A DNA stretch of 64,000 nucleotides. It comes from Escherichia coli 042 (lineage in GTDB: Bacteria > Pseudomonadota > Gammaproteobacteria > Enterobacterales > Enterobacteriaceae). The notes under the pieces were generated by a model. The model was not told the origin of the DNA. It did no database searches and saw only the letters and a list, made by a program, of their open reading frames with translations. Both the position numbers and the translations under genes were made by a program. The stretch is from NCBI RefSeq assembly GCF_000027125.1, contig NC_017626.1. One strand, given 5' to 3'. Every line of letters starts with the position of its first letter. The first letter of the stretch is position 1. Shown here piece by piece: positions 1 through 64,000 of the stretch.

Positions 1-99
1 GCAGCAATTGCAGCAGACTGTGATGACTCACGGCTGGATTTACACCGACGCCCAGCTGTTACGCGATGATATTCAAACACTTTTCACGGCAGAACGATA

Positions 100-978
100 T
101 TGACCAAGACGTTACTTGACGGCCCCGGTCGCGTGCTGGAGTCGGTTTATTCCCGCTTTTTAGTGGATTTGGCGCAGGGCGATGATGCCCGCCTTCCACA
201 AGCCCATCAGCAGCAGTTTCGTGAACGACTGATGCAGGAACTTCTTGCGCGCGTGCAGCTTCAGGCATGGACGAACGGCGGCATGTTAAATGCGCCGCTT
301 AGCCTGCGTCTGACATTGGTGGAAAAACTGGCGTCGATGCTGGATCCCGGTCATCTGGCGCTGACGCAGATCGCGCAGCATCTGGCGCTGCTGCAAAAAA
401 TGGATCACCGCCAGCACTCTGCTTTCCCGGAGCTCCCCCAGCAAATTGCCGCCTTGTATGAGTGGTTTTCAGCCCGTTGTCGCTGGAAGGAAAAGGCGTT
501 AACGCAACGAGGCCTACTGGTGCAGGCAGGTGAACAGAGCGAGCAAATTTTTACCCGCTGGCGTGCTGGGGCGTATAACGCCTGGTCGTTGCCTGGGCGC
601 TGTTTTATCGTTCTGGAGGAGTTACGCTGGGGGGCATTTGGCGATGCCTGCCGTCTGGGAAACCCGCAAGCGGTGGCGTTGTTGCTGGGTGATTTGCGCG
701 AGAAAGCGACACAACATCTGGCAGAGAGTATCAATGCGGCACCGACCACGCGTCACTATTACCATCAGTGGTTTGCCTCTTCGACCGTTCCGACGGGCGG
801 GGAGCATGCTGATTTTTTAAGTTGGCTGGGAAAGTGGACCACGGCAGATAAACAACCCGTTTGCTGGTCAGTGACCCAACGTTGGCAAACTGTCGCGCTG
901 GGGATGCCACGACTCTGTTCAGCGCAGCGTTTGGTGGGGGCAATGGTCGAGGAAATCTTCTCTGTAAATTTGGCGTAA
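100..978 (+). CDS. yjcZ: Uncharacterised protein YjcZ-like (292 aa), apparent TTG start
   Basis: Six-frame ORF of 292 aa directly upstream of proP, as in K-12. Codon at 100-102 is TTG; an in-frame stop lies at 67-69. Identity is from synteny and recalled length only. Confidence 0.6.
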   Translation: MTKTLLDGPGRVLESVYSRFLVDLAQGDDARLPQAHQQQFRERLMQELLARVQLQAWTNGGMLNAPLSLRLTLVEKLASMLDPGHLALTQIAQHLALLQKMDHRQHSAFPELPQQIAALYEWFSARCRWKEKALTQRGLLVQAGEQSEQIFTRWRAGAYNAWSLPGRCFIVLEELRWGAFGDACRLGNPQAVALLLGDLREKATQHLAESINAAPTTRHYYHQWFASSTVPTGGEHADFLSWLGKWTTADKQPVCWSVTQRWQTVALGMPRLCSAQRLVGAMVEEIFSVNLA

Positions 979-1241
979 ATAATCAGTTACATCAATGAGT
1001 CCTAAACGAAATCCATATGTGAAGTTGATCACAAATTTAAACACTGGTAGGGTAAAAAGGTCATTAACTGCCCAATTCAGGCGTCAACTGGTTTGATTGT
1101 ACATTCCTTAACCGGAGGGTGTAAGCAAACCCGCTACGCTTGTTACAGAGATTGCATCCTGCAATTCCCGCTCCCCTTTTGCGGCCGTCGCGCTGATTTT
1201 TCTGGCGTTTGCGGAAATGGGCCAACTCTGCGAGGAAAGCT

Positions 1242-2744
1242 ATGCTGAAAAGGAAAAAAGTAAAACCAATTACCCTTCGTGATGTCACCATTATTGATGA
1301 CGGTAAACTGCGTAAAGCCATTACCGCAGCATCACTGGGTAATGCAATGGAATGGTTTGATTTTGGTGTTTATGGTTTTGTTGCTTACGCATTAGGTAAA
1401 GTTTTTTTCCCGGGGGCTGACCCCAGCGTGCAGATGGTTGCTGCACTTGCCACTTTCTCCGTTCCCTTTCTGATTCGACCGCTTGGCGGACTCTTCTTTG
1501 GTATGTTGGGCGATAAATATGGTCGCCAGAAGATCCTCGCTATCACTATTGTGATTATGTCGATCAGTACGTTCTGTATTGGCTTAATACCGTCCTACGA
1601 CACGATTGGTATTTGGGCACCGATTCTGCTGTTGATCTGTAAGATGGCACAAGGTTTCTCGGTCGGCGGTGAATATACCGGGGCGTCGATATTTGTTGCG
1701 GAATACTCCCCTGACCGTAAACGTGGATTTATGGGCAGCTGGCTGGACTTCGGTTCTATTGCCGGGTTTGTGCTGGGTGCGGGCGTGGTGGTGTTAATTT
1801 CGACCATTGTCGGCGAAGCGAACTTCCTCGACTGGGGCTGGCGTATTCCGTTCTTTATTGCTCTGCCGTTAGGGATTATCGGGCTTTACCTGCGCCATGC
1901 GCTGGAAGAGACCCCGGCGTTCCAGCAGCATGTTGATAAACTGGAGCAGGGCGACCGCGAAGGTTTGCAGGATGGCCCGAAAGTCTCGTTTAAAGAGATT
2001 GCCACCAAACACTGGCGCAGCCTGTTGACATGTATTGGTCTGGTAATTGCCACCAACGTGACTTACTACATGTTGCTGACCTATATGCCGAGTTATTTGT
2101 CGCATAACCTGCATTACTCCGAAGACCACGGGGTGCTGATTATTATCGCCATTATGATCGGTATGCTGTTTGTCCAGCCGGTGATGGGCTTGCTGAGTGA
2201 CCGTTTTGGCCGTCGTCCGTTTGTGCTGCTTGGTAGTGTTGCACTGTTTGTGTTGGCGATCCCGGCGTTTATTCTGATTAACAGTAACGTCATCGGCCTG
2301 ATTTTTGCCGGGTTACTGATGCTGGCGGTGATCCTTAACTGCTTTACGGGCGTTATGGCTTCTACCTTGCCAGCGATGTTCCCGACGCATATCCGATACA
2401 GCGCGCTGGCGGCGGCATTTAATATTTCGGTGCTGGTTGCCGGTCTGACGCCAACACTGGCGGCCTGGCTGGTCGAAAGCTCGCAGAATCTGATGATGCC
2501 TGCCTATTACCTGATGGTAGTGGCGGTGGTTGGTTTAATCACCGGCGTAACCATGAAAGAGACGGCAAATCGTCCGTTGAAAGGTGCGACACCGGCGGCG
2601 TCAGATATACAGGAAGCGAAGGAAATTCTCGTCGAGCATTACGATAATATCGAGCAGAAAATCGATGATATTGACCACGAGATTGCCGATTTGCAGGCGA
2701 AACGTACTCGCCTGGTGCAGCAACATCCGCGAATTGATGAATAA
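1242..2744 (+). CDS. proP: Proline/glycine-betaine:H+ symporter ProP (MFS)
   Basis: ORF 1209-2744; N-terminus MLKRKKVKPITLRDVTIIDDGKLRK and C-terminal coiled-coil tail match ProP. Internal Met at codon 12 gives the expected 500 aa. Confidence 0.93.
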   Translation: MLKRKKVKPITLRDVTIIDDGKLRKAITAASLGNAMEWFDFGVYGFVAYALGKVFFPGADPSVQMVAALATFSVPFLIRPLGGLFFGMLGDKYGRQKILAITIVIMSISTFCIGLIPSYDTIGIWAPILLLICKMAQGFSVGGEYTGASIFVAEYSPDRKRGFMGSWLDFGSIAGFVLGAGVVVLISTIVGEANFLDWGWRIPFFIALPLGIIGLYLRHALEETPAFQQHVDKLEQGDREGLQDGPKVSFKEIATKHWRSLLTCIGLVIATNVTYYMLLTYMPSYLSHNLHYSEDHGVLIIIAIMIGMLFVQPVMGLLSDRFGRRPFVLLGSVALFVLAIPAFILINSNVIGLIFAGLLMLAVILNCFTGVMASTLPAMFPTHIRYSALAAAFNISVLVAGLTPTLAAWLVESSQNLMMPAYYLMVVAVVGLITGVTMKETANRPLKGATPAASDIQEAKEILVEHYDNIEQKIDDIDHEIADLQAKRTRLVQQHPRIDE

Positions 2745-2756
2745 GCTGAAACGGAT

Positions 2757-2785
2757 GGCCTGATGTGACGCTGTCTTATCAGGCC
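2757..2785. repeat. REP-like palindromic unit downstream of proP
   Basis: Imperfect palindrome ggcctgatg...cttatcaggcc just after the proP stop, resembling E. coli REP/PU elements. Confidence 0.45.
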
Positions 2786-2855
2786 AATTGAAGTCTTAAG
2801 GTTCACTTAATCTCTGACGCGCATACTCTCCTCCAGGTTAACGGAGGAGAGTGCA

Positions 2856-2945
2856 ATGAAAAACCGTGTTTATGAAAGTTTAACTACCGTGTTCAGCGTG
2901 CTGGTGGTCAGCAGCTTTCTTTATATCTGGTTTGCCACGTACTGA
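2856..2945 (+). CDS. pmrR: 29-aa membrane peptide PmrR-like (not in the supplied ORF track)
   Basis: Manual translation of atg at 2856 gives MKNRVYESLTTVFSVLVVSSFLYIWFATY then TGA. Hydrophobic single-TM peptide located between proP and basS, convergently overlapping the basS 3' end; preceded by hairpin ctctcctcc-aggttaac-ggaggagag. Confidence 0.6.
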   Translation: MKNRVYESLTTVFSVLVVSSFLYIWFATY

Positions 2946-4021
2946 TCTTTCTTCAGCCGTACCCAGGCCCGCGTGCCGGAAGTCTCTTGCCGGTTTTGCA
3001 GGAAAAACTGCCCGTGATGCAACTGTGTAATGCGGCTGACAATACTTAACCCCAGACCAATCCCGCCATAACGGCTGTCCATACGTACAAACGCTTTACT
3101 CAACTCCCCGCATTTACTCTCATCAATACCCGGTCCTTCATCTTCAACGGCCATGACCGCTCCGCCATCTTCTTGCAGCTTAATCATAATGTTGCTGCCT
3201 TGCGGGCTGTAACGATGGGCGTTTTCTACCAGGTTTCGCAATAACATCCGCAGCAGGGTTGCATCACCTTGAACGGTGATGTCGGCGGCGCTCTCTGGCA
3301 ATAGCAGGGTTTGCTGTCGCTGGTCGAGCATGGTACTGAGTTCGTCATACGAGGGGAGAATGACATCTTCCAGCAGTTTTACATGTTGATAATTACCGGA
3401 AGAAAATGACTGTCCGGCACGCGCCAGTTGCAGCAGCTGGGAGACACTCTCCATCATCTGATCAAGCCGTGCCACTAACGGTGCTACATCAATGTGATGC
3501 GTTTTCGCCAGCAGTTCCAGATGCAAACGCACCCCCGCCAGTGGCGTTCGCAGTTCGTGCGCGACGTCAGCGGTAAACAACCTTTCGTTATCCAGCGTGC
3601 TGGTCAGGCGACTGACCAGATCGTTCAACGCCGAAACCACCGCTTCGATTTCGAGGGTGGCGCTGTGAATGGCAATAGGCGTTAAGTTGTCGGCGGTGCG
3701 CGCTTCCAGCTCTTTTTGCAGCTCCGCCAGCGGCCGGGTGATGCGGCGTACCGCCTGATAGCAGATAAATAGCGTCAGGCTGACCATAAAGACGCCGGGG
3801 ACGATCAGGCTGGCGACCGCCTCGCGGATCTCACGCATGATGTGGCGATCGTTGTTGCGATTGTCGCGTAGCGCCTGCTCAAACAGCTGAATCTGCTCGG
3901 TACTTTCATGCCATAGCCAGAAGACGCTGATCAGCTCAAACACCAACAAAATGGCCCCAATGGTCAATATCAGCCGTTGGCGCAGCGATATTGGTCGGCG
4001 CAGAAAACGCATCAGATTCAA
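2921..4021 (-). CDS. basS: Sensor histidine kinase BasS/PmrB
   Basis: ORF with HisKA motif (FTADVAHELRTPLAG) and HATPase region (GGIGLGLSIV), directly downstream of basR. True start may be the Met three codons in (MRFLRRP, coordinate 4012). Confidence 0.92.
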   Translation of the reverse strand: MNLMRFLRRPISLRQRLILTIGAILLVFELISVFWLWHESTEQIQLFEQALRDNRNNDRHIMREIREAVASLIVPGVFMVSLTLFICYQAVRRITRPLAELQKELEARTADNLTPIAIHSATLEIEAVVSALNDLVSRLTSTLDNERLFTADVAHELRTPLAGVRLHLELLAKTHHIDVAPLVARLDQMMESVSQLLQLARAGQSFSSGNYQHVKLLEDVILPSYDELSTMLDQRQQTLLLPESAADITVQGDATLLRMLLRNLVENAHRYSPQGSNIMIKLQEDGGAVMAVEDEGPGIDESKCGELSKAFVRMDSRYGGIGLGLSIVSRITQLHHGQFFLQNRQETSGTRAWVRLKKDQYVANQI

Positions 4022-4690
4022 TTAGTTTTCCTCATTCGCGACCAGCATATAGCCAAATCCGCGCACGGTGCGGATACGGGCTTTGCCCACTTTGTCGCGC
4101 AGATTGTGGATATGCACTTCCAGGGTGTTGGTCGAGGGTTCATTGTCCCAGTTATAGATGTCGTTGTAGAGAATTTCCCGATGCACCGGGCTGCCTGCTT
4201 TAAGCATCAGGCGCGACAGCAGAGCATATTCTTTGGGCGTCAGAATCAGTTCTTCTCCGCTCATCCATACCTGGCGGCGACCCATATTCAGCGTCAGATT
4301 GCCAACAATCAGCTCACTTTCGCCCTGATTATTATGGCGTCGTAGCAGGGCGCGGATACGGGCGTGTAACTCTTCCAGCGCAAAAGGCTTCACCAGATAG
4401 TCATCGGCACCGACATCCAGCCCGGCGATTTTGTCGGTCAGCGTATCGCGAGCGGTGAGGATCAGTACCGGCAGGGTGTATTTTTTCTGCCGGATACGGG
4501 CGAGAAAATGCAGTCCATCTTCGTCGGGTAACCCTAAATCCAGTACCACCAGGCTGTAATGACCGGCCTCAAGGCTTTGTTCCGCCATCCGCGCGGTTGT
4601 CACGCCATCGCACGCGTAGCCTTCGGTTTGCGCCGCCAGAATCAATCCCTGCAATAACAGCGTATCGTCTTCAACAATCAGAATTTTCAT
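4022..4690 (-). CDS. basR: Response regulator BasR/PmrA (OmpR family)
   Basis: 222 aa; [16 protein letters not shown] receiver domain plus winged-helix C-terminus; operon with eptA and basS. Confidence 0.95.
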
Positions 4691-6330
4691 TCACTCACTC
4701 TCCTGCAAGTTTGCAGAATATCATCCGCAGCCTGGTAATACTTCGTCTCAACGCCAGTTAATCCCAATAGCGTGGAGAATAAATTATCTTGTGAATAGTG
4801 TTGCGTTTGCGCCTGTTTTTGCAGGCAGTTCTGGTCAACCTGATACCGTTTTTGATAATCCTCCGACAGCCACAGCAGCATCGGCACCTGTTTTTGGCTA
4901 TCCGGGGCGATGGCATAAGGCAGACCGTGCAGATAGATGCCATTTTCACCTAACGACTCACCGTGGTCAGAAAGATAAACCAGGCTGGTGGTGAATTTAT
5001 CCTGATGTTCTTTCAGCAGATTAATCGCTTTATCAACAATATAGTCGACGTAAACCAGCGTGTTGTCGTAAGTGTTCACCAGTTGCTCTTTGGTACAGGT
5101 CTGGATCTCGTTAGTGTCGCAGGTTGGGGTAAATTTCCTGAACTGCGGCGGATAGCGGTTGTAATAGGTCGGACCGTGGCTGCCGATGGTGTGTAAGACA
5201 ATCACGCCATCACCCTGCAGGTTATTGATGTACTCTTCCAGCCCGTGGAACAGCACTTCGTCATAGCATTCGCCGTTGATGCACTGACCAGGCAGATTCA
5301 GCGCGGTGACGTTCTGGTGAGGCACGCGGTCGCAGGCACCTTTACAGCCGCCATCGTTGTCATTCCACAGCACGTTGATGCCCGCTCGCTGAATGATATC
5401 CAGCACGCCTTCCTGGTGCTGTGCCAGCTCTTCTTTGTAGTGCTCACGCGGCATATCCGAGAACATGCACGGTACTGAAACTGCCGTTGCCGTGCCGCAA
5501 GATGCGGTATTAGGGAAATAGACCACGTTATCTTTTGCCAGCCGCGGGTTAGTTTCACGCGGATAGCCATTGAGGGAGAAGTTCTCCGCCCGCGAGGTTT
5601 CGCCGACAATCAGGATGGTCAAATTTTTACGTTTCTCTTTCTGCATTAATGGGTTGCGGTGCGCGTCTTCACCAATTCGCACCAGCGGCAGATTTGCCAG
5701 TCGCTGATGGGAGTACCATGACCAGCTGGCAACAATGCTGTTAGAGGGGCTTAAGGATTTCACCAGCTCTTTGTTGTTGCGGAACAATGAGGCGTAGTCT
5801 TTATAAAACAGTGCGGCGACCAGCAAAATCAGCAGTACAGACACCAGAATATTGGCTCCACGGAAAAGAACACTGCGCAGGCGCGAGGTGGCAGGTTTGA
5901 TTTTAATCCAGCAGGCAATCAGCGCAGCAAGCACGCCGCTGAATCCCAGCGTTAATAACATTTGCGGCGTCATCAACGCATAACTTTCTGCCGGAGTGGT
6001 ATCAATAATATTGGCAATCATCGAGCGGTCGATGACGATGCCGTAAGTCATTATGAAATATTGTGCAGCCGCGCCGACCAGAATAAACAGGCAGGCCAGC
6101 GGTCGATTAAGCCATAAGAAAGAGCTTAGTGTCAGGACAATATTAATCACGCTGAAGGCGACGACTGGCATCGACAAGAAAACCAGTACGTTATGCAGCG
6201 AGTCCAGCGGCAGCGCCTGCAACACCTGTTTAAAAAAGGCAATATTCAGGCAGATAGAGATATAAAAAGCGGCCAACAATAGCCAGGCGAGTAAATTCAA
6301 AGAGGGTCTTTTTAGTAGGCGCTTCAACAT
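4687..6330 (-). CDS. eptA: Lipid A phosphoethanolamine transferase EptA/PmrC
   Basis: ORF 4687-6375; internal Met ([14 protein letters not shown]) gives 547 aa. Multi-TM N-terminus plus sulfatase-like domain; 4-nt overlap with the basR start. Confidence 0.92.
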
Positions 6331-6378
6331 CACGGTGTTTCCATCGAACAAAGTGCGCATATGCTCGCAAAGCAAAAT

Positions 6379-6412
6379 TAAGCCAACCTTAAGTTCTTAA
6401 GGTTGGCTTTTA
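6379..6412 (-). terminator. Rho-independent terminator downstream of adiC
   Basis: Perfect stem agccaaccttaag/cttaaggttggct with T-run, between the adiC stop and the eptA start. Confidence 0.55.
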
Positions 6413-6433
6413 TGTTTGCTGGATTAAGGGGAA

Positions 6434-7771
6434 TTAATCTTTGCTTATTGGTGCATCTAAGGGATACGGGTTTTTATGCAGCCGGTTGTAATTCAGCGCA
6501 TACATGGCGGTGATGACCATCAGGGTGACAAATGACCACATAACCTCTTTCGCCCCGGACCCCACCACGGCCCAGATGCAGTAGAGGAAGGCAATGGTAG
6601 TAACTGCCAGATATACCGGGCGTGCTTTACCAAAGTGGCCGTGGCCGAGCAGCAGTAACGCCGCACAGGTGTAAAGATATGGCACCAGTGTAAAGATGAC
6701 CGAGACGGAAGAAACCAGACCGAACTCTTTGGTCGCGTTTGGTGAAATGCTGCTGAGCTGGAAGATGGTCATCAAAATACCGACGATAATCAGCCCCGCC
6801 ACTGGCGTACCCGCTTTATTAACACGGGCAAAAATCGGTGGGAACAGTCCGTCATCGGCAGCGGCTTTCGCCGTTTGACCCGCCAGCAACGTCCAGCCGC
6901 CCAGTGAACCTAAGCAACCCGCAGCTGCGCAGAAGGAAACAATGGCCCCGGCGGTGTCACCCAACGCCATCCGTGCGGCATCACCGAATGGCGAGGCAGA
7001 AACGCGCAGTGCGGCATTAGGGATCATCCCCATAATCGCGGTGGTGGAGAGTACATAGCAAACGGCGGCAATCAATACCCCACCAATGGTGGCGATAGGG
7101 ACGTTGCGTTTCGGGTTTTTCACCACACCTGCGGCAACGGAGGCACTTTCCACACCGATGAACGACCACAGCGTAACGTTAAGGGTACTTTGAATTGCAC
7201 CGAAGGTGCCCAGGCCGCTGACGTTCCATGCCGCCATATAGGTTTCACCACGGAACCAGAACCAGCCAAATACGGCAATCCCGACGATGGGGATCAGCGC
7301 CAGCACGGTGGCAACGGCCTGCACGCGGGTGATCATTTTCGGACCGACAATATTCAGCAGGACGAAGATCCACAGCACCACGACGCAGGTGATGGTTAAT
7401 ACCAATGGATCTTTCAGAATCGGGAAGAAGTAACTTAAATAACCTACGCCAATGACCACCATGGCGATATTGCCGATCCAGCAGGCCAGCCAGTAGAGGA
7501 CGTTGGTTTGATAACCGAGAAACGGCCCAAAGCAGCGACGGGCGTAAGCGTAAGAACCACCAGGACTTGGGTCGAGGAACGACATTTTGGCGTATACCAT
7601 CGAGAGCCCCAGCGCACCGATAATCGTCACCAACCATCCATAAATGGCAATCCCGCCAGTGGAGGCCAGGTTTGCAGGTAACAGAAAAACACCTGACCCC
7701 ATAATATTCCCCGACACCATCAGGGTGACGGGGATTAAGCCCACTTTGTGAGCATCAGCATCCGAAGACAT
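6434..7771 (-). CDS. adiC: Arginine:agmatine antiporter AdiC (APC family)
   Basis: 445 aa; [36 protein letters not shown]; 12-TM profile; synteny with adiY and adiA. Confidence 0.95.
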
Positions 7772-7907
7772 AATTAAACTCCTGCGAAGGCGAGCTTCGT
7801 GACAATAAATTACGTCATATCATACGCCTGCATTCGATAGTTGAATTATTATCGACCGGGTTATCGCTGATGCCGTTATTAATATAGCTCTTCGTTAAGG
7901 TTAAAAA

Positions 7908-8669
7908 TCAGGCGACAGTGCGTTCTCTGTGCTGACTAACATAATGCAGAGGCGTCATACCGTAGAAGTCTTTAAAGACAGAAATAAAGTACGACGTACT
8001 GTTGTAGCCGCAGGATTGTGATACCTGAGAGATATTTTTACCGTCCATCATTAATTCATTGACGGCATAACGCATGCGGCAGGTGGTGATTATTTGGCTA
8101 TAACTGGTGTTTTCGCTTTTCAGCTTTTTCTTTAACAGACTCGGGCTAAGACATAAACAACCGGCTACCATACTAAGATTCCAGTCTTTGTGGATATCGC
8201 TTTCAATAATTTGATAAACGCTGTCACTTACACAATTACGTAACATATACATCATTAATGAAAGGAATTTTTTACTGTCGAGAAAACGGGATAGCACAGT
8301 GAATAATAATGCACGTGTTCGTTCCTTTTCTGACTCAGTTTCAGCGGGCATCATGCTATGTTGCGCGGCAACGCGAAAGACGTCTGGCGTCAGGCATGGC
8401 AGGGTGAGGATGGGCGTAGCGCTACGTTGCCATACTGGTATTTGCGAGAGATCTTTATTCAGAAACCGGAGGTAATCTTTGATGATGTCGTGACTAATAT
8501 GAGCAACCAAAGTGTTATTAAGAGAGGAGACGTCGATAATATTATTTTCACAATTTAATAACGCCATATGGTTAGCTTTAAGGCTAATAGGTTCTTTCCC
8601 ATTCACCCTTATCCAGACATCTTTTTCAGTCAATAAAACAATACAAGGTTGGTCGCTGCAAATCCTCAT
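7908..8669 (-). CDS. adiY: AraC-family regulator AdiY
   Basis: 253 aa; C-terminal AraC-type HTH; lies between adiC and adiA. Confidence 0.9.
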   Translation of the reverse strand: MRICSDQPCIVLLTEKDVWIRVNGKEPISLKANHMALLNCENNIIDVSSLNNTLVAHISHDIIKDYLRFLNKDLSQIPVWQRSATPILTLPCLTPDVFRVAAQHSMMPAETESEKERTRALLFTVLSRFLDSKKFLSLMMYMLRNCVSDSVYQIIESDIHKDWNLSMVAGCLCLSPSLLKKKLKSENTSYSQIITTCRMRYAVNELMMDGKNISQVSQSCGYNSTSYFISVFKDFYGMTPLHYVSQHRERTVA

Positions 8670-9004
8670 ACATGTACTCCTGAGTGCGAATAAAAGACCA
8701 GTTCTCGCTAAAGCGAAGCGATACCGGGAAATGGTTATATAATTGTATGATGAATATAAACATGCATAAAAATAACGAGTTTTACTAATATTACAAATTT
8801 TTATAGTAATTTCTCATGTACATATTTTTTTACAGGCTAAAAAAAGGATAAATAACAGGCAAAAAAAAGCGCGGGGTGGGACCGCGCAAAAAGCATGACA
8901 TTTTTTGTTTGCAGCAATTTTTATGAAAACGTTGCCATACTTAAAAGGCCTCAAGCCAGGCGGCGTAATGTTATTTAACAATTACGCCTTCAGCGGAATA
9001 GTGG

Positions 9005-11272
9005 TTACGCTTTCACACACATAACGTGGTAAATACCGTCAATAATTTCTGTCCCTTCTGTTTCGTGTTCAAATCCAGGGAAATGATGGTCCCAGGATTG
9101 CAGCGAGCGTAAATAACTTACTTGCGGACTGTTTTTATCGCCGAAGTTTTCACCAGACAGCAGCATCGGGATTCCTGGCGGATACGGGATAACTGAGTTT
9201 GCCGCGATGCGTCCTGGCAGATTTTCAATGGATACCAGTTCGACATTGTTGTCGACAATCGCGTTGTACGCTTCACGCGGGGTGATTTCCGCCACCGGCA
9301 GGCCGGAATAGGCTTCGTTCAACCGTGCGCCAGGGTTGTTTTCTTTCAGCCAGGCAAACATGGTGTCACCCAGATCGTGAATCCCCATGTTCGCGTAAGT
9401 GTCAGGATATTGTTCAACAAGTTCCGGCATCACCTGCGCCAGCGGTGTGTTGGCGTCATAGTGGCGTTTGAAGGAGCAAAGGGTGTTAACCAGAGTCCCC
9501 CATTTCCCACGGGTTATGCCCATAGAGAACAGGAACATGATTTGGAAGTCAGTGGTGCGGGTAGGCACAATGCCGTGGCGACCAAGCCAGGCAGTGACCA
9601 GCGCCGCCGGAACACCGGTTTCTTCCAGTTCACCATCTTCACCCATTCCCGGAGCAAGGATGCTGACTTTAATCGGGTCGAGCATACTCCAGTTATCCGG
9701 AATATCTTTGAAGCCGTGCCAGCTTTCGCCCGGATGCATGACCCAGCAGTCCTGAACGGTGGTCAGCAGTTTGGTTGGTGCGTCAGCAAAGTCATAGGTT
9801 TTGCCGGTTTGTGGGTCGGTGACGACTTCTTTGTTCCACGGTTTGAAGAACCAGCTACCGTCAGCGGTGAACTCTTTATACAGCCGCGCCATCGCCTGAC
9901 GGAAATCAACCGCTTCGTCGATCACTTCCTGGGTCAGTGACAGGCCGCTGTTGCCGTCCATCATCGACACTGCCACGTCGTTGGATGCACAGATGGCATA
10001 CAGCGGGGAGGTGGTGGCATGCATCATGTAGGCCTGGTTGAAGCGGGAGAAGTTAATCGCCCCACGACCTTCACGTACATGAATATAAGAGGCCTGTGAC
10101 AGTGCATTCAGTAGTTTGTGGGTGGAGTGGGTGGCGAAAACGGTAGGACCGTTGTGATCGCCAGGTTCGCCGCGCATGGCATAGTGATCGGCATAGATCG
10201 GGTTGAAACGTGCATAGCCGTACCAGGCTTCGTCAAAGTGCAGACGATCGGAGGTTTTTTCCAGCAGATCCTGCGCTTCTTTAGCGTTATAACACACGCC
10301 GTCATAGGTACAGTTGGTCACTACGCAGTAAGACGGTTTTTGCCCGGCTTTGTCTTTAGTCAGCGGGCTTTCACTGATTTTCTTCTGCAAGGTTTCAGGT
10401 TGCATTTCCTGCGGATAGATTGGCCCGATAATGCCGTAGCGGTTGCGGCTTGGCACCATGTAGACCGGTTTCGCGCCCGTCAGCATCAAGCCTTGTTCGA
10501 TGGATTTATGGCAGTTACGGTCAACGACCACGACATCGTTATCGGTCATGCAAGCCTGCATGATGGTGCGGTTAGAGCCGGAAGTACCGACGACTACCGA
10601 CCAGGAGCGATCGGCACCAAATACGCGTGCGGCATATTTTTCGCTTTCGCCAAATGCGCCAGTATGGTCAAGCAAAGAACCGAGGGAAGTTCGTTCGATG
10701 CCCATGTCGGTGCGGAACAGATTTTCACCATAGAAGTCATGGTAGAAACGTCCGGCGGGTGTTTTGGTAAAACCAACGCCACCCTGGTGGCCTGGCGCTG
10801 CCCAGGAATATTCATGGATGTCGCTATATTTCATCAGCGCGCTGAACAGTGGCGGCAACAGTTGCTGGCGGTAGCGGGTCATCGCGGCAACGGCGCGTCC
10901 GGCGATAAAGTCGGCGGTATCTTCCAGAATCCAGGCGAATTCATCGACAAGCTCCAGCAGATCCCGGTCCATTGCGGCGAGGGCTTTTTCCCGATCGCCC
11001 AACAGGAAGACCGGCACGTTTTGTTGGCGCTCATGAAGCTTACCGATCAATTGTCTGACGTTTTGATGTTCGTCCGGATGTTCCATTTGATAGCTGAACA
11101 TCAGGCAGTCAATGGCTTCGTTTGAAGAGAGAATGGCAAAACCATCATCAAAGGAGGTGGATTTAATCACGGTAACATTTTGCTGGCTTAAAGCATCTGC
11201 CAGACGCTCAACGGCGTTACCGACCCAGGTGTCTTGATGGAGAAACTCGCTTTCAACAATTAATACTTTCAT
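9005..11272 (-). CDS. adiA: Biodegradative (acid-inducible) arginine decarboxylase AdiA
   Basis: ORF of 756 aa starting MMKVLIV; fold-type I PLP decarboxylase motifs (STHKLL); paralogous to the cadA product in this same window. Confidence 0.95.
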   Translation of the reverse strand: MKVLIVESEFLHQDTWVGNAVERLADALSQQNVTVIKSTSFDDGFAILSSNEAIDCLMFSYQMEHPDEHQNVRQLIGKLHERQQNVPVFLLGDREKALAAMDRDLLELVDEFAWILEDTADFIAGRAVAAMTRYRQQLLPPLFSALMKYSDIHEYSWAAPGHQGGVGFTKTPAGRFYHDFYGENLFRTDMGIERTSLGSLLDHTGAFGESEKYAARVFGADRSWSVVVGTSGSNRTIMQACMTDNDVVVVDRNCHKSIEQGLMLTGAKPVYMVPSRNRYGIIGPIYPQEMQPETLQKKISESPLTKDKAGQKPSYCVVTNCTYDGVCYNAKEAQDLLEKTSDRLHFDEAWYGYARFNPIYADHYAMRGEPGDHNGPTVFATHSTHKLLNALSQASYIHVREGRGAINFSRFNQAYMMHATTSPLYAICASNDVAVSMMDGNSGLSLTQEVIDEAVDFRQAMARLYKEFTADGSWFFKPWNKEVVTDPQTGKTYDFADAPTKLLTTVQDCWVMHPGESWHGFKDIPDNWSMLDPIKVSILAPGMGEDGELEETGVPAALVTAWLGRHGIVPTRTTDFQIMFLFSMGITRGKWGTLVNTLCSFKRHYDANTPLAQVMPELVEQYPDTYANMGIHDLGDTMFAWLKENNPGARLNEAYSGLPVAEITPREAYNAIVDNNVELVSIENLPGRIAANSVIPYPPGIPMLLSGENFGDKNSPQVSYLRSLQSWDHHFPGFEHETEGTEIIDGIYHVMCVKA

Positions 11273-11470
11273 CATTGCTTACCCGGTTATGAAGGAATCT
11301 TCGTTGCGGGCAAGTATCTTCCGGCCTTTTCGGGCTGTAAAGCGCGTGAAAAACAAACATTTTTGAAATATTTGTTTTTATAAACAATATGTTATGTGAT
11401 TATTTTAAATTATTTTCACTGCTTATTATCGACGGCTAAACTATTTTTTTGGCTGATACTGATATCGTCT

Positions 11471-12379
11471 TTAGCCGGGAAACGTCTGGCGGCGCTGTTG
11501 GCTAAGTTTGCGGTATTGTTGCGGCGACATGCCGACATATTTGCCGAACGTGCTGTAAAAACGACTACTTGAACGAAAGCCTGCCGTCAGGGCAATATCG
11601 AGAATACTTTTATCGGTATCGCTCAGTAACGCGCGAACGTGGTTGATGCGCATCGCGGTTATGTACTGTTTCATCGTCAATTGCATGACCCGCTGGAATA
11701 TCCCCATTGCATAGTTGGCGTTAAGTTTGACGTGCTCAGCCACATCGTTGATGGTCAGCGCCTGATCATAGTTTTCGGCAATAAAGCCCAGCATCTGGCT
11801 AACATAAAATTGCGCATGGCGCGAGACGCTGTTTTTGTGTGTGCGCGAGGTTTTATTGACCAGAATCGGTTCCCAGCCAGAGAGGCTAAATCGCTTGAGC
11901 ATCAGGCCAATTTCATCAATGGCGAGCTGGCGAATTTGCTCGTTCGGACTGTTCAATTCCTGCTGCCAGCGGCGCACTTCAAACGGGCTAAGTTGCTGTG
12001 TGGCCAGTGATTTGATCACCATGCCGTGAGTGACGTGGTTAATCAGGTCTTTATCCAGCGGCCAGGAGAGAAACAGATGCATCGGCAGATTAAAAATCGC
12101 CATGCTCTGACAGGTTCCTGTATCTGTTAGTTGGTGCGGTGTACAGGCCCAGAACAGCGTGATATGACCCTGATTGATATTCACTTTTTCATTGTTGATC
12201 AGGTATTCCACATCGCCATCGAAAGGCACATTCACTTCGACCTGGCCATGCCAGTGGCTGGTGGGCATGATATGCGGTGCGCGAAACTCAATCTCCATCC
12301 GCTGGTATTCCGAATACAGCGACAGCGGGCTGCGGGTCTGTTTTTCGTCGCTGCTGCACATAAACGTATCTGTATTCAT
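11471..12379 (-). CDS. melR: Melibiose operon regulator MelR (AraC family)
   Basis: 302 aa; N-terminus MNTDTFMCSSDEKQTRSPLSLYSEYQRMEIEF; C-terminal AraC HTH; divergent from melA. Confidence 0.93.
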   Translation of the reverse strand: MNTDTFMCSSDEKQTRSPLSLYSEYQRMEIEFRAPHIMPTSHWHGQVEVNVPFDGDVEYLINNEKVNINQGHITLFWACTPHQLTDTGTCQSMAIFNLPMHLFLSWPLDKDLINHVTHGMVIKSLATQQLSPFEVRRWQQELNSPNEQIRQLAIDEIGLMLKRFSLSGWEPILVNKTSRTHKNSVSRHAQFYVSQMLGFIAENYDQALTINDVAEHVKLNANYAMGIFQRVMQLTMKQYITAMRINHVRALLSDTDKSILDIALTAGFRSSSRFYSTFGKYVGMSPQQYRKLSQQRRQTFPG

Positions 12380-12531
12380 GGATGGCTCTCTTTCCTGGAA
12401 TATCAGAATTATGGCAGGAGTGAGGGAGGATGACTGCGAGTGGGAGCACGGTTTTCACCCTCTTCCCACAGCGGCGAGGGGAGCGTCCGAGCATCATGAG
12501 GCCGAAAACTCTGCTTTTCAGGTAACTTATT

Positions 12532-12581
12532 CCCATAAACTCAGATTTATTGATGCTTCACGTAGGATCTGAGTTTATGGG
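12532..12581. promoter_or_regulatory. melA promoter region with MelR-site-like inverted repeat
   Basis: cccataaactcagat (12532-12546) and its inverted copy atctgagtttatggg (12567-12581), ~80 bp upstream of the melA start codon. Confidence 0.5.
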
Positions 12582-12661
12582 AATGCTCAACCTGGAAGCC
12601 GGAGGTTTTCTGCAGATTCGCCTGCCATGATGAAGTTATTCAAGCAAGCCAGGAGATCTGC

Positions 12662-14017
12662 ATGATGTCTGCACCCAAAATTACATTTATCGGCGCTGGT
12701 TCGACGATTTTCGTTAAAAATATTCTTGGTGATGTGTTCCATCGCGAGGCGCTGAAAACGGCGCATATTGCCCTGATGGACATTGATCCCACCCGCCTGG
12801 AAGAGTCGCATATTGTGGTGCGCAAGCTGATGGATTCAGCAGGGGCCAGCGGCAAAATCACCTGCCACACCCAACAGAAAGAAGCCTTACAGGATGCCGA
12901 TTTTGTCGTGGTGGCATTTCAGATTGGCGGTTATGAACCTTGCACGGTGACTGATTTCGAGGTCTGTAAGCGGCATGGTCTGGAACAAACCATTGCCGAT
13001 ACGTTGGGGCCGGGCGGTATTATGCGCGCGCTACGTACCATTCCGCATCTGTGGCAAATTTGCGAGGACATGACGGAAGTCTGCCCCGATGCCACCATGC
13101 TCAACTACGTTAACCCAATGGCGATGAATACCTGGGCGATGTATGCCCGCTATCCGCATATCAAACAGGTAGGGCTGTGCCATTCGGTGCAGGGAACGGC
13201 GGAAGAGCTGGCGCGTGACCTCAATATCGACCCGGCTACGCTGCGTTACCGTTGCGCAGGTATCAACCATATGGCGTTTTACCTGGAACTGGAGCGCAAA
13301 ACCGCCGACGGCAGTTACGTGAATCTCTACCCGGAACTGCTGGCGGCTTATGAAGCAGGGCAGGCACCGAAGCCGAATATTCATGGCAATACTCGCTGCC
13401 AGAATATTGTGCGCTATGAAATGTTCAAAAAGCTGGGCTACTTCGTCACGGAATCGTCAGAACATTTTGCTGAGTACACACCGTGGTTTATTAAGCCAGG
13501 TCGTGAGGATTTGATTGAGCGTTATAAAGTACCGCTGGATGAGTACCCGAAACGCTGCGTCGAGCAGCTGGCGAACTGGCATAAAGAGCTGGAGGAGTAT
13601 AAAAACGCCTCCCGGATTGATATTAAACCGTCACGGGAATATGCCAGCACAATCATGAACGCTATCTGGACTGGCGAGCCGAGTGTGATTTACGGCAACG
13701 TCCGTAACGATGTTTTGATTGATAACCTGCCACAAGGATGTTGCGTGGAAGTAGCCTGTCTGGTTGATGCTAATGGCATTCAGCCGACCAAAGTCGGTAC
13801 GCTACCTTCGCATCTGGCCGCTCTGATGCAAACCAACATCAACGTACAGACGCTGCTGACCGAAGCCATTCTTACGGAAAATCGCGACCGTGTTTACCAC
13901 GCCGCGATGATGGACCCGCATACTGCCGCCGTGCTGGGCATTGACGAAATATATGCTCTTGTTGACGACCTGATTGCTGCCCACGGCGACTGGCTGCCAG
14001 GCTGGTTGCACCGCTAA
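12662..14017 (+). CDS. melA: Alpha-galactosidase MelA (GH4, NAD/Mn-dependent)
   Basis: 451 aa; N-terminal Rossmann motif KITFIGAGSTIF; full length as in K-12. Confidence 0.95.
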   Translation: MMSAPKITFIGAGSTIFVKNILGDVFHREALKTAHIALMDIDPTRLEESHIVVRKLMDSAGASGKITCHTQQKEALQDADFVVVAFQIGGYEPCTVTDFEVCKRHGLEQTIADTLGPGGIMRALRTIPHLWQICEDMTEVCPDATMLNYVNPMAMNTWAMYARYPHIKQVGLCHSVQGTAEELARDLNIDPATLRYRCAGINHMAFYLELERKTADGSYVNLYPELLAAYEAGQAPKPNIHGNTRCQNIVRYEMFKKLGYFVTESSEHFAEYTPWFIKPGREDLIERYKVPLDEYPKRCVEQLANWHKELEEYKNASRIDIKPSREYASTIMNAIWTGEPSVIYGNVRNDVLIDNLPQGCCVEVACLVDANGIQPTKVGTLPSHLAALMQTNINVQTLLTEAILTENRDRVYHAAMMDPHTAAVLGIDEIYALVDDLIAAHGDWLPGWLHR

Positions 14018-14664
14018 GGGGTTATCGCTTCCGGCGCTCTGGTTATCAAGCCAAAGCGCCGTAGCTGGCGGCAATGCAAGCGAGCGAGGAATATCACCGT
14101 CGTTAATGCGCCAAGCAGCGCGCAGAACATATCGGATTGCGTGTCCCACTGGTCGCCCTGGGTGCCGAGAAAATCATCCGCTCCCTGACCCATTGCCAGC
14201 GCCGCCCACCACTCGATTAATTCATACATCGCGCTTATCGCCAGCGCCACGCAACAGACCAGAAACGCCACCATTTTACGTCCGCGAACGTACATCCCGC
14301 GCACAAGGATCTCACGTGCCACCAGTGCAGGCACCAGCCCCTGGAAAAAATGCCCCAGCTTGTCATACGGATTACGGCTCAACCCCAGCCATTCCTGCAC
14401 CTCAAAACCAACGGGGACTTTCGCGTAGGTGTATTGTCCGCCGACCATCAGGATGATGGCGTGAAAGAAAATGAGCGTATAGAGCAGCGGCGTTAACGGA
14501 TAACGTCTGGCGGTGGCAAGCAGTAGCGGCACGACAATAATCACCGGTGTCACTTCCATCAGCCAGGTGAGTTTGTCATGGGCCGAAATGCCGGTATAAA
14601 TCAGGATTAACGTTAGCGCCAGTGCGCCGGTGTTAAGAATTAACGGCTTGAGTGTGCGGGTCAT
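14014..14664 (-). CDS. yjdF: Inner-membrane protein YjdF (DUF2238)
   Basis: 216-aa multi-TM ORF beginning MTRTLKPLILNTGALALTLILIY. Its stop codon overlaps the melA stop; the last ~8 codons read antisense to the sequence immediately after melA. Confidence 0.85.
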   Translation of the reverse strand: MTRTLKPLILNTGALALTLILIYTGISAHDKLTWLMEVTPVIIVVPLLLATARRYPLTPLLYTLIFFHAIILMVGGQYTYAKVPVGFEVQEWLGLSRNPYDKLGHFFQGLVPALVAREILVRGMYVRGRKMVAFLVCCVALAISAMYELIEWWAALAMGQGADDFLGTQGDQWDTQSDMFCALLGALTTVIFLARLHCRQLRRFGLITRAPEAITP

Positions 14665-14786
14665 GGTGAGTTCGCAAGTCAGGGAAAATACTGACTATTC
14701 ACCAGCAAGCGTGAAATTACAATCGTAAAAGAGGTGGCCCAGGGGGATCACCTGGCAGCATGCTGCCAGGCGCTGGGCCGAAGAGG

Positions 14787-16433
14787 TTACTTAGTGCAGT
14801 TCGCGCACTGTTTGTTGACGATTTGCTGGAAGAAGTCGTTACCTTTGTCATCGACCAGGATAAACGCCGGGAAATCTTCTACTTCGATTTTCCAGATAGC
14901 TTCCATACCCAGCTCTGGATAAGCGACGCATTCCAGATGCTTGATGCTCTGCTGCGCCAGTACCGCCGCCGGACCGCCGATGCTACCGAGGTAGAAGCCG
15001 CCGTGTTTATGACACGCGTCGGTAACCTGCTGACTGCGGTTACCTTTCGCCAGCATGATCATGCTGCCGCCGTGGGATTGCAGCAGATCCACGTAGGAGT
15101 CCATACGACCTGCGGTAGTTGGGCCAAGTGAACCTGATGGATAACCGGCAGGGGTTTTCGCCGGACCCGCGTAGTAGATCGGGTGATCTTTGATGTACTG
15201 CGGAAGTTCTTTACCGGCGTCAATCAGCTCTTTCAGCTTGGCGTGTGCAATATCTCGACCCACAATAATGGTGCCGGTGAGCGACAAACGAGTGGAAACC
15301 GGATATTGCGAAAGCTGGGCGAGGATCTCTTTCATCGGGCGGTTAAGGTCGACCTTCACCGCTTCGCCTTCACCGGCCTGACGCAGTTCTTGTGGAATGT
15401 ACTGGCCTGGATTGTGTTCCAGTTTTTCGATCCAGATACCTTCGCGGTTGATTTTCGCTTTAATGTTACGGTCAGCGGAGCAGGAGACGCCCATGCCTAC
15501 CGGGCAGGATGCGCCGTGACGTGGCAGACGGATAACGCGAATGTCGTGCGCGAAGTATTTACCGCCAAACTGCGCGCCAAGACCGAGTTTCTGGGCCTCT
15601 TCCAGCAGTTCCTGTTCCAGCTGGACATCGCGGAACGCCTGACCATGTTCGTTCCCTTCCGTCGGCAGCTCATCATAATAGTGAGCGCTTGCTAACTTGA
15701 CGGTTTTCAGGTTGGTTTCCGCAGACGTACCGCCAATCACAAACGCGATATGGTACGGCGGGCAGGCTGCCGTACCGAGGGTACGCATTTTCTCAACGAG
15801 GAAGTTTTTCAGTTTGCCGGGAGTCAGCAGAGCTTTGGTTTCCTGGTAGAGATAGGTTTTGTTGGCAGAGCCGCCGCCTTTAGCGACACAGAGGAATTTG
15901 TACTCATCGCCATCTACCGCGTACAGGTCGATTTGCGCAGGCAGGTTAGTGCCGGTGTTGACCTCTTTGTACATGTCCAGCGCCGCATTCTGTGAATAGC
16001 GCAGGTTATCTTCGATATAGGTGTTATAGACGCCTTTCGACAGCGCTTCTTCATCACCGCCGCCGGTCCACACGCGCTGACCTTTTTTACCGACGATGAT
16101 CGCGGTGCCGGTGTCCTGGCAGGTCGGCAGCACGCCTTTGGCGGCGATTTCGGAGTTTCTTAAGAATTGCAGCGCCACGTACTTGTCGTTTTCGCTGGCT
16201 TCTGGATCTTGAAGAATAGCCGCGACCTGTTTCTGGTGTGCCGGGCGGAGCATGAAAGAAGCGTCGTGAAAGGCTTGCTGCGCCAGCAGAGTCAGGGCTT
16301 CTGGTTCCACTTTCAGGATGGTTTCACCGTCGAAGTCGGCAACGCTAACGTAATCGGAAGTGAGTAGATAGTATTCGGTATTGTCTTTCCCCATCGGGAA
16401 AGGTGCCTGGTAGATAAAGGGTTTGTTTGACAT
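14787..16433 (-). CDS. fumB: Class I fumarate hydratase FumB (anaerobic, Fe-S)
   Basis: 548 aa; [31 protein letters not shown]; upstream of and co-oriented with dcuB. Confidence 0.95.
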
Positions 16434-16510
16434 AGCTTCCAGCCTGTAACTCTGTATTTGTTATTCGAAAATGGCGTGCCGCGTAGTGACGGGCGGCACG
16501 CAAAGTGCAT

Positions 16511-17851
16511 TTATAAGAACCCGTACATCGCGGCGAAGATCCAGCCGAAGACGCACGATACGCTCACACCAATCAACCCCGGCAGAATAAAGCTGTGGTT
16601 AATGACGAAGCGACCGATGTGGGTGGTGCCGGAACGGTCAAACTGAATCGCTGCCAGATCGCTCGGATAAGTCGGCAGGATGTAATAACCGTAGCAAGCC
16701 GGTGCTGAAGCCACGATGTATGCCGGATCAACGCCGATCGCCAGCGCGACCGGAACAATCGCCGCCAGCGCCGCAGCCTGAGAGTTTACAAACTTGGAAA
16801 CCAGCAGCAGAACAATGGCATAGGCCCACGGATACTCTTTCACCATTTCGCCCAGTACGCCCTGAATTTCAGACATATGTGCACCGAACATGGTTTCTGC
16901 CATCCATGCGATACCGTACACCGCCACGATGGCGATCATACCGGAACGGAAGACTTCGTTTTTTGAGATAGACGCGGGATTGGTTTTGGTCAGGATAATA
17001 ATCAGCGCCCCGGTCAGCAGCATAAACATCTGAATAACCAGTACCATCGACAGCGGTTTGCCACCGAAGGATGGACGCAGGTCCGAATCAGCACCAAGAA
17101 GGGCGACTACAGCGATTGCCCCGAGGAAAATCCACATTGCCAGCCAGTTGCTTTTCGGCAGTTTTTTATCCAGCAGCGTCGCGGTATCACCGTAAACATA
17201 CTCACGGTTTTCCGGTACGGAGATGAATTTCTGGAACTCTTCGTCTTTATCCAGATCTTTACCGCGGAACCAGCTGAAGATACCGATCGCCAGGATACCG
17301 ATTAACGTCGATGGAATGGTGATTGCCAGCAGGTCGAGGAACTCAAGATGGCGACCATCAAAGGTGACATTACCCAGCATCGCAACCAGAGACACGACTG
17401 CAACCGACACCGGACTGGCGATAATCCCCATCTGTGCACCAATAGAACTTGCCGCCATCGGACGTTCCGGACGGATATTGTTCTTAATAGCAACGTCGTA
17501 GATGATCGGCAGAATGGTGTAAACCACATGACCCGTACCGCAAAGAATGGTCAGCGTACAGGTCACAAACGGCGCGACAATTGAGACATATTTCGGGTTA
17601 CGGCGCAGCAGCTTCTCGGCAATTTGCAGCATGACATCAAGACCGCCCGAAGCTTGCAAGGTCGCCGATGCCGCCACCACCGCAATGATAACCAGCATGA
17701 CATCAACCGGTGGTTTACCTGGCTGAAGGTGGAAGACGAAGACCAGAATGACCAGACCGATACCGCCTAATAAACCCAGCGCGATACCACCCTTTCTGGC
17801 ACCATAAAACAGACATATCAGTATTATGATAAGTTGGATAGTAAATAACAT
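16511..17851 (-). CDS. dcuB: Anaerobic C4-dicarboxylate antiporter DcuB
   Basis: 446 aa polytopic membrane protein; [22 protein letters not shown]; synteny with fumB and dcuRS. Confidence 0.95.
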
Positions 17852-18421
17852 GTGTGAACCCTCGCGATAATCCTATTTAAATTTTTGCTGAATAGATCAC
17901 AGTCACGTTCTGTTTTGTATGAACTGTTTTCAGAGCCTGACTAAATATCCGTTTGGTCGTTACCGGCTTGAGCAAATACCTCACAGTGAATATTGGCTGA
18001 TTAAAGCAGCGGCAAATTTATGCACTGTGATAAGCGGCTTTTTCAGAGAGAAAGACTCTCTGGCGATGGGTTTATAGTTTGTACAACGCAGATGTTAATG
18101 TTTTGTTTGCTTCTATCTTATTGATATTTATCGGTCTGTTTTTTGTTCTCAGGGCAGATGTCATTAGGTTTATAGATTAATCTGATCTACCCATTTGTGG
18201 GTAAAAATACACATAATGCGGGTGACATAATAGTTAATTAACTTTTGTTAGCGTTTTGAAATTAAAAACACCGTTCATCTGAAGAGATATTAATTTTTAA
18301 CGATGATGGAGGGATAATTATATTTGATCTGGCACAAGTTTTACTGATGAAGAATGTAACTTGTGCCAGGAATATTTTGCATTACAGTAATAATTATTAC
18401 TTACAGATAACCAGCGATCCG

Positions 18422-19141
18422 TTATTGGCAATATTGTTTCAGCAGTGAGTAGTGTTCTGCCTGAATTCGGTAACGGTAAACCGGACGCCCCGTTACGCCA
18501 TAATGGATACTGGTGAACAAGATGTGGCAGTTGACCAGCCAGATGAGGTATTTACGGCAGGAAACACGTGAGATGTTAACCTCGTTGGCCAGCTCGTCGG
18601 TTGAAAACTCATAGTCCTGATGCGCGTCAATCCACTGGCACAGCGTGCGTAACGTCTGCGGCGTTAAGCCTTTTGGCAAGCGACGAGGATCCTGTTCGTT
18701 GGAGCTGCTGCCGTGGATTAGCTGATCAAGCTCGGCCTGGTCATAATACTGATGTTTTTCCAGCGCCATTTTCTTTTGCCGCCAGCCGGTGAGCGCCTCT
18801 TCAAAGCGGGAAGCCTGGAAGGGTTTGATCAGGTAATCCACGACACCGTAATGCAGCGAATCTTTAATGGTTGCCGCATCGGCTGCGGAGGAGATGACAA
18901 TCACATCACTTTTGCAACGCGCGTTATGCAGGACAGGCAGTAAATCGAGCCCGTTCTCTTTTTGCATATAGATATCGAGCAATATCAGGTCGATAGGCGT
19001 ATCGCTATCGAAGATAATCTCTTTGGCTTTCTCCAGCGTCGAGGCTGTTCCACAGCATTGAAAGCCCGGGATTTGTGCCACGTATCGGCGATTCAGCTCC
19101 GCGACCATTGCGTCGTCATCGATAATTAATACATTGATCAT
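18422..19141 (-). CDS. dcuR: Response regulator DcuR
   Basis: 239 aa; receiver domain MINVLIIDDDAMVAELNRRYV; 4-nt overlap with the dcuS stop. Confidence 0.93.
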   Translation of the reverse strand: MINVLIIDDDAMVAELNRRYVAQIPGFQCCGTASTLEKAKEIIFDSDTPIDLILLDIYMQKENGLDLLPVLHNARCKSDVIVISSAADAATIKDSLHYGVVDYLIKPFQASRFEEALTGWRQKKMALEKHQYYDQAELDQLIHGSSSNEQDPRRLPKGLTPQTLRTLCQWIDAHQDYEFSTDELANEVNISRVSCRKYLIWLVNCHILFTSIHYGVTGRPVYRYRIQAEHYSLLKQYCQ

Positions 19142-20769
19142 CTGTTCGACCTCTCCCCGTCCCAGGGTATCTGGACAAAAAATTGTGTGAAAATCCCGGG
19201 TTCCGATTCCACGGCGATGCTGCCGCCGAGATTTTCTACCTGTTGTTTGACAAGTGCTAAACCGACGCCTCGCTCGCTTCCTTTTGTCGAGACACCTTTG
19301 TCAAAAATGTGATCGATTTTGTCGGGTGCGATCCCCGGTCCATCATCGTTAACTTCACAGTGCAGCCAGCCGTGACGGTAGTGCAATGTTACGCTAATTT
19401 CGCCACCGGGTTCCGGCCCTAATGCTTCCAGCGCGTTTTCTATCAGATTTCCCAACGTGGTAATCAGCGTCGCGACCTGGTCTTCACTGCCGCTGTCTGG
19501 CAGCTGGCTTTCACTGTTTAAAATCAGCGTATGGCCTAAATCGGTCGCGCGGTTAATCTTGCTGATTAAAAAACCAGCGATAACCGGAGATTTGATCTTA
19601 CCCAGCAGAGAGCCAATCTCTTCCTGATAGTTATTGGCTGTTTTGAGAATGTAATCTTCCAACTGCTTATAACTCTTCAGATGCAATAATCCGAGAATCA
19701 CATGCAATTTATTCATAAATTCGTGGGACCGTTCACGAAGTGCGTCAGCATAGTTGACCAGACCGTCGAGTCGTTGCATCAGTTTACGTACTTCAGTTTT
19801 GTCCCTGAAGGTTGAAATGGCACCGATGATAACGCCATTACTGCGCACCGGAACGGTGTTGATCAGTAATAGCCGGTCTTTAATCGTAATCTCTTCGTCG
19901 CGGCGCGGGGTACCGTCGCGTAACACTTCCGAGACATCTACCACCTGTGACCACGAGTGGCTTAGCGTCGACAGTTTCTCATCGTCCTGCGACTTACGGT
20001 AATTCAGCAATTCTTGTGCGGCATCGTTGATCAGCGTGACCTCGCCGCGATCGTCCACGGCAACGACGCCTTCTTTGATAGACTGCAACATGGCCTGGCG
20101 TTGCTCAAACAGCGTGGAGATTTCGTAGGGTTCCAGGCCGAAAAGGATTTTTTTCAGTACTTTAACCAGAATGCAGGTGCCAATCAGTCCGACCAGCATG
20201 CCAAATAATACTGACCAGATAATGCTCCAGCGACTGTCATTGATCTGTTGGGTCACGCGGCTTAACTCAAGGCCGATCGCCACCACGCCAATTTGTTTAT
20301 GATTTTCATCGTAGATGGGGGTAAATACGCGTAAAGCCTGCGCCAGAAAACCGCGATTGATAGCGACATTTTCTTCGCCATTCAGCGCTTTAAGGATGTC
20401 ATCACCTTTAAATGGCTGACCAATACGCTGGGCTTCAGGATGCGAGTAGCGAAGACTTTGCATATCGGTAACGACAATAAACAGCAGATCGTTGCGTTTG
20501 CGTACGGCTTCCGCGATGGCCTGGATGCCGCTCTCCTGCGGTTTTTTCTGCAAGCCCTGACGGATTTCCGGCGAGTCGGCGAGAGTACGCGCCACTGCCA
20601 GTGCCTTGTTGGCTAGCCCGTCTCGCGTCATATCACTGATTTGCGAGAAGTAAATCAGATGCACCACCAATAGCACCGAGAACAGTACCGCGCTGACCAT
20701 TAAGATCACAGTGGTACTCAATTTCATCGGACGTTTGCGTAACATGCGGTAGGGCAATGAATGTCTCAT
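19138..20769 (-). CDS. dcuS: C4-dicarboxylate sensor histidine kinase DcuS
   Basis: 543 aa; two TM segments flanking a periplasmic domain, then PAS and kinase domains. Confidence 0.93.
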   Translation of the reverse strand: MRHSLPYRMLRKRPMKLSTTVILMVSAVLFSVLLVVHLIYFSQISDMTRDGLANKALAVARTLADSPEIRQGLQKKPQESGIQAIAEAVRKRNDLLFIVVTDMQSLRYSHPEAQRIGQPFKGDDILKALNGEENVAINRGFLAQALRVFTPIYDENHKQIGVVAIGLELSRVTQQINDSRWSIIWSVLFGMLVGLIGTCILVKVLKKILFGLEPYEISTLFEQRQAMLQSIKEGVVAVDDRGEVTLINDAAQELLNYRKSQDDEKLSTLSHSWSQVVDVSEVLRDGTPRRDEEITIKDRLLLINTVPVRSNGVIIGAISTFRDKTEVRKLMQRLDGLVNYADALRERSHEFMNKLHVILGLLHLKSYKQLEDYILKTANNYQEEIGSLLGKIKSPVIAGFLISKINRATDLGHTLILNSESQLPDSGSEDQVATLITTLGNLIENALEALGPEPGGEISVTLHYRHGWLHCEVNDDGPGIAPDKIDHIFDKGVSTKGSERGVGLALVKQQVENLGGSIAVESEPGIFTQFFVQIPWDGERSNR

Positions 20770-20949
20770 CAGCTTCCTTGTGTGACAAATTTCTTAAGCA
20801 TTATCTCTGATGAGGCGGGTAATTCAAAGGGAGTAAGAATGATTGGCTATATAGGGGAAGAGACTCTGGCAACGGAAACTGCCAGTGCTGTATGAAGATT
20901 CCAGGGCTATGCTTATAGTGAAAACCATACTGATGAGAGAGGGAAGGTC

Positions 20950-21180
20950 ATGGATCAGGCGCTACTGGACGGGGGTTATCGCTGTTATACCGGCGAAAAG
21001 ATCGATGTCTATTTCAATACTGCGATATGTCAGCATTCTGGCAATTGCGTACGTGGCAACGGCAAGTTATTTAATCTCAAACGAAAGCCGTGGATCATGC
21101 CGGATGAAGTCGACGTTGCCACTGTGGTTAAAGTGATTGATACGTGCCCGAGCGGCGCGCTGAAATACCGTCATAAATAA
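20950..21180 (+). CDS. yjdI: Small Cys-rich protein YjdI (DUF1271-like)
   Basis: 76 aa with several Cys; directly upstream of yjdJ as in K-12. Confidence 0.8.
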
Positions 21181-21191
21181 GCGAGGGTAAA

Positions 21192-21464
21192 ATGGAAATA
21201 CGCGAAGGCCACAATAAATTTTACATTAATGACGAACAGGGCAAGCAAATCGCTGAAATTGTCTTTGTGCCGACCGGAGAGAATTTAGCGATTATCGAAC
21301 ATACCGATGTCGATGAAAGCCTGAAAGGGCAAGGGATTGGTAAACAGCTGGTTGCGAAAGTCGTGGAAAAAATGCGTCGGGAAAAACGAAAAATTATCCC
21401 ACTATGCCCATTTGCGAAACACGAATTTGATAAAACGCGTGAGTATGATGATATTCGAAGTTGA
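21192..21464 (+). CDS. yjdJ: GNAT-like acyltransferase YjdJ
   Basis: 90 aa; [25 protein letters not shown]... with a GNAT-like QGIGKQLV motif. Confidence 0.8.
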
Positions 21465-21692
21465 TGGGAGAGTACAGAGTCACGATATTTTTCTTGCTCT
21501 CCGCGGTGTGATGCAGGAGAGTATCTGAAGGGTAGGGGGATGCACAAAGAATGGTCAGAGAGAGCGTTTTTTTGTCCCAAGTCATCCCCTTTACTGAGCA
21601 AAAAAAAAAGAATATCTCCTATATGAAAATCATCGATCGGGGTTAATAAGTTTTGCGTCCCCAGAGCGTTCAATATTGATAGGAGTCATATT

Positions 21693-21989
21693 ATGGAAGG
21701 TAAAAACAAGTTCAATACTTATGTTGTTTCTTTTGATTATCCATCATCTTATTCCTCAGTGTTCTTAAGGTTAAGATCATTGATGTATGATATGAATTTC
21801 TCCTCTATCGTGGCTGATGAATATGGGATACCACGACAATTGAATGAAAACTCCTTCGCAATAACGACATCGTTAGCCGCAAGTGAAATCGAAGATTTAA
21901 TCAGGCTTAAATGCTTAGACTTACCGGATATTGACTTTGACCTCAACATTATGACAGTTGATGATTATTTCCGTCAGTTTTACAAGTAG
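21693..21989 (+). CDS. ghoS: Type V antitoxin GhoS (endoribonuclease)
   Basis: 98 aa; MEGKNKFNTYVVSFDYPSSYSSVFLRL; immediately followed by a ghoT-like small ORF. Confidence 0.85.
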   Translation: MEGKNKFNTYVVSFDYPSSYSSVFLRLRSLMYDMNFSSIVADEYGIPRQLNENSFAITTSLAASEIEDLIRLKCLDLPDIDFDLNIMTVDDYFRQFYK

Positions 21990-22016
21990 CCAGGAAGGAT
22001 AAGAAGAACATAAAAA

Positions 22017-22190
22017 ATGGCACTATTCTCTAAAATATTAATTTTTTATGTGATTGGTGTGAACATATCCTTTGTCATTATCTGGTTTATCTCACATGAG
22101 AAAACACATATTCGTTTACTTAGTGCATTCCTGGTCGGAATAACCTGGCCAATGAGTCTGCCTGTGGCATTACTTTTTTCTCTCTTTTAG
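22017..22190 (+). CDS. ghoT: Membrane-lytic toxin GhoT (57 aa; not in the supplied ORF track)
   Basis: Manual translation from atg 22017: MALFSKILIFYVIGVNISFVIIWFISHEKTHIRLLSAFLVGITWPMSLPVALLFSLF then TAG; two hydrophobic helices; 27 nt downstream of ghoS. Confidence 0.8.
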   Translation: MALFSKILIFYVIGVNISFVIIWFISHEKTHIRLLSAFLVGITWPMSLPVALLFSLF

Positions 22191-22265
22191 GAGCTGTAGT
22201 TGAGTGGACCCGCTGGTTATCTTGAAACGAAGCGTCTCTCCTCATAACTGGATTTGCGGAACGAC

Positions 22266-22295
22266 GAACGAAGCAGTCGCCTGACTGCTTCGTTC
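22266..22295. terminator. Hairpin between the convergent ghoT and lysU genes (possible bidirectional terminator)
   Basis: gaacgaagcagtc-gcc-tgactgcttcgttc stem-loop with T-rich flank. Confidence 0.45.
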
Positions 22296-22308
22296 ATTTA
22301 AGTGAAAT

Positions 22309-23826
22309 TTATTTCTGTGGGCGCATCGCCGGGAAGAGAATAACGTCGCGAATAGTATGGCTGTTAGTAAACAGCATAATCATTCGGTCGATACCAATAC
22401 CCAGACCAGCGGTTGGCGGCAGACCATATTCCAGCGCAGTCACGTAATCTTCGTCATAGAACATGGCTTCGTCGTCACCTGCAGCTTTAGCGTTAACCTG
22501 TTCCTGGAAACGTTCAGCCTGATCTTCTGCGTCGTTTAATTCGCTAAAACCATTACCGATTTCACGACCACCGATGAAGAATTCAAATCGGTCGGTGATT
22601 TCCGGGTTAACATCATTACGGCGCGCCAGCGGAGACACTTCTGCCGGATATTCCGTAATAAAGGTTGGCTGAATCAGATGTGCTTCTGCCACTTCATCAA
22701 AGATCTCCGTAACAATACGTCCCAGACCCCAGCTTTTCTCTACCGTAATTCCGATAGATTCAGCTAATGCTTTAGCAGCATCAAAATTATCCAGGTCGGC
22801 CATATCGGTTTCTGGACGATATTTTTTGATTGCTTCGCGCATGGTGAGTTTTTCAAACGGTTTGCCGAAATCAAACACATGCTCGCCATAAGTGACTTTA
22901 GTGGTACCAAGAACCTCTTGTGCCAGGGTGCGGAACAGGGACTCCGTCAGTTCAATCAAATCGTGGTAATCCGCATACGCCATGTAGAGTTCCATCATTG
23001 TGAACTCAGGATTATGGCGAACAGAAATACCTTCATTACGGAAGTTACGGTTGATTTCGAATACCCGTTCAAAACCGCCTACAACCAGACGTTTCAGATA
23101 CAGCTCTGGCGCGATACGCAGGTACATATCTAAATCCAGAGCGTTATGATGGGTAATAAACGGGCGAGCAGATGCCCCACCTGGAATTACCTGCATCATC
23201 GGGGTTTCTACTTCCATAAAGCCGCGCGCGACCATGAACTGACGGATAGCGGCCAGAATTTTTGAACGGACAACAAACGTTTGACGGGATTTATCGTTAG
23301 CGATGAGGTCCAGATAACGTTGACGATAACGGACTTCCTGATCCTGCAGACCATGGAATTTATCTGGTAAAGGACGTAGTGCTTTAGTCAGCAGGCGCAG
23401 CTCAGTACAGTGAATGGAAAGCTCACCCGTTTGCGTCTTAAACAGCGTACCGCGGGCACCGATAATGTCACCCAGATCCCATTTTTTAAACTGATCGTTA
23501 TAAACACCTTCTGGCAGGCTATCTCTTGCAACGTACAGTTGAATACGGCCACCGACATCCTGCAACGTTACAAAGGAGGCTTTCCCCATGATACGACGGG
23601 TCATCATTCGGCCAGCAACCGAGACTTCAATGTTTAAGGATTCCAGTTCCTGGTTATCCTTCGCATCAAACTCTTCGTGCAACTGGTCAGAGGTATGGTC
23701 GCGGCGAAAATCATTGGGAAACGCCACACCTTGCTGACGTAGTGCCGCCAGTTTTTCGCGGCGATTTCTCAGTTCATCGTTAAAATCAATAGCCTCATTG
23801 GCTCCCCGTGTTTCTCGTTCAGACAT
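22309..23826 (-). CDS. lysU: Lysyl-tRNA synthetase, inducible isoform LysU
   Basis: ORF 22309-23853; internal Met ([33 protein letters not shown]) gives 505 aa; class II aaRS motifs; positioned next to dtpC and cadA. Confidence 0.95.
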
Positions 23827-24062
23827 TTTGGTTCCTCTAAATCCAGCTTTCAATTTAGCGTAGATAAAGAGACAGATCGGTACACTGTATTATCTGCCTC
23901 GACTATTAATAACTCAGTTTATCTTATCGAAACTAACGCTTACCTCAAGTTGATATCACTAATAAATAACCATAAAAATGGTTTAAATGACTTATTAATC
24001 TCGATTTGCTAGTGTGATAAACTGAAAGTTAATTTATTCATAACCAATTGTTTTTACGACAG

Positions 24063-25520
24063 TTAATCGTTGCTCTCCTGTATCATATTCGTCGGCGTGC
24101 TAAACAGAAAACGGGTAGCAAAGGCCAATACCACGATGATCGCGACACAAGCCAACGTCCACTCTCCCATCTGAGAAAAGAATCGCTGGTAAGCGGCAAT
24201 TGCCATACCGCTAATTTGCGACTCTGTCGTCTGCTGTGCCACGACGCCTGCCAGCCAGTTGGCGACCGCGCCTGTTGCCAGCATATAAATACCGGTTAAT
24301 ACGCCAGACATTTTCAGACGCGTGATTTGCGCAATCGCCACCGGGTCAATAAAGAGTTCAGCAAAGCCCATTAGCGCCAGCCCGGATACCATCACGCCCA
24401 TTGACGCTTGACCGCCAGCCGCTGCATGTCGGGCATCAAATGCCAGCAACATAAAGCCACAAGCCATCAGCAGTAAGCCAAAGGCAAACTTCAGCCAGAC
24501 GCGCAATGCTGAATTGCCGCGGCTTTCTGGCGACGCCAGCCAGGCCAGAACAACCCCAGCGAGCATCACCGCAATGGCATTCACCGACTGGAATAGTGCT
24601 GTAGGTACTTCAATATTGAATGCCTGACGATTCACAAAGCGATCGATAAACAAGCTGATGGTACTGCCGCCCTGTTGTGCCAGTACCCAGAACAACGTCC
24701 CGACAAACATCAACAATACAATTTGCCAAAGAGCACGGCGGTGTTCGGGGAATTTGATCATCATGCGGGCAATGATTTGTGCTGCAATGAGGCAAACGAT
24801 CGCCAGCAAATATCCGGACCAGTCGTTCTCCAGCAGCAGGGTAAAAAATACTGGGGCTAAACAGAGCATCACCACTAACCAGCTCCATACTGGTAAGGCA
24901 AATTTGACGCTAGTGAGCGCTTTCTTATCCATACTACGCGTGGACTGGAAATGACGATGACCGCTTAAGAAAATCAACAAACCGATAAACATGCCGCCAC
25001 CCGCAAGGGCAAAGCCAACATGCCATCCATACCACTGAGCAGCCAGGCCGCAGGCGATGGGGGCGGCGATAGAACCGATATTGCCTGCAGCATACAGCAG
25101 CGAAAAACCGCCATCACGTCGATGATCGTTCTCGTCGTAGAGCTCGCCAAGCAAACAGCTGATGTTTGATTTGAATAAACCGTAGCCACAAATAATGATT
25201 GCCAGCGCCAGATACAGGCTAAAGGTTGAATTTGTATCAATGCCCAGCACTACATGGCCAAGGGTCATTAACAGCGCGCCGGCAATCACTGCAGTGCGGT
25301 TGCCGAGCAGGCGGTCGGCAAGCCAGCCGCCGAGAATAGGGGTAACGTAAACCAGAGAAGCATATGCGCTGAACAGGCTGATGGCATGGTTATCATCAAA
25401 ACCAAGCTGATGGGTGAGATAGAGAATGAGTAAGGCACGCATGCCGTAAAAACTGAAGTACTCCCAGATTTGGATCGCCACGATATAGTATATCGCGCGC
25501 GGCTGTGAGGGTGTTTTCAT
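24063..25520 (-). CDS. dtpC: Dipeptide/tripeptide:H+ permease DtpC (YjdL), POT family
   Basis: 485 aa; [36 protein letters not shown], a typical POT-family start. Confidence 0.93.
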
Positions 25521-25578
25521 GTGTTCTCCTTATGAGCAAAAAAGGGAAGTGGCAAGCCACTTCCCTTGTACGAGCTAA

Positions 25579-27726
25579 TTATTTTTTGCTTTCTTCTTTC
25601 AATACCTTAACGGTATAGCGGCCATCAGCCTGACGGTATGCACCGTGAATATCGGTTTCAAAGCCCGGATAGTGAGCGCCGATTTCACACAGCATCTGCA
25701 GGAACTCCAGAACCGGACGGCTTTCTTCGGTGATCATTTCACCCGGCATTACCAGAGGAACTCCCGGCGGATACGGAAGGATCATATTGGCGTTAATACG
25801 ACCGACCATTTCGTCGAGGTAAACTTCTTCGGTCATACCGTGCAGCTCTTTCTGGAACGCAGCATACGGAGTCATTACCATTGTCGGCAGCACTTCAAAT
25901 GCGCGATACATCAGATCCGGCAGATTGTGGTGAACAATCAGTTTGTGGATATTCTGAGCCAGTTCCTGAATACGCATGTTTTCATAGAATTCAGGATCTT
26001 CACGATACAGAGACGGCAGCATGTTTTTCACACGCAGGTTCAGATCGAACGCACGTTTGAAGTCAGTCAGAGCACGCAGCAGGCTCAGTGCTTTGGTCTT
26101 ATCGATACCGATGCTGAACAGGAACAGCAGGTTATACGGACCGGTTTTCTCAACAACGATGCCATGTTCGTCGAGGTATTTCGCCACGATGCTGGCCGGA
26201 ATACCGAAGTCGCTCATGGTGCCGTCTTTTTCCATCCCCGGAGTCAGCAGGGTGACTTTGATCGGGTCAAGATACATGTGCTCGTTATCGATGTTTTTGA
26301 AGCCGTGCCAGGTGCTGTCAGAACGCAGCGGCCAGCATTCAGTCGTATCGATATGATCCGGCTGCCATACATCAAAGAACCAGCCATCAGATTCCGTTCT
26401 CAGGCGTTTGATCTCTTTACGGAATTTGATCGCACGTTCAATGGAACCGTTGATCAGACGCTTACCAGCATTACCTTTCATCATCGCCGCAGCGGTTTCA
26501 GTGGACGCCACGATACCGTAGTGCGGAGAAGTGGTGGTGTGCATCATGTAGGCTTCGTTAAAGGTTTCTTCGTTTACGTCACCTTTAACGTGGATCATGG
26601 AAGCCTGAGAGAATGCCGCCAGCAGTTTGTGAGTGGACTGGGTTTCGTAAATCACTTTCCCTTCTACACGGCCACCGCTCATACCGCATTTACCTTCGTA
26701 AATCGGTGAGAAGTTGGTGTAAGGCACCCACGCGGAGTCAAAGTGGATGGATTTGACATCCAGTGTTTTCTTGATGAAGTCGGTGTTGTACAGCAGACCA
26801 TCATAGGTAGAGTTAGTAATTACAGCATGTACCGGCCAGGTTGCGTTTGGTGTTTCTTTCACGCGCTTAGCAATGGTAGCGTGCTGGAATTCACTCTGTG
26901 GGATACCACCAAGAATACCGTAAGCGTTACGGGTCGGGCGGAAATAGATTGGCGTAACATCGCTCATCATCATCAGGTGGGTCAGCGATTTGTGGCAGTT
27001 ACGGTCAATCAGAATGGTGCTGCCTGCCGGAGCTGAGTACATACCAACAATTTTGTTCGCAGTGGAAGTACCGTTGGTCACCATGTAGCTGCGGTCTGCG
27101 TTAAAGACGCGAGCAATATACTGTTCTGCTTCTTTGTGTGGACCACTGTGATCCAGCAGAGAACCCAGTTCAGATACTGAAATGGAAATATCAGATTTCA
27201 TGGTGTTCGGACCAAAGAAATCATAGAACAGGCTACCTACCGGGCTTTTCTGGAATGCAGTACCGCCCATGTGACCAGGAGTACAGAAAGTATATTTACC
27301 TTCACGAACATATTTAAACAATGCTTTGGTCAGCGGAGGCAGAATAGTGTTGATATATTCGTCAGTGGTCTGCTTGATCTTGTTAGCAATATCTTCAGCA
27401 GCACCCAGCGCATATTCAAAGAAGCTAATCTGTAAACGCAGGTCATTCAGGCTTACATCGAGAGTGGAATACGTATTAGCGAACGCGTACAACGGCAGGT
27501 TCTCGTTCATTTTGCTAATTTCTTCGCACAGCTCGAGATTATATTTATCCCAGTCAAAAATAACGCCGCACAGACGCGCATTGTTTTCGATCAGTTTTAA
27601 TAAGTCGTCACGGTCGTTCGGGTAAACAATCTGGAAGTTCAGACGTTCAAGCGCGCGATGAAGTTCACGGATGGGTTCTTCTTTAAAATAAACCCCCATG
27701 TGATTCAATATTGCAATAACGTTCAT
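25579..27726 (-). CDS. cadA: Inducible lysine decarboxylase CadA
   Basis: ORF 25579-27765; internal Met (MNVIAILNHMGVYFKEEPIREL) gives 715 aa; PLP fold-type I; operon with cadB. Confidence 0.95.
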   Translation of the reverse strand: MNVIAILNHMGVYFKEEPIRELHRALERLNFQIVYPNDRDDLLKLIENNARLCGVIFDWDKYNLELCEEISKMNENLPLYAFANTYSTLDVSLNDLRLQISFFEYALGAAEDIANKIKQTTDEYINTILPPLTKALFKYVREGKYTFCTPGHMGGTAFQKSPVGSLFYDFFGPNTMKSDISISVSELGSLLDHSGPHKEAEQYIARVFNADRSYMVTNGTSTANKIVGMYSAPAGSTILIDRNCHKSLTHLMMMSDVTPIYFRPTRNAYGILGGIPQSEFQHATIAKRVKETPNATWPVHAVITNSTYDGLLYNTDFIKKTLDVKSIHFDSAWVPYTNFSPIYEGKCGMSGGRVEGKVIYETQSTHKLLAAFSQASMIHVKGDVNEETFNEAYMMHTTTSPHYGIVASTETAAAMMKGNAGKRLINGSIERAIKFRKEIKRLRTESDGWFFDVWQPDHIDTTECWPLRSDSTWHGFKNIDNEHMYLDPIKVTLLTPGMEKDGTMSDFGIPASIVAKYLDEHGIVVEKTGPYNLLFLFSIGIDKTKALSLLRALTDFKRAFDLNLRVKNMLPSLYREDPEFYENMRIQELAQNIHKLIVHHNLPDLMYRAFEVLPTMVMTPYAAFQKELHGMTEEVYLDEMVGRINANMILPYPPGVPLVMPGEMITEESRPVLEFLQMLCEIGAHYPGFETDIHGAYRQADGRYTVKVLKEESKK

Positions 27727-27805
27727 AGTCATATCTCCAGGTAAAAAAGGCCCCTCCCAACACATGGGACAAAATGAAAGGAGGAGCCTCGGAAAATACT
27801 TTTAA

Positions 27806-29140
27806 TTAATGTGCGTTAGACGCGGTGTGGTTATCCATTGAGTGGCTCTGGCGCTCGTGCATTTTGCGAGCGTAGAACATCAGAATAATCAGGCTGACGA
27901 TGAAGGTACCTGCCAGCTCGAAGGAGCTTGCGCCCATCAGCGCGATGAAGCAGAACACGCAACCCAGTACAGAGCAGATCAGGCTGACAAAGTTGCGGAT
28001 GTTAACGCCTTCAAAACGAATCAGGTCAACGCAAGAGTAGAAGTACGGCAGCATAGTCAGCAGTACTGCGATACCGGTCAGTTCACCGAACAGGTCAGAT
28101 GCTTTACCACCGGCAGAGTTCATCAGAGTGATGAGGATCATCAGGGCAGTCATTTTCACTGCAGCCAGCAGCAGACCTTTTTTCGGAATACCGTTGCTGT
28201 CGACTTCACCATAAACTTTCGGGAAGTTACCGTCGTTAGCGGCACGTACACCTGCCTGGCCTACCAACATCATCCAGGAGCCCAGAGAAGTCAGGCACGC
28301 AAAGGCGGTGAATGCAGAAACCAGCGGCGCAGCCCAGTTACCGAGGATAGTTGAAGCACTGATTGCAAACGGAGCACCGGAAGCTGCCATTACAGAAGAC
28401 GGATACATACCGGAAAGCACCTGAGTCGCAGCGATATAAACAATACCTGCTAAACCAGTACCCAGCATGGTTGCCAGCGGAACGGTACGTTTCGGGTTTT
28501 TAACCATACCAGTACTTACTGCTGCGGATTCAACACCCACGAAGGCCCACAGGCAGAGCAGAATACTTTTAATGATCGCATGACCATCAGTGGTATCCGC
28601 AGTATTCCAGTTAGCTGCATAAGTTGCAGCATCAAACCAATGCCAGCCAACAATAGCAGTCATCACCACAGGAATAAGAACCAGCACCAGACCAATAGTG
28701 GTTAAACGGCTTACCCAGGTACCGCCGAGCATATTTACAAAGGTAAATACCCAGACGATAGCAATACAGGCGATACCCGCCGGAACAGGATCATTTAATA
28801 CTGGGAAGAAGGTGGAAAGATAAGATACAGCGGTAATACCAATCGCCAGGTTACCAATCCAGTTAGCATGGTAATAAAGAACACCTGTCTGAAAACCAAA
28901 TGCAGGGGAAATTTCTCCGGCATAAGCAATTGGGCCACCTTGTTGCGGGTTTTTTGTTGCCAGTCGGGCATATACATACGCCAGCGACATTGCACCAATA
29001 ATAGAGATAATCCAACCCCAGATAGCAATACCACCGATACTTGCTAGGTTCGCAGGTAATAATGCAATACCGCTCCCCATCATATTACCGGCAACCACAC
29101 CGGTACAGGCAAATAGCCCGATCTTCTTGGCAGAACTCAT
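27806..29140 (-). CDS. cadB: Lysine:cadaverine antiporter CadB
   Basis: 444 aa APC-family transporter; MSSAKKIGLFACTGVVAGNMMGSG. Confidence 0.95.
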   Translation of the reverse strand: MSSAKKIGLFACTGVVAGNMMGSGIALLPANLASIGGIAIWGWIISIIGAMSLAYVYARLATKNPQQGGPIAYAGEISPAFGFQTGVLYYHANWIGNLAIGITAVSYLSTFFPVLNDPVPAGIACIAIVWVFTFVNMLGGTWVSRLTTIGLVLVLIPVVMTAIVGWHWFDAATYAANWNTADTTDGHAIIKSILLCLWAFVGVESAAVSTGMVKNPKRTVPLATMLGTGLAGIVYIAATQVLSGMYPSSVMAASGAPFAISASTILGNWAAPLVSAFTAFACLTSLGSWMMLVGQAGVRAANDGNFPKVYGEVDSNGIPKKGLLLAAVKMTALMILITLMNSAGGKASDLFGELTGIAVLLTMLPYFYSCVDLIRFEGVNIRNFVSLICSVLGCVFCFIALMGASSFELAGTFIVSLIILMFYARKMHERQSHSMDNHTASNAH

Positions 29141-29505
29141 GCTCTTCTCCTAATTTCATTTTTGAATTTGGAGTCCGGGTCATGATGTATAACTATTTCC
29201 TGACCAGACCAAACTGGCGCTAAGAATACTCACGAAAAAAGGATTAATCCTAAAGATTAGGTGAAATAACACAAAAGTTTCTGTAAGTGAGAACTTGAGG
29301 TTTTTTATTAACACATCAGGATCGCAAGTTGATATCATGAAAAGATAAACATTCAATGTTTACAATGGATTGCGGGACATTTTCTGGTTAAATTTATGTA
29401 ATAAAAATTATGCGGCAAATAAATTGCCGCAACATATTATACCAACAGAAACATACAAAAACTCAACAATAAATATTGCCGAGCATAAATCAACCCGGGA
29501 GTTAC

Positions 29506-31044
29506 TTATTCTGAAGCGAGAAATTTGTCGAGATAAGGTACAACATAAGGAACAGAAGTCTGGAATATACCATTTTCAATCCAGTAAAGGGTGTTTGCCC
29601 CTGGGCGTAAATTAAAGGCGGTGAGATATGCATCAGCTGCTTCCCGGTTCATCCCCTTCATTTCATAAACCTTGCCAAGCAACACATAATTTAGCCAGGA
29701 CATTTCAAGATCAATGCCAGTATTTATCGCCTGGTAAGACTCATCTGTTTTACCTTTTACCAGAGCACTGACCGCTTTTATTTGATATATAATGGACAGG
29801 TTATTCAATTCCGGTAGTGTAACAATGTTATCTATTTCTGTGTTCAGTGCTGCTAATTGTTTTTCATCTAAAGGATGTTGAGAATGGCGCACGATATCAA
29901 CTAATGCTTTTTCTGCTCTCGCGTAGGTAAATTCTGGGGATGATTGAACAATCTCACCTAATAATTCACTGGCACGGTTCAATGATTTATCATCGCCATG
30001 CAGTAAATAATCATGTGCCTGATAAAAATTAGTTAATAACGCACCACGATGAGGCAAAATTTGCTGGAGCATCTCCTGCATTCGTTGTGGCCACGGTTGG
30101 TTTAACGCTTTTGATAAACTCTGGAGTAAATCATTTTGAATCGCCAGCTGATTACCGTTAGTGATGACATAACGTTTATCCAGCATGGTTGAACCATCTG
30201 CATTGTCTACCAATTTTACCGACATAAAGCATTGTTGAGCACGGTATTGGCGCTGATTAACAAACGCAATAGATAATGTTTTACCGGAACTGCTCGGTTC
30301 ATCAATGTTGTAGTTGATTTTGTCATGCACCATAAAGGTGGAGAAGGTGTTAAGTGATGTCGCCACCAAATCACCCACGCCTATCGCGTAAGAGAGCTGA
30401 TACGGGGAACTCCAGCTGTTACAACTTTTATTTACCATATTAATGTCAATATCGCGTGGATTGAGCAAAATACGCGATTTGCTCATCGGAAGACGTGTAT
30501 CAAGACTTGAAAACGCTACCAGTGCTACACAGATACCTAACGACAACAGGAAAAAAAACCATACCCAAAAGGTAGTGAATCGTTTGCTTTTAACTGGGGA
30601 TTGTTCAGGTGGCGTTGCGGTGTTTTGAATGTTAAGACTGTGGGAGGGAGAATCTGTGTCAGGAACCGCCTCTGGTATAGGGGGAGGCGAAGATAGCATT
30701 ATTTCCTCTCCCTCTTCTTCGCTGTACCAGATAACCGGCACCATTAATTTATAGCCGCGCTTTGGTACAGTAGCGATATAGACAGGACTATCTTCATCAT
30801 TATCTTTTAATGACTTACGTAGTTCTGAGATACTCTGCGTCACAACGTGATTGGTGACAATACTTCTCTTCCAGACATTATCGATAAGTTCATCCCTGCT
30901 AAGTACTTCGCCACTGTGTTGAGCAAAGAAAACCAGAAGATCGATTAATCTCGGCTCAAGGGTAAGTTGACGCCCATTGCGGCTAATTTGGTTTATGGAC
31001 GGAGTAACAAGCCATTCGCCAACGCGAACTACAGGTTGTTGCAT
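29506..31044 (-). CDS. cadC: Membrane-bound transcriptional activator CadC (ToxR-like)
   Basis: 512 aa; N-terminal winged-helix (MQQPVVRVGEWLVTPSINQISRNGRQLTLEPRLIDLL), single TM, periplasmic sensor domain. Confidence 0.93.
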   Translation of the reverse strand: MQQPVVRVGEWLVTPSINQISRNGRQLTLEPRLIDLLVFFAQHSGEVLSRDELIDNVWKRSIVTNHVVTQSISELRKSLKDNDEDSPVYIATVPKRGYKLMVPVIWYSEEEGEEIMLSSPPPIPEAVPDTDSPSHSLNIQNTATPPEQSPVKSKRFTTFWVWFFFLLSLGICVALVAFSSLDTRLPMSKSRILLNPRDIDINMVNKSCNSWSSPYQLSYAIGVGDLVATSLNTFSTFMVHDKINYNIDEPSSSGKTLSIAFVNQRQYRAQQCFMSVKLVDNADGSTMLDKRYVITNGNQLAIQNDLLQSLSKALNQPWPQRMQEMLQQILPHRGALLTNFYQAHDYLLHGDDKSLNRASELLGEIVQSSPEFTYARAEKALVDIVRHSQHPLDEKQLAALNTEIDNIVTLPELNNLSIIYQIKAVSALVKGKTDESYQAINTGIDLEMSWLNYVLLGKVYEMKGMNREAADAYLTAFNLRPGANTLYWIENGIFQTSVPYVVPYLDKFLASE

Positions 31045-31624
31045 AATAGAAACTCATTCGAAAAGGGAATGATGCAATGATAATTGCCACAACCTATTTT
31101 TACCATCTATAGATGGGTTTATTTACATATTATTGGTGAATGCAAGACGTTATTTTTACCAGACATAAACTTCTTGATCACATAGTATTGAGAAAGGATT
31201 TTACTGAGAACCAGAAGTAATATTCCTTACCATCAAAATTCATCATCTTTGCCAAAGAAAAATGTTCAGAAAATAATCCATGGAAAATTGTCCGGAGCGC
31301 TTACTATTTTAATGGATTGTTAGTCTTTGCATGAGCAAGCGGACTGATACATTTCTCTTTGTTCTCATTCAGAAAATCTCATCAGTCGGCGTTCAGACCG
31401 GTGTTGTGCTTTATGGATGCGTTACGCTCCTGATGACGTCATTTGACATTCAACAGCATCACGGGGTCGCACGACATTTCACGTCAGTCAGCGCTATAGC
31501 TCAGGAACAAATTTTCCCGAATTGGGATATACCCGCAAAATGCTGGTGTTGTGGGGAGAATTTGGTTGAGTTCGGTAGAAATGATTTTTAGGCAGAACGC
31601 TTAAATTGTGGCGTCCTGAAACGA

Positions 31625-31652
31625 AAAACGGACCTCCGTGGAGGTCCGTTTA
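31625..31652 (-). terminator. Rho-independent terminator next to the tRNA-Phe remnant (likely the former pheU terminator)
   Basis: On the minus strand: cggacctccacggaggtccg stem followed by TTTTT, immediately 3' of the tRNA-Phe 3'-end remnant. Confidence 0.5.
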
Positions 31653-31660
31653 TATGAATT

Positions 31661-31682
31661 TGGTGCCGGACTCGGAATCGAA
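31661..31682 (-). repeat. att-like degenerate copy of the tRNA-Phe 3' end, marking the island boundary
   Basis: tggtgccggactcggaatcgaa matches the reverse complement of the tRNA-Phe 3' end (GGTTCGATTCCGAGTCCGGGCACCA) with one C missing; no D-arm or anticodon arm follows, so the tRNA body is not here. Confidence 0.7.
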
Positions 31683-31792
31683 AATTTCTTTTATCATATT
31701 GATATTAATATAATTTATTTGGTTTGATTAAAAATGTACCCTCAATTATACCCGCAGTCCCTTTTGATATCGAAAGGGAATCACACTCGGGA

Positions 31793-32635
31793 TCAGGCTG
31801 AGAGCACAGAAGGAAAGTACCTGGCTATTATATCGTTAATTCTGTCAATCAGTTCCAGCCTTTTGAAAGTGATGTGTGCAGATCCCTTCTTAAAGTATTT
31901 AATGATGAACATCTCGTCTTCATAGCGCTCTTTACCCTGAACGGACTGGATGTGACCATCCAGACGAATAGTGATGTTTTCCCGGTTGTCGGGGATCGGT
32001 TTGCCGCTGAACAGATGTAGCATTCTTTCCAGGTCGACGAGTCGGTCAGTCTGTTGCCCGGTGATAAGATGAAACCCCCACCGGTCCCACCTCACTAGGT
32101 TGTTGACGATAATTTTACTGCCAAATTTGCAGGGGCAATTGGTTTTGTAATTCCAGTTCAGTCCCCTGAAGACGTTGATCACCCCTCGCTCAAACACCTC
32201 ATCCTTATTCTGGTGTAGTTGTTCAAATGTGCTCAGAATGTTCGCTTCACTGATTTCCGGAAAATTATCGTGCTCCAGTGACCGGTACCATGTATCACGG
32301 GCCTGTGCATCCATTAAGGAAAGCATCCCTGAACGTTGCATCAGGTCACGCCAGATTTCGCGATCGAGATTGCGTGTGATGGCTTTCATTGCGGTTTCCG
32401 GTTTCTCCATCAGCCAGCAGCCGCAGCGAAAATCCTGTTTCATGGCCCAGTCCGGGGCGGCTTTACCGCCAATACTTTCTGTCATTGCTGATATTTCAGC
32501 CAGTTGCCGGATAAGTGTGTCGATTTGCAGCAGTGTACTCTTTCGTACAGCCAGAATGTGGCGGATACTGGTTGAGCAGATAACGTCCGTATGCCCGGTG
32601 ACCACTTCCGGACGGGAGATTGTGATGTCTGACAT
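31793..32635 (-). CDS. Conserved island protein of unknown function (280 aa)
   Basis: Long ORF at the island edge downstream of the yeeW-like gene; no recognisable catalytic motif. Family assignment is uncertain (possibly a DUF-type protein common at the ends of CP4-like islands). Confidence 0.55.
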   Translation of the reverse strand: MSDITISRPEVVTGHTDVICSTSIRHILAVRKSTLLQIDTLIRQLAEISAMTESIGGKAAPDWAMKQDFRCGCWLMEKPETAMKAITRNLDREIWRDLMQRSGMLSLMDAQARDTWYRSLEHDNFPEISEANILSTFEQLHQNKDEVFERGVINVFRGLNWNYKTNCPCKFGSKIIVNNLVRWDRWGFHLITGQQTDRLVDLERMLHLFSGKPIPDNRENITIRLDGHIQSVQGKERYEDEMFIIKYFKKGSAHITFKRLELIDRINDIIARYFPSVLSA

Positions 32636-32719
32636 TATCGGTTTCCCTTTTGGTTTATAAACGAAAACGCCAGCCCTGTTCAGGCTGACGTCAGTGGAAT
32701 GAAGTATGGTGAGTGATAT

Positions 32720-33142
32720 TTACCGGTTCTGGTGCAGAAGCTGCAGATGACGAAGAGTACGGACATCCTCCCGGGCCTGTTCGATACAGGGCAACAGTGC
32801 TACCGAATCCGTTTTATCCTCATCGTTGTCAAAGATAATTCCCGATTCGCAGTCGATATTGTCCTGCAGCCACGCAATGAGGATATCCAGCGCTGTTTCA
32901 GTGGTTAATGGCATCACGCTCTGTATCACTGTATTGTCTTCCGGCAACTGATGAGGGCTGGCAGAAGTCGCCGGTGTTTCGGTAGCGTCACGTTCATTCA
33001 CCACGCGGAGTGAATAACCGTTTTCAGCGACTTTGTTAATCAGTTCAGCGAGCTCAATACCATCGACGTCAACGACAATGCGCCCCATGTTCAGCGCCTG
33101 CGCATTAATGCTGTCGGCTTCCAGCGTCAGGGCCAGTTTCAT
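32720..33142 (-). CDS. YeeW-like protein (140 aa)
   Basis: Immediately downstream of, and overlapping by 4 nt with, the cbtA-like toxin gene, as yeeW follows yeeV in CP4-44. Confidence 0.6.
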   Translation of the reverse strand: MKLALTLEADSINAQALNMGRIVVDVDGIELAELINKVAENGYSLRVVNERDATETPATSASPHQLPEDNTVIQSVMPLTTETALDILIAWLQDNIDCESGIIFDNDEDKTDSVALLPCIEQAREDVRTLRHLQLLHQNR

Positions 33143-33516
33143 TGTTTCGCCCCCGGATGTTTACCCAGGGTAATGTTATTTACCGTTCTGTAGTTGTCGC
33201 GTGTCATCAGGCCGGTTGCCCGGCGTGCCCGGAGAATATCAATGCTGTTGATTAACTGCGACGGGGCTCCTGCGCTGAATCCCGGCTGGTCGGTACGTAC
33301 CAGCGCGTATTTTTCAACGAGAAAGTTCACCGCGTCACACAGTGAAATCCCTGCCTCAATATGCTGCTCAATCACACGTTCATCAGCGAACGGTGTGTCA
33401 TTCAGCGTGAGGCCATAGTGCTGGTCCAGCAGTCGGGTGAGCAGTGTCTGCCAGATGGTGATGGGAGACGGGCAGCCCGATGCCTCCCGTACGTGAGTGT
33501 CGGGTAATGTATTCAT
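33139..33516 (-). CDS. cbtA: Type IV toxin, CbtA/YeeV/YkfI family (cytoskeleton inhibitor)
   Basis: ORF 33139-33621; from the internal Met (MNTLPDTH...) gives ~125 aa with LLDQHYGLTLNDTPFADERVIEQHIEAGISLCDAVNFLVEKYALVRTDQPGFSA, closely matching the CbtA family. Confidence 0.85.
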   Translation of the reverse strand: MNTLPDTHVREASGCPSPITIWQTLLTRLLDQHYGLTLNDTPFADERVIEQHIEAGISLCDAVNFLVEKYALVRTDQPGFSAGAPSQLINSIDILRARRATGLMTRDNYRTVNNITLGKHPGAKQ

Positions 33517-33562
33517 CTTAAGTTCTCTGTAACAGGTGGTTATAAAGGGGAGATATCCGGTG

Positions 33563-33940
33563 TTATACGGTGGTTGCGGGCGCTGCCGGTGTCGGATAAA
33601 CAGCCAGATAAACGTAACCACAGGAGCCGAGGGTGTCGGCTTCGCAGGTCAGCCCTTTCGCATACAGTGTCACGGTATGCTGATGGCGGGGATTCAGTTC
33701 ACCACTGGTGAGCATGAGCTCCAGTTGTTTCATCAGCAGCGGAAAGGCCTGGTCCAGGTGGTATGCATCTGCATCGCTGAACCGGCCTCTGATACCGGCG
33801 CGGTCGGCAAGGTAATGCAACCGGTTACCCTTCTGCACCAGACGTGCCCCGAAACAGGGCGTCACGGTGCAGGGCAGTCCCCACCAGAGGCGGTCGTGAT
33901 TGTCGTCGGGAGGCGTTGTCCCGGGGAGTGTGTCTGACAC
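33563..33940 (-). CDS. cbeA: Type IV antitoxin, CbeA/YeeU/YfjZ family
   Basis: 125 aa beginning MSDTLPGTTPPDDNHDRLWWGLPCTVTPCFGARLVQ; sits upstream of the toxin gene. Confidence 0.85.
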   Translation of the reverse strand: MSDTLPGTTPPDDNHDRLWWGLPCTVTPCFGARLVQKGNRLHYLADRAGIRGRFSDADAYHLDQAFPLLMKQLELMLTSGELNPRHQHTVTLYAKGLTCEADTLGSCGYVYLAVYPTPAAPATTV

Positions 33941-34019
33941 GATAAAGTCCTCACAGAAAATCGGTTAAGAATGGTCCGGTAGTGGCGATAATTCTGCTCA
34001 TCAGAATTCCCTTCCAGAC

Positions 34020-34241
34020 TCAGTTCAGGGTGACGCTCATCAGCCGGACATACGGACCAAAACTGTCCTTACGGCGTTCTGCAAACACAGCCAGTACACC
34101 GGGAATATCCTGCACTTCACGGCCGGTATATGTATCCGTGCTACCGTGCCAGCGGTATTTACCGGTACAGAACGGAAAAAGACGGGATGCAGGATGCTGA
34201 CGGTGAATACGCATGGCTTCACCACGGGTGATGATTTTCAT
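34020..34241 (-). CDS. yeeT: DUF987 protein, YeeT/YpjJ family
   Basis: 73 aa; MKIITRGEAMRIHRQHPASRLFPFCTGKYRWHGSTDTYTGREVQDIPGVLAVFAERRKDSFGPYVRLMSVTLN, near-identical to recalled K-12 YeeT. Confidence 0.8.
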   Translation of the reverse strand: MKIITRGEAMRIHRQHPASRLFPFCTGKYRWHGSTDTYTGREVQDIPGVLAVFAERRKDSFGPYVRLMSVTLN

Positions 34242-34327
34242 GAGAATAGTCCTCCTGAATGTGAAAGTAAGAAACAGCTGAGAAAGAGAAACTGAAGTGA
34301 TATGAAGGTGATTGTGACGGTGACGGG

Positions 34328-34819
34328 TTAAAGCAGACCGTGTTCCGCAAAGGAGAAAACCTGGCTGCCACCGACTATCAGATGGTCCGGTACCCGGATA
34401 TCAACCAGGGCCAGTGCCTGTACCAGACGCTCAGTGATAAGGCGGTCTGCCTTGCTGGGGGGGACTTCACCGGACGGGTGATTGTGCGCCAGCACCACGG
34501 CAGCGGCATTGTGGTACAGGGCGCGTTTAATCACTTCCCGGGGATGGACTTCCGTACGGTTGATGGTGCCGGTGAAGAGGGTTTCACCGGCAATCAGCTG
34601 ATTCTGGTTGTTCAGATACAGCACCCGGAACTCTTCACGCTCCAGTCCCGCCATGTTCAGAATCAGCCATTCCCGTGCCGCATGCGTGGAGGTGAAGGCC
34701 ACGCCGGGTTCATGAAGATGGCGGTCCAGGGTTTTCAGGGCCCGCTGAATGAGGCTGCGCTCGCCGGGTGTCATCTCTCCGGGCAGAAAGGAAAGTTGTT
34801 GCATTGTGCTTCTCTCCAT
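34328..34819 (-). CDS. RadC-like JAB/MPN-domain protein (YeeS/YkfG/YfjY family)
   Basis: JAMM motif region HNHPSGEVPPSKAD; 163-aa ORF, true start possibly 5 codons in. Confidence 0.85.
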   Translation of the reverse strand: MERSTMQQLSFLPGEMTPGERSLIQRALKTLDRHLHEPGVAFTSTHAAREWLILNMAGLEREEFRVLYLNNQNQLIAGETLFTGTINRTEVHPREVIKRALYHNAAAVVLAHNHPSGEVPPSKADRLITERLVQALALVDIRVPDHLIVGGSQVFSFAEHGLL

Positions 34820-35293
34820 TCAATCGATGATGCGCATAATGGCGCTGCATTCCGGATGCTGCAGGGCGTAATCCCGCAGCCGGTAATAATGGACCGTCAT
34901 GGCATAACACTCCGTACGACAGGCATGATGACTGTACGTCATCAGACAGGCGGCAATGCCGGCGGCTTCCGGGCTCATTTCAGCGCGGTTACCGTTCATG
35001 GCATTGAACAGTACCCAGTTTTCGCCATCATCGTCATCCGGTTCGGGTGCCATAAATGCCCCGCCGTTGTTCAGGGTGTACAGATTCCAGATACCACCGC
35101 AGTAGTTTTCGCAAAGACGGTCCATCCAGCCGAAGACACGGGGCTCCAGGGTCACCCACTGTGGAATGAGGCCAAAGTGCTGCGGCCAGAAACTGATACG
35201 TTGTTCATCAGGGACGAGGCTGGCAACCAGTTGTTGCAGGTCAGTCTCCGGTGCTGAGACCGAAGAGGTGGTGTTCTGAGACAATGTTTTCAT
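34820..35293 (-). CDS. Antirestriction protein (YfjX/YafX/KlcA-ArdB-like)
   Basis: 157 aa; typical position upstream of radC in CP4-type islands; acidic DDDDGENW stretch. Confidence 0.78.
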   Translation of the reverse strand: MKTLSQNTTSSVSAPETDLQQLVASLVPDEQRISFWPQHFGLIPQWVTLEPRVFGWMDRLCENYCGGIWNLYTLNNGGAFMAPEPDDDDGENWVLFNAMNGNRAEMSPEAAGIAACLMTYSHHACRTECYAMTVHYYRLRDYALQHPECSAIMRIID

Positions 35294-35594
35294 ATGTGAA
35301 ATCCTTGTAGTGTGAATAAATGCGAGGAAGTAAAGGTCGGGTGGCTGATAACATCACGTTCATCACTGACCGTGAGACCCGGTAATATCAGGGATGAATG
35401 ATATTCGGCTGAAATTCCGGACAGCCGTACGCGTAACCGTTCCGGTCACAGACGGATGGCCTGATGCCATTGCCTGTACTCAGTCTGCACAGACTGATTT
35501 CTCCGGGACGGTAAAGCAGACGGGTATACCAGGCGCACAGGTCATCATCAGAAATGGAACGACATCCCGGCAGCGCCTTCAGGGACAGGCTGCA

Positions 35595-36413
35595 TCAGCG
35601 CAGGCTCTCCAGCAGCGTTTCCGCCATCACCCACAATGCGCGGTTGAGCTTAATATCGGTGTCGATGCTGTGAATGGCACGGGTGTGGATACGTTTTCCT
35701 CTGGCACTGCGACCGGAAATCCCGCCTTTCAGCATATTCTCCTGGATGGTCTGATAAGTACTCCACAGGTCCTTACCGTAATCCTCCCTGCGTCGCGGTG
35801 TCAGAATGTCAGCGGTGGTGACGGGCTGATGTTCGTCACCATAACGGTAAGTCAGTGCCGCCTGTGCCAGCGCCTGGCGTGCCGGTGGCGGCAGAATCAG
35901 CGACTGCATGGCATCACGCTTTTCCTCAATCCGGTCAAAAACCCCCACCACCTCGTAAGCCCCTTCAATGACTCTGTCCACCACATTTCCCCGGTGCGGA
36001 ACACGCACTTCCCCCAGAGACTGACCACAGACGCATCCGTTCTGGCAGACGAACCTGAAGTAACCCGGCAGCATCTGGTAGCTGGAGGTACCGTCATGAG
36101 AGTTGAGCAGAATAATTTCAGGGAAATGTTCTCCGTTTATCTCTCCGGCCCGCCGCAGACGCAGCATGTGTTTTGTGTATCCCCGGCGGCCCGGGTCGCG
36201 CACACGGGTCTGGCAGGCGAAGAATGGCTGAAAGCCTTCCCGCTGCAGGCTTTCCAGTACGGTGATGGTGGGGATGTACGTATAGTTCTGGCTTCGGGAC
36301 GTGTGTTTATCTTCCCCGAAAATCCCCGGCACATAGTGCATCAGTTCTTCGTGTGTCAGCGGACGGTCACGGCGTATCTGGTTCGCATAACCAAAACGAC
36401 TGGCTAGTCGCAT
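35595..36413 (-). CDS. DUF932-type protein (YafZ/YfjQ-like)
   Basis: 272 aa; conserved position in the CP4-like backbone; no catalytic motif recognised. Confidence 0.65.
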   Translation of the reverse strand: MRLASRFGYANQIRRDRPLTHEELMHYVPGIFGEDKHTSRSQNYTYIPTITVLESLQREGFQPFFACQTRVRDPGRRGYTKHMLRLRRAGEINGEHFPEIILLNSHDGTSSYQMLPGYFRFVCQNGCVCGQSLGEVRVPHRGNVVDRVIEGAYEVVGVFDRIEEKRDAMQSLILPPPARQALAQAALTYRYGDEHQPVTTADILTPRRREDYGKDLWSTYQTIQENMLKGGISGRSARGKRIHTRAIHSIDTDIKLNRALWVMAETLLESLR

Positions 36414-36512
36414 AATTTGCTCCTTATCGGTGGTTAAGATTTACTGGTGTAATAAATGAAAAAGCCACGTCTCCCGGAGAAGACGCGGCCTGATGGGTGA
36501 AATGAATGACGT

Positions 36513-36746
36513 TTATTGTCTGAGAAGACCGTCACTGGCGAGCCGCGTATTAAGCACCTTTCCGGCATCGGGTTCAGAATTCCGGCAGCGCCAGCGTCGC
36601 TGACCTTCCGCGTTGCGGATAACCCGACGGAAATGCATTCCCGGGTCATCCTGGATAAACACATTGCGGTAAGCTGTTATGACAGCAACCGCCTGCCCGT
36701 ATGAGAAAGATCCTTCAGCCAGGACATACTCTGTGTAACCCGGCAT
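36513..36746 (-). CDS. Small hypothetical protein (77 aa), possibly YkfF/YfjS-like
   Basis: Short ORF in backbone position; weak support. Confidence 0.35.
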
Positions 36747-36824
36747 ATCTGTTTTCTCCTGATAAATAAAAAGCCTCTGCCACGCGTTGTGACAGAGGCT
36801 GAAGCATGAAACTGACTTCAGGGA

Positions 36825-37280
36825 TCAGTTAACGTTTTTTCCGGAAACGGTAATTAGCAGTGGATGGTAGTCCTGGGGATCGAAAACCGATAACGGCAGA
36901 CTGACACGATGGCCGTTACTTTCTTCAGTTGCTTTAATGATTTCGGTTGTGGCGACATTTTCCACGCACTCCGTTTCCAGAAATGCGTCTGTGGTTCGCG
37001 TGGCATTACTGTCACCAAAAGCTTCCGTTTCCATTTTTCTGGTCACCAGCGTCTGACCATATTTGTCTTTGAGTTGCAGAGTGATGGTGAGGGGGCCAAA
37101 CCCTTCATCGTTTCCGCCATTATCCAGCCGGAACTGGTAAGCACAAATATTTCCCGGGAGCCATATCGTATCTGTATTGCGTATACTGATGTAACGTTGA
37201 TCCTGTGCCCGGAGTGGGGCAGACCACGTTAACCCCAGAATGAAGGCGGTAATCATGCAGGTTTTGAACAGGTGAATCAT
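36825..37280 (-). CDS. Secreted/periplasmic protein with signal peptide (151 aa), YfjT-like
   Basis: N-terminal hydrophobic signal MIHLFKTCMITAFILGLTWSAPLRA with an AQD cleavage-like site. Confidence 0.55.
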   Translation of the reverse strand: MIHLFKTCMITAFILGLTWSAPLRAQDQRYISIRNTDTIWLPGNICAYQFRLDNGGNDEGFGPLTITLQLKDKYGQTLVTRKMETEAFGDSNATRTTDAFLETECVENVATTEIIKATEESNGHRVSLPLSVFDPQDYHPLLITVSGKNVN

Positions 37281-37355
37281 GGTATTTACCTCTCTGAATC
37301 ATGACGATGACACTGACAAGTCAGGTGATAAAACGTAAAAGGTGCAGAATACTCG

Positions 37356-39878
37356 TTATGCCGGTAACTCCGGGGGTAATGCTTCTTCCAGCCGGTTAAC
37401 CATATTGCCGAGATGGGATGCATCATATTCCATGACGGGGCGTTGCCTGATGATACTGACCACCAGTGGTTTGATTAACATATTGGTCGCGGCCCGTTGT
37501 TGTATACCGGCGGCGAAAATGATCTCCAGAGCATTCTGATCGATAACACGGGCCAGATTCGCGTTCAGATTTTCTGTTTCATGTCCGGTCAGCAGGAAAC
37601 TGCCGGCAAGCCATGTCACCTGTTCCTGAATCATTGCCAGAATTTTGACGCGATCTTCTTCAACCAGCGCTCCGGCAATTTTTCCTGATACAGCGGAGGC
37701 AATCATTCCCCCCAGAACACCGCCAACCACACGCCCTGTCAGTGCACCAAATGGTCCCAGTGGACTGAACAGTATCCCGCCCGCCACTGACCCGACAGCT
37801 CCACCTGCCACACCGGAAGATGCCACGGCAAGATTCCTGATGAACTGCGTACCGGAGATCCGTCCCCGCAACATTTTGATCATGTCAGGGCCGGTTGTGA
37901 CAGCTACCAGTGCCAGAGATGTCACCAGCGTACCCTTCATCACTTTGTTCAGGGCACTGATATTTCCTGTACCGGTCCCCTTCTGAAGAGCCAGTCGGAC
38001 AGTCGGACTGGCCGTCGAAAAATCAATGTGCTTCAGCATACCCTGAACAACACTGAGCCGGTGAAGTTGCTGGGTTGTGACGTAGACAGCCAGTGTGCGG
38101 GTGAAGGTTTTTCCTGCCTGGACAGCAGCTGTCTGCAGGGCAGCATCGCGATCGCCGGTGCTGAGCCAGAAGACCGATGCCGTCAGGGCAAAACTGATCC
38201 CTCCGGCCGCCAGACTGACAACCGAACCCTCGGCAATATCATAAGTGACCGATTCGATGGTCCCGAACCGGGTGATATTACGGGCCTGGGTATAAGTCAG
38301 ATGTCCCCGACGAATCAGCCGGGACGCTTCTGCGGGATCGGTTACACCAGGTACTTTACCTTCGCGGATCTTATTCCTCATGGTTTCAACAGCGCCGGCA
38401 TACTGATCACGGGGGACTTCCAGTTGCATGGGGCCATGATTTCCCATGTAACGATACTGTCCGTTTTGTCCGTCGAATGCCGCACCGACGCTACGGGCTG
38501 CAGTTGAACAATATTTCGTCTGGATCTCTGTTCCGCTGACCAGTCTGTCTGCTCCATTTCTGGCATTATTATCACCGAGGATCCGTGCGTTTTTCAGACG
38601 GACTCTGTCGACAATATGGTTTCCCCGTTCAGCGGCAAACCCATGTCCCTGCCCTCCGGAAGCAAACATTTTCTCATTTGTACTCCAGGTTTCCGGCAGT
38701 TTCATGAGAATCAGACCATTCGCCGTTGCATCGGAAATAAAACTGTTGTAGGGGCGTTCATAAATTTCCTGACACAGTGTTTCTGTTTCGCGACAAAGAG
38801 AGGAGCAGTACCATTCCGGATCCGGCTTATGATTTTCCGGGGCATGATGTACTTCTGTCAGCCCGCAGGAGGCACAGATACGAAGCTCATCCACGTGATG
38901 GAATGATACAAAACGGCGACCTTCTGAAAAGGGATACCAGTCACCGCCGTCCAGGCAACGATCGAGAAAATCGTCATTCGCTTCCGGTGATAAATTCAGG
39001 CGGTTCCGGAAGAGGGTTTTCAGTTCATCAGGGGTAAATGACAGGCTCTCTCTCAGCTTTTCGTTGAAACCCGCCATGTTTCTTTCATACCAGGCATTGT
39101 CCAGTAGCCAGTTTCCGTCTGCCAGTTCAAATTCCCTCAGTTCTCCCCGGGAAATCCGTTGTGAAATGAGTGTCAGCCAGATGCGCTCCGTCAGCGTTTC
39201 AGGAAGGCTGTAATCGTTTTGCAAACTGCTCAGCCATGATTTACTGTTGAGCACCGGTTGTTCTTCCAGTGTCTGGCTGATGGCACTGGTCAGTCTTTTC
39301 AGCGCCTGGATCTGGCTGGCCGCCCATAGCAGCGTCACTAATGCAGCCAGCCAGTACAACAACCCGCCCCACCACATCAGTGAGGGTGAAATATCGAACT
39401 GCAATGCGATCAATGGTGCGTATGCAGAACACGCCATAAGGAAAAAGGCAGTATAAAAACAGCAGTAATACCCGTTAATTTCCTTGCTGATATCTTCAGG
39501 TGTGAGCCCGTTCTGCTGAATGGTTCTTATCTGCACGGGAAGAGCCAGCAGACCAGCGGCGAGAGCGGTGGTCAGAATAAATTTTACAGAGTCAAAAGTA
39601 TGAGCCTCCAGTGCGATATGTTTACCATCAAGTCCCCACATGAAGCTGATGATCATTCCGGCAATCGTCAGAAATACGCCTGCCAGCCAGCGAATATGGA
39701 ATAACCGGGTTATGCGTTCAGTGATATAGCCAGCCAGTAAAGCCGGACCGAACAGACACAGCAATATGAACCCTGCCAGCGCAGACGCTGTGCTGGTTAA
39801 TGCTCTGAACAAAAGGCGAAGAATGGCAAATCCTGCGATCAGCAGAATCAGCGCGCCGACTATCTGTAACATAGTCAC
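37356..39878 (-). CDS. YeeR-like inner-membrane protein (840 aa) with Gly-rich C-terminal segment
   Basis: Multiple N-terminal TM helices, Cys cluster (CASCGL...CSSLC), C-terminal Gly-zipper-like stretch GVAGGAVGSVAGGILFSPLGPFGALTGRVVGGVLGG; immediately downstream of flu as yeeR is in CP4-44. Confidence 0.7.
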   Translation of the reverse strand: MTMLQIVGALILLIAGFAILRLLFRALTSTASALAGFILLCLFGPALLAGYITERITRLFHIRWLAGVFLTIAGMIISFMWGLDGKHIALEAHTFDSVKFILTTALAAGLLALPVQIRTIQQNGLTPEDISKEINGYYCCFYTAFFLMACSAYAPLIALQFDISPSLMWWGGLLYWLAALVTLLWAASQIQALKRLTSAISQTLEEQPVLNSKSWLSSLQNDYSLPETLTERIWLTLISQRISRGELREFELADGNWLLDNAWYERNMAGFNEKLRESLSFTPDELKTLFRNRLNLSPEANDDFLDRCLDGGDWYPFSEGRRFVSFHHVDELRICASCGLTEVHHAPENHKPDPEWYCSSLCRETETLCQEIYERPYNSFISDATANGLILMKLPETWSTNEKMFASGGQGHGFAAERGNHIVDRVRLKNARILGDNNARNGADRLVSGTEIQTKYCSTAARSVGAAFDGQNGQYRYMGNHGPMQLEVPRDQYAGAVETMRNKIREGKVPGVTDPAEASRLIRRGHLTYTQARNITRFGTIESVTYDIAEGSVVSLAAGGISFALTASVFWLSTGDRDAALQTAAVQAGKTFTRTLAVYVTTQQLHRLSVVQGMLKHIDFSTASPTVRLALQKGTGTGNISALNKVMKGTLVTSLALVAVTTGPDMIKMLRGRISGTQFIRNLAVASSGVAGGAVGSVAGGILFSPLGPFGALTGRVVGGVLGGMIASAVSGKIAGALVEEDRVKILAMIQEQVTWLAGSFLLTGHETENLNANLARVIDQNALEIIFAAGIQQRAATNMLIKPLVVSIIRQRPVMEYDASHLGNMVNRLEEALPPELPA

Positions 39879-39992
39879 TCCGTGATGAATATCATGTTAT
39901 TGTGAATGCCAGTGAATGTGGCACTGAAATGTTTTCCCCCGTCCGGGTCCCGGTCATGATGACCGGAACCACAGAGAGGCAATGCAGAATTA

Positions 39993-42900
39993 TCAGAAGG
40001 TCACATTCAGCGTGGCCTGACTGTTATAACCTTCAGCGCTGCTGCCGCTGACGCTGTGGGCATAACCGGCCTGAACGCCCAGGGTGATATTTTCCCGGAC
40101 ACGGGCTTCCAGTCCGGCCTGCAGATCCAGTGAAGTGCCATTCTGTGAGGGAGAGAACGTCATCCCGCTGCCTGCGGTGGAGGTCCCCACACGCATATCA
40201 CCCCGGGAGCTGAAGGTGCGGATAACGGAAGGCTGTACCCACCAGTTCACCGGCAGTTCACGCACACTGTGTTTTGCACTGTCACGCAGGGGGGCACGGG
40301 ATGAGGTGCCTTCACCAAAGGTCATATCGTTGTGGCTGCCCAGACGGAAACCGGCACGCACATGTTGTGCACTGCCATGCCCGAACTTCACATAACCGGC
40401 GTTGTCCTTACCGTCATCCAGCGAAAGCCCCTGCCAGGTGTACTGCAGCCGTGGCTCCAGCATCAGGTTGTCAGTAATACTGAAGGGCAGACCGGTTTCC
40501 AGTGAGCCCAGCCAGCCCCAGCCCCGTGCGCGGAAGTCGTTATTGCCCGATGACGCTTTCATACTGTGGCGGGTTCCCTGTGCCACAATGTCAGCCCACA
40601 GGCCGGAGGAGGTGTGTGTCAGGTTCATATATCCGCCCAGGCTGCCGGCATCATCCCGGACCGTGCCGGCGCGGGAGCCGTCATCATCCTTAACATCAAC
40701 GGAAGAATGGCCTGCAGCACCATACACTCCTGTCGTCAGTGACATACCGGCGACCTCTGTTCTGAGCAGGTCACCCTCCAGACGGACGAAGCCATAGCTG
40801 CCGCTGCTTTCCGGCGTGGCCCCACGGGCAATACCGCCGTTGTTATCGTGACCGAGATGGCCGCCCTGAATGCTGAGACGGACGCTGTTATTTTCACCGT
40901 TTACACCGGTCTGATGGCTGCGTGAGCCTGCCAGAATCCGGTCATAGTCCATTGCCTGTGTCAGCATGGAGGCGTACAGGGGGACTTCAGCACGATAACG
41001 TTCTTCACTGCGCAGATACCAGCTCTCATCACTGTCCCGGTTGAGGGTGTAGTTAAAGGCCCCGGCCTGCAGCATATTCCCCTGGACAAAAGCCCCTTCC
41101 TCCGTGGTGGCACCGTTAATGGCCTCAACCACCTGAATACCCTTACCGGTGGTCGCCAGCCCCGTACCACTGTTGCCGGCGTTCACCAGATTCAGGATGG
41201 TTTTTCCGGTTGCCCTGCCACCGTCAATGACCAGTCTGTCAGCATTGTTCTGCGCCATATCCGGGCGTACACGCAGGCTGATGGTGCCATTCTGCCCGTT
41301 CAGGTTTTTCACCTGCAGGGTTGCCGGTACGAACTTCCCTGTGCGGGTGGAGGTGAAATGAATCTGTCCGGCATGGCTGAGGTCATCCACCACCGACTGC
41401 ACCGTGGCGTTATCAGGGATATTCCAGGTGGCACCGGATGTCAGGGTGACATTCGTGGGGTCAATGGCACCGTTCAGCACTGTGCTGCCGGTCAGCTTCA
41501 GGGCCGTGCCGCGCTGAGCGATGACATCCGTGGTGACGGTACTGTCGTTCAGCGTCAGCGTGCCTTCATTCAGGTTGACGGTTTTCTGGGTGAGTGTGGT
41601 GTTGCTGACAGTGAGTGTGCCACTTCCTGATTTTTCCACCCTGCCGTTACCGGTAAGAGCGCCTCCCTGCAGGAGTGCATCACCTTCACGGATGGTCAGG
41701 GTATCGTTATTCACCGTTTTCCCGGAAAGGGTAAGCGTGGCACCGTTATTCAGCGTGGTGGTGCCCGCCAGCGAGCCCCCTCTGGCAGTGAACAGTCCGC
41801 CATTTACCGTGGTATCCGTGGCCGTATCACCGGCGTTCAGCGTGAATGAACTGCCTTTTTCCAGCATCAGGGCATCCGCCTGACCGCCCCCGATACGGAA
41901 TGCCGTTCCGTCGCTCCGGGTACCACTGACAGCGGCCCCGGAATCGGCCAGCAGTACACCGCCATTCCCCATGGATACGGTGGTGGCGGCACCACCGTTG
42001 CGGACATCCAGCGTTCCGCCATCATCCACACGGGTATTAGTGGCTGTGTGTCCGCTCAGCACATCCAGACGTCCGCCATTTTCCAGTACGACATTATCAG
42101 CCTTACCCGCCAGAACGGAGAATGCTCCCAGGCGGTTTGTGCCGGTGACGGTTGCAGCTGTGCTGGTAACCAGTGCACCTCCCGTGTTCTGGGTGACATC
42201 AGACGCTTTACCGCCGGCATTCACCTGCAGCTTTCCTTTCTGGTTGATGGTGGTATGCGCGGTAGTTCCTCCTTCCTTAATCACCTGCCAGCCCCCCTCG
42301 TTAATTACCGTGTTCAGCGCAAGTCCGTATTTGTGCACATACTGGTTTCCTCCCTCCAGCCGGGTGTTATGTGCCTCGCCGTGTACCGTCTGGTCACCGC
42401 CGGCGTAAATGAGGGTGTCCCGTGCCATCCCCGAAGACCAGATAACCTGCCGGCCATTTTTGTTGATGGTGGTGGATTCAGCCGTCCCTCCGACCATCTG
42501 ACCGCTGGACACATTTTCAGACTCCGGACCACCTTCTGCACCGGTGTTGACGATGGTTCCGGTTGCCTGCCCGCCATGTTTAATGGTCTGGTAGCCAGAC
42601 TGGTTAATCACCGTTCCGGATGCACTGCCGCCTGCATGTATCCATTGTTCACCACCGTTAAGGACAGTACCGTAAGCCTGCCCGCGCAGATTCTGTCCTC
42701 CACCGGCACTGATAACCGTATCCGTGGCACTGCCACCTGCCATGACATCCTGCAGACCGTTTGCGGTGACCGTGGTGTTTCTGGCAGTGCCACCCCGGGC
42801 TATCTGCTGACCGCCGGTGTTGTCATCAGAGTCCGGCCCCAGCTCAAGCCCGGTACTGACAGTCACGCCATCAGCTGTTCCGGATACAAACTGGTTGTCA

Positions 42901-43112
42901 TGGTTTACCAGTGTTCCGCCATTCACTGTTTCACCCGGGTGCACAACGATGTCAGCAGCCAGCACCGGGAGTGACGTGACTGCGGCAAGAGACAGTGCAA
43001 CCGCCACACCGCCACGTTTACCCCGTGCGCGGGCCAGTTCGGAGGCAACCACGAAAGCGCCCGTAATGTGATTCCATACCAGCCTGTAGCAGGTATTCAG
43101 ATGTCGTTTCAT
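39993..43112 (-). CDS. flu: Antigen 43 (Flu) self-associating autotransporter adhesin
   Basis: ORF 39993-43118; from the third Met (MKRHLNTCYRLVWNH...) gives 1039 aa; extended signal peptide, beta-helical passenger repeats, C-terminal beta-barrel ending ...ATLNVTF. Confidence 0.93.
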   Translation of the reverse strand: MKRHLNTCYRLVWNHITGAFVVASELARARGKRGGVAVALSLAAVTSLPVLAADIVVHPGETVNGGTLVNHDNQFVSGTADGVTVSTGLELGPDSDDNTGGQQIARGGTARNTTVTANGLQDVMAGGSATDTVISAGGGQNLRGQAYGTVLNGGEQWIHAGGSASGTVINQSGYQTIKHGGQATGTIVNTGAEGGPESENVSSGQMVGGTAESTTINKNGRQVIWSSGMARDTLIYAGGDQTVHGEAHNTRLEGGNQYVHKYGLALNTVINEGGWQVIKEGGTTAHTTINQKGKLQVNAGGKASDVTQNTGGALVTSTAATVTGTNRLGAFSVLAGKADNVVLENGGRLDVLSGHTATNTRVDDGGTLDVRNGGAATTVSMGNGGVLLADSGAAVSGTRSDGTAFRIGGGQADALMLEKGSSFTLNAGDTATDTTVNGGLFTARGGSLAGTTTLNNGATLTLSGKTVNNDTLTIREGDALLQGGALTGNGRVEKSGSGTLTVSNTTLTQKTVNLNEGTLTLNDSTVTTDVIAQRGTALKLTGSTVLNGAIDPTNVTLTSGATWNIPDNATVQSVVDDLSHAGQIHFTSTRTGKFVPATLQVKNLNGQNGTISLRVRPDMAQNNADRLVIDGGRATGKTILNLVNAGNSGTGLATTGKGIQVVEAINGATTEEGAFVQGNMLQAGAFNYTLNRDSDESWYLRSEERYRAEVPLYASMLTQAMDYDRILAGSRSHQTGVNGENNSVRLSIQGGHLGHDNNGGIARGATPESSGSYGFVRLEGDLLRTEVAGMSLTTGVYGAAGHSSVDVKDDDGSRAGTVRDDAGSLGGYMNLTHTSSGLWADIVAQGTRHSMKASSGNNDFRARGWGWLGSLETGLPFSITDNLMLEPRLQYTWQGLSLDDGKDNAGYVKFGHGSAQHVRAGFRLGSHNDMTFGEGTSSRAPLRDSAKHSVRELPVNWWVQPSVIRTFSSRGDMRVGTSTAGSGMTFSPSQNGTSLDLQAGLEARVRENITLGVQAGYAHSVSGSSAEGYNSQATLNVTF

Positions 43113-43304
43113 CAGCATTTCCTTAATCAGAGTGAGGGTGAATAAAAAAGCCGGTATCCACAGATGTGGATACCGGCAGGTAAAGGGTTACAGTGCCGGA
43201 GGTCCGGCTGACGGAAGTTTCTGACGTGTGGCTCTGTTGTTCCCTGAATCTCATGTCTGTGTGTATCTGCGCACGTTGCTAACAGGAGTTATTATTAGCA
43301 TGAC

Positions 43305-43340
43305 GATCGATATAAACGATCGATAAAATAGGTATCGATC
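43305..43340. promoter_or_regulatory. Ag43 phase-variation switch: three clustered GATC sites (Dam/OxyR)
   Basis: GATC at 43305, 43318 and 43337 within gacGATCgatataaacGATCgataaaataggtatcGATCg, ~190-230 bp upstream of the flu start codon. Confidence 0.7.
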
Positions 43341-43445
43341 GTTTTATTCTATTATCAGGCTATTGCACGGACAAGAGAGACAGTAACGAAAACAGCGCTT
43401 TTGTGAGCAGACTCAGAGGCAGGGAGGACATCATCCACAACAGGT

Positions 43446-44318
43446 TCAGAAGAAGATCCAGTTCCATACCGCGCGGGCAACAGAGACCACGGTGTCACGA
43501 ACAGCGCGCAGGGCCGTACGGACAACAGAGGCAACACAGACGCTCTCCGCTGTGTCAAATATCCGGTCCACCGCACCGGTAAACTGTTCACGGGCCTGAG
43601 AGCGGACAGACTCCGTGCGCAGCTCGTCCTGCAGTCGGGTCATCAGGGGGCTGGCGGCATGGTCGGGAAGCGCTGTCATGAGCGCACTGACCAGCGTATC
43701 CAGTTCCCAGCCGGTGCGGGCCGATACGGCAACAACCGGATGTACGGGCCGGAACAGACGGAATACCGCCTCCGTTTTCTCACGAATGTTCTGTTCCTGT
43801 GCGGGAGAAGGCTGAATACCTGCCATATCCCATTCATGGCAGGGTTCCGTTTTGTCAGCCTGCGTCACCACAAACAGCACCTGCTGATGTCCGCACTGCA
43901 GGATGTGTCGCCAGAAATACTCATCCACAGACAGGGCCCGGTCATCGGCTTTAATCAGCCACAGCACCAGGTCCAGTTCAGGCAGAATGTCACGGTACAG
44001 GGCTTCATACTCTGCATCCCTGTCCCGGCTCTCGCCCACCCCGGGCAGGTCAGTGATAACCATGCTGTGACCGTGACCACTCAGACGGAAGCGCTGCACT
44101 TCCCGGGTGCCGGCGTGAACATCACTGACCGGTGTGACCTCCCCCTGAAACAGTGCATTACAGAGTGAAGATTTACCGGCCCCGCTTTTACCCATAATGC
44201 CAATCACGGGTTCGTGACTGGTGAGTTTGCGCAGATGTTCCAGGATGTGACGGGAAAGTGAGTAAGGCAGGGAGGAGAGCGGTTTTTCAATTGCCTCAAT
44301 GGCATCAGACGGATTCAT
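43446..44318 (-). CDS. YeeP/YkfA/YfjP-family GTPase
   Basis: P-loop GIMGKSGAGKSS and DxxG motif DLPG; upstream of flu as yeeP is in CP4-44. ORF 43446-44357, internal Met start assumed. Confidence 0.8.
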   Translation of the reverse strand: MNPSDAIEAIEKPLSSLPYSLSRHILEHLRKLTSHEPVIGIMGKSGAGKSSLCNALFQGEVTPVSDVHAGTREVQRFRLSGHGHSMVITDLPGVGESRDRDAEYEALYRDILPELDLVLWLIKADDRALSVDEYFWRHILQCGHQQVLFVVTQADKTEPCHEWDMAGIQPSPAQEQNIREKTEAVFRLFRPVHPVVAVSARTGWELDTLVSALMTALPDHAASPLMTRLQDELRTESVRSQAREQFTGAVDRIFDTAESVCVASVVRTALRAVRDTVVSVARAVWNWIFF

Positions 44319-44427
44319 ACATGTATTCCCGGTGAAAAAAGACAAAACCCCGCGCACCGGAAAGGTGGCGGGGGATTCACGGAGATAATATCTGTCTGAG
44401 ATTATTTAGAATGTAACAGGTAATGAA

Positions 44428-45447
44428 TTACTTCCTTCGCTTGTGTTCAAGATATTTCTCTGTAATCAGCATTTCAAAAAACTCTCCTGTTCTCAGACCG
44501 TAAACAGTTCTGAGCTCATCAAGCATTTCTTTCACATTGCTTCTTATATGTATATTAATGGCCTTTTTACCATCACTCCGATATTTGTCCTTTTGTTTTT
44601 TCTGATGCCAGGCATGATTTATTCGTGTTCTGAACAGTTCAATGGTATCAGGCGCTTCTTTCCATAAAGCAAAGGCGACAAGAGAGGCAAGATAATATTC
44701 TTTCGTTGAAGATGGTATGAACCACCGGGTCACTGGGTTATGTACTGGATGTTTTTCATCCTGTTTTTGTTTCAGTCTTGTCCAGAACCACTGACACATT
44801 TCATCATCGTCAGGAAGGAACCACTTAAACTTTTGACAAGCGCTTTTCTTTTTAAGCCACGCCTGCCTGAGTTCCTCGAGGTATATGCTTTTTGCATTTT
44901 TATTAATTAAAGAATGGCAGGAGTCAAAATATGAAATGATTACTTTTATTCGTTCGTTATGGGATGATGGATTATCCGGAAGGTTACTTTTTTTGTAAGT
45001 ATTTAACGTTTCATCGGTAACTGTTCGTATTTTCCTGACTTCAATTCCGTTTTTTATTCCTGATGAATTATGGTTTATTTTCGGGAATTTTGTATGGTCT
45101 TCCTTCGACAGATAAATAGTAGTCCAGGTAAAGAAAGTCGCAAGTTCGTCAGTTTTCAACCAGAGAAAACTCTCTTCAGGCAGTATTGCCTGCCCTGCAA
45201 TAATTTCAAGTTCATTAATTTCTTTGCTGAGAGCTTCTTCTGCAGTCGAACCAAAAACACCAAAAGAATTGTTTGAAGCTTTATAATACTTTTCTTTTAA
45301 AAACGAATTAACATTTCTGATACAGTTTTGTGGGTTGTCAGGCGCAAACTGAGGGAATTCATTGGGGTATTTGTGATTCAGATATTCGGCATAAAACCGA
45401 CATTTACGGGGATCTTTGCATTTGATAAGCATCTGTTCGTTATTCAT
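44428..45447 (-). CDS. Orphan hypothetical protein (339 aa) in AT-rich segment
   Basis: Lys/Asn-rich ORF with low-GC codon usage unlike its neighbours; no motif recognised by eye. Confidence 0.55.
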   Translation of the reverse strand: MNNEQMLIKCKDPRKCRFYAEYLNHKYPNEFPQFAPDNPQNCIRNVNSFLKEKYYKASNNSFGVFGSTAEEALSKEINELEIIAGQAILPEESFLWLKTDELATFFTWTTIYLSKEDHTKFPKINHNSSGIKNGIEVRKIRTVTDETLNTYKKSNLPDNPSSHNERIKVIISYFDSCHSLINKNAKSIYLEELRQAWLKKKSACQKFKWFLPDDDEMCQWFWTRLKQKQDEKHPVHNPVTRWFIPSSTKEYYLASLVAFALWKEAPDTIELFRTRINHAWHQKKQKDKYRSDGKKAINIHIRSNVKEMLDELRTVYGLRTGEFFEMLITEKYLEHKRRK

Positions 45448-46941
45448 TATCTCACTCCATGTCGCCTCTCTTATAACAAAATCGTCTCAATTTTATTTTG
45501 TCACTAAGTGATTATCAAATGTTTTTGTTGTGATTTGTTTATGTTTTTAAATGTCTATGTCATGTTATCAGTGTTTTTATATAAAGATACATTGATGTTT
45601 TTATGATGGTGAAAAATCATATTTTCTTTTATATTCATTTGGTTATGATTGTTTGTTCTGCATTTGGGGGATGACAGAAAAGAATGGGCTGTGTTGATCA
45701 CATGCGCCGTATGCGCTGTCCAGGTTACAGCGCACCTCAATATTCAGTGTTTTCCTGTTGACTGGCATTGTTAATCTTATGTTTTTGGTTTTGTTTTATT
45801 GTGTGGTTGTGAATGTTGTGTTTGGTTTGATGGTTGAGAAAGAAAAAAGAAGACTATGATGCACTAATCAGGAAATATTTTCGACGCCGGTTGAGTTAAA
45901 AGAACAGATAGAGTGGACAGGTGTTGTGTTAATAGTTTACGGCTGACAGCATTCTTATTTTAATAACAGGTGTTATTATTTATGGATTTATACAGACGAT
46001 ACTCCCGCTAAATAGTCAGGTGATGATGGTCGTTGAGTGGTTTTATAAGCTACGTATAGCTCTGTAAGACTTATTAATTCAACGATGACTACCGTTTATT
46101 GATATACATGTATTCGGGAAATGTCATAAAAAATGTCACGTTGTTTGCAGAATCTTTTGTTTTTTAGTTTTTGATACGCAATGACTAAGCAGGAGGACTC
46201 ACTTTGTTTGTATGCTGACCGTGATCGTCAGTGGAGATGAACAATTGACTCTTACACTGAAAAATATACTCTCTTGTTTTTTATCGTTTATCTGCATGAA
46301 ATAAATAATCTTCAGCATTTTTCATGTGAATTTCATCATCTTACCCTGAATGTTCATTTTATCAGTATGATATTCCTTTGTTTACTGATAAAATTAACCG
46401 ATAAATGTTCTTGTTAAGATTGCCAGAATGACAGTTTTTGCTGATTCCGTGCAATGGAAGAGATATTATATCATCTATTTAAGCAATAAGTTTAATACAA
46501 ATTTCAGAAGATGTGTTGGTGAGTTGATGACTAATTTTCAGAGGGGGATGGAAAAGTGTATGGAATCCCACAAAGAAAAAATCGTTATTGTTCAGTTGAC
46601 GTTTATTTCTGGGTGATGACTCCAGTCAGCAGAATATGTTTTTTTCGATGAATGACCCAATAACTTTTTCGTGAATTTCCACGGAGCATGAAAAGCAAAT
46701 CGTTTTCCGGTCCAGCCGTTTGATGTGGGAACGGGGGCAGATGGTGGTGCTCAATGCGCCGGGTAAATATCAATACGATTTGAGGAACCATTTGCTGGTT
46801 AATCTCTTTCCGATAGCATTGGATGCAGCAATCACTACATCCAACGTGAATAACCATGAATTGCACAGAAACAATATACCTGCGACCCTCTCCGGAAATT
46901 CCGGTATCACTGACTACGTACCGCCCGGGAGTGATTATGAA

Positions 46942-47541
46942 TCAACAGGCGTATAACAGGTACTCGTCAATCATCAGTTCAAGCTCGCGCTTTTCCCGTT
47001 TGCGCGCCACAGCCCAGCTTTCAAGTTCTGCGTGTGATTTATGCTTTAACTCTTCAGTCCAGGGCTGCATGGAGTGGGCGCACATCAGATCATACCAGCA
47101 CAGCCATATCAGGGTGTGGTAGAGATCGCGATCGTCAAAACGCCGGAGCAGACTGTTCAGCCTGTTTGCCAGTCGGCTTTCTCCCAGACGATGTAGTTCA
47201 CTGAGTAAAACACCACCCAGGTTAAAATGTGTAAGTAACATGATTTCATGAGTCTGAATGCTGGTCATTAACCCTTCCTGAATGGCAGGAATGAACGGTG
47301 GCGTTGCCGGGTTGACTACCTGATAGAGTCCCTGTGGTGCCACCGAGATGATGGTGCCTTTTTCCGGCAGAAAAAAGTGGGCCAGGGTCAGGCGATGATA
47401 ACCATGAAGATGCGGAGAGCCCATTCCGTGAGCGACAATAAACCGGGTTACACTTGCCATCCATTTCTGATGCTGGGTGAGCAGCAGATCACACCGGTTT
47501 TCAAGTTTTTGCATAATATTCTCTCCTTTAGCACGCAGCAA
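46942..47541 (-). CDS. Hypothetical protein (199 aa) downstream of alpA-like gene
   Basis: Co-oriented with and adjacent to the alpA-like ORF; function unknown. Confidence 0.5.
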   Translation of the reverse strand: MLRAKGENIMQKLENRCDLLLTQHQKWMASVTRFIVAHGMGSPHLHGYHRLTLAHFFLPEKGTIISVAPQGLYQVVNPATPPFIPAIQEGLMTSIQTHEIMLLTHFNLGGVLLSELHRLGESRLANRLNSLLRRFDDRDLYHTLIWLCWYDLMCAHSMQPWTEELKHKSHAELESWAVARKREKRELELMIDEYLLYAC

Positions 47542-47599
47542 AATGCCTCCGGAGGCCGGATAGTGTATTCGCTGCGGTTGAACGGGTAATGGTCAGGAA

Positions 47600-47806
47600 T
47601 TACGGACGGGATTGTGCAATACGCGCCTGCAACCAGGCTTCCACTTCACTTTTCAGCCATCGGGAGCTGCGGCCGAGTTTGATGGGGGCCGGAAAGGCAC
47701 CATCCTTGATGAGCTTGTAAAACCACTTATCGGTTAAGCCGGTCAGTTGAGTGATAAACGCCATGTCGACCATCTGGTCATCCATCAGCGAAACTGGGGT
47801 ATTCAT
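47600..47806 (-). CDS. alpA: AlpA-family phage regulatory protein (excisionase-like HTH)
   Basis: ORF 47600-47878; from the internal Met, MNTPVSLMDDQMVDMAFITQLTGLTDKWFYKLIKDGAFPAPIKLGRSSRWLKSEVEAWL matches the AlpA/Phage_AlpA HTH pattern. Confidence 0.7.
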   Translation of the reverse strand: MNTPVSLMDDQMVDMAFITQLTGLTDKWFYKLIKDGAFPAPIKLGRSSRWLKSEVEAWLQARIAQSRP

Positions 47807-48504
47807 GAAAATGTTCCTCCGGATGTTGTTAATCTCAACCGGCGTTGGTGATGAAAAACGCACCACCTTCACTGGCATAACAACCGGGGAGAAACGTAAA
47901 AAATGAGCAGGGGAATATTCCTGTCGGGAGATAAACAGGGAGCATGATGCTGGGATACCCGGTGGCTACCGCGAAACGATGTTTCTCGCGCGTACGCACG
48001 ACAGAGAAGGGATGATTTTCGGGAGGATGAGGGGAAGAACCGTCGTTCTTATAATTGCAGAGTTATTTACGGGGCGGTTACGGTGGGGCAGCTCGTGCCT
48101 TGTGGGCAGGGACAGGTATCACCGATGGGATAAGACTGTCTGATTGGTATTATAAATATATAAGAGAGATCAAACACATGAGTTCATATCTGTGAAATAA
48201 ACACTGTGAGTGTGATCAGTGGGTATGAGAACGCAGTAGCAACAGATTACGTTGTACTCACAGGGCTATCCCTGATAGCTGGCGTATAACCTGCGTATAT
48301 AAAACGTACCTGCAACACACGTGAACAGAGTGCATTAAGCATCCGTCTGAGCGGTAAACGTATCCGACCTGGTGAGTGACAGTCTGAGAGACCGGTTAAG
48401 TGGTGGTGCGGGAGTAATGAGTTTGGGGTGGGTACCAGAATGCCAGTCAGGTGCGGTATGCTGGCAGTATCACGTTAATTGCAGCATAAAGTGATGAGAG
48501 GCTA

Positions 48505-48717
48505 ATGGAAGTTAAAACCAAAGAAGACTGGCTGTATCAGTTCCGTCGTTGTTCATCCCGGGAGACGCTGGAAAAAGTGATTTCCCACACACGTTATAAA
48601 CTTACCCTTGCGGAGCTGGAAGCCTTCAACTCTGCGGTTGATCACCGACTGGCAGAACTAACCATGAACAAACTTTACGATCGCGTTCCGGCTTCTGTCT
48701 GGAAATATGTTACCTGA
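48505..48717 (+). CDS. hha: Hha/YmoA-family nucleoid-associated modulator paralogue
   Basis: 70 aa; ...[56 protein letters not shown] aligns with core Hha (RRCQTIDTLERVIEK...[25 protein letters not shown]). Confidence 0.8.
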   Translation: [70 protein letters not shown]

Positions 48718-49333
48718 ACGTTCGGTAATCACAGCGGTATTGTGCCGGGCGTTATATGCCTGTGATTCTTTTGCTCTTCTCTGGTTGCTGCAAAGCTGAA
48801 TATGTTCCTGTTGTTGGAGGCCGAGGTAATACCGGGAACGTTAAGCGGTATAGCGACAACAAAGAATTCGAAATCAAAAGGGAATGGTGTACGGAGGTGC
48901 GGGCGGTAATGGGCCGATTTTCGGGCATTACCGACCTCTGCTGAGGTTTTCTCGTATTAGCCGGGGATCCGGTGCGTTGAATATTGACGGCATAAACCGA
49001 CAGGCAGAGTCAGCACCAGCAGTGACGTCAGTAGACAGCGCCGACGATCGGTATTCCGGTAATGGGCAACATCCGTATTATGAGTAATTGCCTTACCACA
49101 ATCCCTGCACACCGTTTTGTGTATCACCATAGCTCCCTCCTCACAGTCTTATCTGTAACCGGTTTTTGGCATTAAAAAAACAACGCTGAAAATTCAGCCG
49201 TCAGTCCGGAGACGACAATCGGGTTATCACAGAGTGCCTGAGATATTGCCCGGTTGGAGGTCACTTCAGGGACTCTGCGCATTTTTTACGGCGTGGTTAT
49301 TCCGTATGAACGAAACCATACGGAGATTTAACC

Positions 49334-49903
49334 ATGACATACGAGTACAACCCCTTCTGGCAACAACGTATCCGTGAGACGGTGCTGCGCGCACTGGATG
49401 TTCATCCCCGTCTGACGGCATTGCGGATTGACCTGCGTCTCCCGGATGTACCGGCAGCAACTGACGCAGCAGTGATATCCCGCTTCATCAATGCCCTGAA
49501 AGCCCGAATCGATGCTTATCAGAAGCGTAAGCGCCGTGAAGGCAAACGCGTGCATCCCACAACCCTGCATTACGTCTGGGCCCGGGAGTTTGGGGAGTGC
49601 AAAGGTAAAAAACACTATCACCTGATGCTGCTGGTCAACCGGGATACCTGGTGTCGTGCCGGCGATTACCGCGCTCCGGGATCACTGGCCGGGATGATTA
49701 AACAGGCGTGGTGCAGTGCCCTGGGAGTGGATACCGGAGATCATACCACGCTGGCGCATTTTCCGGTCAGGCCGGCGGTGTGGCTGGAACGCGATGATGA
49801 CACCGGCTTTCAGCAGGTGCTGGAGCGTGCTGACTATCTGGCGAAGGAGAGTACCAAAGCTTACGGCACCGGTGAGCGCAACTTTGGCTGCAGTCGTGGC
49901 TGA
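49334..49903 (+). CDS. YagK/YfjJ-family protein
   Basis: 189 aa; MTYEYNPFWQQRIRETVLRALDVHPRLTALRIDLRLPD, typical of the YagK/YfjJ family found in CP4-6/CP4-57-type elements. Confidence 0.7.
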   Translation: MTYEYNPFWQQRIRETVLRALDVHPRLTALRIDLRLPDVPAATDAAVISRFINALKARIDAYQKRKRREGKRVHPTTLHYVWAREFGECKGKKHYHLMLLVNRDTWCRAGDYRAPGSLAGMIKQAWCSALGVDTGDHTTLAHFPVRPAVWLERDDDTGFQQVLERADYLAKESTKAYGTGERNFGCSRG

Positions 49904-50064
49904 GCCCGACAGACGACTTATCTGACCTTAGTGTGATGACGTGTTCACAGCGACCACACTGATTTTCCCTTCTGAGACTGAACTGAAAACCGCCATTCAC
50001 ACCCTGACCACGCTGCCCGTACCGGGACGGCTGTTGCCTGCGTGTCGTCTGGCGGCTGAGGAAT

Positions 50065-50454
50065 ATGACGATGTACGCAAAATCCTTTCTCGCACTTGAT
50101 GGCAACGGACGTCTGACCGGTGCCCGTACCGCACAGACAGCGCCATACGATCGTTACACCTGCCACCTCTGTGGCAGTGCTCTCAGATACCACCCGCAAT
50201 ACGACACTGAACGTCCCTGGTTTGAACACACTGACGACGGGCTGACTGAGCATGGTCATGAGTGCCCTTATGTCAGACCGGAGCGCAGAGAAATACTGTT
50301 GATTAAACGCTTACGGCAATTCGTACCGGACGCCTTACCCGTAGTGCGTAAAGCCAGCTGGCACTGCAGACAATGTCACCACGATTATTATGGGGAGCAG
50401 TACTGCACACACTGTCATACAGGGCGCTTCAGTGAGGAGGTGGTTGCAGAATGA
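50065..50454 (+). CDS. Cys/His-rich zinc-ribbon-like protein (129 aa)
   Basis: Motifs CHLCGSAL...WFEH...HECPY...WHCRQCHHDYYGEQYCTHCHTG. Confidence 0.5.
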   Translation: MTMYAKSFLALDGNGRLTGARTAQTAPYDRYTCHLCGSALRYHPQYDTERPWFEHTDDGLTEHGHECPYVRPERREILLIKRLRQFVPDALPVVRKASWHCRQCHHDYYGEQYCTHCHTGRFSEEVVAE

Positions 50455-50863
50455 ACGGTATAAAAACGGGGCTGGGATCACGCCGGGTGAGCACATTATC
50501 AGTGCCGATTCTGCGCTCAGCAGAAATATCCGGCATTGTTTCTGTCTTTCCTGTCGTGGCCGGTTGATTTTGCAGACAGATGCTCAGGGGGCGTGGTTTG
50601 AGCACGATTTACATGCCCTGAGCGCGCAACAGAAGGCGGCCTGCGTGGTGCTGAATCCGGAAAAATCCCATCCTTACATTGATGATATGGCGATGTTTTT
50701 ATCGCCATTACCTGTCGTGCTGGAGTGGCATTGTGTGATGTGCGGGCAGCATTTTTCCGGGAAAAAGTTCTGTGAAGCCTGTGGCACGGGGATTTATTGC
50801 AGAGCGGCATGTACGAAGTATGTTTACAGATACCAGCCAGATTTGCTCCGGGACCAGGAGTGA
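50390..50863 (+). CDS. Second zinc-ribbon-like paralogue; start unclear, possibly frameshifted
   Basis: Repeats the neighbour's pattern (CFCLSC...WFEH...WHCVMCGQHF..FCEACGTG.YC) in a different frame. The only in-frame ATG (50390) lies 65 nt inside the upstream ORF; a strong SD plus ATG at ~50450 is in a third frame. Confidence 0.4.
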   Translation: MGSSTAHTVIQGASVRRWLQNERYKNGAGITPGEHIISADSALSRNIRHCFCLSCRGRLILQTDAQGAWFEHDLHALSAQQKAACVVLNPEKSHPYIDDMAMFLSPLPVVLEWHCVMCGQHFSGKKFCEACGTGIYCRAACTKYVYRYQPDLLRDQE

Positions 50864-51135
50864 GGGAGATGCGACATAATTACTTGATCATGCCAGTCAT
50901 GCCCCTGCCGGATCCGGATGTGGTCCGGCGCTTTGTTCCGCGGACGGTGGCTCACTGGCTGTGTCTGCTGATGATCCTCTTTATGCGACATTCAGACAGG
51001 GGAGACATCGATAAACATCATCATCTGCGGGCAAATAGTTACACAGAATGATCATTGCTACCGGTTATGGCAAAACTTGGTGATGACCAGGTGAACCATC
51101 GGTGCTTCCGTTGATTCTTATGGACTGATAAAGTT

Positions 51136-51795
51136 TTGTCAGCTGAATCTTTATACGGAATGCTCTTCAGTATGCGTACACAAATTGACTATCTGGCGGA
51201 TAAATACTGTTTTACAGAACGGAACGAATCGCCCCGTCTTCGCCAGCAGTGGCAGGATGTTCTGGAGGAGTGCCGGCAGACAGAGGCCGGGCCAGAAGAA
51301 CGGCTGCGTATTGCACTGCTGAATGTGGATTACGTCACCAGTTTTGAACTGCCTTTTCGCTTGTTGCTTACCCGTACACCACAACTGATTGCTGCGCTGC
51401 GTGAAGAATGGGGAATCAGCCAGAAAAATGTGGTGTTTAACGATAAACGGTTTGGCTGCGTGTACAGCCTGAAGGCCAGCCTTTCTGGTGTGCCGGATAC
51501 ATTCCGGTATCATCTGTCTCATCGTATTCGTCGCGTGGTTGGGAATGAAAACACATCATTGCCATATCAGCAGGTTGCCCGGGAAGTGAAAGCGCCCCGT
51601 GAACGGCTGAAGTATGCACTGGAGGCGGGTTTACTGGTGACTGCACTGGACGGCCTGTTCTGGTTTGGCAGTCAGCGTATTGCGGCTGATGTTCTGAGGC
51701 TGAGAAAGGCCGGAATGCCGGTGGTGACCACGACCGTGGAGGTGCACGATAACCTGACAGGAACAACCCGCAAAGTACCGGCATACCATCTCTGA
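51136..51795 (+). CDS. Putative DNA-binding protein (219 aa), YagL/YfjR-like by position
   Basis: C-terminal HTH-like segment LPYQQVAREVKAPRERLKYALEAGLL; downstream of the yagK-like gene. Confidence 0.45.
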   Translation: MSAESLYGMLFSMRTQIDYLADKYCFTERNESPRLRQQWQDVLEECRQTEAGPEERLRIALLNVDYVTSFELPFRLLLTRTPQLIAALREEWGISQKNVVFNDKRFGCVYSLKASLSGVPDTFRYHLSHRIRRVVGNENTSLPYQQVAREVKAPRERLKYALEAGLLVTALDGLFWFGSQRIAADVLRLRKAGMPVVTTTVEVHDNLTGTTRKVPAYHL

Positions 51796-52176
51796 TACAA
51801 CCATCAGGGGGAATATTGCTCTGGCAGCAGCAGTACGACATTCTTTATACTTTATCCCCGTGCCTGAAAACATGTGCTAAGGAAACGGGAATGGCAAGGT
51901 CCGATTACGATATTATCAATCTGTCTCTGGAACATGAACTGAATGAGTGGCTGGCAGAGAGAGGTTATGCCGGACTGGTGGATAACCGGAACCGCCTGGC
52001 AGAGGTGGTTACCCGGAAATTGCAGGACAGCTTTTATATCAACGTTTCCTGGGATGCGCTGAACACAGCATACAGTGAACACCCGGAGTGGTTTTCAGGG
52101 CTTGTCTCCGGGGATGAGAATTAATAAGTGGATTATGCTGCCATCAGGCAATGTGATTGCCGGCAGGGATTTCGTT

Positions 52177-52368
52177 TTATTCTGTTTCTTCCCGGGGTTC
52201 GGGTTTGAATTTTCCCAGGAAGTTGTACATCGGTCGCATGCAGGGATGCGGATAGCCGTCCCGCATAAACACCACCCGGGTTTCCTCAACACTGGTCACG
52301 GTGACAAGCGCACCATGATCGTCTCTGTATCGCTGATTGATTTTCGGTAATGGAATATCTTCTGACAT
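52177..52368 (-). CDS. Small hypothetical protein (63 aa)
   Basis: Short ORF with plausible start, between the island regulator-like gene and the T6SS promoter; weak support. Confidence 0.3.
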   Translation of the reverse strand: MSEDIPLPKINQRYRDDHGALVTVTSVEETRVVFMRDGYPHPCMRPMYNFLGKFKPEPREETE

Positions 52369-52745
52369 AGATTTCAGAACGGTAACAGTTAACTAAATTT
52401 TCATGTGGTAGCACTGAATCAGGAGTCTCTGCCTCCTGATGTGTTTTGTTAATCTTCTGTTTTTACTAGAAATCCCCTCACTCCTTCTTTCATTGCATTT
52501 TGTTGGGCCCTTCCTCCATATCTTTCCCGCTTTCCAGAAATCACGTCAATGCTGCTGAAACTTTACTCATTGTGATTTTCAATGACTGAAATCAAGAAAA
52601 TACAGTGTTTATGTTAACTGGCTGTATCAAAAGTGTTTTGTGGAATAATTTTCTGTATTTTTACATTAACAATGGTTATAAGCTTTGAATATTCATTATT
52701 TTGCGACATTCCATAGAATAAAGTCCTGATTATTTGCATTATATC

Positions 52746-52798
52746 GATCGATGTATCTGTTATATTGAGATTTTTCAGATCTTCGTCCTATAATGATC
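52746..52798 (+). promoter_or_regulatory. T6SS promoter candidate: TATAAT -10 flanked by three GATC sites in an AT-rich Fur-box-like context
   Basis: GATC at 52746, 52778 and 52795; TATAAT at 52789-52794 abuts the third GATC; ataatgatcaaaatta resembles the Fur-box core; ~80 nt upstream of tssB. Confidence 0.6.
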
Positions 52799-52874
52799 AA
52801 AATTAAATCAGTGCACAAGGGGAGGCATCTGCGGTGATGGAACCCCTGAGATGCAGGTTTCACAGGAGAGAGCC

Positions 52875-53372
52875 ATGAGCAGTTCGTTTCAGAATGAAAT
52901 CCCGAAAGCAAGGGTAAATCTGAAATTAGACCTACATACGGGTGGTGGGCAGAAGAAAGTGGAGCTTCCGCTCAAACTTCTGGTTGCCGGTGATTTCAGT
53001 AACGGACAGGAAGAGCGTCCACTGTCAGAGCGTGTAAAAACGGATATTAATAAAAACAATTTTAATGATGTTCTGGCAGATATCTCCCCGTCTGTACATC
53101 TGAATGTGGAGAACACGCTTGCCGGTGATGGCTCTGAAGAGAGCATCAGCCTGACTTTCCGCAATATGAACGATTTCACGCCAGAGCAGGTCGCCCGACA
53201 GATTCCCCGTCTTAAAGCCATGCTGGCCATGCGTAGCCTTCTGCGGGACCTGAAAGCCAATCTGCTGGATAACGTGACTTTCCGTAAAGAGCTGGAAAAA
53301 ATTCTGCGTGACCCGGCACTGAGTCAGACGCTGCGTGATGAACTGCGTGCACTGGTGCCGGAAAAGGCGTGA
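52875..53372 (+). CDS. tssB: T6SS contractile sheath small subunit TssB
   Basis: ORF 52851-53372; from the internal Met, MSSSFQNEIPKARVNLKLDL...VELPLKLLVAGDF, a typical TssB/VipA N-terminus; RBS aggagag upstream. Confidence 0.93.
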   Translation: MSSSFQNEIPKARVNLKLDLHTGGGQKKVELPLKLLVAGDFSNGQEERPLSERVKTDINKNNFNDVLADISPSVHLNVENTLAGDGSEESISLTFRNMNDFTPEQVARQIPRLKAMLAMRSLLRDLKANLLDNVTFRKELEKILRDPALSQTLRDELRALVPEKA

Positions 53373-53393
53373 TTTAACGGATTACGAGAGAAA

Positions 53394-54938
53394 ATGCTGA
53401 TGTCTGTACAGAAAGAAAAGAACGTTGCAGAGAGCGTGGTATCTGAAGCGCATGCCGGCGACAGCGTATATGCTTCCCTGTTTGAAAAAATTAACCTGAG
53501 TCCGGTATCTGCCCTGAGTGCACTGGATATCTGGCAGGATCCACAGGCCATGTCAGAAGCATCTGCAGATGAACGTCTGACGGCAGGGATGCAGGTGTTT
53601 ATGGAGTGTCTGGCAAAAGCCGGCACGCAGGTGGAAAAACTCGATAAAGCGCTGATTGACCATCATATTGCAGAGCTTGATTATCAGATCAGCCGTCAAC
53701 TGGATGCTGTGCTTCATCATCCGGAATTTCAGAAAGTGGAGTCGCTGTGGCGGGGCGTGAAGTCCCTGGTGGATAAAACGGACTTCCGCCGTAATGTGAA
53801 AATTGAGCTGCTGGATCTGTCCAAAGACGATCTGCGTCAGGATTTTGAGGATGCGCCGGAAATTATTCAGAGCGGCCTTTATCTGCAGACCTATGTGGCT
53901 GAGTATGACACGCCGGGTGGTGAGCCCATTGCCGCCCTGGTTTCAGCCTGGGAGTTTGATGCATCTGCACAGGACGTGGCGTTGCTGAAAAATATTTCCC
54001 GGGTGGCGGCATCTGCACATATGCCGTTTATTGGTTCAGTTGGCCCGGCGTTCTTCCAGAAAGAAACCATGGAAGAGGTGGCTGCCATCAAGGATATTGG
54101 CAACCACTTTGAGCGTGCCGAGTACATCAAGTGGAATGCTTTCCGTGAGACGGACGATGCCCGCTATATTGGCCTGGTGATGCCCCGTGTACTGGGACGC
54201 CTGCCGTATGGCCCGGATACCGTACCTGTCCGCAGCTTTAACTATGTTGAAGAGGTGAAAGGACCGGACCACCATAAATATCTCTGGACGAACGCGTCTT
54301 TTGCCTTTGCAGCCAACATGGTGCGCAGTTTTGTCACCAACGGCTGGTGTGTTCAGATCCGTGGGCCTCAGGCCGGTGGTGCGGTGCAGGATTTGCCAAT
54401 CCATTTGTATGATCTGGGAACCGGTAATCAGGTCAAAATTCCGTCAGAGGTGATGATCCCGGAAACGCGGGAGTTTGAATTCGCGAATCTGGGCTTTATT
54501 CCGCTCTCTTACTACAAGAACCGGGATTATGCCTGCTTCTTCTCTGCTAACTCCGCCCAGAAACCGGCGCTGTACGATACGCCGGATGCAACGGCGAACA
54601 GTCGTATTAATGCCCGTCTTCCCTATATCTTCCTGCTGTCCCGTATTGCGCATTACCTGAAGATCATTCAGCGGGAAAATATCGGTACCACCAAAGATCG
54701 CCGTCTGCTTGAGCTGGAGCTGAATAACTGGATCCGGGGACTGGTGACGGAGATGACCGATCCGGGTGATGAACTGCAGGCCTCGCATCCGCTGCGTGAC
54801 GGAAAAGTGGTGGTGGAAGATATCGAAGACAATCCGGGATTCTTCCGCGTGAAACTCTACGCCGTACCGCATTTCCAGGTAGAAGGTATGGACGTCAGCC
54901 TGTCACTGGTTTCGCAGATGCCGAAGGCAAAAGCGTAA
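53394..54938 (+). CDS. tssC: T6SS contractile sheath large subunit TssC
   Basis: 514 aa directly after tssB; TssC/VipB-like sequence throughout. Confidence 0.95.
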   Translation: MLMSVQKEKNVAESVVSEAHAGDSVYASLFEKINLSPVSALSALDIWQDPQAMSEASADERLTAGMQVFMECLAKAGTQVEKLDKALIDHHIAELDYQISRQLDAVLHHPEFQKVESLWRGVKSLVDKTDFRRNVKIELLDLSKDDLRQDFEDAPEIIQSGLYLQTYVAEYDTPGGEPIAALVSAWEFDASAQDVALLKNISRVAASAHMPFIGSVGPAFFQKETMEEVAAIKDIGNHFERAEYIKWNAFRETDDARYIGLVMPRVLGRLPYGPDTVPVRSFNYVEEVKGPDHHKYLWTNASFAFAANMVRSFVTNGWCVQIRGPQAGGAVQDLPIHLYDLGTGNQVKIPSEVMIPETREFEFANLGFIPLSYYKNRDYACFFSANSAQKPALYDTPDATANSRINARLPYIFLLSRIAHYLKIIQRENIGTTKDRRLLELELNNWIRGLVTEMTDPGDELQASHPLRDGKVVVEDIEDNPGFFRVKLYAVPHFQVEGMDVSLSLVSQMPKAKA

Positions 54939-54953
54939 GGCAGGTGTCGGGAA

Positions 54954-56291
54954 ATGAAGATTTATCGCCCATTATGGGAAGACGGGGCTTTTCTGATGCC
55001 CCAGCAGTTTCAGCAGCAGGCTGCCTGGGATGTTCATCTGGCAGACAGCGTTGCCAGAATGGGGCTGGCGCATCCATGGGGCGTGGTGGCTGCAGAGTTT
55101 GATGACTCTCTGTTACCGCTTTCACGGTTGAATGCCACCCGTCTGATTGTTCGTTTCCCGGACGGAACGCTTATTGATACGGAACGCGCGGATAATCTGC
55201 CTCCGGTCTGTGATTTATCGACGGTTTCTGATCGTTCCCTGGTGGATATTGTGCTGGCACTACCGTTACTGAATGCTAACGGTGGCAACCTTGATAATGG
55301 CAGTGAGAGCGAGCGTCCGCGTCGCTGGAAATCAGAAAGGGTGAATGTGCAGGAGCTGGCCGGGCATGAGCAAAGCGAAGTGGCGGTATTGCGGCATAAC
55401 CTGACTCTGCGCATGGCTCATCAGGAAAATGCTGCCTGGCTGACCTGTCCCGTTACCCGTCTTGTTCGTGATGCACAGGGACAGTGGTGCAGGGACCCGC
55501 GTTTTATTCCCCCTCTGCTGACGCTGTCTGCCAGTCCTTCGCTGATGACTGAACTTGCGGAGTTGCTTCATCACCTGCAGGCGCGTCGCCAGCGACTGAT
55601 GTCCATGCGTCGGGAGAACAATGCCCGTCTTGCGGATTTTGCTGTGGCGGACGTGTCGTTGTTCTGGTTGCTGAATGCCCTGAACAGTGCGGAGCCTGTT
55701 CTGAAAGAGTTGCTTGACATGCCTTACCGCCACCCGGAACTGTTGTACAGGGAGCTTGCCCGGCTGGCAGGCTCCCTGCTCACATTCTCGCTTGAGCATA
55801 ATGTGGATGCGGTTCCGGCATACCATCATGAAACACCTGAAAATGTTTTCCCACCATTGCTTTCTTTGCTGAACCGGCTGCTGGAGGCAAGCCTGCCTTC
55901 CCGTGTGGTTTTCATTGAACTGAAACAAAAGGGTGTGATGTGGGAGGGGGCATTACATGATGCGCGTCTGCGCGAAGGGGCTGATTTCTGGCTTTCAGTG
56001 CGCTCTTCCATGCCCGGGCATGAACTGCAGACGAAGTTTCCGCAGCTATGCAAAGCCGGGAGCCCCGATGATGTGTCTGAGGTGGTGAATGTGGCGCTGA
56101 GCGGGGTCATTATCCGTCCGGTTACGCATGTACCGGCGGCCATTCCGCTCCGGCTGGAAAACCAGTATTTCGCGCTGGATTTAAGTACGGATGCGGCCCG
56201 GGCGATGCTGGACGCGGGGCGTTGTACTTTCTACACCCCGGCATCGCTGGGAGATGTGAAACTGGAACTTTTTGCGGTGCTGCGGACATGA
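54954..56291 (+). CDS. tssK: T6SS baseplate protein TssK
   Basis: 445 aa; MKIYRPLWEDGAFLMPQQFQQQ, canonical TssK N-terminus. Confidence 0.9.
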   Translation: MKIYRPLWEDGAFLMPQQFQQQAAWDVHLADSVARMGLAHPWGVVAAEFDDSLLPLSRLNATRLIVRFPDGTLIDTERADNLPPVCDLSTVSDRSLVDIVLALPLLNANGGNLDNGSESERPRRWKSERVNVQELAGHEQSEVAVLRHNLTLRMAHQENAAWLTCPVTRLVRDAQGQWCRDPRFIPPLLTLSASPSLMTELAELLHHLQARRQRLMSMRRENNARLADFAVADVSLFWLLNALNSAEPVLKELLDMPYRHPELLYRELARLAGSLLTFSLEHNVDAVPAYHHETPENVFPPLLSLLNRLLEASLPSRVVFIELKQKGVMWEGALHDARLREGADFWLSVRSSMPGHELQTKFPQLCKAGSPDDVSEVVNVALSGVIIRPVTHVPAAIPLRLENQYFALDLSTDAARAMLDAGRCTFYTPASLGDVKLELFAVLRT

Positions 56292-56941
56292 ATAAACCTG
56301 TTATCTCCCGGGCTGAACAGATTTTTTATCCCGGCTGGCTGATGGTCAGCCAGCTGCGCAGCGGGCAACCGGTTGAGGATGGTAAGGCCCTGTATCGCCG
56401 TGCCTGTCAGCTGGTGAAACAGGCGCGTGAAGAGCTGGCCGAAGCAGGATTCAGTCAGAAAAGCAGTGACATCATGTTGTATGCCTTCTGCGCCCTGCTG
56501 GACGAGAGTGTACTGAACCGCGAAAAAACAGACGATGGCTGGCGCACCTGGCAGCAGGACCCGCTGCAGGCTCATTTTTTTGGTACGCTCAATGCCGGTG
56601 AAGAGCTCTGGGAGCGTATTCGTGAACAACTGAAATTACCAGCGCCGGATGTGGCGGTACTGACATGCCTCTGCCGTACGCTTCAGCTCGGTTTTACCGG
56701 TCAGTACCGGTCGCAGGATGATGAGCGTCGCGAAGATGTAATACGCGCACTGACAGCGCGTGTTCCTGCATTTACTTTCGCACAGGATGCGCCGGTGGTG
56801 GTGCGTGCACCGGGTTACCGTGCTGGCAGAACGATGTACTGGTTGTCATGGGGGGCGGGTATTGTGACGCTGGCTGGTCTCTGGTGTGTGCTTTCTTCTG
56901 TGCTTGCAGACCAGGTGGCACGGCTTACCGGGCAGGGATAA
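56288..56941 (+). CDS. tssL: T6SS membrane-complex protein TssL (DotU-like)
   Basis: ORF 56222-56941; start taken at the ATGA overlap with the tssK stop (MNKPVISRAEQIFYPGWL...); cytoplasmic DotU domain plus single C-terminal TM helix. Confidence 0.88.
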   Translation: MNKPVISRAEQIFYPGWLMVSQLRSGQPVEDGKALYRRACQLVKQAREELAEAGFSQKSSDIMLYAFCALLDESVLNREKTDDGWRTWQQDPLQAHFFGTLNAGEELWERIREQLKLPAPDVAVLTCLCRTLQLGFTGQYRSQDDERREDVIRALTARVPAFTFAQDAPVVVRAPGYRAGRTMYWLSWGAGIVTLAGLWCVLSSVLADQVARLTGQG

Positions 56942-56943
56942 CC

Positions 56944-58674
56944 ATGCACGTACGTTCCCGTCTCTGGCTGACAATACTGAGTCTGTTCCTGACACTGTGG
57001 CTGATTTCGGGATTCCTGCCGCTGTCTGCAGTAAACCAGATAATACTGACCCTGGTTTCAGTTGTGGCGGCGGGGCTTGTGCTGTGGTACCAGTGGCGTT
57101 GTCTGTCTTCCCGTCGTGATATCCCGGAGAAGGCCGGCGATGACGGTCTGCCGCCTGAGTATTTTCAGGGACATGTGCTGCTTGTTGCCGGAAACTCAGA
57201 TGCGTGGTTCGAACCCGGTCAGGCATACCGGGAAACAGCATCGGGATGGTATCTTCGTGTGGATACGCCGGAGCAGATGAGAATACTGGCAGAACGGTTG
57301 TCGTACAGCCGTCCGGCCCTGTGTGGCCAGGTCGTGGTCATGCTGGGACTTTTACCGGAGCAGCATACCTCAGATGAAGCTTTCCTGTCGTGGTTGCGGA
57401 ACTGGCAGCGTGCAGTCATGCAGTGCCGGCAGTGGCTGAATACCACGCCACCGGTGCTGGTTACATTGATGGTTTCAGAGCCGTCACCACAAAACACATC
57501 CTTAAATAAGCACTCTACACACTGGTTTACACTGACACCGGACCTGCCGGGAATGCATATACGCCTGACGGAAGCCGGAGCAATTCCGGCAGAGGAATGG
57601 CTGCAGGCGTGTGATGCAGCGTCCAGGCTCCGGTGCGTCAGTGAACTGTTATGGCTGAATGCCATGTTGTCCTGGTACAACCGGGTTACTGATGCCCTGA
57701 CAGCTATTTGCCGGCAGGAGCACTTTTATTTCCGGCCGGTTGCCGTTGGATTCTGTCTGACGTCGGTTGCGGCCCGCCCCGGTAATCTCTGGCAACAACA
57801 ACTGACGTCCCTCACTGCATTGCCACCGCCTGCCGGCGTGTCATCACAGGTATTGCCGTTGCCGGATATTCTGCTGTCCGGTATTCCCCGTCATCGTGGA
57901 CTCAGTCACTGGCACAGACTTTGTCGCCAGACGGGGGCGATTGTCGGTGTTTTTCTTCTGCTGGCTATGCTGGCGTCTTTTATGAATAACCAGCGGCTGG
58001 TTCGCAGCGTGGGGGAACACCTGACGGCCTGGCACCGGATGCGCGGATATTCATCTGAATCGAAAACAACAGCACTGCAACGTCTTCAGGCTGACAGCCA
58101 GTTACTGAACGACTGGCAGCAACGTGGTGTGCCACAGCGTTACGGACTGGGATTGTATCAGGGAATGTGGCTGATACCGCCGGTTGAGCGTGCGACTGGT
58201 GAGTGGGTTGCACCACGGCCTCCCCGTCCGGTGATACAGAAAGTTACTCAGACGCCGAAAACGGTTCGCCTTAACAGCCTGGCACTGTTTGATGCCGGTA
58301 AATGGACGCTGAAGCCGGGCGCCACAAAATGGCTGGTGAATGCCCTGGTGGATATTAAGGCAAAAGCAGGCTGGCTGATTGTGGTCAGTGGTCACACGGA
58401 TAATACCGGTGACCCGCTGCGCAACCAGGCCTTGTCCCTGAAGCGTGCAGAGGCCGTTCGCGACTGGATGCGGGATACCGGCGATATTCCCCAAAGCTGT
58501 TTTGCCGTACAGGGATACGGTGAAAGCCGCCCTGTGGCCCCGAATGACACGGCGGAAGGCCGTGCGCGTAACCGCCGTGTTGAAATCAGTCTGGTACCGC
58601 AGGCCGATGCCTGTCGTCTGCCGGACGTTTCCCCTGCGCCGGAAGAGGGCGCATCAGAAAACATAACGGAGTAA
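56944..58674 (+). CDS. tagL: TagL-like T6SS accessory protein: polytopic membrane domain plus C-terminal OmpA/MotB-type peptidoglycan-binding domain
   Basis: ORF 56848-58674; Met at 56944 immediately after the tssL stop gives 576 aa; N-terminal TM helices; C-terminal VSGHTDNTGDPLRNQALSLKRAEAVRDWM...NRRVEI OmpA-like motif. Confidence 0.8.
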   Translation: MHVRSRLWLTILSLFLTLWLISGFLPLSAVNQIILTLVSVVAAGLVLWYQWRCLSSRRDIPEKAGDDGLPPEYFQGHVLLVAGNSDAWFEPGQAYRETASGWYLRVDTPEQMRILAERLSYSRPALCGQVVVMLGLLPEQHTSDEAFLSWLRNWQRAVMQCRQWLNTTPPVLVTLMVSEPSPQNTSLNKHSTHWFTLTPDLPGMHIRLTEAGAIPAEEWLQACDAASRLRCVSELLWLNAMLSWYNRVTDALTAICRQEHFYFRPVAVGFCLTSVAARPGNLWQQQLTSLTALPPPAGVSSQVLPLPDILLSGIPRHRGLSHWHRLCRQTGAIVGVFLLLAMLASFMNNQRLVRSVGEHLTAWHRMRGYSSESKTTALQRLQADSQLLNDWQQRGVPQRYGLGLYQGMWLIPPVERATGEWVAPRPPRPVIQKVTQTPKTVRLNSLALFDAGKWTLKPGATKWLVNALVDIKAKAGWLIVVSGHTDNTGDPLRNQALSLKRAEAVRDWMRDTGDIPQSCFAVQGYGESRPVAPNDTAEGRARNRRVEISLVPQADACRLPDVSPAPEEGASENITE

Positions 58675-58679
58675 TTTTT

Positions 58680-59171
58680 ATGGCAATTCCAGTTTATCTG
58701 TGGCTGAAAGATGATGGCGGTGCAGATATCAAAGGGTCCGTGGATGTTCAGGACCGTGAGGGCAGCATTGAGGTGGTGGCTCAGGAGCACTGCCTCTACA
58801 TCCCGACGGATAACAATACCGGTAAGCTGACCGGTACCCGTATTCACACGCCGTTTCTGTTTACCAAGGAAATTGATTCTTCCAGCCCGTACCTTTACAA
58901 GGCCGTGACCACCGGGCAGACCCTGAAGTCTGCTGAGTTTAAGTGGTACAAAATCAATGATGCCGGTCAGGAGGTGGAGTATTTCAATACGAAGCTTGAG
59001 AACGTGAAGGTGGTGAAGGTTAACCCGGTCATGCACGACATCAAGAATCCCGCTTACGAGAAGCATAACCACCTTGAGCAGGTGGAACTGCGCTACGAGA
59101 AAATCACCTGGACTTACAAGGACGGCAACATCATTCATTCCGACGCATGGAGTGAGCGTACCACCGCGTAA
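58680..59171 (+). CDS. hcp: T6SS inner tube protein Hcp (TssD)
   Basis: 163 aa; MAIPVYLWLKDDGGADIKGSVDV, classic Hcp. Confidence 0.93.
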   Translation: MAIPVYLWLKDDGGADIKGSVDVQDREGSIEVVAQEHCLYIPTDNNTGKLTGTRIHTPFLFTKEIDSSSPYLYKAVTTGQTLKSAEFKWYKINDAGQEVEYFNTKLENVKVVKVNPVMHDIKNPAYEKHNHLEQVELRYEKITWTYKDGNIIHSDAWSERTTA

Positions 59172-59330
59172 TTCTGCCGGACGGACAGGGCATCCTGTCC
59201 GTCATTTTTATTTTTTCTTCAGCATCTGTTGGCGGGTGCTGAAGAAAGAATTCTCAATCCTGAACACAGACCTGATGCGCCTGGGTTACGGCGAAGGGCG
59301 GTAGCGTGCCTGACGGTCTCCTGACAGTGA

Positions 59331-61997
59331 GTGAATAACATGGAAAATTCGGCAGCCCTGTTACGTCGTCTTAATCATTACTGTGCCCGTGCACTGGAAG
59401 GCGCAGCCTCCCTTTGCCAGACCCGGGCCCATGCGGAAATCACCCCGGAGCACTGGTTACTGAAACTGCTGGAGCAGGGGGAAGGAGACCTTACCGTGCT
59501 GGGCAGGCGTTATGACTGGGATATGGACGCGATATGGCAGTCGCTGCTCGGCTGGCTGGATAACCAGCCCCGTAGCGTACGCAGTCGCCCGCAGCTTGCG
59601 CAGTCCCTGAATGCTCTGCTGAAACAGGCCTGGATGGTGGCCTCATTACAGGGAGAAGAACATATCCGCAGCGTGCATCTGCTGGGTGCCCTGACGGAAA
59701 ATCCGCACCTGGTTCGCTGTGACGGGCTGTGGCCTCTGCTGACACTGAGTCAGAGCCAGTTGCAGCGTCTGTCCCCGCTGCTGGATGCGCAGTCTGATGA
59801 GTGTCCGGAGACGTTACAGGATGCAGAGCCTGTGCTGCCTCAGGGAGACAGTGTGACCTTTATCGGGCGCCCTGTCGGTGCGGATACGGCAGGTATACCG
59901 TCAGGTGACCTGCCGCCGGTGTTACAGGGTGCGCTGGATAAATTCACCCGGGACATCACGGCCAGCGCGAGAGAGGGGAAAATTGACCCGGTATCGGGAC
60001 GCGATACGGAAATCCGTCAGATGGTGGATATTCTCTCCCGCCGTCGCAAGAATAACCCGATTCTGGTGGGGGACCCCGGTGTGGGGAAAACGGCTCTGGT
60101 GGAAGGGCTCGCCCTGCGTATTGTGGAAGGTAACGTACCAGAATCTCTCAGACCCGTCACCCTGCGCACCCTTGACCTCGGCCTGCTGCAGGCCGGTGCC
60201 GGCGTGAAAGGTGAATTTGAACAGCGTCTGAAAAACGTGATTGATGCCGTGCAGCTGTCACCGGCTCCTGTACTGCTGTTTATAGATGAAGCCCATACCC
60301 TTATCGGTGCCGGTAATCAGGCCGGTGGCGCGGATGCGGCCAACCTGCTGAAGCCTGCGCTGGCGCGAGGCGAACTGCGCACCATTGCTGCCACCACCTG
60401 GTCTGAGTACAAACAATACCTGGAACGTGACGCGGCTCTGGAGCGGCGTTTTCAGATGGTCAAAGTGGACGAGCCGGATGATGAGACGGCCTGTCTGATG
60501 CTGCGCTCCCTGAAATCCCGTTATGCGGAACATCATAACGTGCATATCACCGATGAGGCAGTACGTGCTGCCGTCACACTCTCGCGCCGTTATCTGACAG
60601 AACGTCAGTTACCGGACAAGGCCGTTGACCTGCTTGATACTGCTGCTGCCCGTGTGCGGATGAGCCTCGACACGGTGCCGGAACAGCTGACCCGAATCCG
60701 TTCACAGCTCGCTTCCCTCGGTATGGAAAAACAGGCACTGCTGGAAGATATTGCCGTTGGTCATCAGAATCACGGCGAACGCCTGTCTGCCATTGAGCAG
60801 GAAGAGAACGTGCTGATGACAGCACGTGATGACCTGGAGCAGCAGTACGCCCGTGAGTGCGAACTCACCGGTGAGTTACTTGAAAGCCGCAGCGATATTT
60901 CCCGCCAGAGTGAGACACATCACCTGCAGCAGGCACTGCACGACATTCAGCAGAATCAGCCCCTGCTCAGTGTGGATGTTGACGTACGCACCGTTGCCGG
61001 TGTGGTCGCGGACTGGACCGGAGTGCCGTTATCCTCACTGATGAAGGATGAACAGACGGAACTGCTGCATCTGGAAAAGGATATCGGCAGACGGGTGGTC
61101 GGACAGGACGTGGCACTGGAATCCATTGCACAGCGTCTGCGTGCGGCGAAAACGGGTCTGACATCCGGTAACGGCCCCCAGGAGGTGTTCCTGCTGGTCG
61201 GCCCCAGTGGTGTGGGAAAAACCGAAACGGCACTGGCGCTGGCAGATGTGATGTACGGCGGCGAAAAATCACTGATTACCATCAATCTGTCGGAATATCA
61301 GGAGCCCCATACGGTTTCCCAGCTTAAGGGTTCACCGCCCGGGTACGTGGGATACGGTCAGGGGGGTATTCTGACGGAAGCTGTACGTAAGCGCCCTTAC
61401 AGCGTGGTGCTGCTGGATGAAGTGGAAAAGGCCCACCGGGATGTGCTGAATCTGTTCTACCAGGTGTTTGACCGGGGCTTTATGCGCGACGGTGAGGGGC
61501 GTGAAATTGACTTCCGTAATACGGTCATTCTGATGACCTCCAATCTGGGCAGTGACCTTCTGATGCAGCAACTGAGCGAAAAGCCGGAGACAACGGAATC
61601 GGAGCTGCATGAGCTTATCCGTCCACTGCTGCGCGACCACTTCCAGCCAGCACTGCTTGCCCGTTTCCAGACCGTGATTTACCGTCCGCTGACACCGTCT
61701 GCTATGCGCACCATTGTGGAGATGAAGCTTGCACAGGTCTGCGAACGCCTGCACTGCCATTATGGGCTGAGCACATCGGTTGATGAACGTGTGTACGATG
61801 CCCTGACATCCGCCTGCCTGCTGCCGGATACGGGCGCCCGGAATGTGGAGAGTCTGCTGAACCAGCAACTGCTGCCGGTACTGAGCCGGCAGTTGCTGAG
61901 CCATATGGCCGCGAAGCAGAAACCGCAGGCGCTGGCTCTGGCATGGAGTGACGAAGACGGTATGGTGATTGAGCTGCGGCAGGAATGCGCGTTATGA
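59331..61997 (+). CDS. clpV: T6SS AAA+ ATPase ClpV (TssH)
   Basis: 888 aa; two AAA+ modules with Walker A GDPGVGKT and GPSGVGKT; ClpB-like N-domain. Confidence 0.95.
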
Positions 61998-62560
61998 CCG
62001 GCTATGGCAGAAATCAGGACGCTGGCGCAGGTAAAAATCAAAGGGAAGAAGGCTCATTGCGGTTACTGACGCCGGGAGAGATTGCGCTGGCGAGGCTGGT
62101 ATTCAGGTTGACAATCCCTTATGAAAAGGTCTGGATCCACCATGACAGTTTTCTGCCTTTTGGTCTTCAGAATAAGCAAACTGCCATGCCCCCCGATGGT
62201 AAGATTTATTTCCGTGAGCACTATCGGGATGATTATTCACTCAGCGTTCCCTTTTATCAGCATATGTTTATTCATGAAATGGCGCATGTCTGGCAGCGTG
62301 AAAAGGGAATGAATGTCATCGGTCGGGGGATGTTCAGTTGGGCGGTGAATTACCGTTATGTTCTGGACGGGCGTCTGTTAAGCGAATATCCCATGGAGCA
62401 GCAGGCACAAATTATTGCTGATCATTTTACTTTGCAGGCTGAAGGATACGGGACATGGTGTGATATGAGAAGGGACGGTGATATCACACTGGACGGAAAT
62501 ATGTCTGAGTATGTTATTCGCAGCCTGTATACCAGCACGTTGCGGGGGTTCCCATGGTAA
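61994..62560 (+). CDS. HExxH-motif protein (putative Zn-metallopeptidase-like), T6SS-associated, function unknown
   Basis: ORF 61985-62560; ATGA overlap with the clpV stop suggests translational coupling; motif FIHEMAHVWQ; no signal peptide. Confidence 0.55.
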   Translation: MTGYGRNQDAGAGKNQREEGSLRLLTPGEIALARLVFRLTIPYEKVWIHHDSFLPFGLQNKQTAMPPDGKIYFREHYRDDYSLSVPFYQHMFIHEMAHVWQREKGMNVIGRGMFSWAVNYRYVLDGRLLSEYPMEQQAQIIADHFTLQAEGYGTWCDMRRDGDITLDGNMSEYVIRSLYTSTLRGFPW

Positions 62561-63096
62561 AAATAAGAGCCTTTCGTTATCGTTCTGCTTTACTGCTCTG
62601 TCTGACGTTACTGACAGGATGCCCCGGACGCGGGGATTATTATCGGTTTGATGAAACAGTAACGGTCAGCACAAGAGGCGACAATGTGTGTTTCAGTGTC
62701 CCGGAGCCAGAGGACTACCAGCCAGTCAGCGTTTCCATCGCTCCACGGGGAACCCGATTCAGGGAGCGGCAAATTACATCTGAACCCTCGCTTCGTATCG
62801 TGAACGGCCAGCTGTGCATTCCGCCTTCATTCTGTCTTTTTCCTGATAAAGGCCAGTTCATTGTCAGGTCTGTTCTGCACTCTGAGCGCGATAAGGACAC
62901 ACCGCGCATCATGGTTGCCGGCATAGAGATTGCCGACGGGTGTATTTTCGATATCCCGCTTAATGACATGGAGGTCGTGAGGCCATACGGTGAGCTGAAA
63001 AGCAGTAATGTTCAGACTGACCAGAGCGAACGTCATGGTCCCTGCAAATACCCTTTCAGAGCTGTTCGTGGAGTGATAAATCATGAATCTCACTGA
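62554..63096 (+). CDS. Predicted lipoprotein (180 aa), T6SS-associated
   Basis: Signal peptide plus lipobox LLTGC (MVKIRAFRYRSALLLCLTLLTGC); overlaps the HExxH ORF upstream and vgrG downstream. Confidence 0.55.
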   Translation: MVKIRAFRYRSALLLCLTLLTGCPGRGDYYRFDETVTVSTRGDNVCFSVPEPEDYQPVSVSIAPRGTRFRERQITSEPSLRIVNGQLCIPPSFCLFPDKGQFIVRSVLHSERDKDTPRIMVAGIEIADGCIFDIPLNDMEVVRPYGELKSSNVQTDQSERHGPCKYPFRAVRGVINHESH

Positions 63097-64000
63097 CTCC
63101 CTGCAAAATGTTTTATCCGGGGTGGGAACCCTGAACCGCTACAGACTGGATATACCTTCCTGCCCGTCATCGCTGGATGTTGAAGATTTCAGCGGAACTG
63201 AAGGCATAAGTAAGATTTACCGGTATGACATCATTTTTACCAGTACGGACAGGTATCCTGATGCTGCCTGGTTCCTGCGTAAATCCGCAACCCTGATAAT
63301 GGGAACCGGATTACTGGAAAGCCTGACTGAACAGAAAAAAGTGCACGGTGTTATTACTGATTTCAGACGTATTTCTGGCTCTGAGGACCAGGCACAATAC
63401 CGGATCACACTTAAACCTTTCATTTCCCTGCTGGATAAACAGTTCCGTACACACCGTTTTTTCGTTAATAAATCAGTGCCTGAGGTGGTGGAGCAAATCC
63501 TGACGGAACACGGGCTGAAAGGCTGGGAGTATGAGTTCAGCCTCAAAAGGACATATCCGAAGCGCGAACAGATTAACCAGTATCAGGAAAGCGATCTGAG
63601 ATTTATCCAGCGCCTGCTGGCAGAAGTGGGCATTTTTTACTTCTTTACGTTGCACCCGGATGCGCAGACAGAGGTGATCCACTTCGGTGACGTCCAGGCG
63701 GCGTTGATATTTGATAAAACACTGCCCGTTAACAGCCCGTCCGGTATGAGTGACAGTGGCACAGACTCAGTATGGGCATTGAATGTGGAGCACCGGGTGG
63801 TGGAAAGCCGTGTTATCACGAACGACTATAACCACCGCGAGGCCCAGAACATACTGATGTCCGTACCGGCGGACATGACCCGTGGAGAAGGTTACGACAC
63901 CAGTTATGGCGAGGTTTATCATTACCGGCCACGCCATACAGAAAGGGGCGATAAAATTGACCCTGCGCCGGAGACGGCTAACTTCTGGGCCCGGCTCGAT
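63083..64000 (+). CDS. vgrG: T6SS spike protein VgrG (TssI), N-terminal part; runs off the window end
   Basis: Manual translation from atg 63083: MNLTDSLQNVLSGVGTLNRYRLDIPSCPSSLDVEDFSGTEGISKIYRYDIIFTS...; open to position 64000; typical VgrG gp27-like N-terminus. Not in the ORF track because no stop is reached. Confidence 0.85.
   Translation, partial: MNLTDSLQNVLSGVGTLNRYRLDIPSCPSSLDVEDFSGTEGISKIYRYDIIFTSTDRYPDAAWFLRKSATLIMGTGLLESLTEQKKVHGVITDFRRISGSEDQAQYRITLKPFISLLDKQFRTHRFFVNKSVPEVVEQILTEHGLKGWEYEFSLKRTYPKREQINQYQESDLRFIQRLLAEVGIFYFFTLHPDAQTEVIHFGDVQAALIFDKTLPVNSPSGMSDSGTDSVWALNVEHRVVESRVITNDYNHREAQNILMSVPADMTRGEGYDTSYGEVYHYRPRHTERGDKIDPAPETANFWARLD

Follow-up and report, generated by a model that had tools for sequence, protein, structure and literature searches.

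A predicted zinc-metallopeptidase effector and its putative lipoprotein immunity partner in the Sci-1 type VI secretion cluster of an enteroaggregative-type Escherichia coli

[quoted passage not shown] Ten co-oriented genes (tssB, tssC, tssK, tssL, tagL, hcp, clpV/tssH, X, Y and vgrG) occupy positions 52875-64000, + strand, of the 64,000-nucleotide stretch of DNA analysed here (the window). The locus raises two questions: which T6SS is it, and what do the two small genes X and Y, between clpV and vgrG, encode? An earlier note, made from the sequence alone, had described contiguous, co-oriented genes with canonical motifs in an order like that of Sci-1 of enteroaggregative E. coli (EAEC). The structural genes are the following.

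52875..53372, + strand: tssB, sheath small subunit, 165 aa, ORF intact (TIGR03358, 167.7 bits, cut-off 97.25)
53394..54938, + strand: tssC, sheath large subunit, 514 aa (TIGR03355, 664.8 bits, cut-off 271.5)
54954..56291, + strand: tssK, baseplate subunit, 445 aa (TIGR03353, 405 bits)
56288..56941, + strand: tssL, short form, C-tail-anchored membrane-complex subunit, 217 aa (NF038239, 271.5 bits, cut-off 180)
56944..58674, + strand: tagL (SciZ), 576 aa, inner-membrane protein whose C-terminal domain is OmpA-like and binds peptidoglycan
58680..59171, + strand: hcp (tssD), tube protein, 163 aa (TIGR03344, 164 bits)
59340..61997, + strand: clpV (tssH), AAA+ sheath-recycling ATPase, 885 aa (TIGR03345, 1094.6 bits, cut-off 884.95)
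63083..64000, + strand: vgrG (tssI), spike protein, visible as far as codon 306, where the window ends (TIGR01646, 150 bits, cut-off 121.8)

TssB and TssC form the contractile sheath round the Hcp tube, with the VgrG spike at the tip. TssK, a baseplate component, docks the baseplate onto the membrane complex of TssJ, TssL and TssM, the OmpA-like domain of TagL ties that complex to the peptidoglycan, and ClpV takes apart the contracted sheath. None of the ten reading frames contains an internal stop (for vgrG, within the visible 306 codons). The profile searches for Tss families that had been proposed, run with NCBIfam models at their curated cut-offs, placed TssB, TssC, TssK, the short form of TssL, Hcp/TssD, TssH/ClpV and the partial VgrG above threshold. 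Seven of the 13 members of the T6SSi core set (tssA-tssM) were thereby seen in the window: TssB, TssC, TssD/Hcp, TssH/ClpV, TssI/VgrG (partial), TssK and TssL. Intact frames and family matches thus bear out the first description of the gene series. ClpV retains both Walker A and both Walker B motifs. The peptidoglycan anchor is, as the note had held, a separate TagL and not an extension of TssL: the 576-aa TagL, with three hydrophobic stretches, carries the OmpA domain (Pfam PF00691, residues 448-544, motif NQALSLKRAEAV), and the short-form TssL has a single C-terminal hydrophobic segment (residues 189-210).

The gene order is that of EAEC Sci-1 (tssB-tssC-tssK-tssL-tagL-hcp-clpV-two small ORFs-vgrG) and recurs in strains 55989 and HSP60. 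Comparison with PDB entries equated several products with characterised EAEC subunits. VgrG residues 1-306 are 100% identical to 6SJL/6SK0 and TagL residues 438-576 to 5M38 (the peptidoglycan-binding domain), TssK matched EAEC TssK (5M30/6GJ3) over its full length (residues 1-445, 997.7 bits), and Hcp matched EAEC Hcp1 (4HKH) over all 163 aa (363.5 bits). Set against Sci-1/T6SS-1 of EAEC 17-2 and 042 (EC042_4524-4545, pheU pathogenicity island), the window shares the gene order, including 4531-4532, the Fur/Dam promoter layout, the position of ops1 and the cadC-adjacent island site; the crystallised EAEC proteins are identical or near-identical, and no difference is detectable inside the window. 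Judged at the level of protein identity, the cluster is therefore Sci-1 itself, which sharpens the earlier "Sci-1-like". With a probability that we put at roughly 95%, the region represents the half of the Sci-1 (T6SS-1) cluster next to the promoter, in an E. coli of the enteroaggregative type and within the pheU genomic island. This identity is already known; what is new beyond the first reading is the interpretation of X and Y as an effector/immunity pair.

The location of the island was assessed from its flank, where the window reads proP...adiA...mel...lysU-cadBA-cadC and then enters the island at the following feature.

31661..31683, + strand: distal island border, a 23-nt imperfect direct repeat of the tRNA-Phe 3' end (TGGTGCC-GGACTCGGAATCGAA, one C missing)

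Since the island begins just after cadC at this copy of the tRNA-Phe 3' end, it is assigned to pheU, in agreement with the earlier note. No tRNA gene was found in the 64-kb window, and pheU itself lies outside it; HSP60 is arranged alike, and there the island ends on its far side at a tRNA-Phe gene beside dicD/yjdC-dsbD, i.e. pheU. Homology to the island of 55989 starts exactly at 31661, with cadC immediately to the left. The core-genome flank of the window reaches a best identity of only about 99.0% to the compared complete genomes, and the 11.2-kb T6SS region is about 100% identical to EAEC 55989, HSP60 and other strains.

Insertion at pheV instead would fit the tRNA-Phe 3' repeat equally well, and this island sequence lies beside yghD/gsp in EAEC 55989, on the pheV side. 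However, the island abuts cadC here, preceded by cadBA-lysU, which is the pheU neighbourhood, as in HSP60, whose island is closed by tRNA-Phe/dicD-dsbD, and left of 31661 the window has no match to 55989; the cadC flank refutes pheV, which we regard as virtually impossible. As predicted, the window end truncates the cluster: vgrG stops at codon 306, and completeness in this genome is therefore inferred from relatives. A decayed remnant, deleted or disrupted past 64000 and yielding no functional machine, is conceivable given where the view stops, and T6SS decay is known in this type of island (the neighbouring second T6SS of 55989/HSP60 consists of ImpA-N and VasL pseudogene fragments). Against this, the promoter, the ops element and the ten visible genes are all intact, with none of the disrupted core frames that would have indicated a remnant, and the nearly identical relatives inspected downstream (55989 and HSP60) have a complete cluster, which makes decay very unlikely. 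In both, vgrG is followed by tle1, two copies of tli1, a PAAR gene, a hypothetical gene, tssM, tssA, a further hypothetical gene, tssF, tssG, tssJ and tssE, and the annotation covers tle1/tli1 and the full set of 13 core genes. The six core genes expected beyond the window (tssA, tssE, tssF, tssG, tssJ and tssM) are thus found there in these relatives. The expectation that effector genes follow vgrG holds in part: tle1 does so in 55989 and HSP60, but the X-Y pair lies upstream of vgrG.

Expression of the cluster is probably organised by the following elements, the last of which lies within X.

52746..52798, + strand: sci1 promoter (-35 TTGAGA at 52765-52770, -10 TATAAT at 52789-52794)
59180..59216, + strand: terminator-like hairpin with T-run directly 3' of hcp (10-bp stem, 7 G-C pairs)
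59297..59308, + strand: ops element GGCGGTAGCGTG (RfaH loading site) in the hcp-clpV spacer
62411..62429, + strand: putative position of the internal promoter P4532 known from the literature, within X

In the published sci1 promoter (PMC3145626), 53 nt hold three GATC motifs: GATC-I, part of a BclI site, lies 3' of the -10, and the -35 sits between GATC-II and GATC-III. The layout here is the same, with GATC at 52746, 52778 and 52795 and with a Fur-box-like match (13/19, at 52789) that, like GATC-I, falls at the -10. Taken alone, Fur-box matches of this quality are statistically unremarkable, 102 sites scoring at least 12/19 in the 64-kb window. Transcription would start from this sigma-70 promoter, and the Fur box and Dam GATC over the -10 would provide an iron-responsive epigenetic ON/OFF switch. 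The hairpin ranked first in a scan for terminator-like sites. The ops element, which matched only once in the 64-kb window, occupies the corresponding position in 55989, HSP60, Yersinia (L006) and Pantoea (L007); ops1 of EAEC Sci-1 has been described and reported functional (bioRxiv 10.1101/2025.02.08.637259). Past the hairpin, ops would recruit RfaH, enabling RNA polymerase to transcribe the long distal part of the operon.

The only sizeable gap among the genes is the 168 nt from hcp to clpV. Elsewhere, the ATGA overlaps noted before are present at tssK/tssL and clpV/X, and X/Y and Y/vgrG overlap by 7 and 14 nt. Such tight overlaps would couple translation, as had been proposed for the ATGA junctions, of tssK with tssL and along clpV-X-Y-vgrG. 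The two small genes are the following.

61994..62560, + strand: X (= EC042_4531), 188 aa, predicted zinc-metallopeptidase effector from the family of the VgrG2b C-terminal domain, encoded as a stand-alone protein
62554..63096, + strand: Y (= EC042_4532), predicted periplasmic lipoprotein and immunity partner of X, 180 aa

Pfam and NCBIfam searches gave no match for X. As a single sequence, it detected PDB 6H56 with phmmer (E=7.9e-20), and a profile of 60 X homologues did so with E=4.9e-29. The zinc site comprises HEMAH at 94-98 and E135, residues that align to the 6H56 motifs, and H94, E95, H98 and E135 are invariant in the 60 homologues. The AlphaFold model of X (pLDDT 81.2) retrieved 6H56 as its top Foldseek hit (probability 1.00, TM 0.59-0.62), the next ones being noise. 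Identity to the P. aeruginosa VgrG2b C-terminal domain is 35% over 161 aligned columns, with the FIHEMxHVWQ and EQQ motifs kept. We infer that X is an HExxH+E zinc metallopeptidase homologous to this toxic domain. The P. aeruginosa domain is carried as a fusion by the VgrG spike, which makes it a specialised effector. X, by contrast, stands alone as a protein of 188 aa and is most likely an effector of the cargo type that works in the prey periplasm. Signatures of an adaptor, PAAR or MIX were not recognisable in X; candidate routes for its loading are the Hcp lumen or the VgrG encoded just downstream.

Y matched NF045617, "putative T6SS immunity periplasmic lipoprotein" (84.7 bits, cut-off 43), and Pfam DUF7480, and has a lipobox (LTGC, Cys23). 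With 180 aa it is longer than its homologues in Yersinia, Pantoea and Salmonella (145-162 aa), the three other genera in which an X homologue is followed by a DUF7480 gene; the order clpV-X-DUF7480-vgrG is conserved. X thus stands, as expected for its family, upstream of a small, envelope-targeted putative immunity gene in a T6SS locus. The P. aeruginosa VgrG2b domain is a periplasmic toxin with a periplasm-directed immunity partner, PA0261, as predicted for Y, and cargo versions with lipoprotein partners in Enterobacteriaceae were noted earlier by Wood et al. 2019 (PMC6899460). For the S. arizonae pair SARI_02727/02726, periplasmic toxicity and its neutralisation were shown in 2026 (PMC12992299); delivery that depends on the T6SS is likewise established for this pair and for VgrG2b/PA0261. 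SARI_02727, from SPI-20 of Salmonella enterica subsp. arizonae, is, like X, a stand-alone HExxH protein of about 189 aa resembling 6H56. SARI_02726 and Y, although 154 and 180 aa long, both belong to DUF7480 and the NCBIfam "putative T6SS immunity lipoprotein", and both pairs lie inside a T6SS cluster; the pairs are likened by these signatures, and of the two it is the Salmonella pair alone for which toxicity and protection are known. X shares 67% identity with P0105, a homologue from Salmonella. In the literature searched we found no functional studies of X or Y in EAEC, and the one paper that names EC042_4531 treats it just as a landmark. Taken together, X and Y probably constitute an effector/immunity pair of the VgrG2b-C-terminal zinc-metallopeptidase/DUF7480-lipoprotein family, in which Y would neutralise X.

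X and Y could instead be accessory or structural T6SS proteins, e.g. a housekeeping protease processing a machine component and an envelope-complex lipoprotein. They are wedged amid core genes, their translation is coupled to that of clpV and vgrG, the antibacterial activity (killing) of Sci-1 is attributed to Tle1, and such genes have been called "accessory genes" (bioRxiv 10.1101/2025.02.08.637259). Yet X-Y occurs in only 38 of 5426 complete E. coli genomes, 67 of which carry at least 80% of the 11.2-kb region (1507 show some match), and a structural part would not be so dispensable. Moreover, periplasmic toxicity has been proven for the homologous domain of P. aeruginosa and an effector/immunity function for the homologous stand-alone pair of S. 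arizonae, and X-like/DUF7480 cassettes are duplicated in Yersinia and found in an orphan vgrG island in Salmonella, as is typical of effector modules. We consider an accessory or structural role improbable and retain the effector/immunity reading, with the proviso that the contribution of X under laboratory conditions may be small.

The candidate P4532 site consists of a Fur-box-like 12/19 match overlapping a GATC (62420) in a TGATCA site, which would place this promoter within the X coding sequence. We lean slightly towards a model in which Sci-1 also fires X as a second toxin, and the Fur/Dam-controlled P4532 inside X allows transcription of Y and the genes after it without that of the toxin. 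Cells would then remain immune, through Y, even with the weapon switched OFF.

The T6SS clusters of Yersinia and Pantoea share the order tssK-tssL-tagL-hcp-(ops)-clpV-X-DUF7480-vgrG-lipase, and their X homologues are 60-65% identical to X. Yersinia additionally has a cassette in which a clpV 3' fragment is joined by a 143-aa ORF and another DUF7480 gene, and there a Tae4 gene directly follows vgrG, before the lipase gene.

[quoted passage not shown] Its baseplate, which contains TssK, docks on the TssJLM membrane complex, the latter is anchored to peptidoglycan by TagL, and the contracted sheath is recycled by ClpV. From 52875 to the end of the window the DNA holds ten co-oriented T6SS reading frames on the plus strand (ORF list and translations), and a script confirmed their start and stop codons and the absence of internal stops. 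TssB, TssC, TssK, the short form of TssL, Hcp/TssD and TssH/ClpV matched NCBIfam models above the curated cut-offs, and the VgrG fragment of 306 residues passed TIGR01646. The intact frames and these matches bear out the earlier note, which had described contiguous, co-oriented genes with the expected products. The spacing script gave tssB-21-tssC-15-tssK(-4)tssL-2-tagL-5-hcp-168-clpV(-4)X(-7)Y(-14)vgrG (in nt), so that the ATGA overlaps proposed for tssK/tssL and for clpV and the next frame are both real (-4 nt each). The peptidoglycan anchor is, as claimed, a separate TagL with an OmpA-like C-terminus; OmpA (Pfam PF00691, residues 448-544) is its sole domain and is preceded by three hydrophobic stretches, and the short TssL has one membrane anchor, located C-terminally. 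The sequence itself thus establishes the gene identities, the intact frames, the overlaps and the motifs of promoter and ops described below, and the encoded machine is presumably active.

The gene order had been called Sci-1-like; matches to the sequences of solved structures identify the cluster as EAEC Sci-1 itself. VgrG residues 1-306 are identical to PDB 6SJL/6SK0 at every position, TagL residues 438-576 are identical to PDB 5M38, and TssK and Hcp matched PDB 5M30 (997.7 bits across 445 residues) and PDB 4HKH (363.5 bits across 163 residues), respectively. Like EAEC 55989, a dozen other complete genomes share the 11.2-kb DNA at ~100% identity; 67 of 5426 genomes contain at least 80% of it, and 1507 give some match, in most cases a distant one. 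Sci-1 is a textbook T6SS for which most subunit structures, the Fur/Dam switch and the Tle1/Tli1 effector pair have been published. Recognition of this known and heavily studied cluster is therefore a matter of correct annotation, not of discovery.

Two frames between clpV and vgrG are less well described:
61994-62560, plus strand, X (EC042_4531), 188 aa
62554-63096, plus strand, Y (EC042_4532), 180 aa

X had no match among Pfam or NCBIfam models, and its family was revealed only by sequence and profile searches of the PDB and by a fold search. As a single sequence X matched PDB 6H56, the VgrG2b effector domain of P. aeruginosa, at E=8e-20, in an alignment that pairs the motifs FIHEMxHVWQ and EQQ, and the family profile matched the same entry with E=5e-29. 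When the AlphaFold2 model of X (pLDDT 81; residues 1-19 disordered) was submitted to Foldseek, 6H56 was the sole significant match (probability 1.00). The family comprises 246 homologues of ~180 aa across Enterobacterales, and H94, E95 and H98 (HExxH) as well as E135 are invariant across the 60 that were aligned. RefSeq lists X in 55989 and HSP60 as a hypothetical protein, and databases give many homologues the name "type IV secretion protein Rhs", which is wrong for both the secretion system and the protein. Y carries the lipobox LTGC (Cys23) and matched Pfam DUF7480 and NCBIfam NF045617, "putative T6SS immunity periplasmic lipoprotein", which is also its RefSeq name; a sequence search of the PDB gave no match for Y.

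The VgrG2b domain is a toxin that acts in the periplasm and is neutralised by PA0261, and cargo versions with lipoprotein partners have been noted in Enterobacteriaceae (Wood et al. 2019, PMC6899460). Competition and periplasmic toxicity assays have validated a pair with the signatures of X/Y, SARI_02727/02726 of S. arizonae (2026, PMC12992299). Homology, gene context and these validated relatives place X/Y in a known effector/immunity family, and we confidently read the two genes as a metallopeptidase effector/immunity pair, with X presumably the delivered toxin and Y its immunity protein. In the literature the killing by Sci-1 is attributed to Tle1, which argues against a major role of X/Y; we found no functional study of the E. 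coli pair, and in the papers searched EC042_4531 is named by a single one, as a landmark only. The assignment suggests that X is a second antibacterial effector of the best-studied E. coli T6SS, for which we found no functional study in EAEC, and it amounts to a small gain in annotation and a testable lead.

X-Y was found in 38 of 5426 complete E. coli genomes, always chromosomal and in a single copy, and between tssH/clpV and vgrG in every full-length match among the matches listed. The order clpV-X-DUF7480-vgrG-lipase is shared by Yersinia and Pantoea, whereas in Salmonella the X-DUF7480-vgrG-lipase unit is preceded by only a 3' fragment of clpV. The block from the clpV 3' end through X, Y and vgrG to the lipase gene seems to travel as one unit. 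In the Salmonella enterica locus (Logan SRR8979109_132, 5508-11513) the X homologue, DUF7480, vgrG and lipase genes follow a 166-aa ClpV C-terminal fragment, and this block sits downstream of tssM/PAAR genes. A Yersinia locus (CABHWP010000039.1, 7034-8611) has a second cassette after X-DUF7480, comprising a ClpV C-terminal fragment (193 aa), a frame of 143 aa without a Pfam match and another DUF7480 gene, which suggests that effector cassettes are duplicated or replaced when the 3' end of clpV recombines.

In 55989 and HSP60 vgrG is followed by tle1, two copies of tli1, PAAR, a hypothetical gene, tssM (annotated as "ImcF-related family protein"), tssA, another hypothetical gene, tssF, tssG, tssJ and tssE, so all 13 core genes are complete there; the cluster is probably complete in the genome of 042 as well. 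Tle1 is a phospholipase effector that binds VgrG (PMC6730261).

The following control elements were located in the region:
52746, 52778 and 52795, GATC sites spanning 53 nt
52765-52794, TTGAGA-18-TATAAT, best sigma-70-like site of the region (11/12 matches), upstream of tssB
59180-59216, hairpin (59180-59203) plus T-run directly after hcp, the strongest terminator-like structure of the region
59297-59308, ops element GGCGGTAGCGTG, the sole ops consensus in the 64 kb
62411-62429, Fur-like match (12/19) with GATC in TGATCA inside X, the best candidate for P4532

GATC 52795 immediately follows the -10 on its 3' side, within TGATCA (BclI), and the other two flank the -35 in ATCGAT (BspDI) and TCAGATC (Hpy188I) contexts, a layout equal to that of Psci1, restriction sites included (Brunet et al. 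2011, PMC3145626). A generic promoter scan returned 8 sites against 9.6 expected from shuffling, which is not above expectation, and the site at 52765-52794 alone carries weight, solely on account of its coincidence with the published promoter. A Fur-consensus match (13/19) lies over the -10, with a score not exceptional on its own. The Fur-like scores at Psci1 and within X (12-13 of 19) do not stand out from the rest of the window and so do no more than corroborate the literature.

Published P4532 reportedly combines a Fur box, a Dam site and a -10. Judged from the Fur-like/GATC site, it likely lies at 62411-62429, which overlies the codons of the most conserved motif of X, EQQAQIIADHF. If this placement is right, transcription of Y and of everything downstream could proceed without that of the toxin gene X.

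In the hcp-clpV spacer the hairpin precedes by ~80 nt the ops element, which is found at the same position in the Yersinia and Pantoea clusters. In EAEC, clpV and the genes after it depend on ops1 and RfaH for their transcription (bioRxiv 10.1101/2025.02.08.637259). Since the hairpin is beyond the reach of RfaH that loads at ops, it may set a higher ratio of hcp to downstream-gene transcripts.

The left 31 kb of the window is core chromosome with proP, eptA, adiA, melAB and fumB, then lysU, cadA, cadB and cadC. The border of the island is marked by one feature:
31661-31683, distal direct repeat of the Phe-tRNA island, 23 nt, TGGTGCCGGACTCGGAATCGAA

This repeat, ~600 bp beyond cadC, corresponds to the tRNA-Phe 3' end in reverse complement but lacks one C. 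The exact 25-nt 3' end, with up to 3 mismatches allowed, had no match in the window because of this 1-nt deletion, and the copy was found with a shorter pattern. No tRNA gene, pheU included, was found anywhere in the 64 kb. Over cadC and the border of the island, HSP60 is collinear with the window (99.4%), and its island ends ~76 kb later with an integrase gene, tRNA-Phe and dicD(yjdC)-dsbD, which is the pheU locus. The cadC flank, the repeat and the HSP60 end together uphold the label "pheU island" given in the earlier note. In EAEC 17-2, Sci-1 and Sci-2 were both placed in the pheU island. Position 31661 is exactly where homology to the 55989 island sets in; collinearity of the whole window with 55989 was rejected, being true only from there onward. 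The 55989 copy of the island lies next to yghD/gsp, at the pheV site, which makes this genome unusable for the left flank. The island has used both Phe-tRNA genes, pheV/yghD in 55989 and pheU/cadC in the window and HSP60.

HSP60 has a short tyrosine-recombinase pseudogene fragment annotated between cadC and the repeat. The island is 99.9% identical over 30 kb between 55989 (NC_011748.1, ~3.40-3.45 Mb) and the window. Collinearity with 55989 and HSP60 assigns to ~31800-52700, upstream of the T6SS, cargo typical of such islands: DUF4942, a CbtA/CbeA (YeeV/YeeU-type) toxin-antitoxin, RadC, an antirestriction protein, a YeeR-like membrane protein, a GTPase, hha (48505-48717) and, on the minus strand at ~39990-43110, an Ag43 autotransporter. 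The lowest G+C of the window (0.36-0.39) is found at ~44000-47000, where 55989 has a 339-aa hypothetical gene, ~1.2 kb of unannotated DNA and an IS1 transposase fragment. The core flank (1-20000) reaches 99.0-99.1% identity at best among the 5426 complete E. coli genomes, and the T6SS stretch 100% with several.

Follow-up and report, generated by a model that had tools for sequence, protein, structure and literature searches.

The locus analyzed here raises the question of what is encoded by two short ORFs located between clpV and vgrG in a type VI secretion system (T6SS) gene cluster of Escherichia coli. The window, i.e., the whole analyzed stretch of 64,000 nucleotides, carries the Sci-1 T6SS cluster, as in E. 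coli 55989, an enteroaggregative strain (EAEC). The window features described below lie on the plus strand. The hcp gene for the T6SS tube protein (58680..59171; an ORF annotated in RefSeq as 'type VI secretion system effector Hcp') provides the upstream context. It is followed by clpV/tssH (59340..61997; RefSeq tssH, L001 17441-20098), ORF1 (61994..62560, 188 aa), ORF2 (62554..63096, 180 aa), and the 5' part of vgrG (63083..64000; RefSeq Vgr family protein, L001 21184-23709), which is cut by the window end. Both clpV and vgrG were assigned from the RefSeq annotation and from the sequence.

The sequence-only reading had placed the two ORFs at 61994-63096 with an ATGA overlap with clpV, a 7-nt overlap with each other, and a 14-nt overlap with vgrG, and these coordinates were confirmed. 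The ORF1 start codon at 61994 lies within ATGA, giving a 4-nt overlap that contains the clpV stop codon (61995-61997). An alternative in-frame ATG is found at 61985, and 61994 is the choice of RefSeq. ORF1 ends with TAA (62558-62560) and shares the 7 nt CCATGGTAA with ORF2, which starts with ATG at 62554 and ends with TGA (63094-63096). The ATG of vgrG at 63083 accounts for the 14-nt overlap. These three overlapping start/stop junctions would couple expression of the pair to that of clpV and vgrG.

Both ORFs are real genes and not chance ORFs, since they are annotated in RefSeq, 246 relatives of ORF1 were found in the database, and dozens of Enterobacterales genera have pairs of this type with the gene order unchanged. 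Among these pairs, an overlap of 7 nt is the most frequent arrangement. In E. coli 55989, the RefSeq entries are WP_000148361.1 for ORF1 and WP_001403984.1 for ORF2. ORF1 is named either 'hypothetical protein' or, wrongly, 'type IV secretion protein Rhs'. ORF2 is named 'putative T6SS immunity periplasmic lipoprotein' and is therefore already annotated. The two genes would be the equivalents of EC042_4531 and EC042_4532, respectively. The sole mention of the E. coli pair found in the literature is that of EC042_4531 as the landmark of a reporter insertion.

Profile searches placed ORF2 (NF045617 and DUF7480, see below) but not ORF1. Pfam and NCBIfam gave zero matches for ORF1, and no Pfam family was found even at E <= 10. 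This includes DUF4157, a zincin-like HExxH domain of ~80 residues that is a frequent label of the VgrG2b/Tpe1 family (Wood et al., 2019). The homology of ORF1 surfaced only through a search against PDB sequences and not through Pfam or NCBIfam. In the phmmer search against all PDB chains, the sole match was 6H56, the C-terminal domain of VgrG2b from Pseudomonas aeruginosa (E 7.9e-20, 74 bits, residues 22-153). The AF2 model of ORF1 (pLDDT 81.7, pTM 0.79) retrieved the same structure from PDB by Foldseek (6H56_A, E 2.3e-8, probability 1.0, TM about 0.6, identity ~34%), with nothing else below E = 1. By sequence and modeled fold, ORF1 is clearly homologous to the metallopeptidase toxin domain at the C-terminus of VgrG2b.

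The expectation that ORF1 is a cytoplasmic-looking protein with an HExxH motif also held. No signal peptide was found in the ORF1 sequence, the N-terminus is hydrophilic, and residues 1-19 are predicted to be disordered. The HExxH zinc-binding and catalytic motif (H94-E95-M-A-H98, i.e., HEMAH at residues 94-98; codons 62273..62287) lies within the segment FIHEMAHVWQ, residues 92-101. A predicted third zinc ligand, the gluzincin Glu E135 (codon 62396..62398), lies inside the block MEQQAQII. H94, E95, H98, and E135 are invariant in an alignment of 35 homologues and align with VgrG2b H935, E936, H939, and E983. Here, E135 is matched to the Glu of the VgrG2b segment IEQQ, which corresponds to E983 past a 7-residue alignment gap. 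[quoted passage not shown] The signatures of the two proteins are nearly identical, LFIHEMTHVW in VgrG2b and MFIHEMAHVW in ORF1. In the family profile, the C-terminal region of ORF1 (about 148-188) is confined to an enterobacterial subfamily. The zinc-scavenging T6SS substrate YezP of Yersinia pseudotuberculosis was considered and rejected as a match for ORF1. YezP has 117 aa and a zinc-finger-like motif and is encoded at a cluster end; it is not an HExxH protein located between clpV and vgrG.

The homologous gluzincins of this family, sharing the same four active-site residues in VgrG2b and ORF1, occur in several architectures. VgrG2b is toxic in the periplasm, and this toxicity depends on the catalytic residues (Wood et al., 2019). 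Its reported effects are bacteriolysis, altered cell morphology, and loss of lipoproteins from membranes. The Pseudomonas domain is part of the VgrG spike protein through a covalent fusion, whereas ORF1 has its own gene immediately upstream of vgrG. In both cases, the gene precedes a small envelope-targeted immunity gene. Tpe1 (ACIAD0053) of Acinetobacter baylyi, encoded with Tpi1 (ACIAD0054), belongs to the same peptidase family and is a stand-alone cargo. Tpe1 is toxic in the periplasm, its toxicity required low-salt medium, and mutation of the catalytic residues abolishes it (Wood et al., 2019). In many Enterobacteriaceae, the peptidase stands alone, is regarded as a putative cargo effector, and is encoded ahead of a lipoprotein homologous to PA0261 (Wood et al., 2019). 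Among the 2146 cluster representatives matched by an ORF1-family profile, C-terminal domains of VgrG and of PAAR-domain proteins were also found.

The lipobox noticed in ORF2 was confirmed as well. The N-terminus, MVKIRAFRYRSALLLCLTLLTGC, contains a positively charged n-region and a hydrophobic stretch followed by L20-T21-G22-C23 (codons 62611..62622), with Cys23 as the acylated residue by sequence and conservation. Position +2 is Pro, and the Asp retention signal is absent. Nearly all proteins encoded downstream of ORF1 homologues in the synteny set carry a lipobox, and in 46 pairs Cys23, Cys46, and Cys88 of the ORF2 partners are conserved in 100%. The last two are outside of the lipobox, implying, on the sequence level, a disulfide-dependent fold that would fit the DsbA dependence reported for PA0261 (Wood et al., 2019). 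In the AF2 model, the ORF2 core is a beta sandwich with a pLDDT of about 90, and Foldseek gave just generic FN3/Ig-like beta-sandwich matches for the ORF2 part. The C-terminal tail of ~30 residues, encoded in part by the region overlapping the vgrG start, is predicted to be disordered.

By profile, ORF2 matches NF045617, 'putative T6SS immunity periplasmic lipoprotein' (84.7 bits, cut-off 43), and DUF7480 (PF24295; E 2.9e-11). Assignment of ORF2 as TssJ was rejected: NF045617 is its only NCBIfam match, the TssJ model gave none, and a separate tssJ is annotated by RefSeq downstream in the Sci-1 cluster (L001 36837-37373). ORF2 is predicted to belong to the PA0261/Tpi1/SARI_02726 immunity family, with the PA0261 link following the statement of Wood et al. 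(2019). Members of this family differ in their anchoring. Tpi1 is held by an inner-membrane transmembrane helix, whereas the anchor of ORF2 would be a lipid; the Acinetobacter partners are also modeled by NCBI as a separate family, NF045616. PA0261 was found in the periplasmic fraction and was contrasted with its Enterobacteriaceae homologues, which are predicted lipoproteins (Wood et al., 2019), as is ORF2. SARI_02726 fractionates with the outer membrane (Wood et al., 2019), and by analogy ORF2 would have the same location, facing the periplasm.

The closest studied counterpart is the pair SARI_02727/02726 encoded in SPI-20 of Salmonella enterica subsp. arizonae (S. arizonae). Both pairs occupy the hcp-clpV-X-Y-vgrG position in equivalent T6SS clusters with the 7-nt overlap. 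SARI_02727 is a stand-alone peptidase of ~189 aa with HExxH and Glu at positions matching those of ORF1, and SARI_02726 is, like ORF2, a DUF7480/NF045617 lipoprotein. The comparison strain in our analysis was CCUG 6322T (L016), where the same order was found with X of 189 aa and Y of 154 aa; the published experiments were done with RSK2980. The X protein of CCUG 6322T is 64% identical to ORF1 and the Y protein is 43% identical to ORF2 (E 4e-43). ORF2 (180 aa) is longer than Y (154 aa) and has the disordered C-terminal tail described above. The downstream cargo also differs, being Tle1/Tli1 in E. coli, unlike in S. arizonae. SARI_02727 is toxic in the periplasm with partial rescue by SARI_02726, the mutant with a deletion of the pair is killed by the wild type and spared by the effector mutant, and the AF3 complex of the two proteins has an ipTM of 0.87 (Front Microbiol 2026, PMC12992299). 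For the E. coli proteins, an AF2 model of an ORF1-linker-ORF2 fusion with a paired alignment gave a pTM of 0.78, with 78 of the 370 residues disordered and both domains at pLDDT of about 90. This suggests a confident relative placement of the two modeled domains; the pTM is an indirect proxy for a complex, as the output consisted of pTM and pLDDT without PAE or interface. The pair had been put forward as the most promising candidate for an undescribed functional module, which was not upheld: the family, its stand-alone Enterobacteriaceae forms, and their lipoprotein partners were described in 2019 (Wood et al., 2019), and the Salmonella pair was tested in 2026. The E. coli pair is an uncharacterized member of this known type.

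Two functions had been proposed for the pair, an effector acting in the periplasm with its lipoprotein immunity partner and a sheath or spike accessory. The distribution of the genes bears on this choice. The pair was found in only 34-38 of 5426 complete genomes, and the slot between clpV and vgrG is variable in E. coli. It is empty in Nissle 1917, while in STEC719 it contains a gene for an unrelated 213-aa protein, though ClpV of STEC719 is 97% identical. In other genera, extra orphan copies of ORF2 and 3' fragments of ORF1 were found. The mean pairwise identity is 42% for ORF2 vs. 71% for the ORF1 catalytic core, so ORF2 diverges faster.

A role of the pair in T6SS assembly would make ORF1 a peptidase remodeling the wall or envelope of the producer cell to aid insertion or recycling of the machine, and ORF2 its lipoprotein regulator or anchor. 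This explanation is highly improbable. It is in keeping with the tight coupling of the pair inside a structural operon, with a clpV-vgrG position kept across many genera, and with an ORF1 conservation (about 60-79% identity) above that usual for polymorphic toxins. However, ORF1 has no signal peptide, so there is no Sec route for it to the producer's periplasm. In close E. coli clusters, the slot is without the pair or is taken by another gene, and tssJ of the Sci-1 cluster is located elsewhere. The fusion to VgrG and PAAR spike proteins is an architecture of delivered toxins, orphan immunity arrays are present in other genera, and deletion of the Salmonella pair sensitizes cells to their own parent (PMC12992299). 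ORF1 and ORF2 are instead very probably an antibacterial T6SS effector/immunity pair of the VgrG2b C-terminal/Tpe1 family. Four observations back this independently: the VgrG and PAAR fusions of the domain, the variability of the slot, the orphan immunity arrays of other genera, and the separate location of tssJ. The first of the two proposed functions is thereby well supported by the VgrG2b homology, the NF045617/DUF7480 assignment, and the experiments on the S. arizonae pair. The basis obtained in this study consists of homology, fold, active-site conservation, lipoprotein features, synteny, and slot variability. Periplasmic toxicity, its dependence on catalytic residues, immunity, and the outer-membrane location of the partner come from work by others on homologues. 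For the E. coli pair itself, we infer secretion, toxicity, and neutralization by analogy with these homologues.

The target of the effector is also to be considered. [quoted passage not shown] The gamma-TuRC interaction was attributed to the C-terminal extension of VgrG2b, i.e., the domain homologous to ORF1, and the strain is an enteroaggregative pathogen. On the other hand, having its own periplasmic lipoprotein partner speaks for a bacterial target of ORF1 in the periplasm, homologues of ORF1 are common among plant-associated and environmental Enterobacterales, and the identity between ORF1 and VgrG2b is low. The question was left open by the authors of the Salmonella study (PMC12992299). 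Taken with these data, an anti-host role is improbable.

As an antibacterial pair, ORF1 and ORF2 would act as follows. ORF1, which lacks a signal peptide, would be a ~21-kDa zinc gluzincin synthesized in the cytoplasm, with H94, H98, and E135 as predicted zinc ligands and E95 as the predicted catalytic base. By analogy, ORF1 would travel as a non-covalently bound cargo of the Sci-1 T6SS and be fired into the periplasm of Gram-negative neighbors, where its peptidase activity would damage the envelope. ORF2 would be exported by Sec, processed by signal peptidase II, and lipidated on Cys23. It should reach the inner leaflet of the outer membrane because Pro is present at +2 and the Asp retention signal is absent. 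The disulfide-stabilized beta sandwich of ORF2 would then bind and block ORF1 that is incoming or delivered by sibling cells.

The same Sci-1 cluster encodes Tle1/Tli1, which shares with the proposed role of ORF1/ORF2 a periplasm-acting cargo toxin, an outer-membrane lipoprotein as immunity protein, and a position adjoining vgrG. Tle1 is a phospholipase A1 unrelated to ORF1 and binds the C-terminal extension of VgrG. In a review, the antibacterial activity of EAEC Sci-1 is attributed to Tle1; therefore, ORF1 may contribute little under standard laboratory conditions. A further explanation treats the pair as largely silent or vestigial in EAEC, i.e., encoded and perhaps expressed but unloaded or inactive, with Tle1 as the killer and ORF2 retained as a defense against relatives. 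Natural active-site variants found in other genera, HEMAY (L002) and HEMVD (L073), would be in agreement with it. It is nevertheless unlikely: in E. coli ORF1, the reading frame is uninterrupted and none of the four catalytic residues is altered, the sequence is 97-100% conserved among the 34 carriers holding most of the query, and the coupled gene geometry is preserved.

With the antibacterial pair as the preferred reading, the assignment corrects the RefSeq names of ORF1 and gives EAEC Sci-1, the most-studied E. coli T6SS model, a probable second effector/immunity pair; killing by this system was hitherto credited to Tle1. A native E. coli member would also be a convenient system for finding the substrate of this peptidase family. 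Beyond these points, the result is routine, as the family, its stand-alone enterobacterial form, and the lipoprotein immunity partner have all been published.

A broader scheme can be put forward only tentatively, with the balance somewhat against it. It combines an overlooked second antibacterial effector of Sci-1, besides Tle1, with a polymorphic-toxin-like behavior of the ORF1 family. The variable C-terminal ~40 residues of ORF1, outside of the catalytic core, would determine immunity specificity. Recombination would swap these residues together with the fast-evolving lipoprotein, leaving behind orphan arrays of the '3' fragment plus immunity' type. An added feature in EAEC would be that the Fur/Dam-controlled promoter P4532, located inside the effector ORF, also drives the immunity gene.

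P4532 is reportedly an internal promoter, said to have been published by Brunet in 2020. Through it, expression of ORF2 and of the genes farther downstream would probably not depend on the main T6SS promoter. In a scan for consensus promoters and terminators between 61700 and 63300, sites were no more numerous than in shuffled sequences. The best Fur-box match inside ORF1 (12 of 19 positions, weak on its own and reached 85 times in the window) is an AT-rich 19-mer at 62411..62429 with GATC at 62420, and this candidate site may correspond to P4532.

The window matches the enteroaggregative E. coli 55989 chromosome at 100% identity, and the region represents the Sci-1 type VI secretion (T6SS) cluster. 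According to RefSeq, the genes are ordered as tssB, tssC, tssK, tssL, an OmpA-family (TagL-like) gene, hcp, tssH (clpV), ORF1, ORF2, and vgrG, followed by tle1, two tli1 genes, a PAAR gene, and the rest of the tss genes, including tssJ and tssE. ORF and sequence inspection confirmed that both genes of the pair lie where the sequence-only reading had placed them, with the overlaps, HExxH motif, and lipobox it described. ORF1 (61994-62560, 188 aa) begins with an ATG within the ATGA that it shares with the clpV stop codon. ORF2 (62554-63096, 180 aa) overlaps ORF1 by 7 nt (bases CCATGGTAA), and vgrG starts at 63083, 14 nt ahead of the ORF2 stop codon. The ORF1 product has a hydrophilic N-terminus without a signal peptide and carries the motif FIHEMAHVWQ. 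The ORF2 product starts with MVKIRAFRYRSALLLCLTLLTGC, a signal peptide of the usual lipoprotein type that contains the lipobox LTGC, and reads C-P-G from the lipobox Cys onward. In RefSeq, ORF1 is labeled as "hypothetical protein" and ORF2 as "putative T6SS immunity periplasmic lipoprotein". The bases CCATGGTAA at 62546-62562 are read in two ways, as the peptidase's invariant C-terminal end (…GFPW) and as the "MV" with which nearly every lipoprotein begins, and the overlap probably constrains the ends of both proteins.

No matches for ORF1 were found in Pfam or NCBIfam. Searching all PDB chains with phmmer yielded a sole match, 6H56, the effector domain of Pseudomonas aeruginosa VgrG2b (E-value 7.9e-20, residues 22-153). 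The AlphaFold2 model of ORF1, built from an alignment of 35 homologues, has a mean pLDDT of 81.7 and a pTM of 0.79, with residues 1-19 disordered. A Foldseek search with this model retrieved the same structure (E-value 2.3e-8, probability 1.0) and nothing else below an E-value of 1. The active site of VgrG2b is of the thermolysin-like gluzincin type; the ORF1 residues aligned to it, H94, E95, H98, and E135, are invariant in the 35-homologue alignment, and the signatures are near-identical (LFIHEMTHVW in VgrG2b, MFIHEMAHVW in ORF1). NCBI and UniRef list many ORF1 homologues under the name "type IV secretion protein Rhs", which is a misnomer because they are neither type IV secretion nor Rhs proteins. 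Active-site variants were observed in Pseudenterobacter timonensis (HEMAY, locus L002, 6983-7528) and Ewingella americana (HEMVD, locus L073, 6992-7513); both peptidases may be inactivated effectors whose lipoprotein partners have been retained.

ORF2 matches the NCBIfam family NF045617 with 84.7 bits (curated cut-off of 43), as well as Pfam DUF7480. Among 46 effector/partner pairs, all from other genomes, Cys23 of the lipobox, Cys46, and Cys88 are 100% conserved; this conservation fits the requirement for DsbA reported for PA0261, the immunity protein of VgrG2b. When ORF1 and ORF2 were modeled as a linker-joined fusion, the mature core of ORF2 was an all-beta domain (pLDDT about 90), for which Foldseek returned only generic FN3/Ig-like sandwich matches. 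The final 30 or so residues (approximately 151-180) were modeled with low confidence and are absent from most orthologues. This tail (63004-63096), predicted to be disordered and missing in the 154-aa orthologues, is common to a few close relatives, e.g., Pseudenterobacter and Leclercia, and is encoded by bases that overlap the start of vgrG.

The sequence-only reading had regarded the pair as a possible undescribed module. This claim of novelty is not supported, since the family and its immunity partner have already been published (Wood et al., 2019; PMC12992299); the pair adds an uncharacterised E. coli representative to this T6SS effector/immunity family. The C-terminal domain of VgrG2b and PA0261 form an antibacterial, periplasm-acting effector/immunity pair, and in many Enterobacteriaceae the metallopeptidase is encoded as a putative cargo effector of the T6SS (Wood et al., 2019). 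VgrG2b caused bacteriolysis, and several lipoproteins were lost from membranes; peptidoglycan hydrolysis was undetected, and no substrate was identified as directly cleaved (Wood et al., 2019). Tpe1 (ACIAD0053), a stand-alone member from Acinetobacter baylyi, is toxic in the periplasm in low-salt medium, which is required for the effect, and mutations of its catalytic residues abolish toxicity (Wood et al., 2019).

Direct tests were published in 2026 for a Salmonella arizonae pair, SARI_02727 (189 aa) and SARI_02726 (154 aa, DUF7480/NF045617) (PMC12992299). The peptidase was toxic once targeted to the periplasm, its partner partly rescued growth, and a mutant with both genes deleted was outcompeted by the wild type and not by an effector mutant; an AF3 model of the complex had an ipTM of 0.87 (PMC12992299). 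The lipoprotein SARI_02726 was found in the outer membrane fraction (Wood et al., 2019). In S. arizonae CCUG 6322T (locus L016), the order hcp-clpV-X-Y-vgrG is the same as in the E. coli window, and the two middle genes likewise overlap by 7 nt. Their products of 189 and 154 aa are 64% identical to ORF1 (E-value 4e-84) and 43% identical to ORF2 (E-value 4e-43), respectively, and the catalytic residues of the peptidase, at positions 95, 96, 99, and 136, agree with the numbering of the 2026 paper.

Whether the pair is instead a sheath or spike accessory could be judged from its genomic distribution. The ORF1-family profile (E-value <= 0.001) matched 2146 cluster representatives. Some matches are proteins of about 1000-1280 aa in which the domain forms the C-terminus of a VgrG, and others, of about 380-410 aa, carry an N-terminal PAAR domain; both are delivered-toxin architectures. 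The slot between tssH and vgrG is also variable in E. coli. It is empty in Nissle 1917, where vgrG directly follows tssH (L081, 7016-7028), and is occupied in STEC719 by an unrelated protein of 213 aa that matches no NCBIfam family (L082, 5715-6356), despite a ClpV 97% identical to that of the window. Strain 33F4 has a divergent peptidase/lipoprotein pair with an extra 69-aa ORF (L083, 5930-7184). Of 5426 complete E. coli genomes, only 34-38 were found to carry the pair itself. The accessory reading is therefore not upheld, given the variable slot and the VgrG and PAAR fusions, whereas the same observations, together with the VgrG2b-domain homology, the NF045617 partner, and the tested Salmonella pair, uphold the effector/immunity reading.

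Synteny, analyzed in 79 loci from species-representative genomes, also favors an effector/immunity module over a core accessory. A small lipoprotein gene follows nearly every homologue, usually with an overlap of 4-10 nt, and co-occurrence beside vgrG was observed as the full hcp-clpV-ORF1-ORF2-vgrG order in about 35 loci. Extra ORF2 copies, along with 3' ORF1 fragments followed by another ORF2, were found in six loci: L009 (8114-8556), L012 (4517-7980), L013 (2492-3144), L038 (7001-10489), L042, and L066 (97-2269), the coordinates being those of orphan ORF2-like arrays or fragments. The peptidase fragments begin at ORF1 residues 87-155 (approximately) and always end at residue 188. These loci resemble the orphan arrays of other polymorphic toxin loci and look like displaced modules resulting from recombination. 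ORF2 evolves faster than the catalytic core of ORF1: pairwise identities average 42% in ORF2, 71% over residues 21-147 of ORF1, and 49% over residues 148-183 of ORF1. ORF2 identity follows the variable C-terminal region of ORF1 slightly more than the core (OLS coefficients 0.66 vs. 0.25), which is only suggestive because shared ancestry confounds the comparison.

In the best-supported model, ORF1 would be a cargo toxin of Sci-1 delivered to the periplasm of neighboring Gram-negative cells, where its predicted zinc peptidase activity would damage the envelope. ORF2 would be lipidated and targeted to the periplasmic side of the outer membrane, where it would bind and block ORF1 arriving from sister cells. 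The fusion model has a pTM of 0.78 with 78 of 370 residues disordered, a value hard to reach unless both domains are confidently docked; judged by pTM and pLDDT, the model gives indirect support to the predicted docking. Carriage of ORF1 in the Hcp lumen would fit its small size and the linkage to hcp in other subtypes, while loading on the spike would fit the adjacency to vgrG and the fusions to VgrG or PAAR seen in other proteins. More distant homologues, with about 52-56% identity, form a subgroup located in a different T6SS subtype. In one such locus (L072, 6380-7929), the homologue directly follows an hcp-like gene and precedes an NF045617 lipoprotein gene, with TagH and a PP2C phosphatase encoded close by; in three others (L071, L075, and L078, approximately 7000-8400), hcp lies just downstream of the pair. 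This neighborhood hints at Hcp-linked delivery. Since a review attributes the antibacterial activity of Sci-1 to Tle1, ORF1 may contribute little under standard conditions.

The only mention of the E. coli pair found in the literature is EC042_4531, used as a landmark adjoining clpV; tle1 is EC042_4534. From these landmarks, we infer that ORF1 is EC042_4531 and ORF2 is EC042_4532, and P4532, an internal promoter of the sci1 cluster (Cascales group papers), should then lie inside ORF1. The sole AT-rich GATC of ORF1, at 62420 and thereby 134 nt ahead of ORF2, falls within a weak 12/19 Fur-box match (62411-62429), a score common in the window. This stretch is a lead for a candidate P4532 site. 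A 13/19 match with TATAAT and GATC is located at 52789-52807, 86 nt upstream of tssB (start 52875), and fits the main Psci1 promoter.
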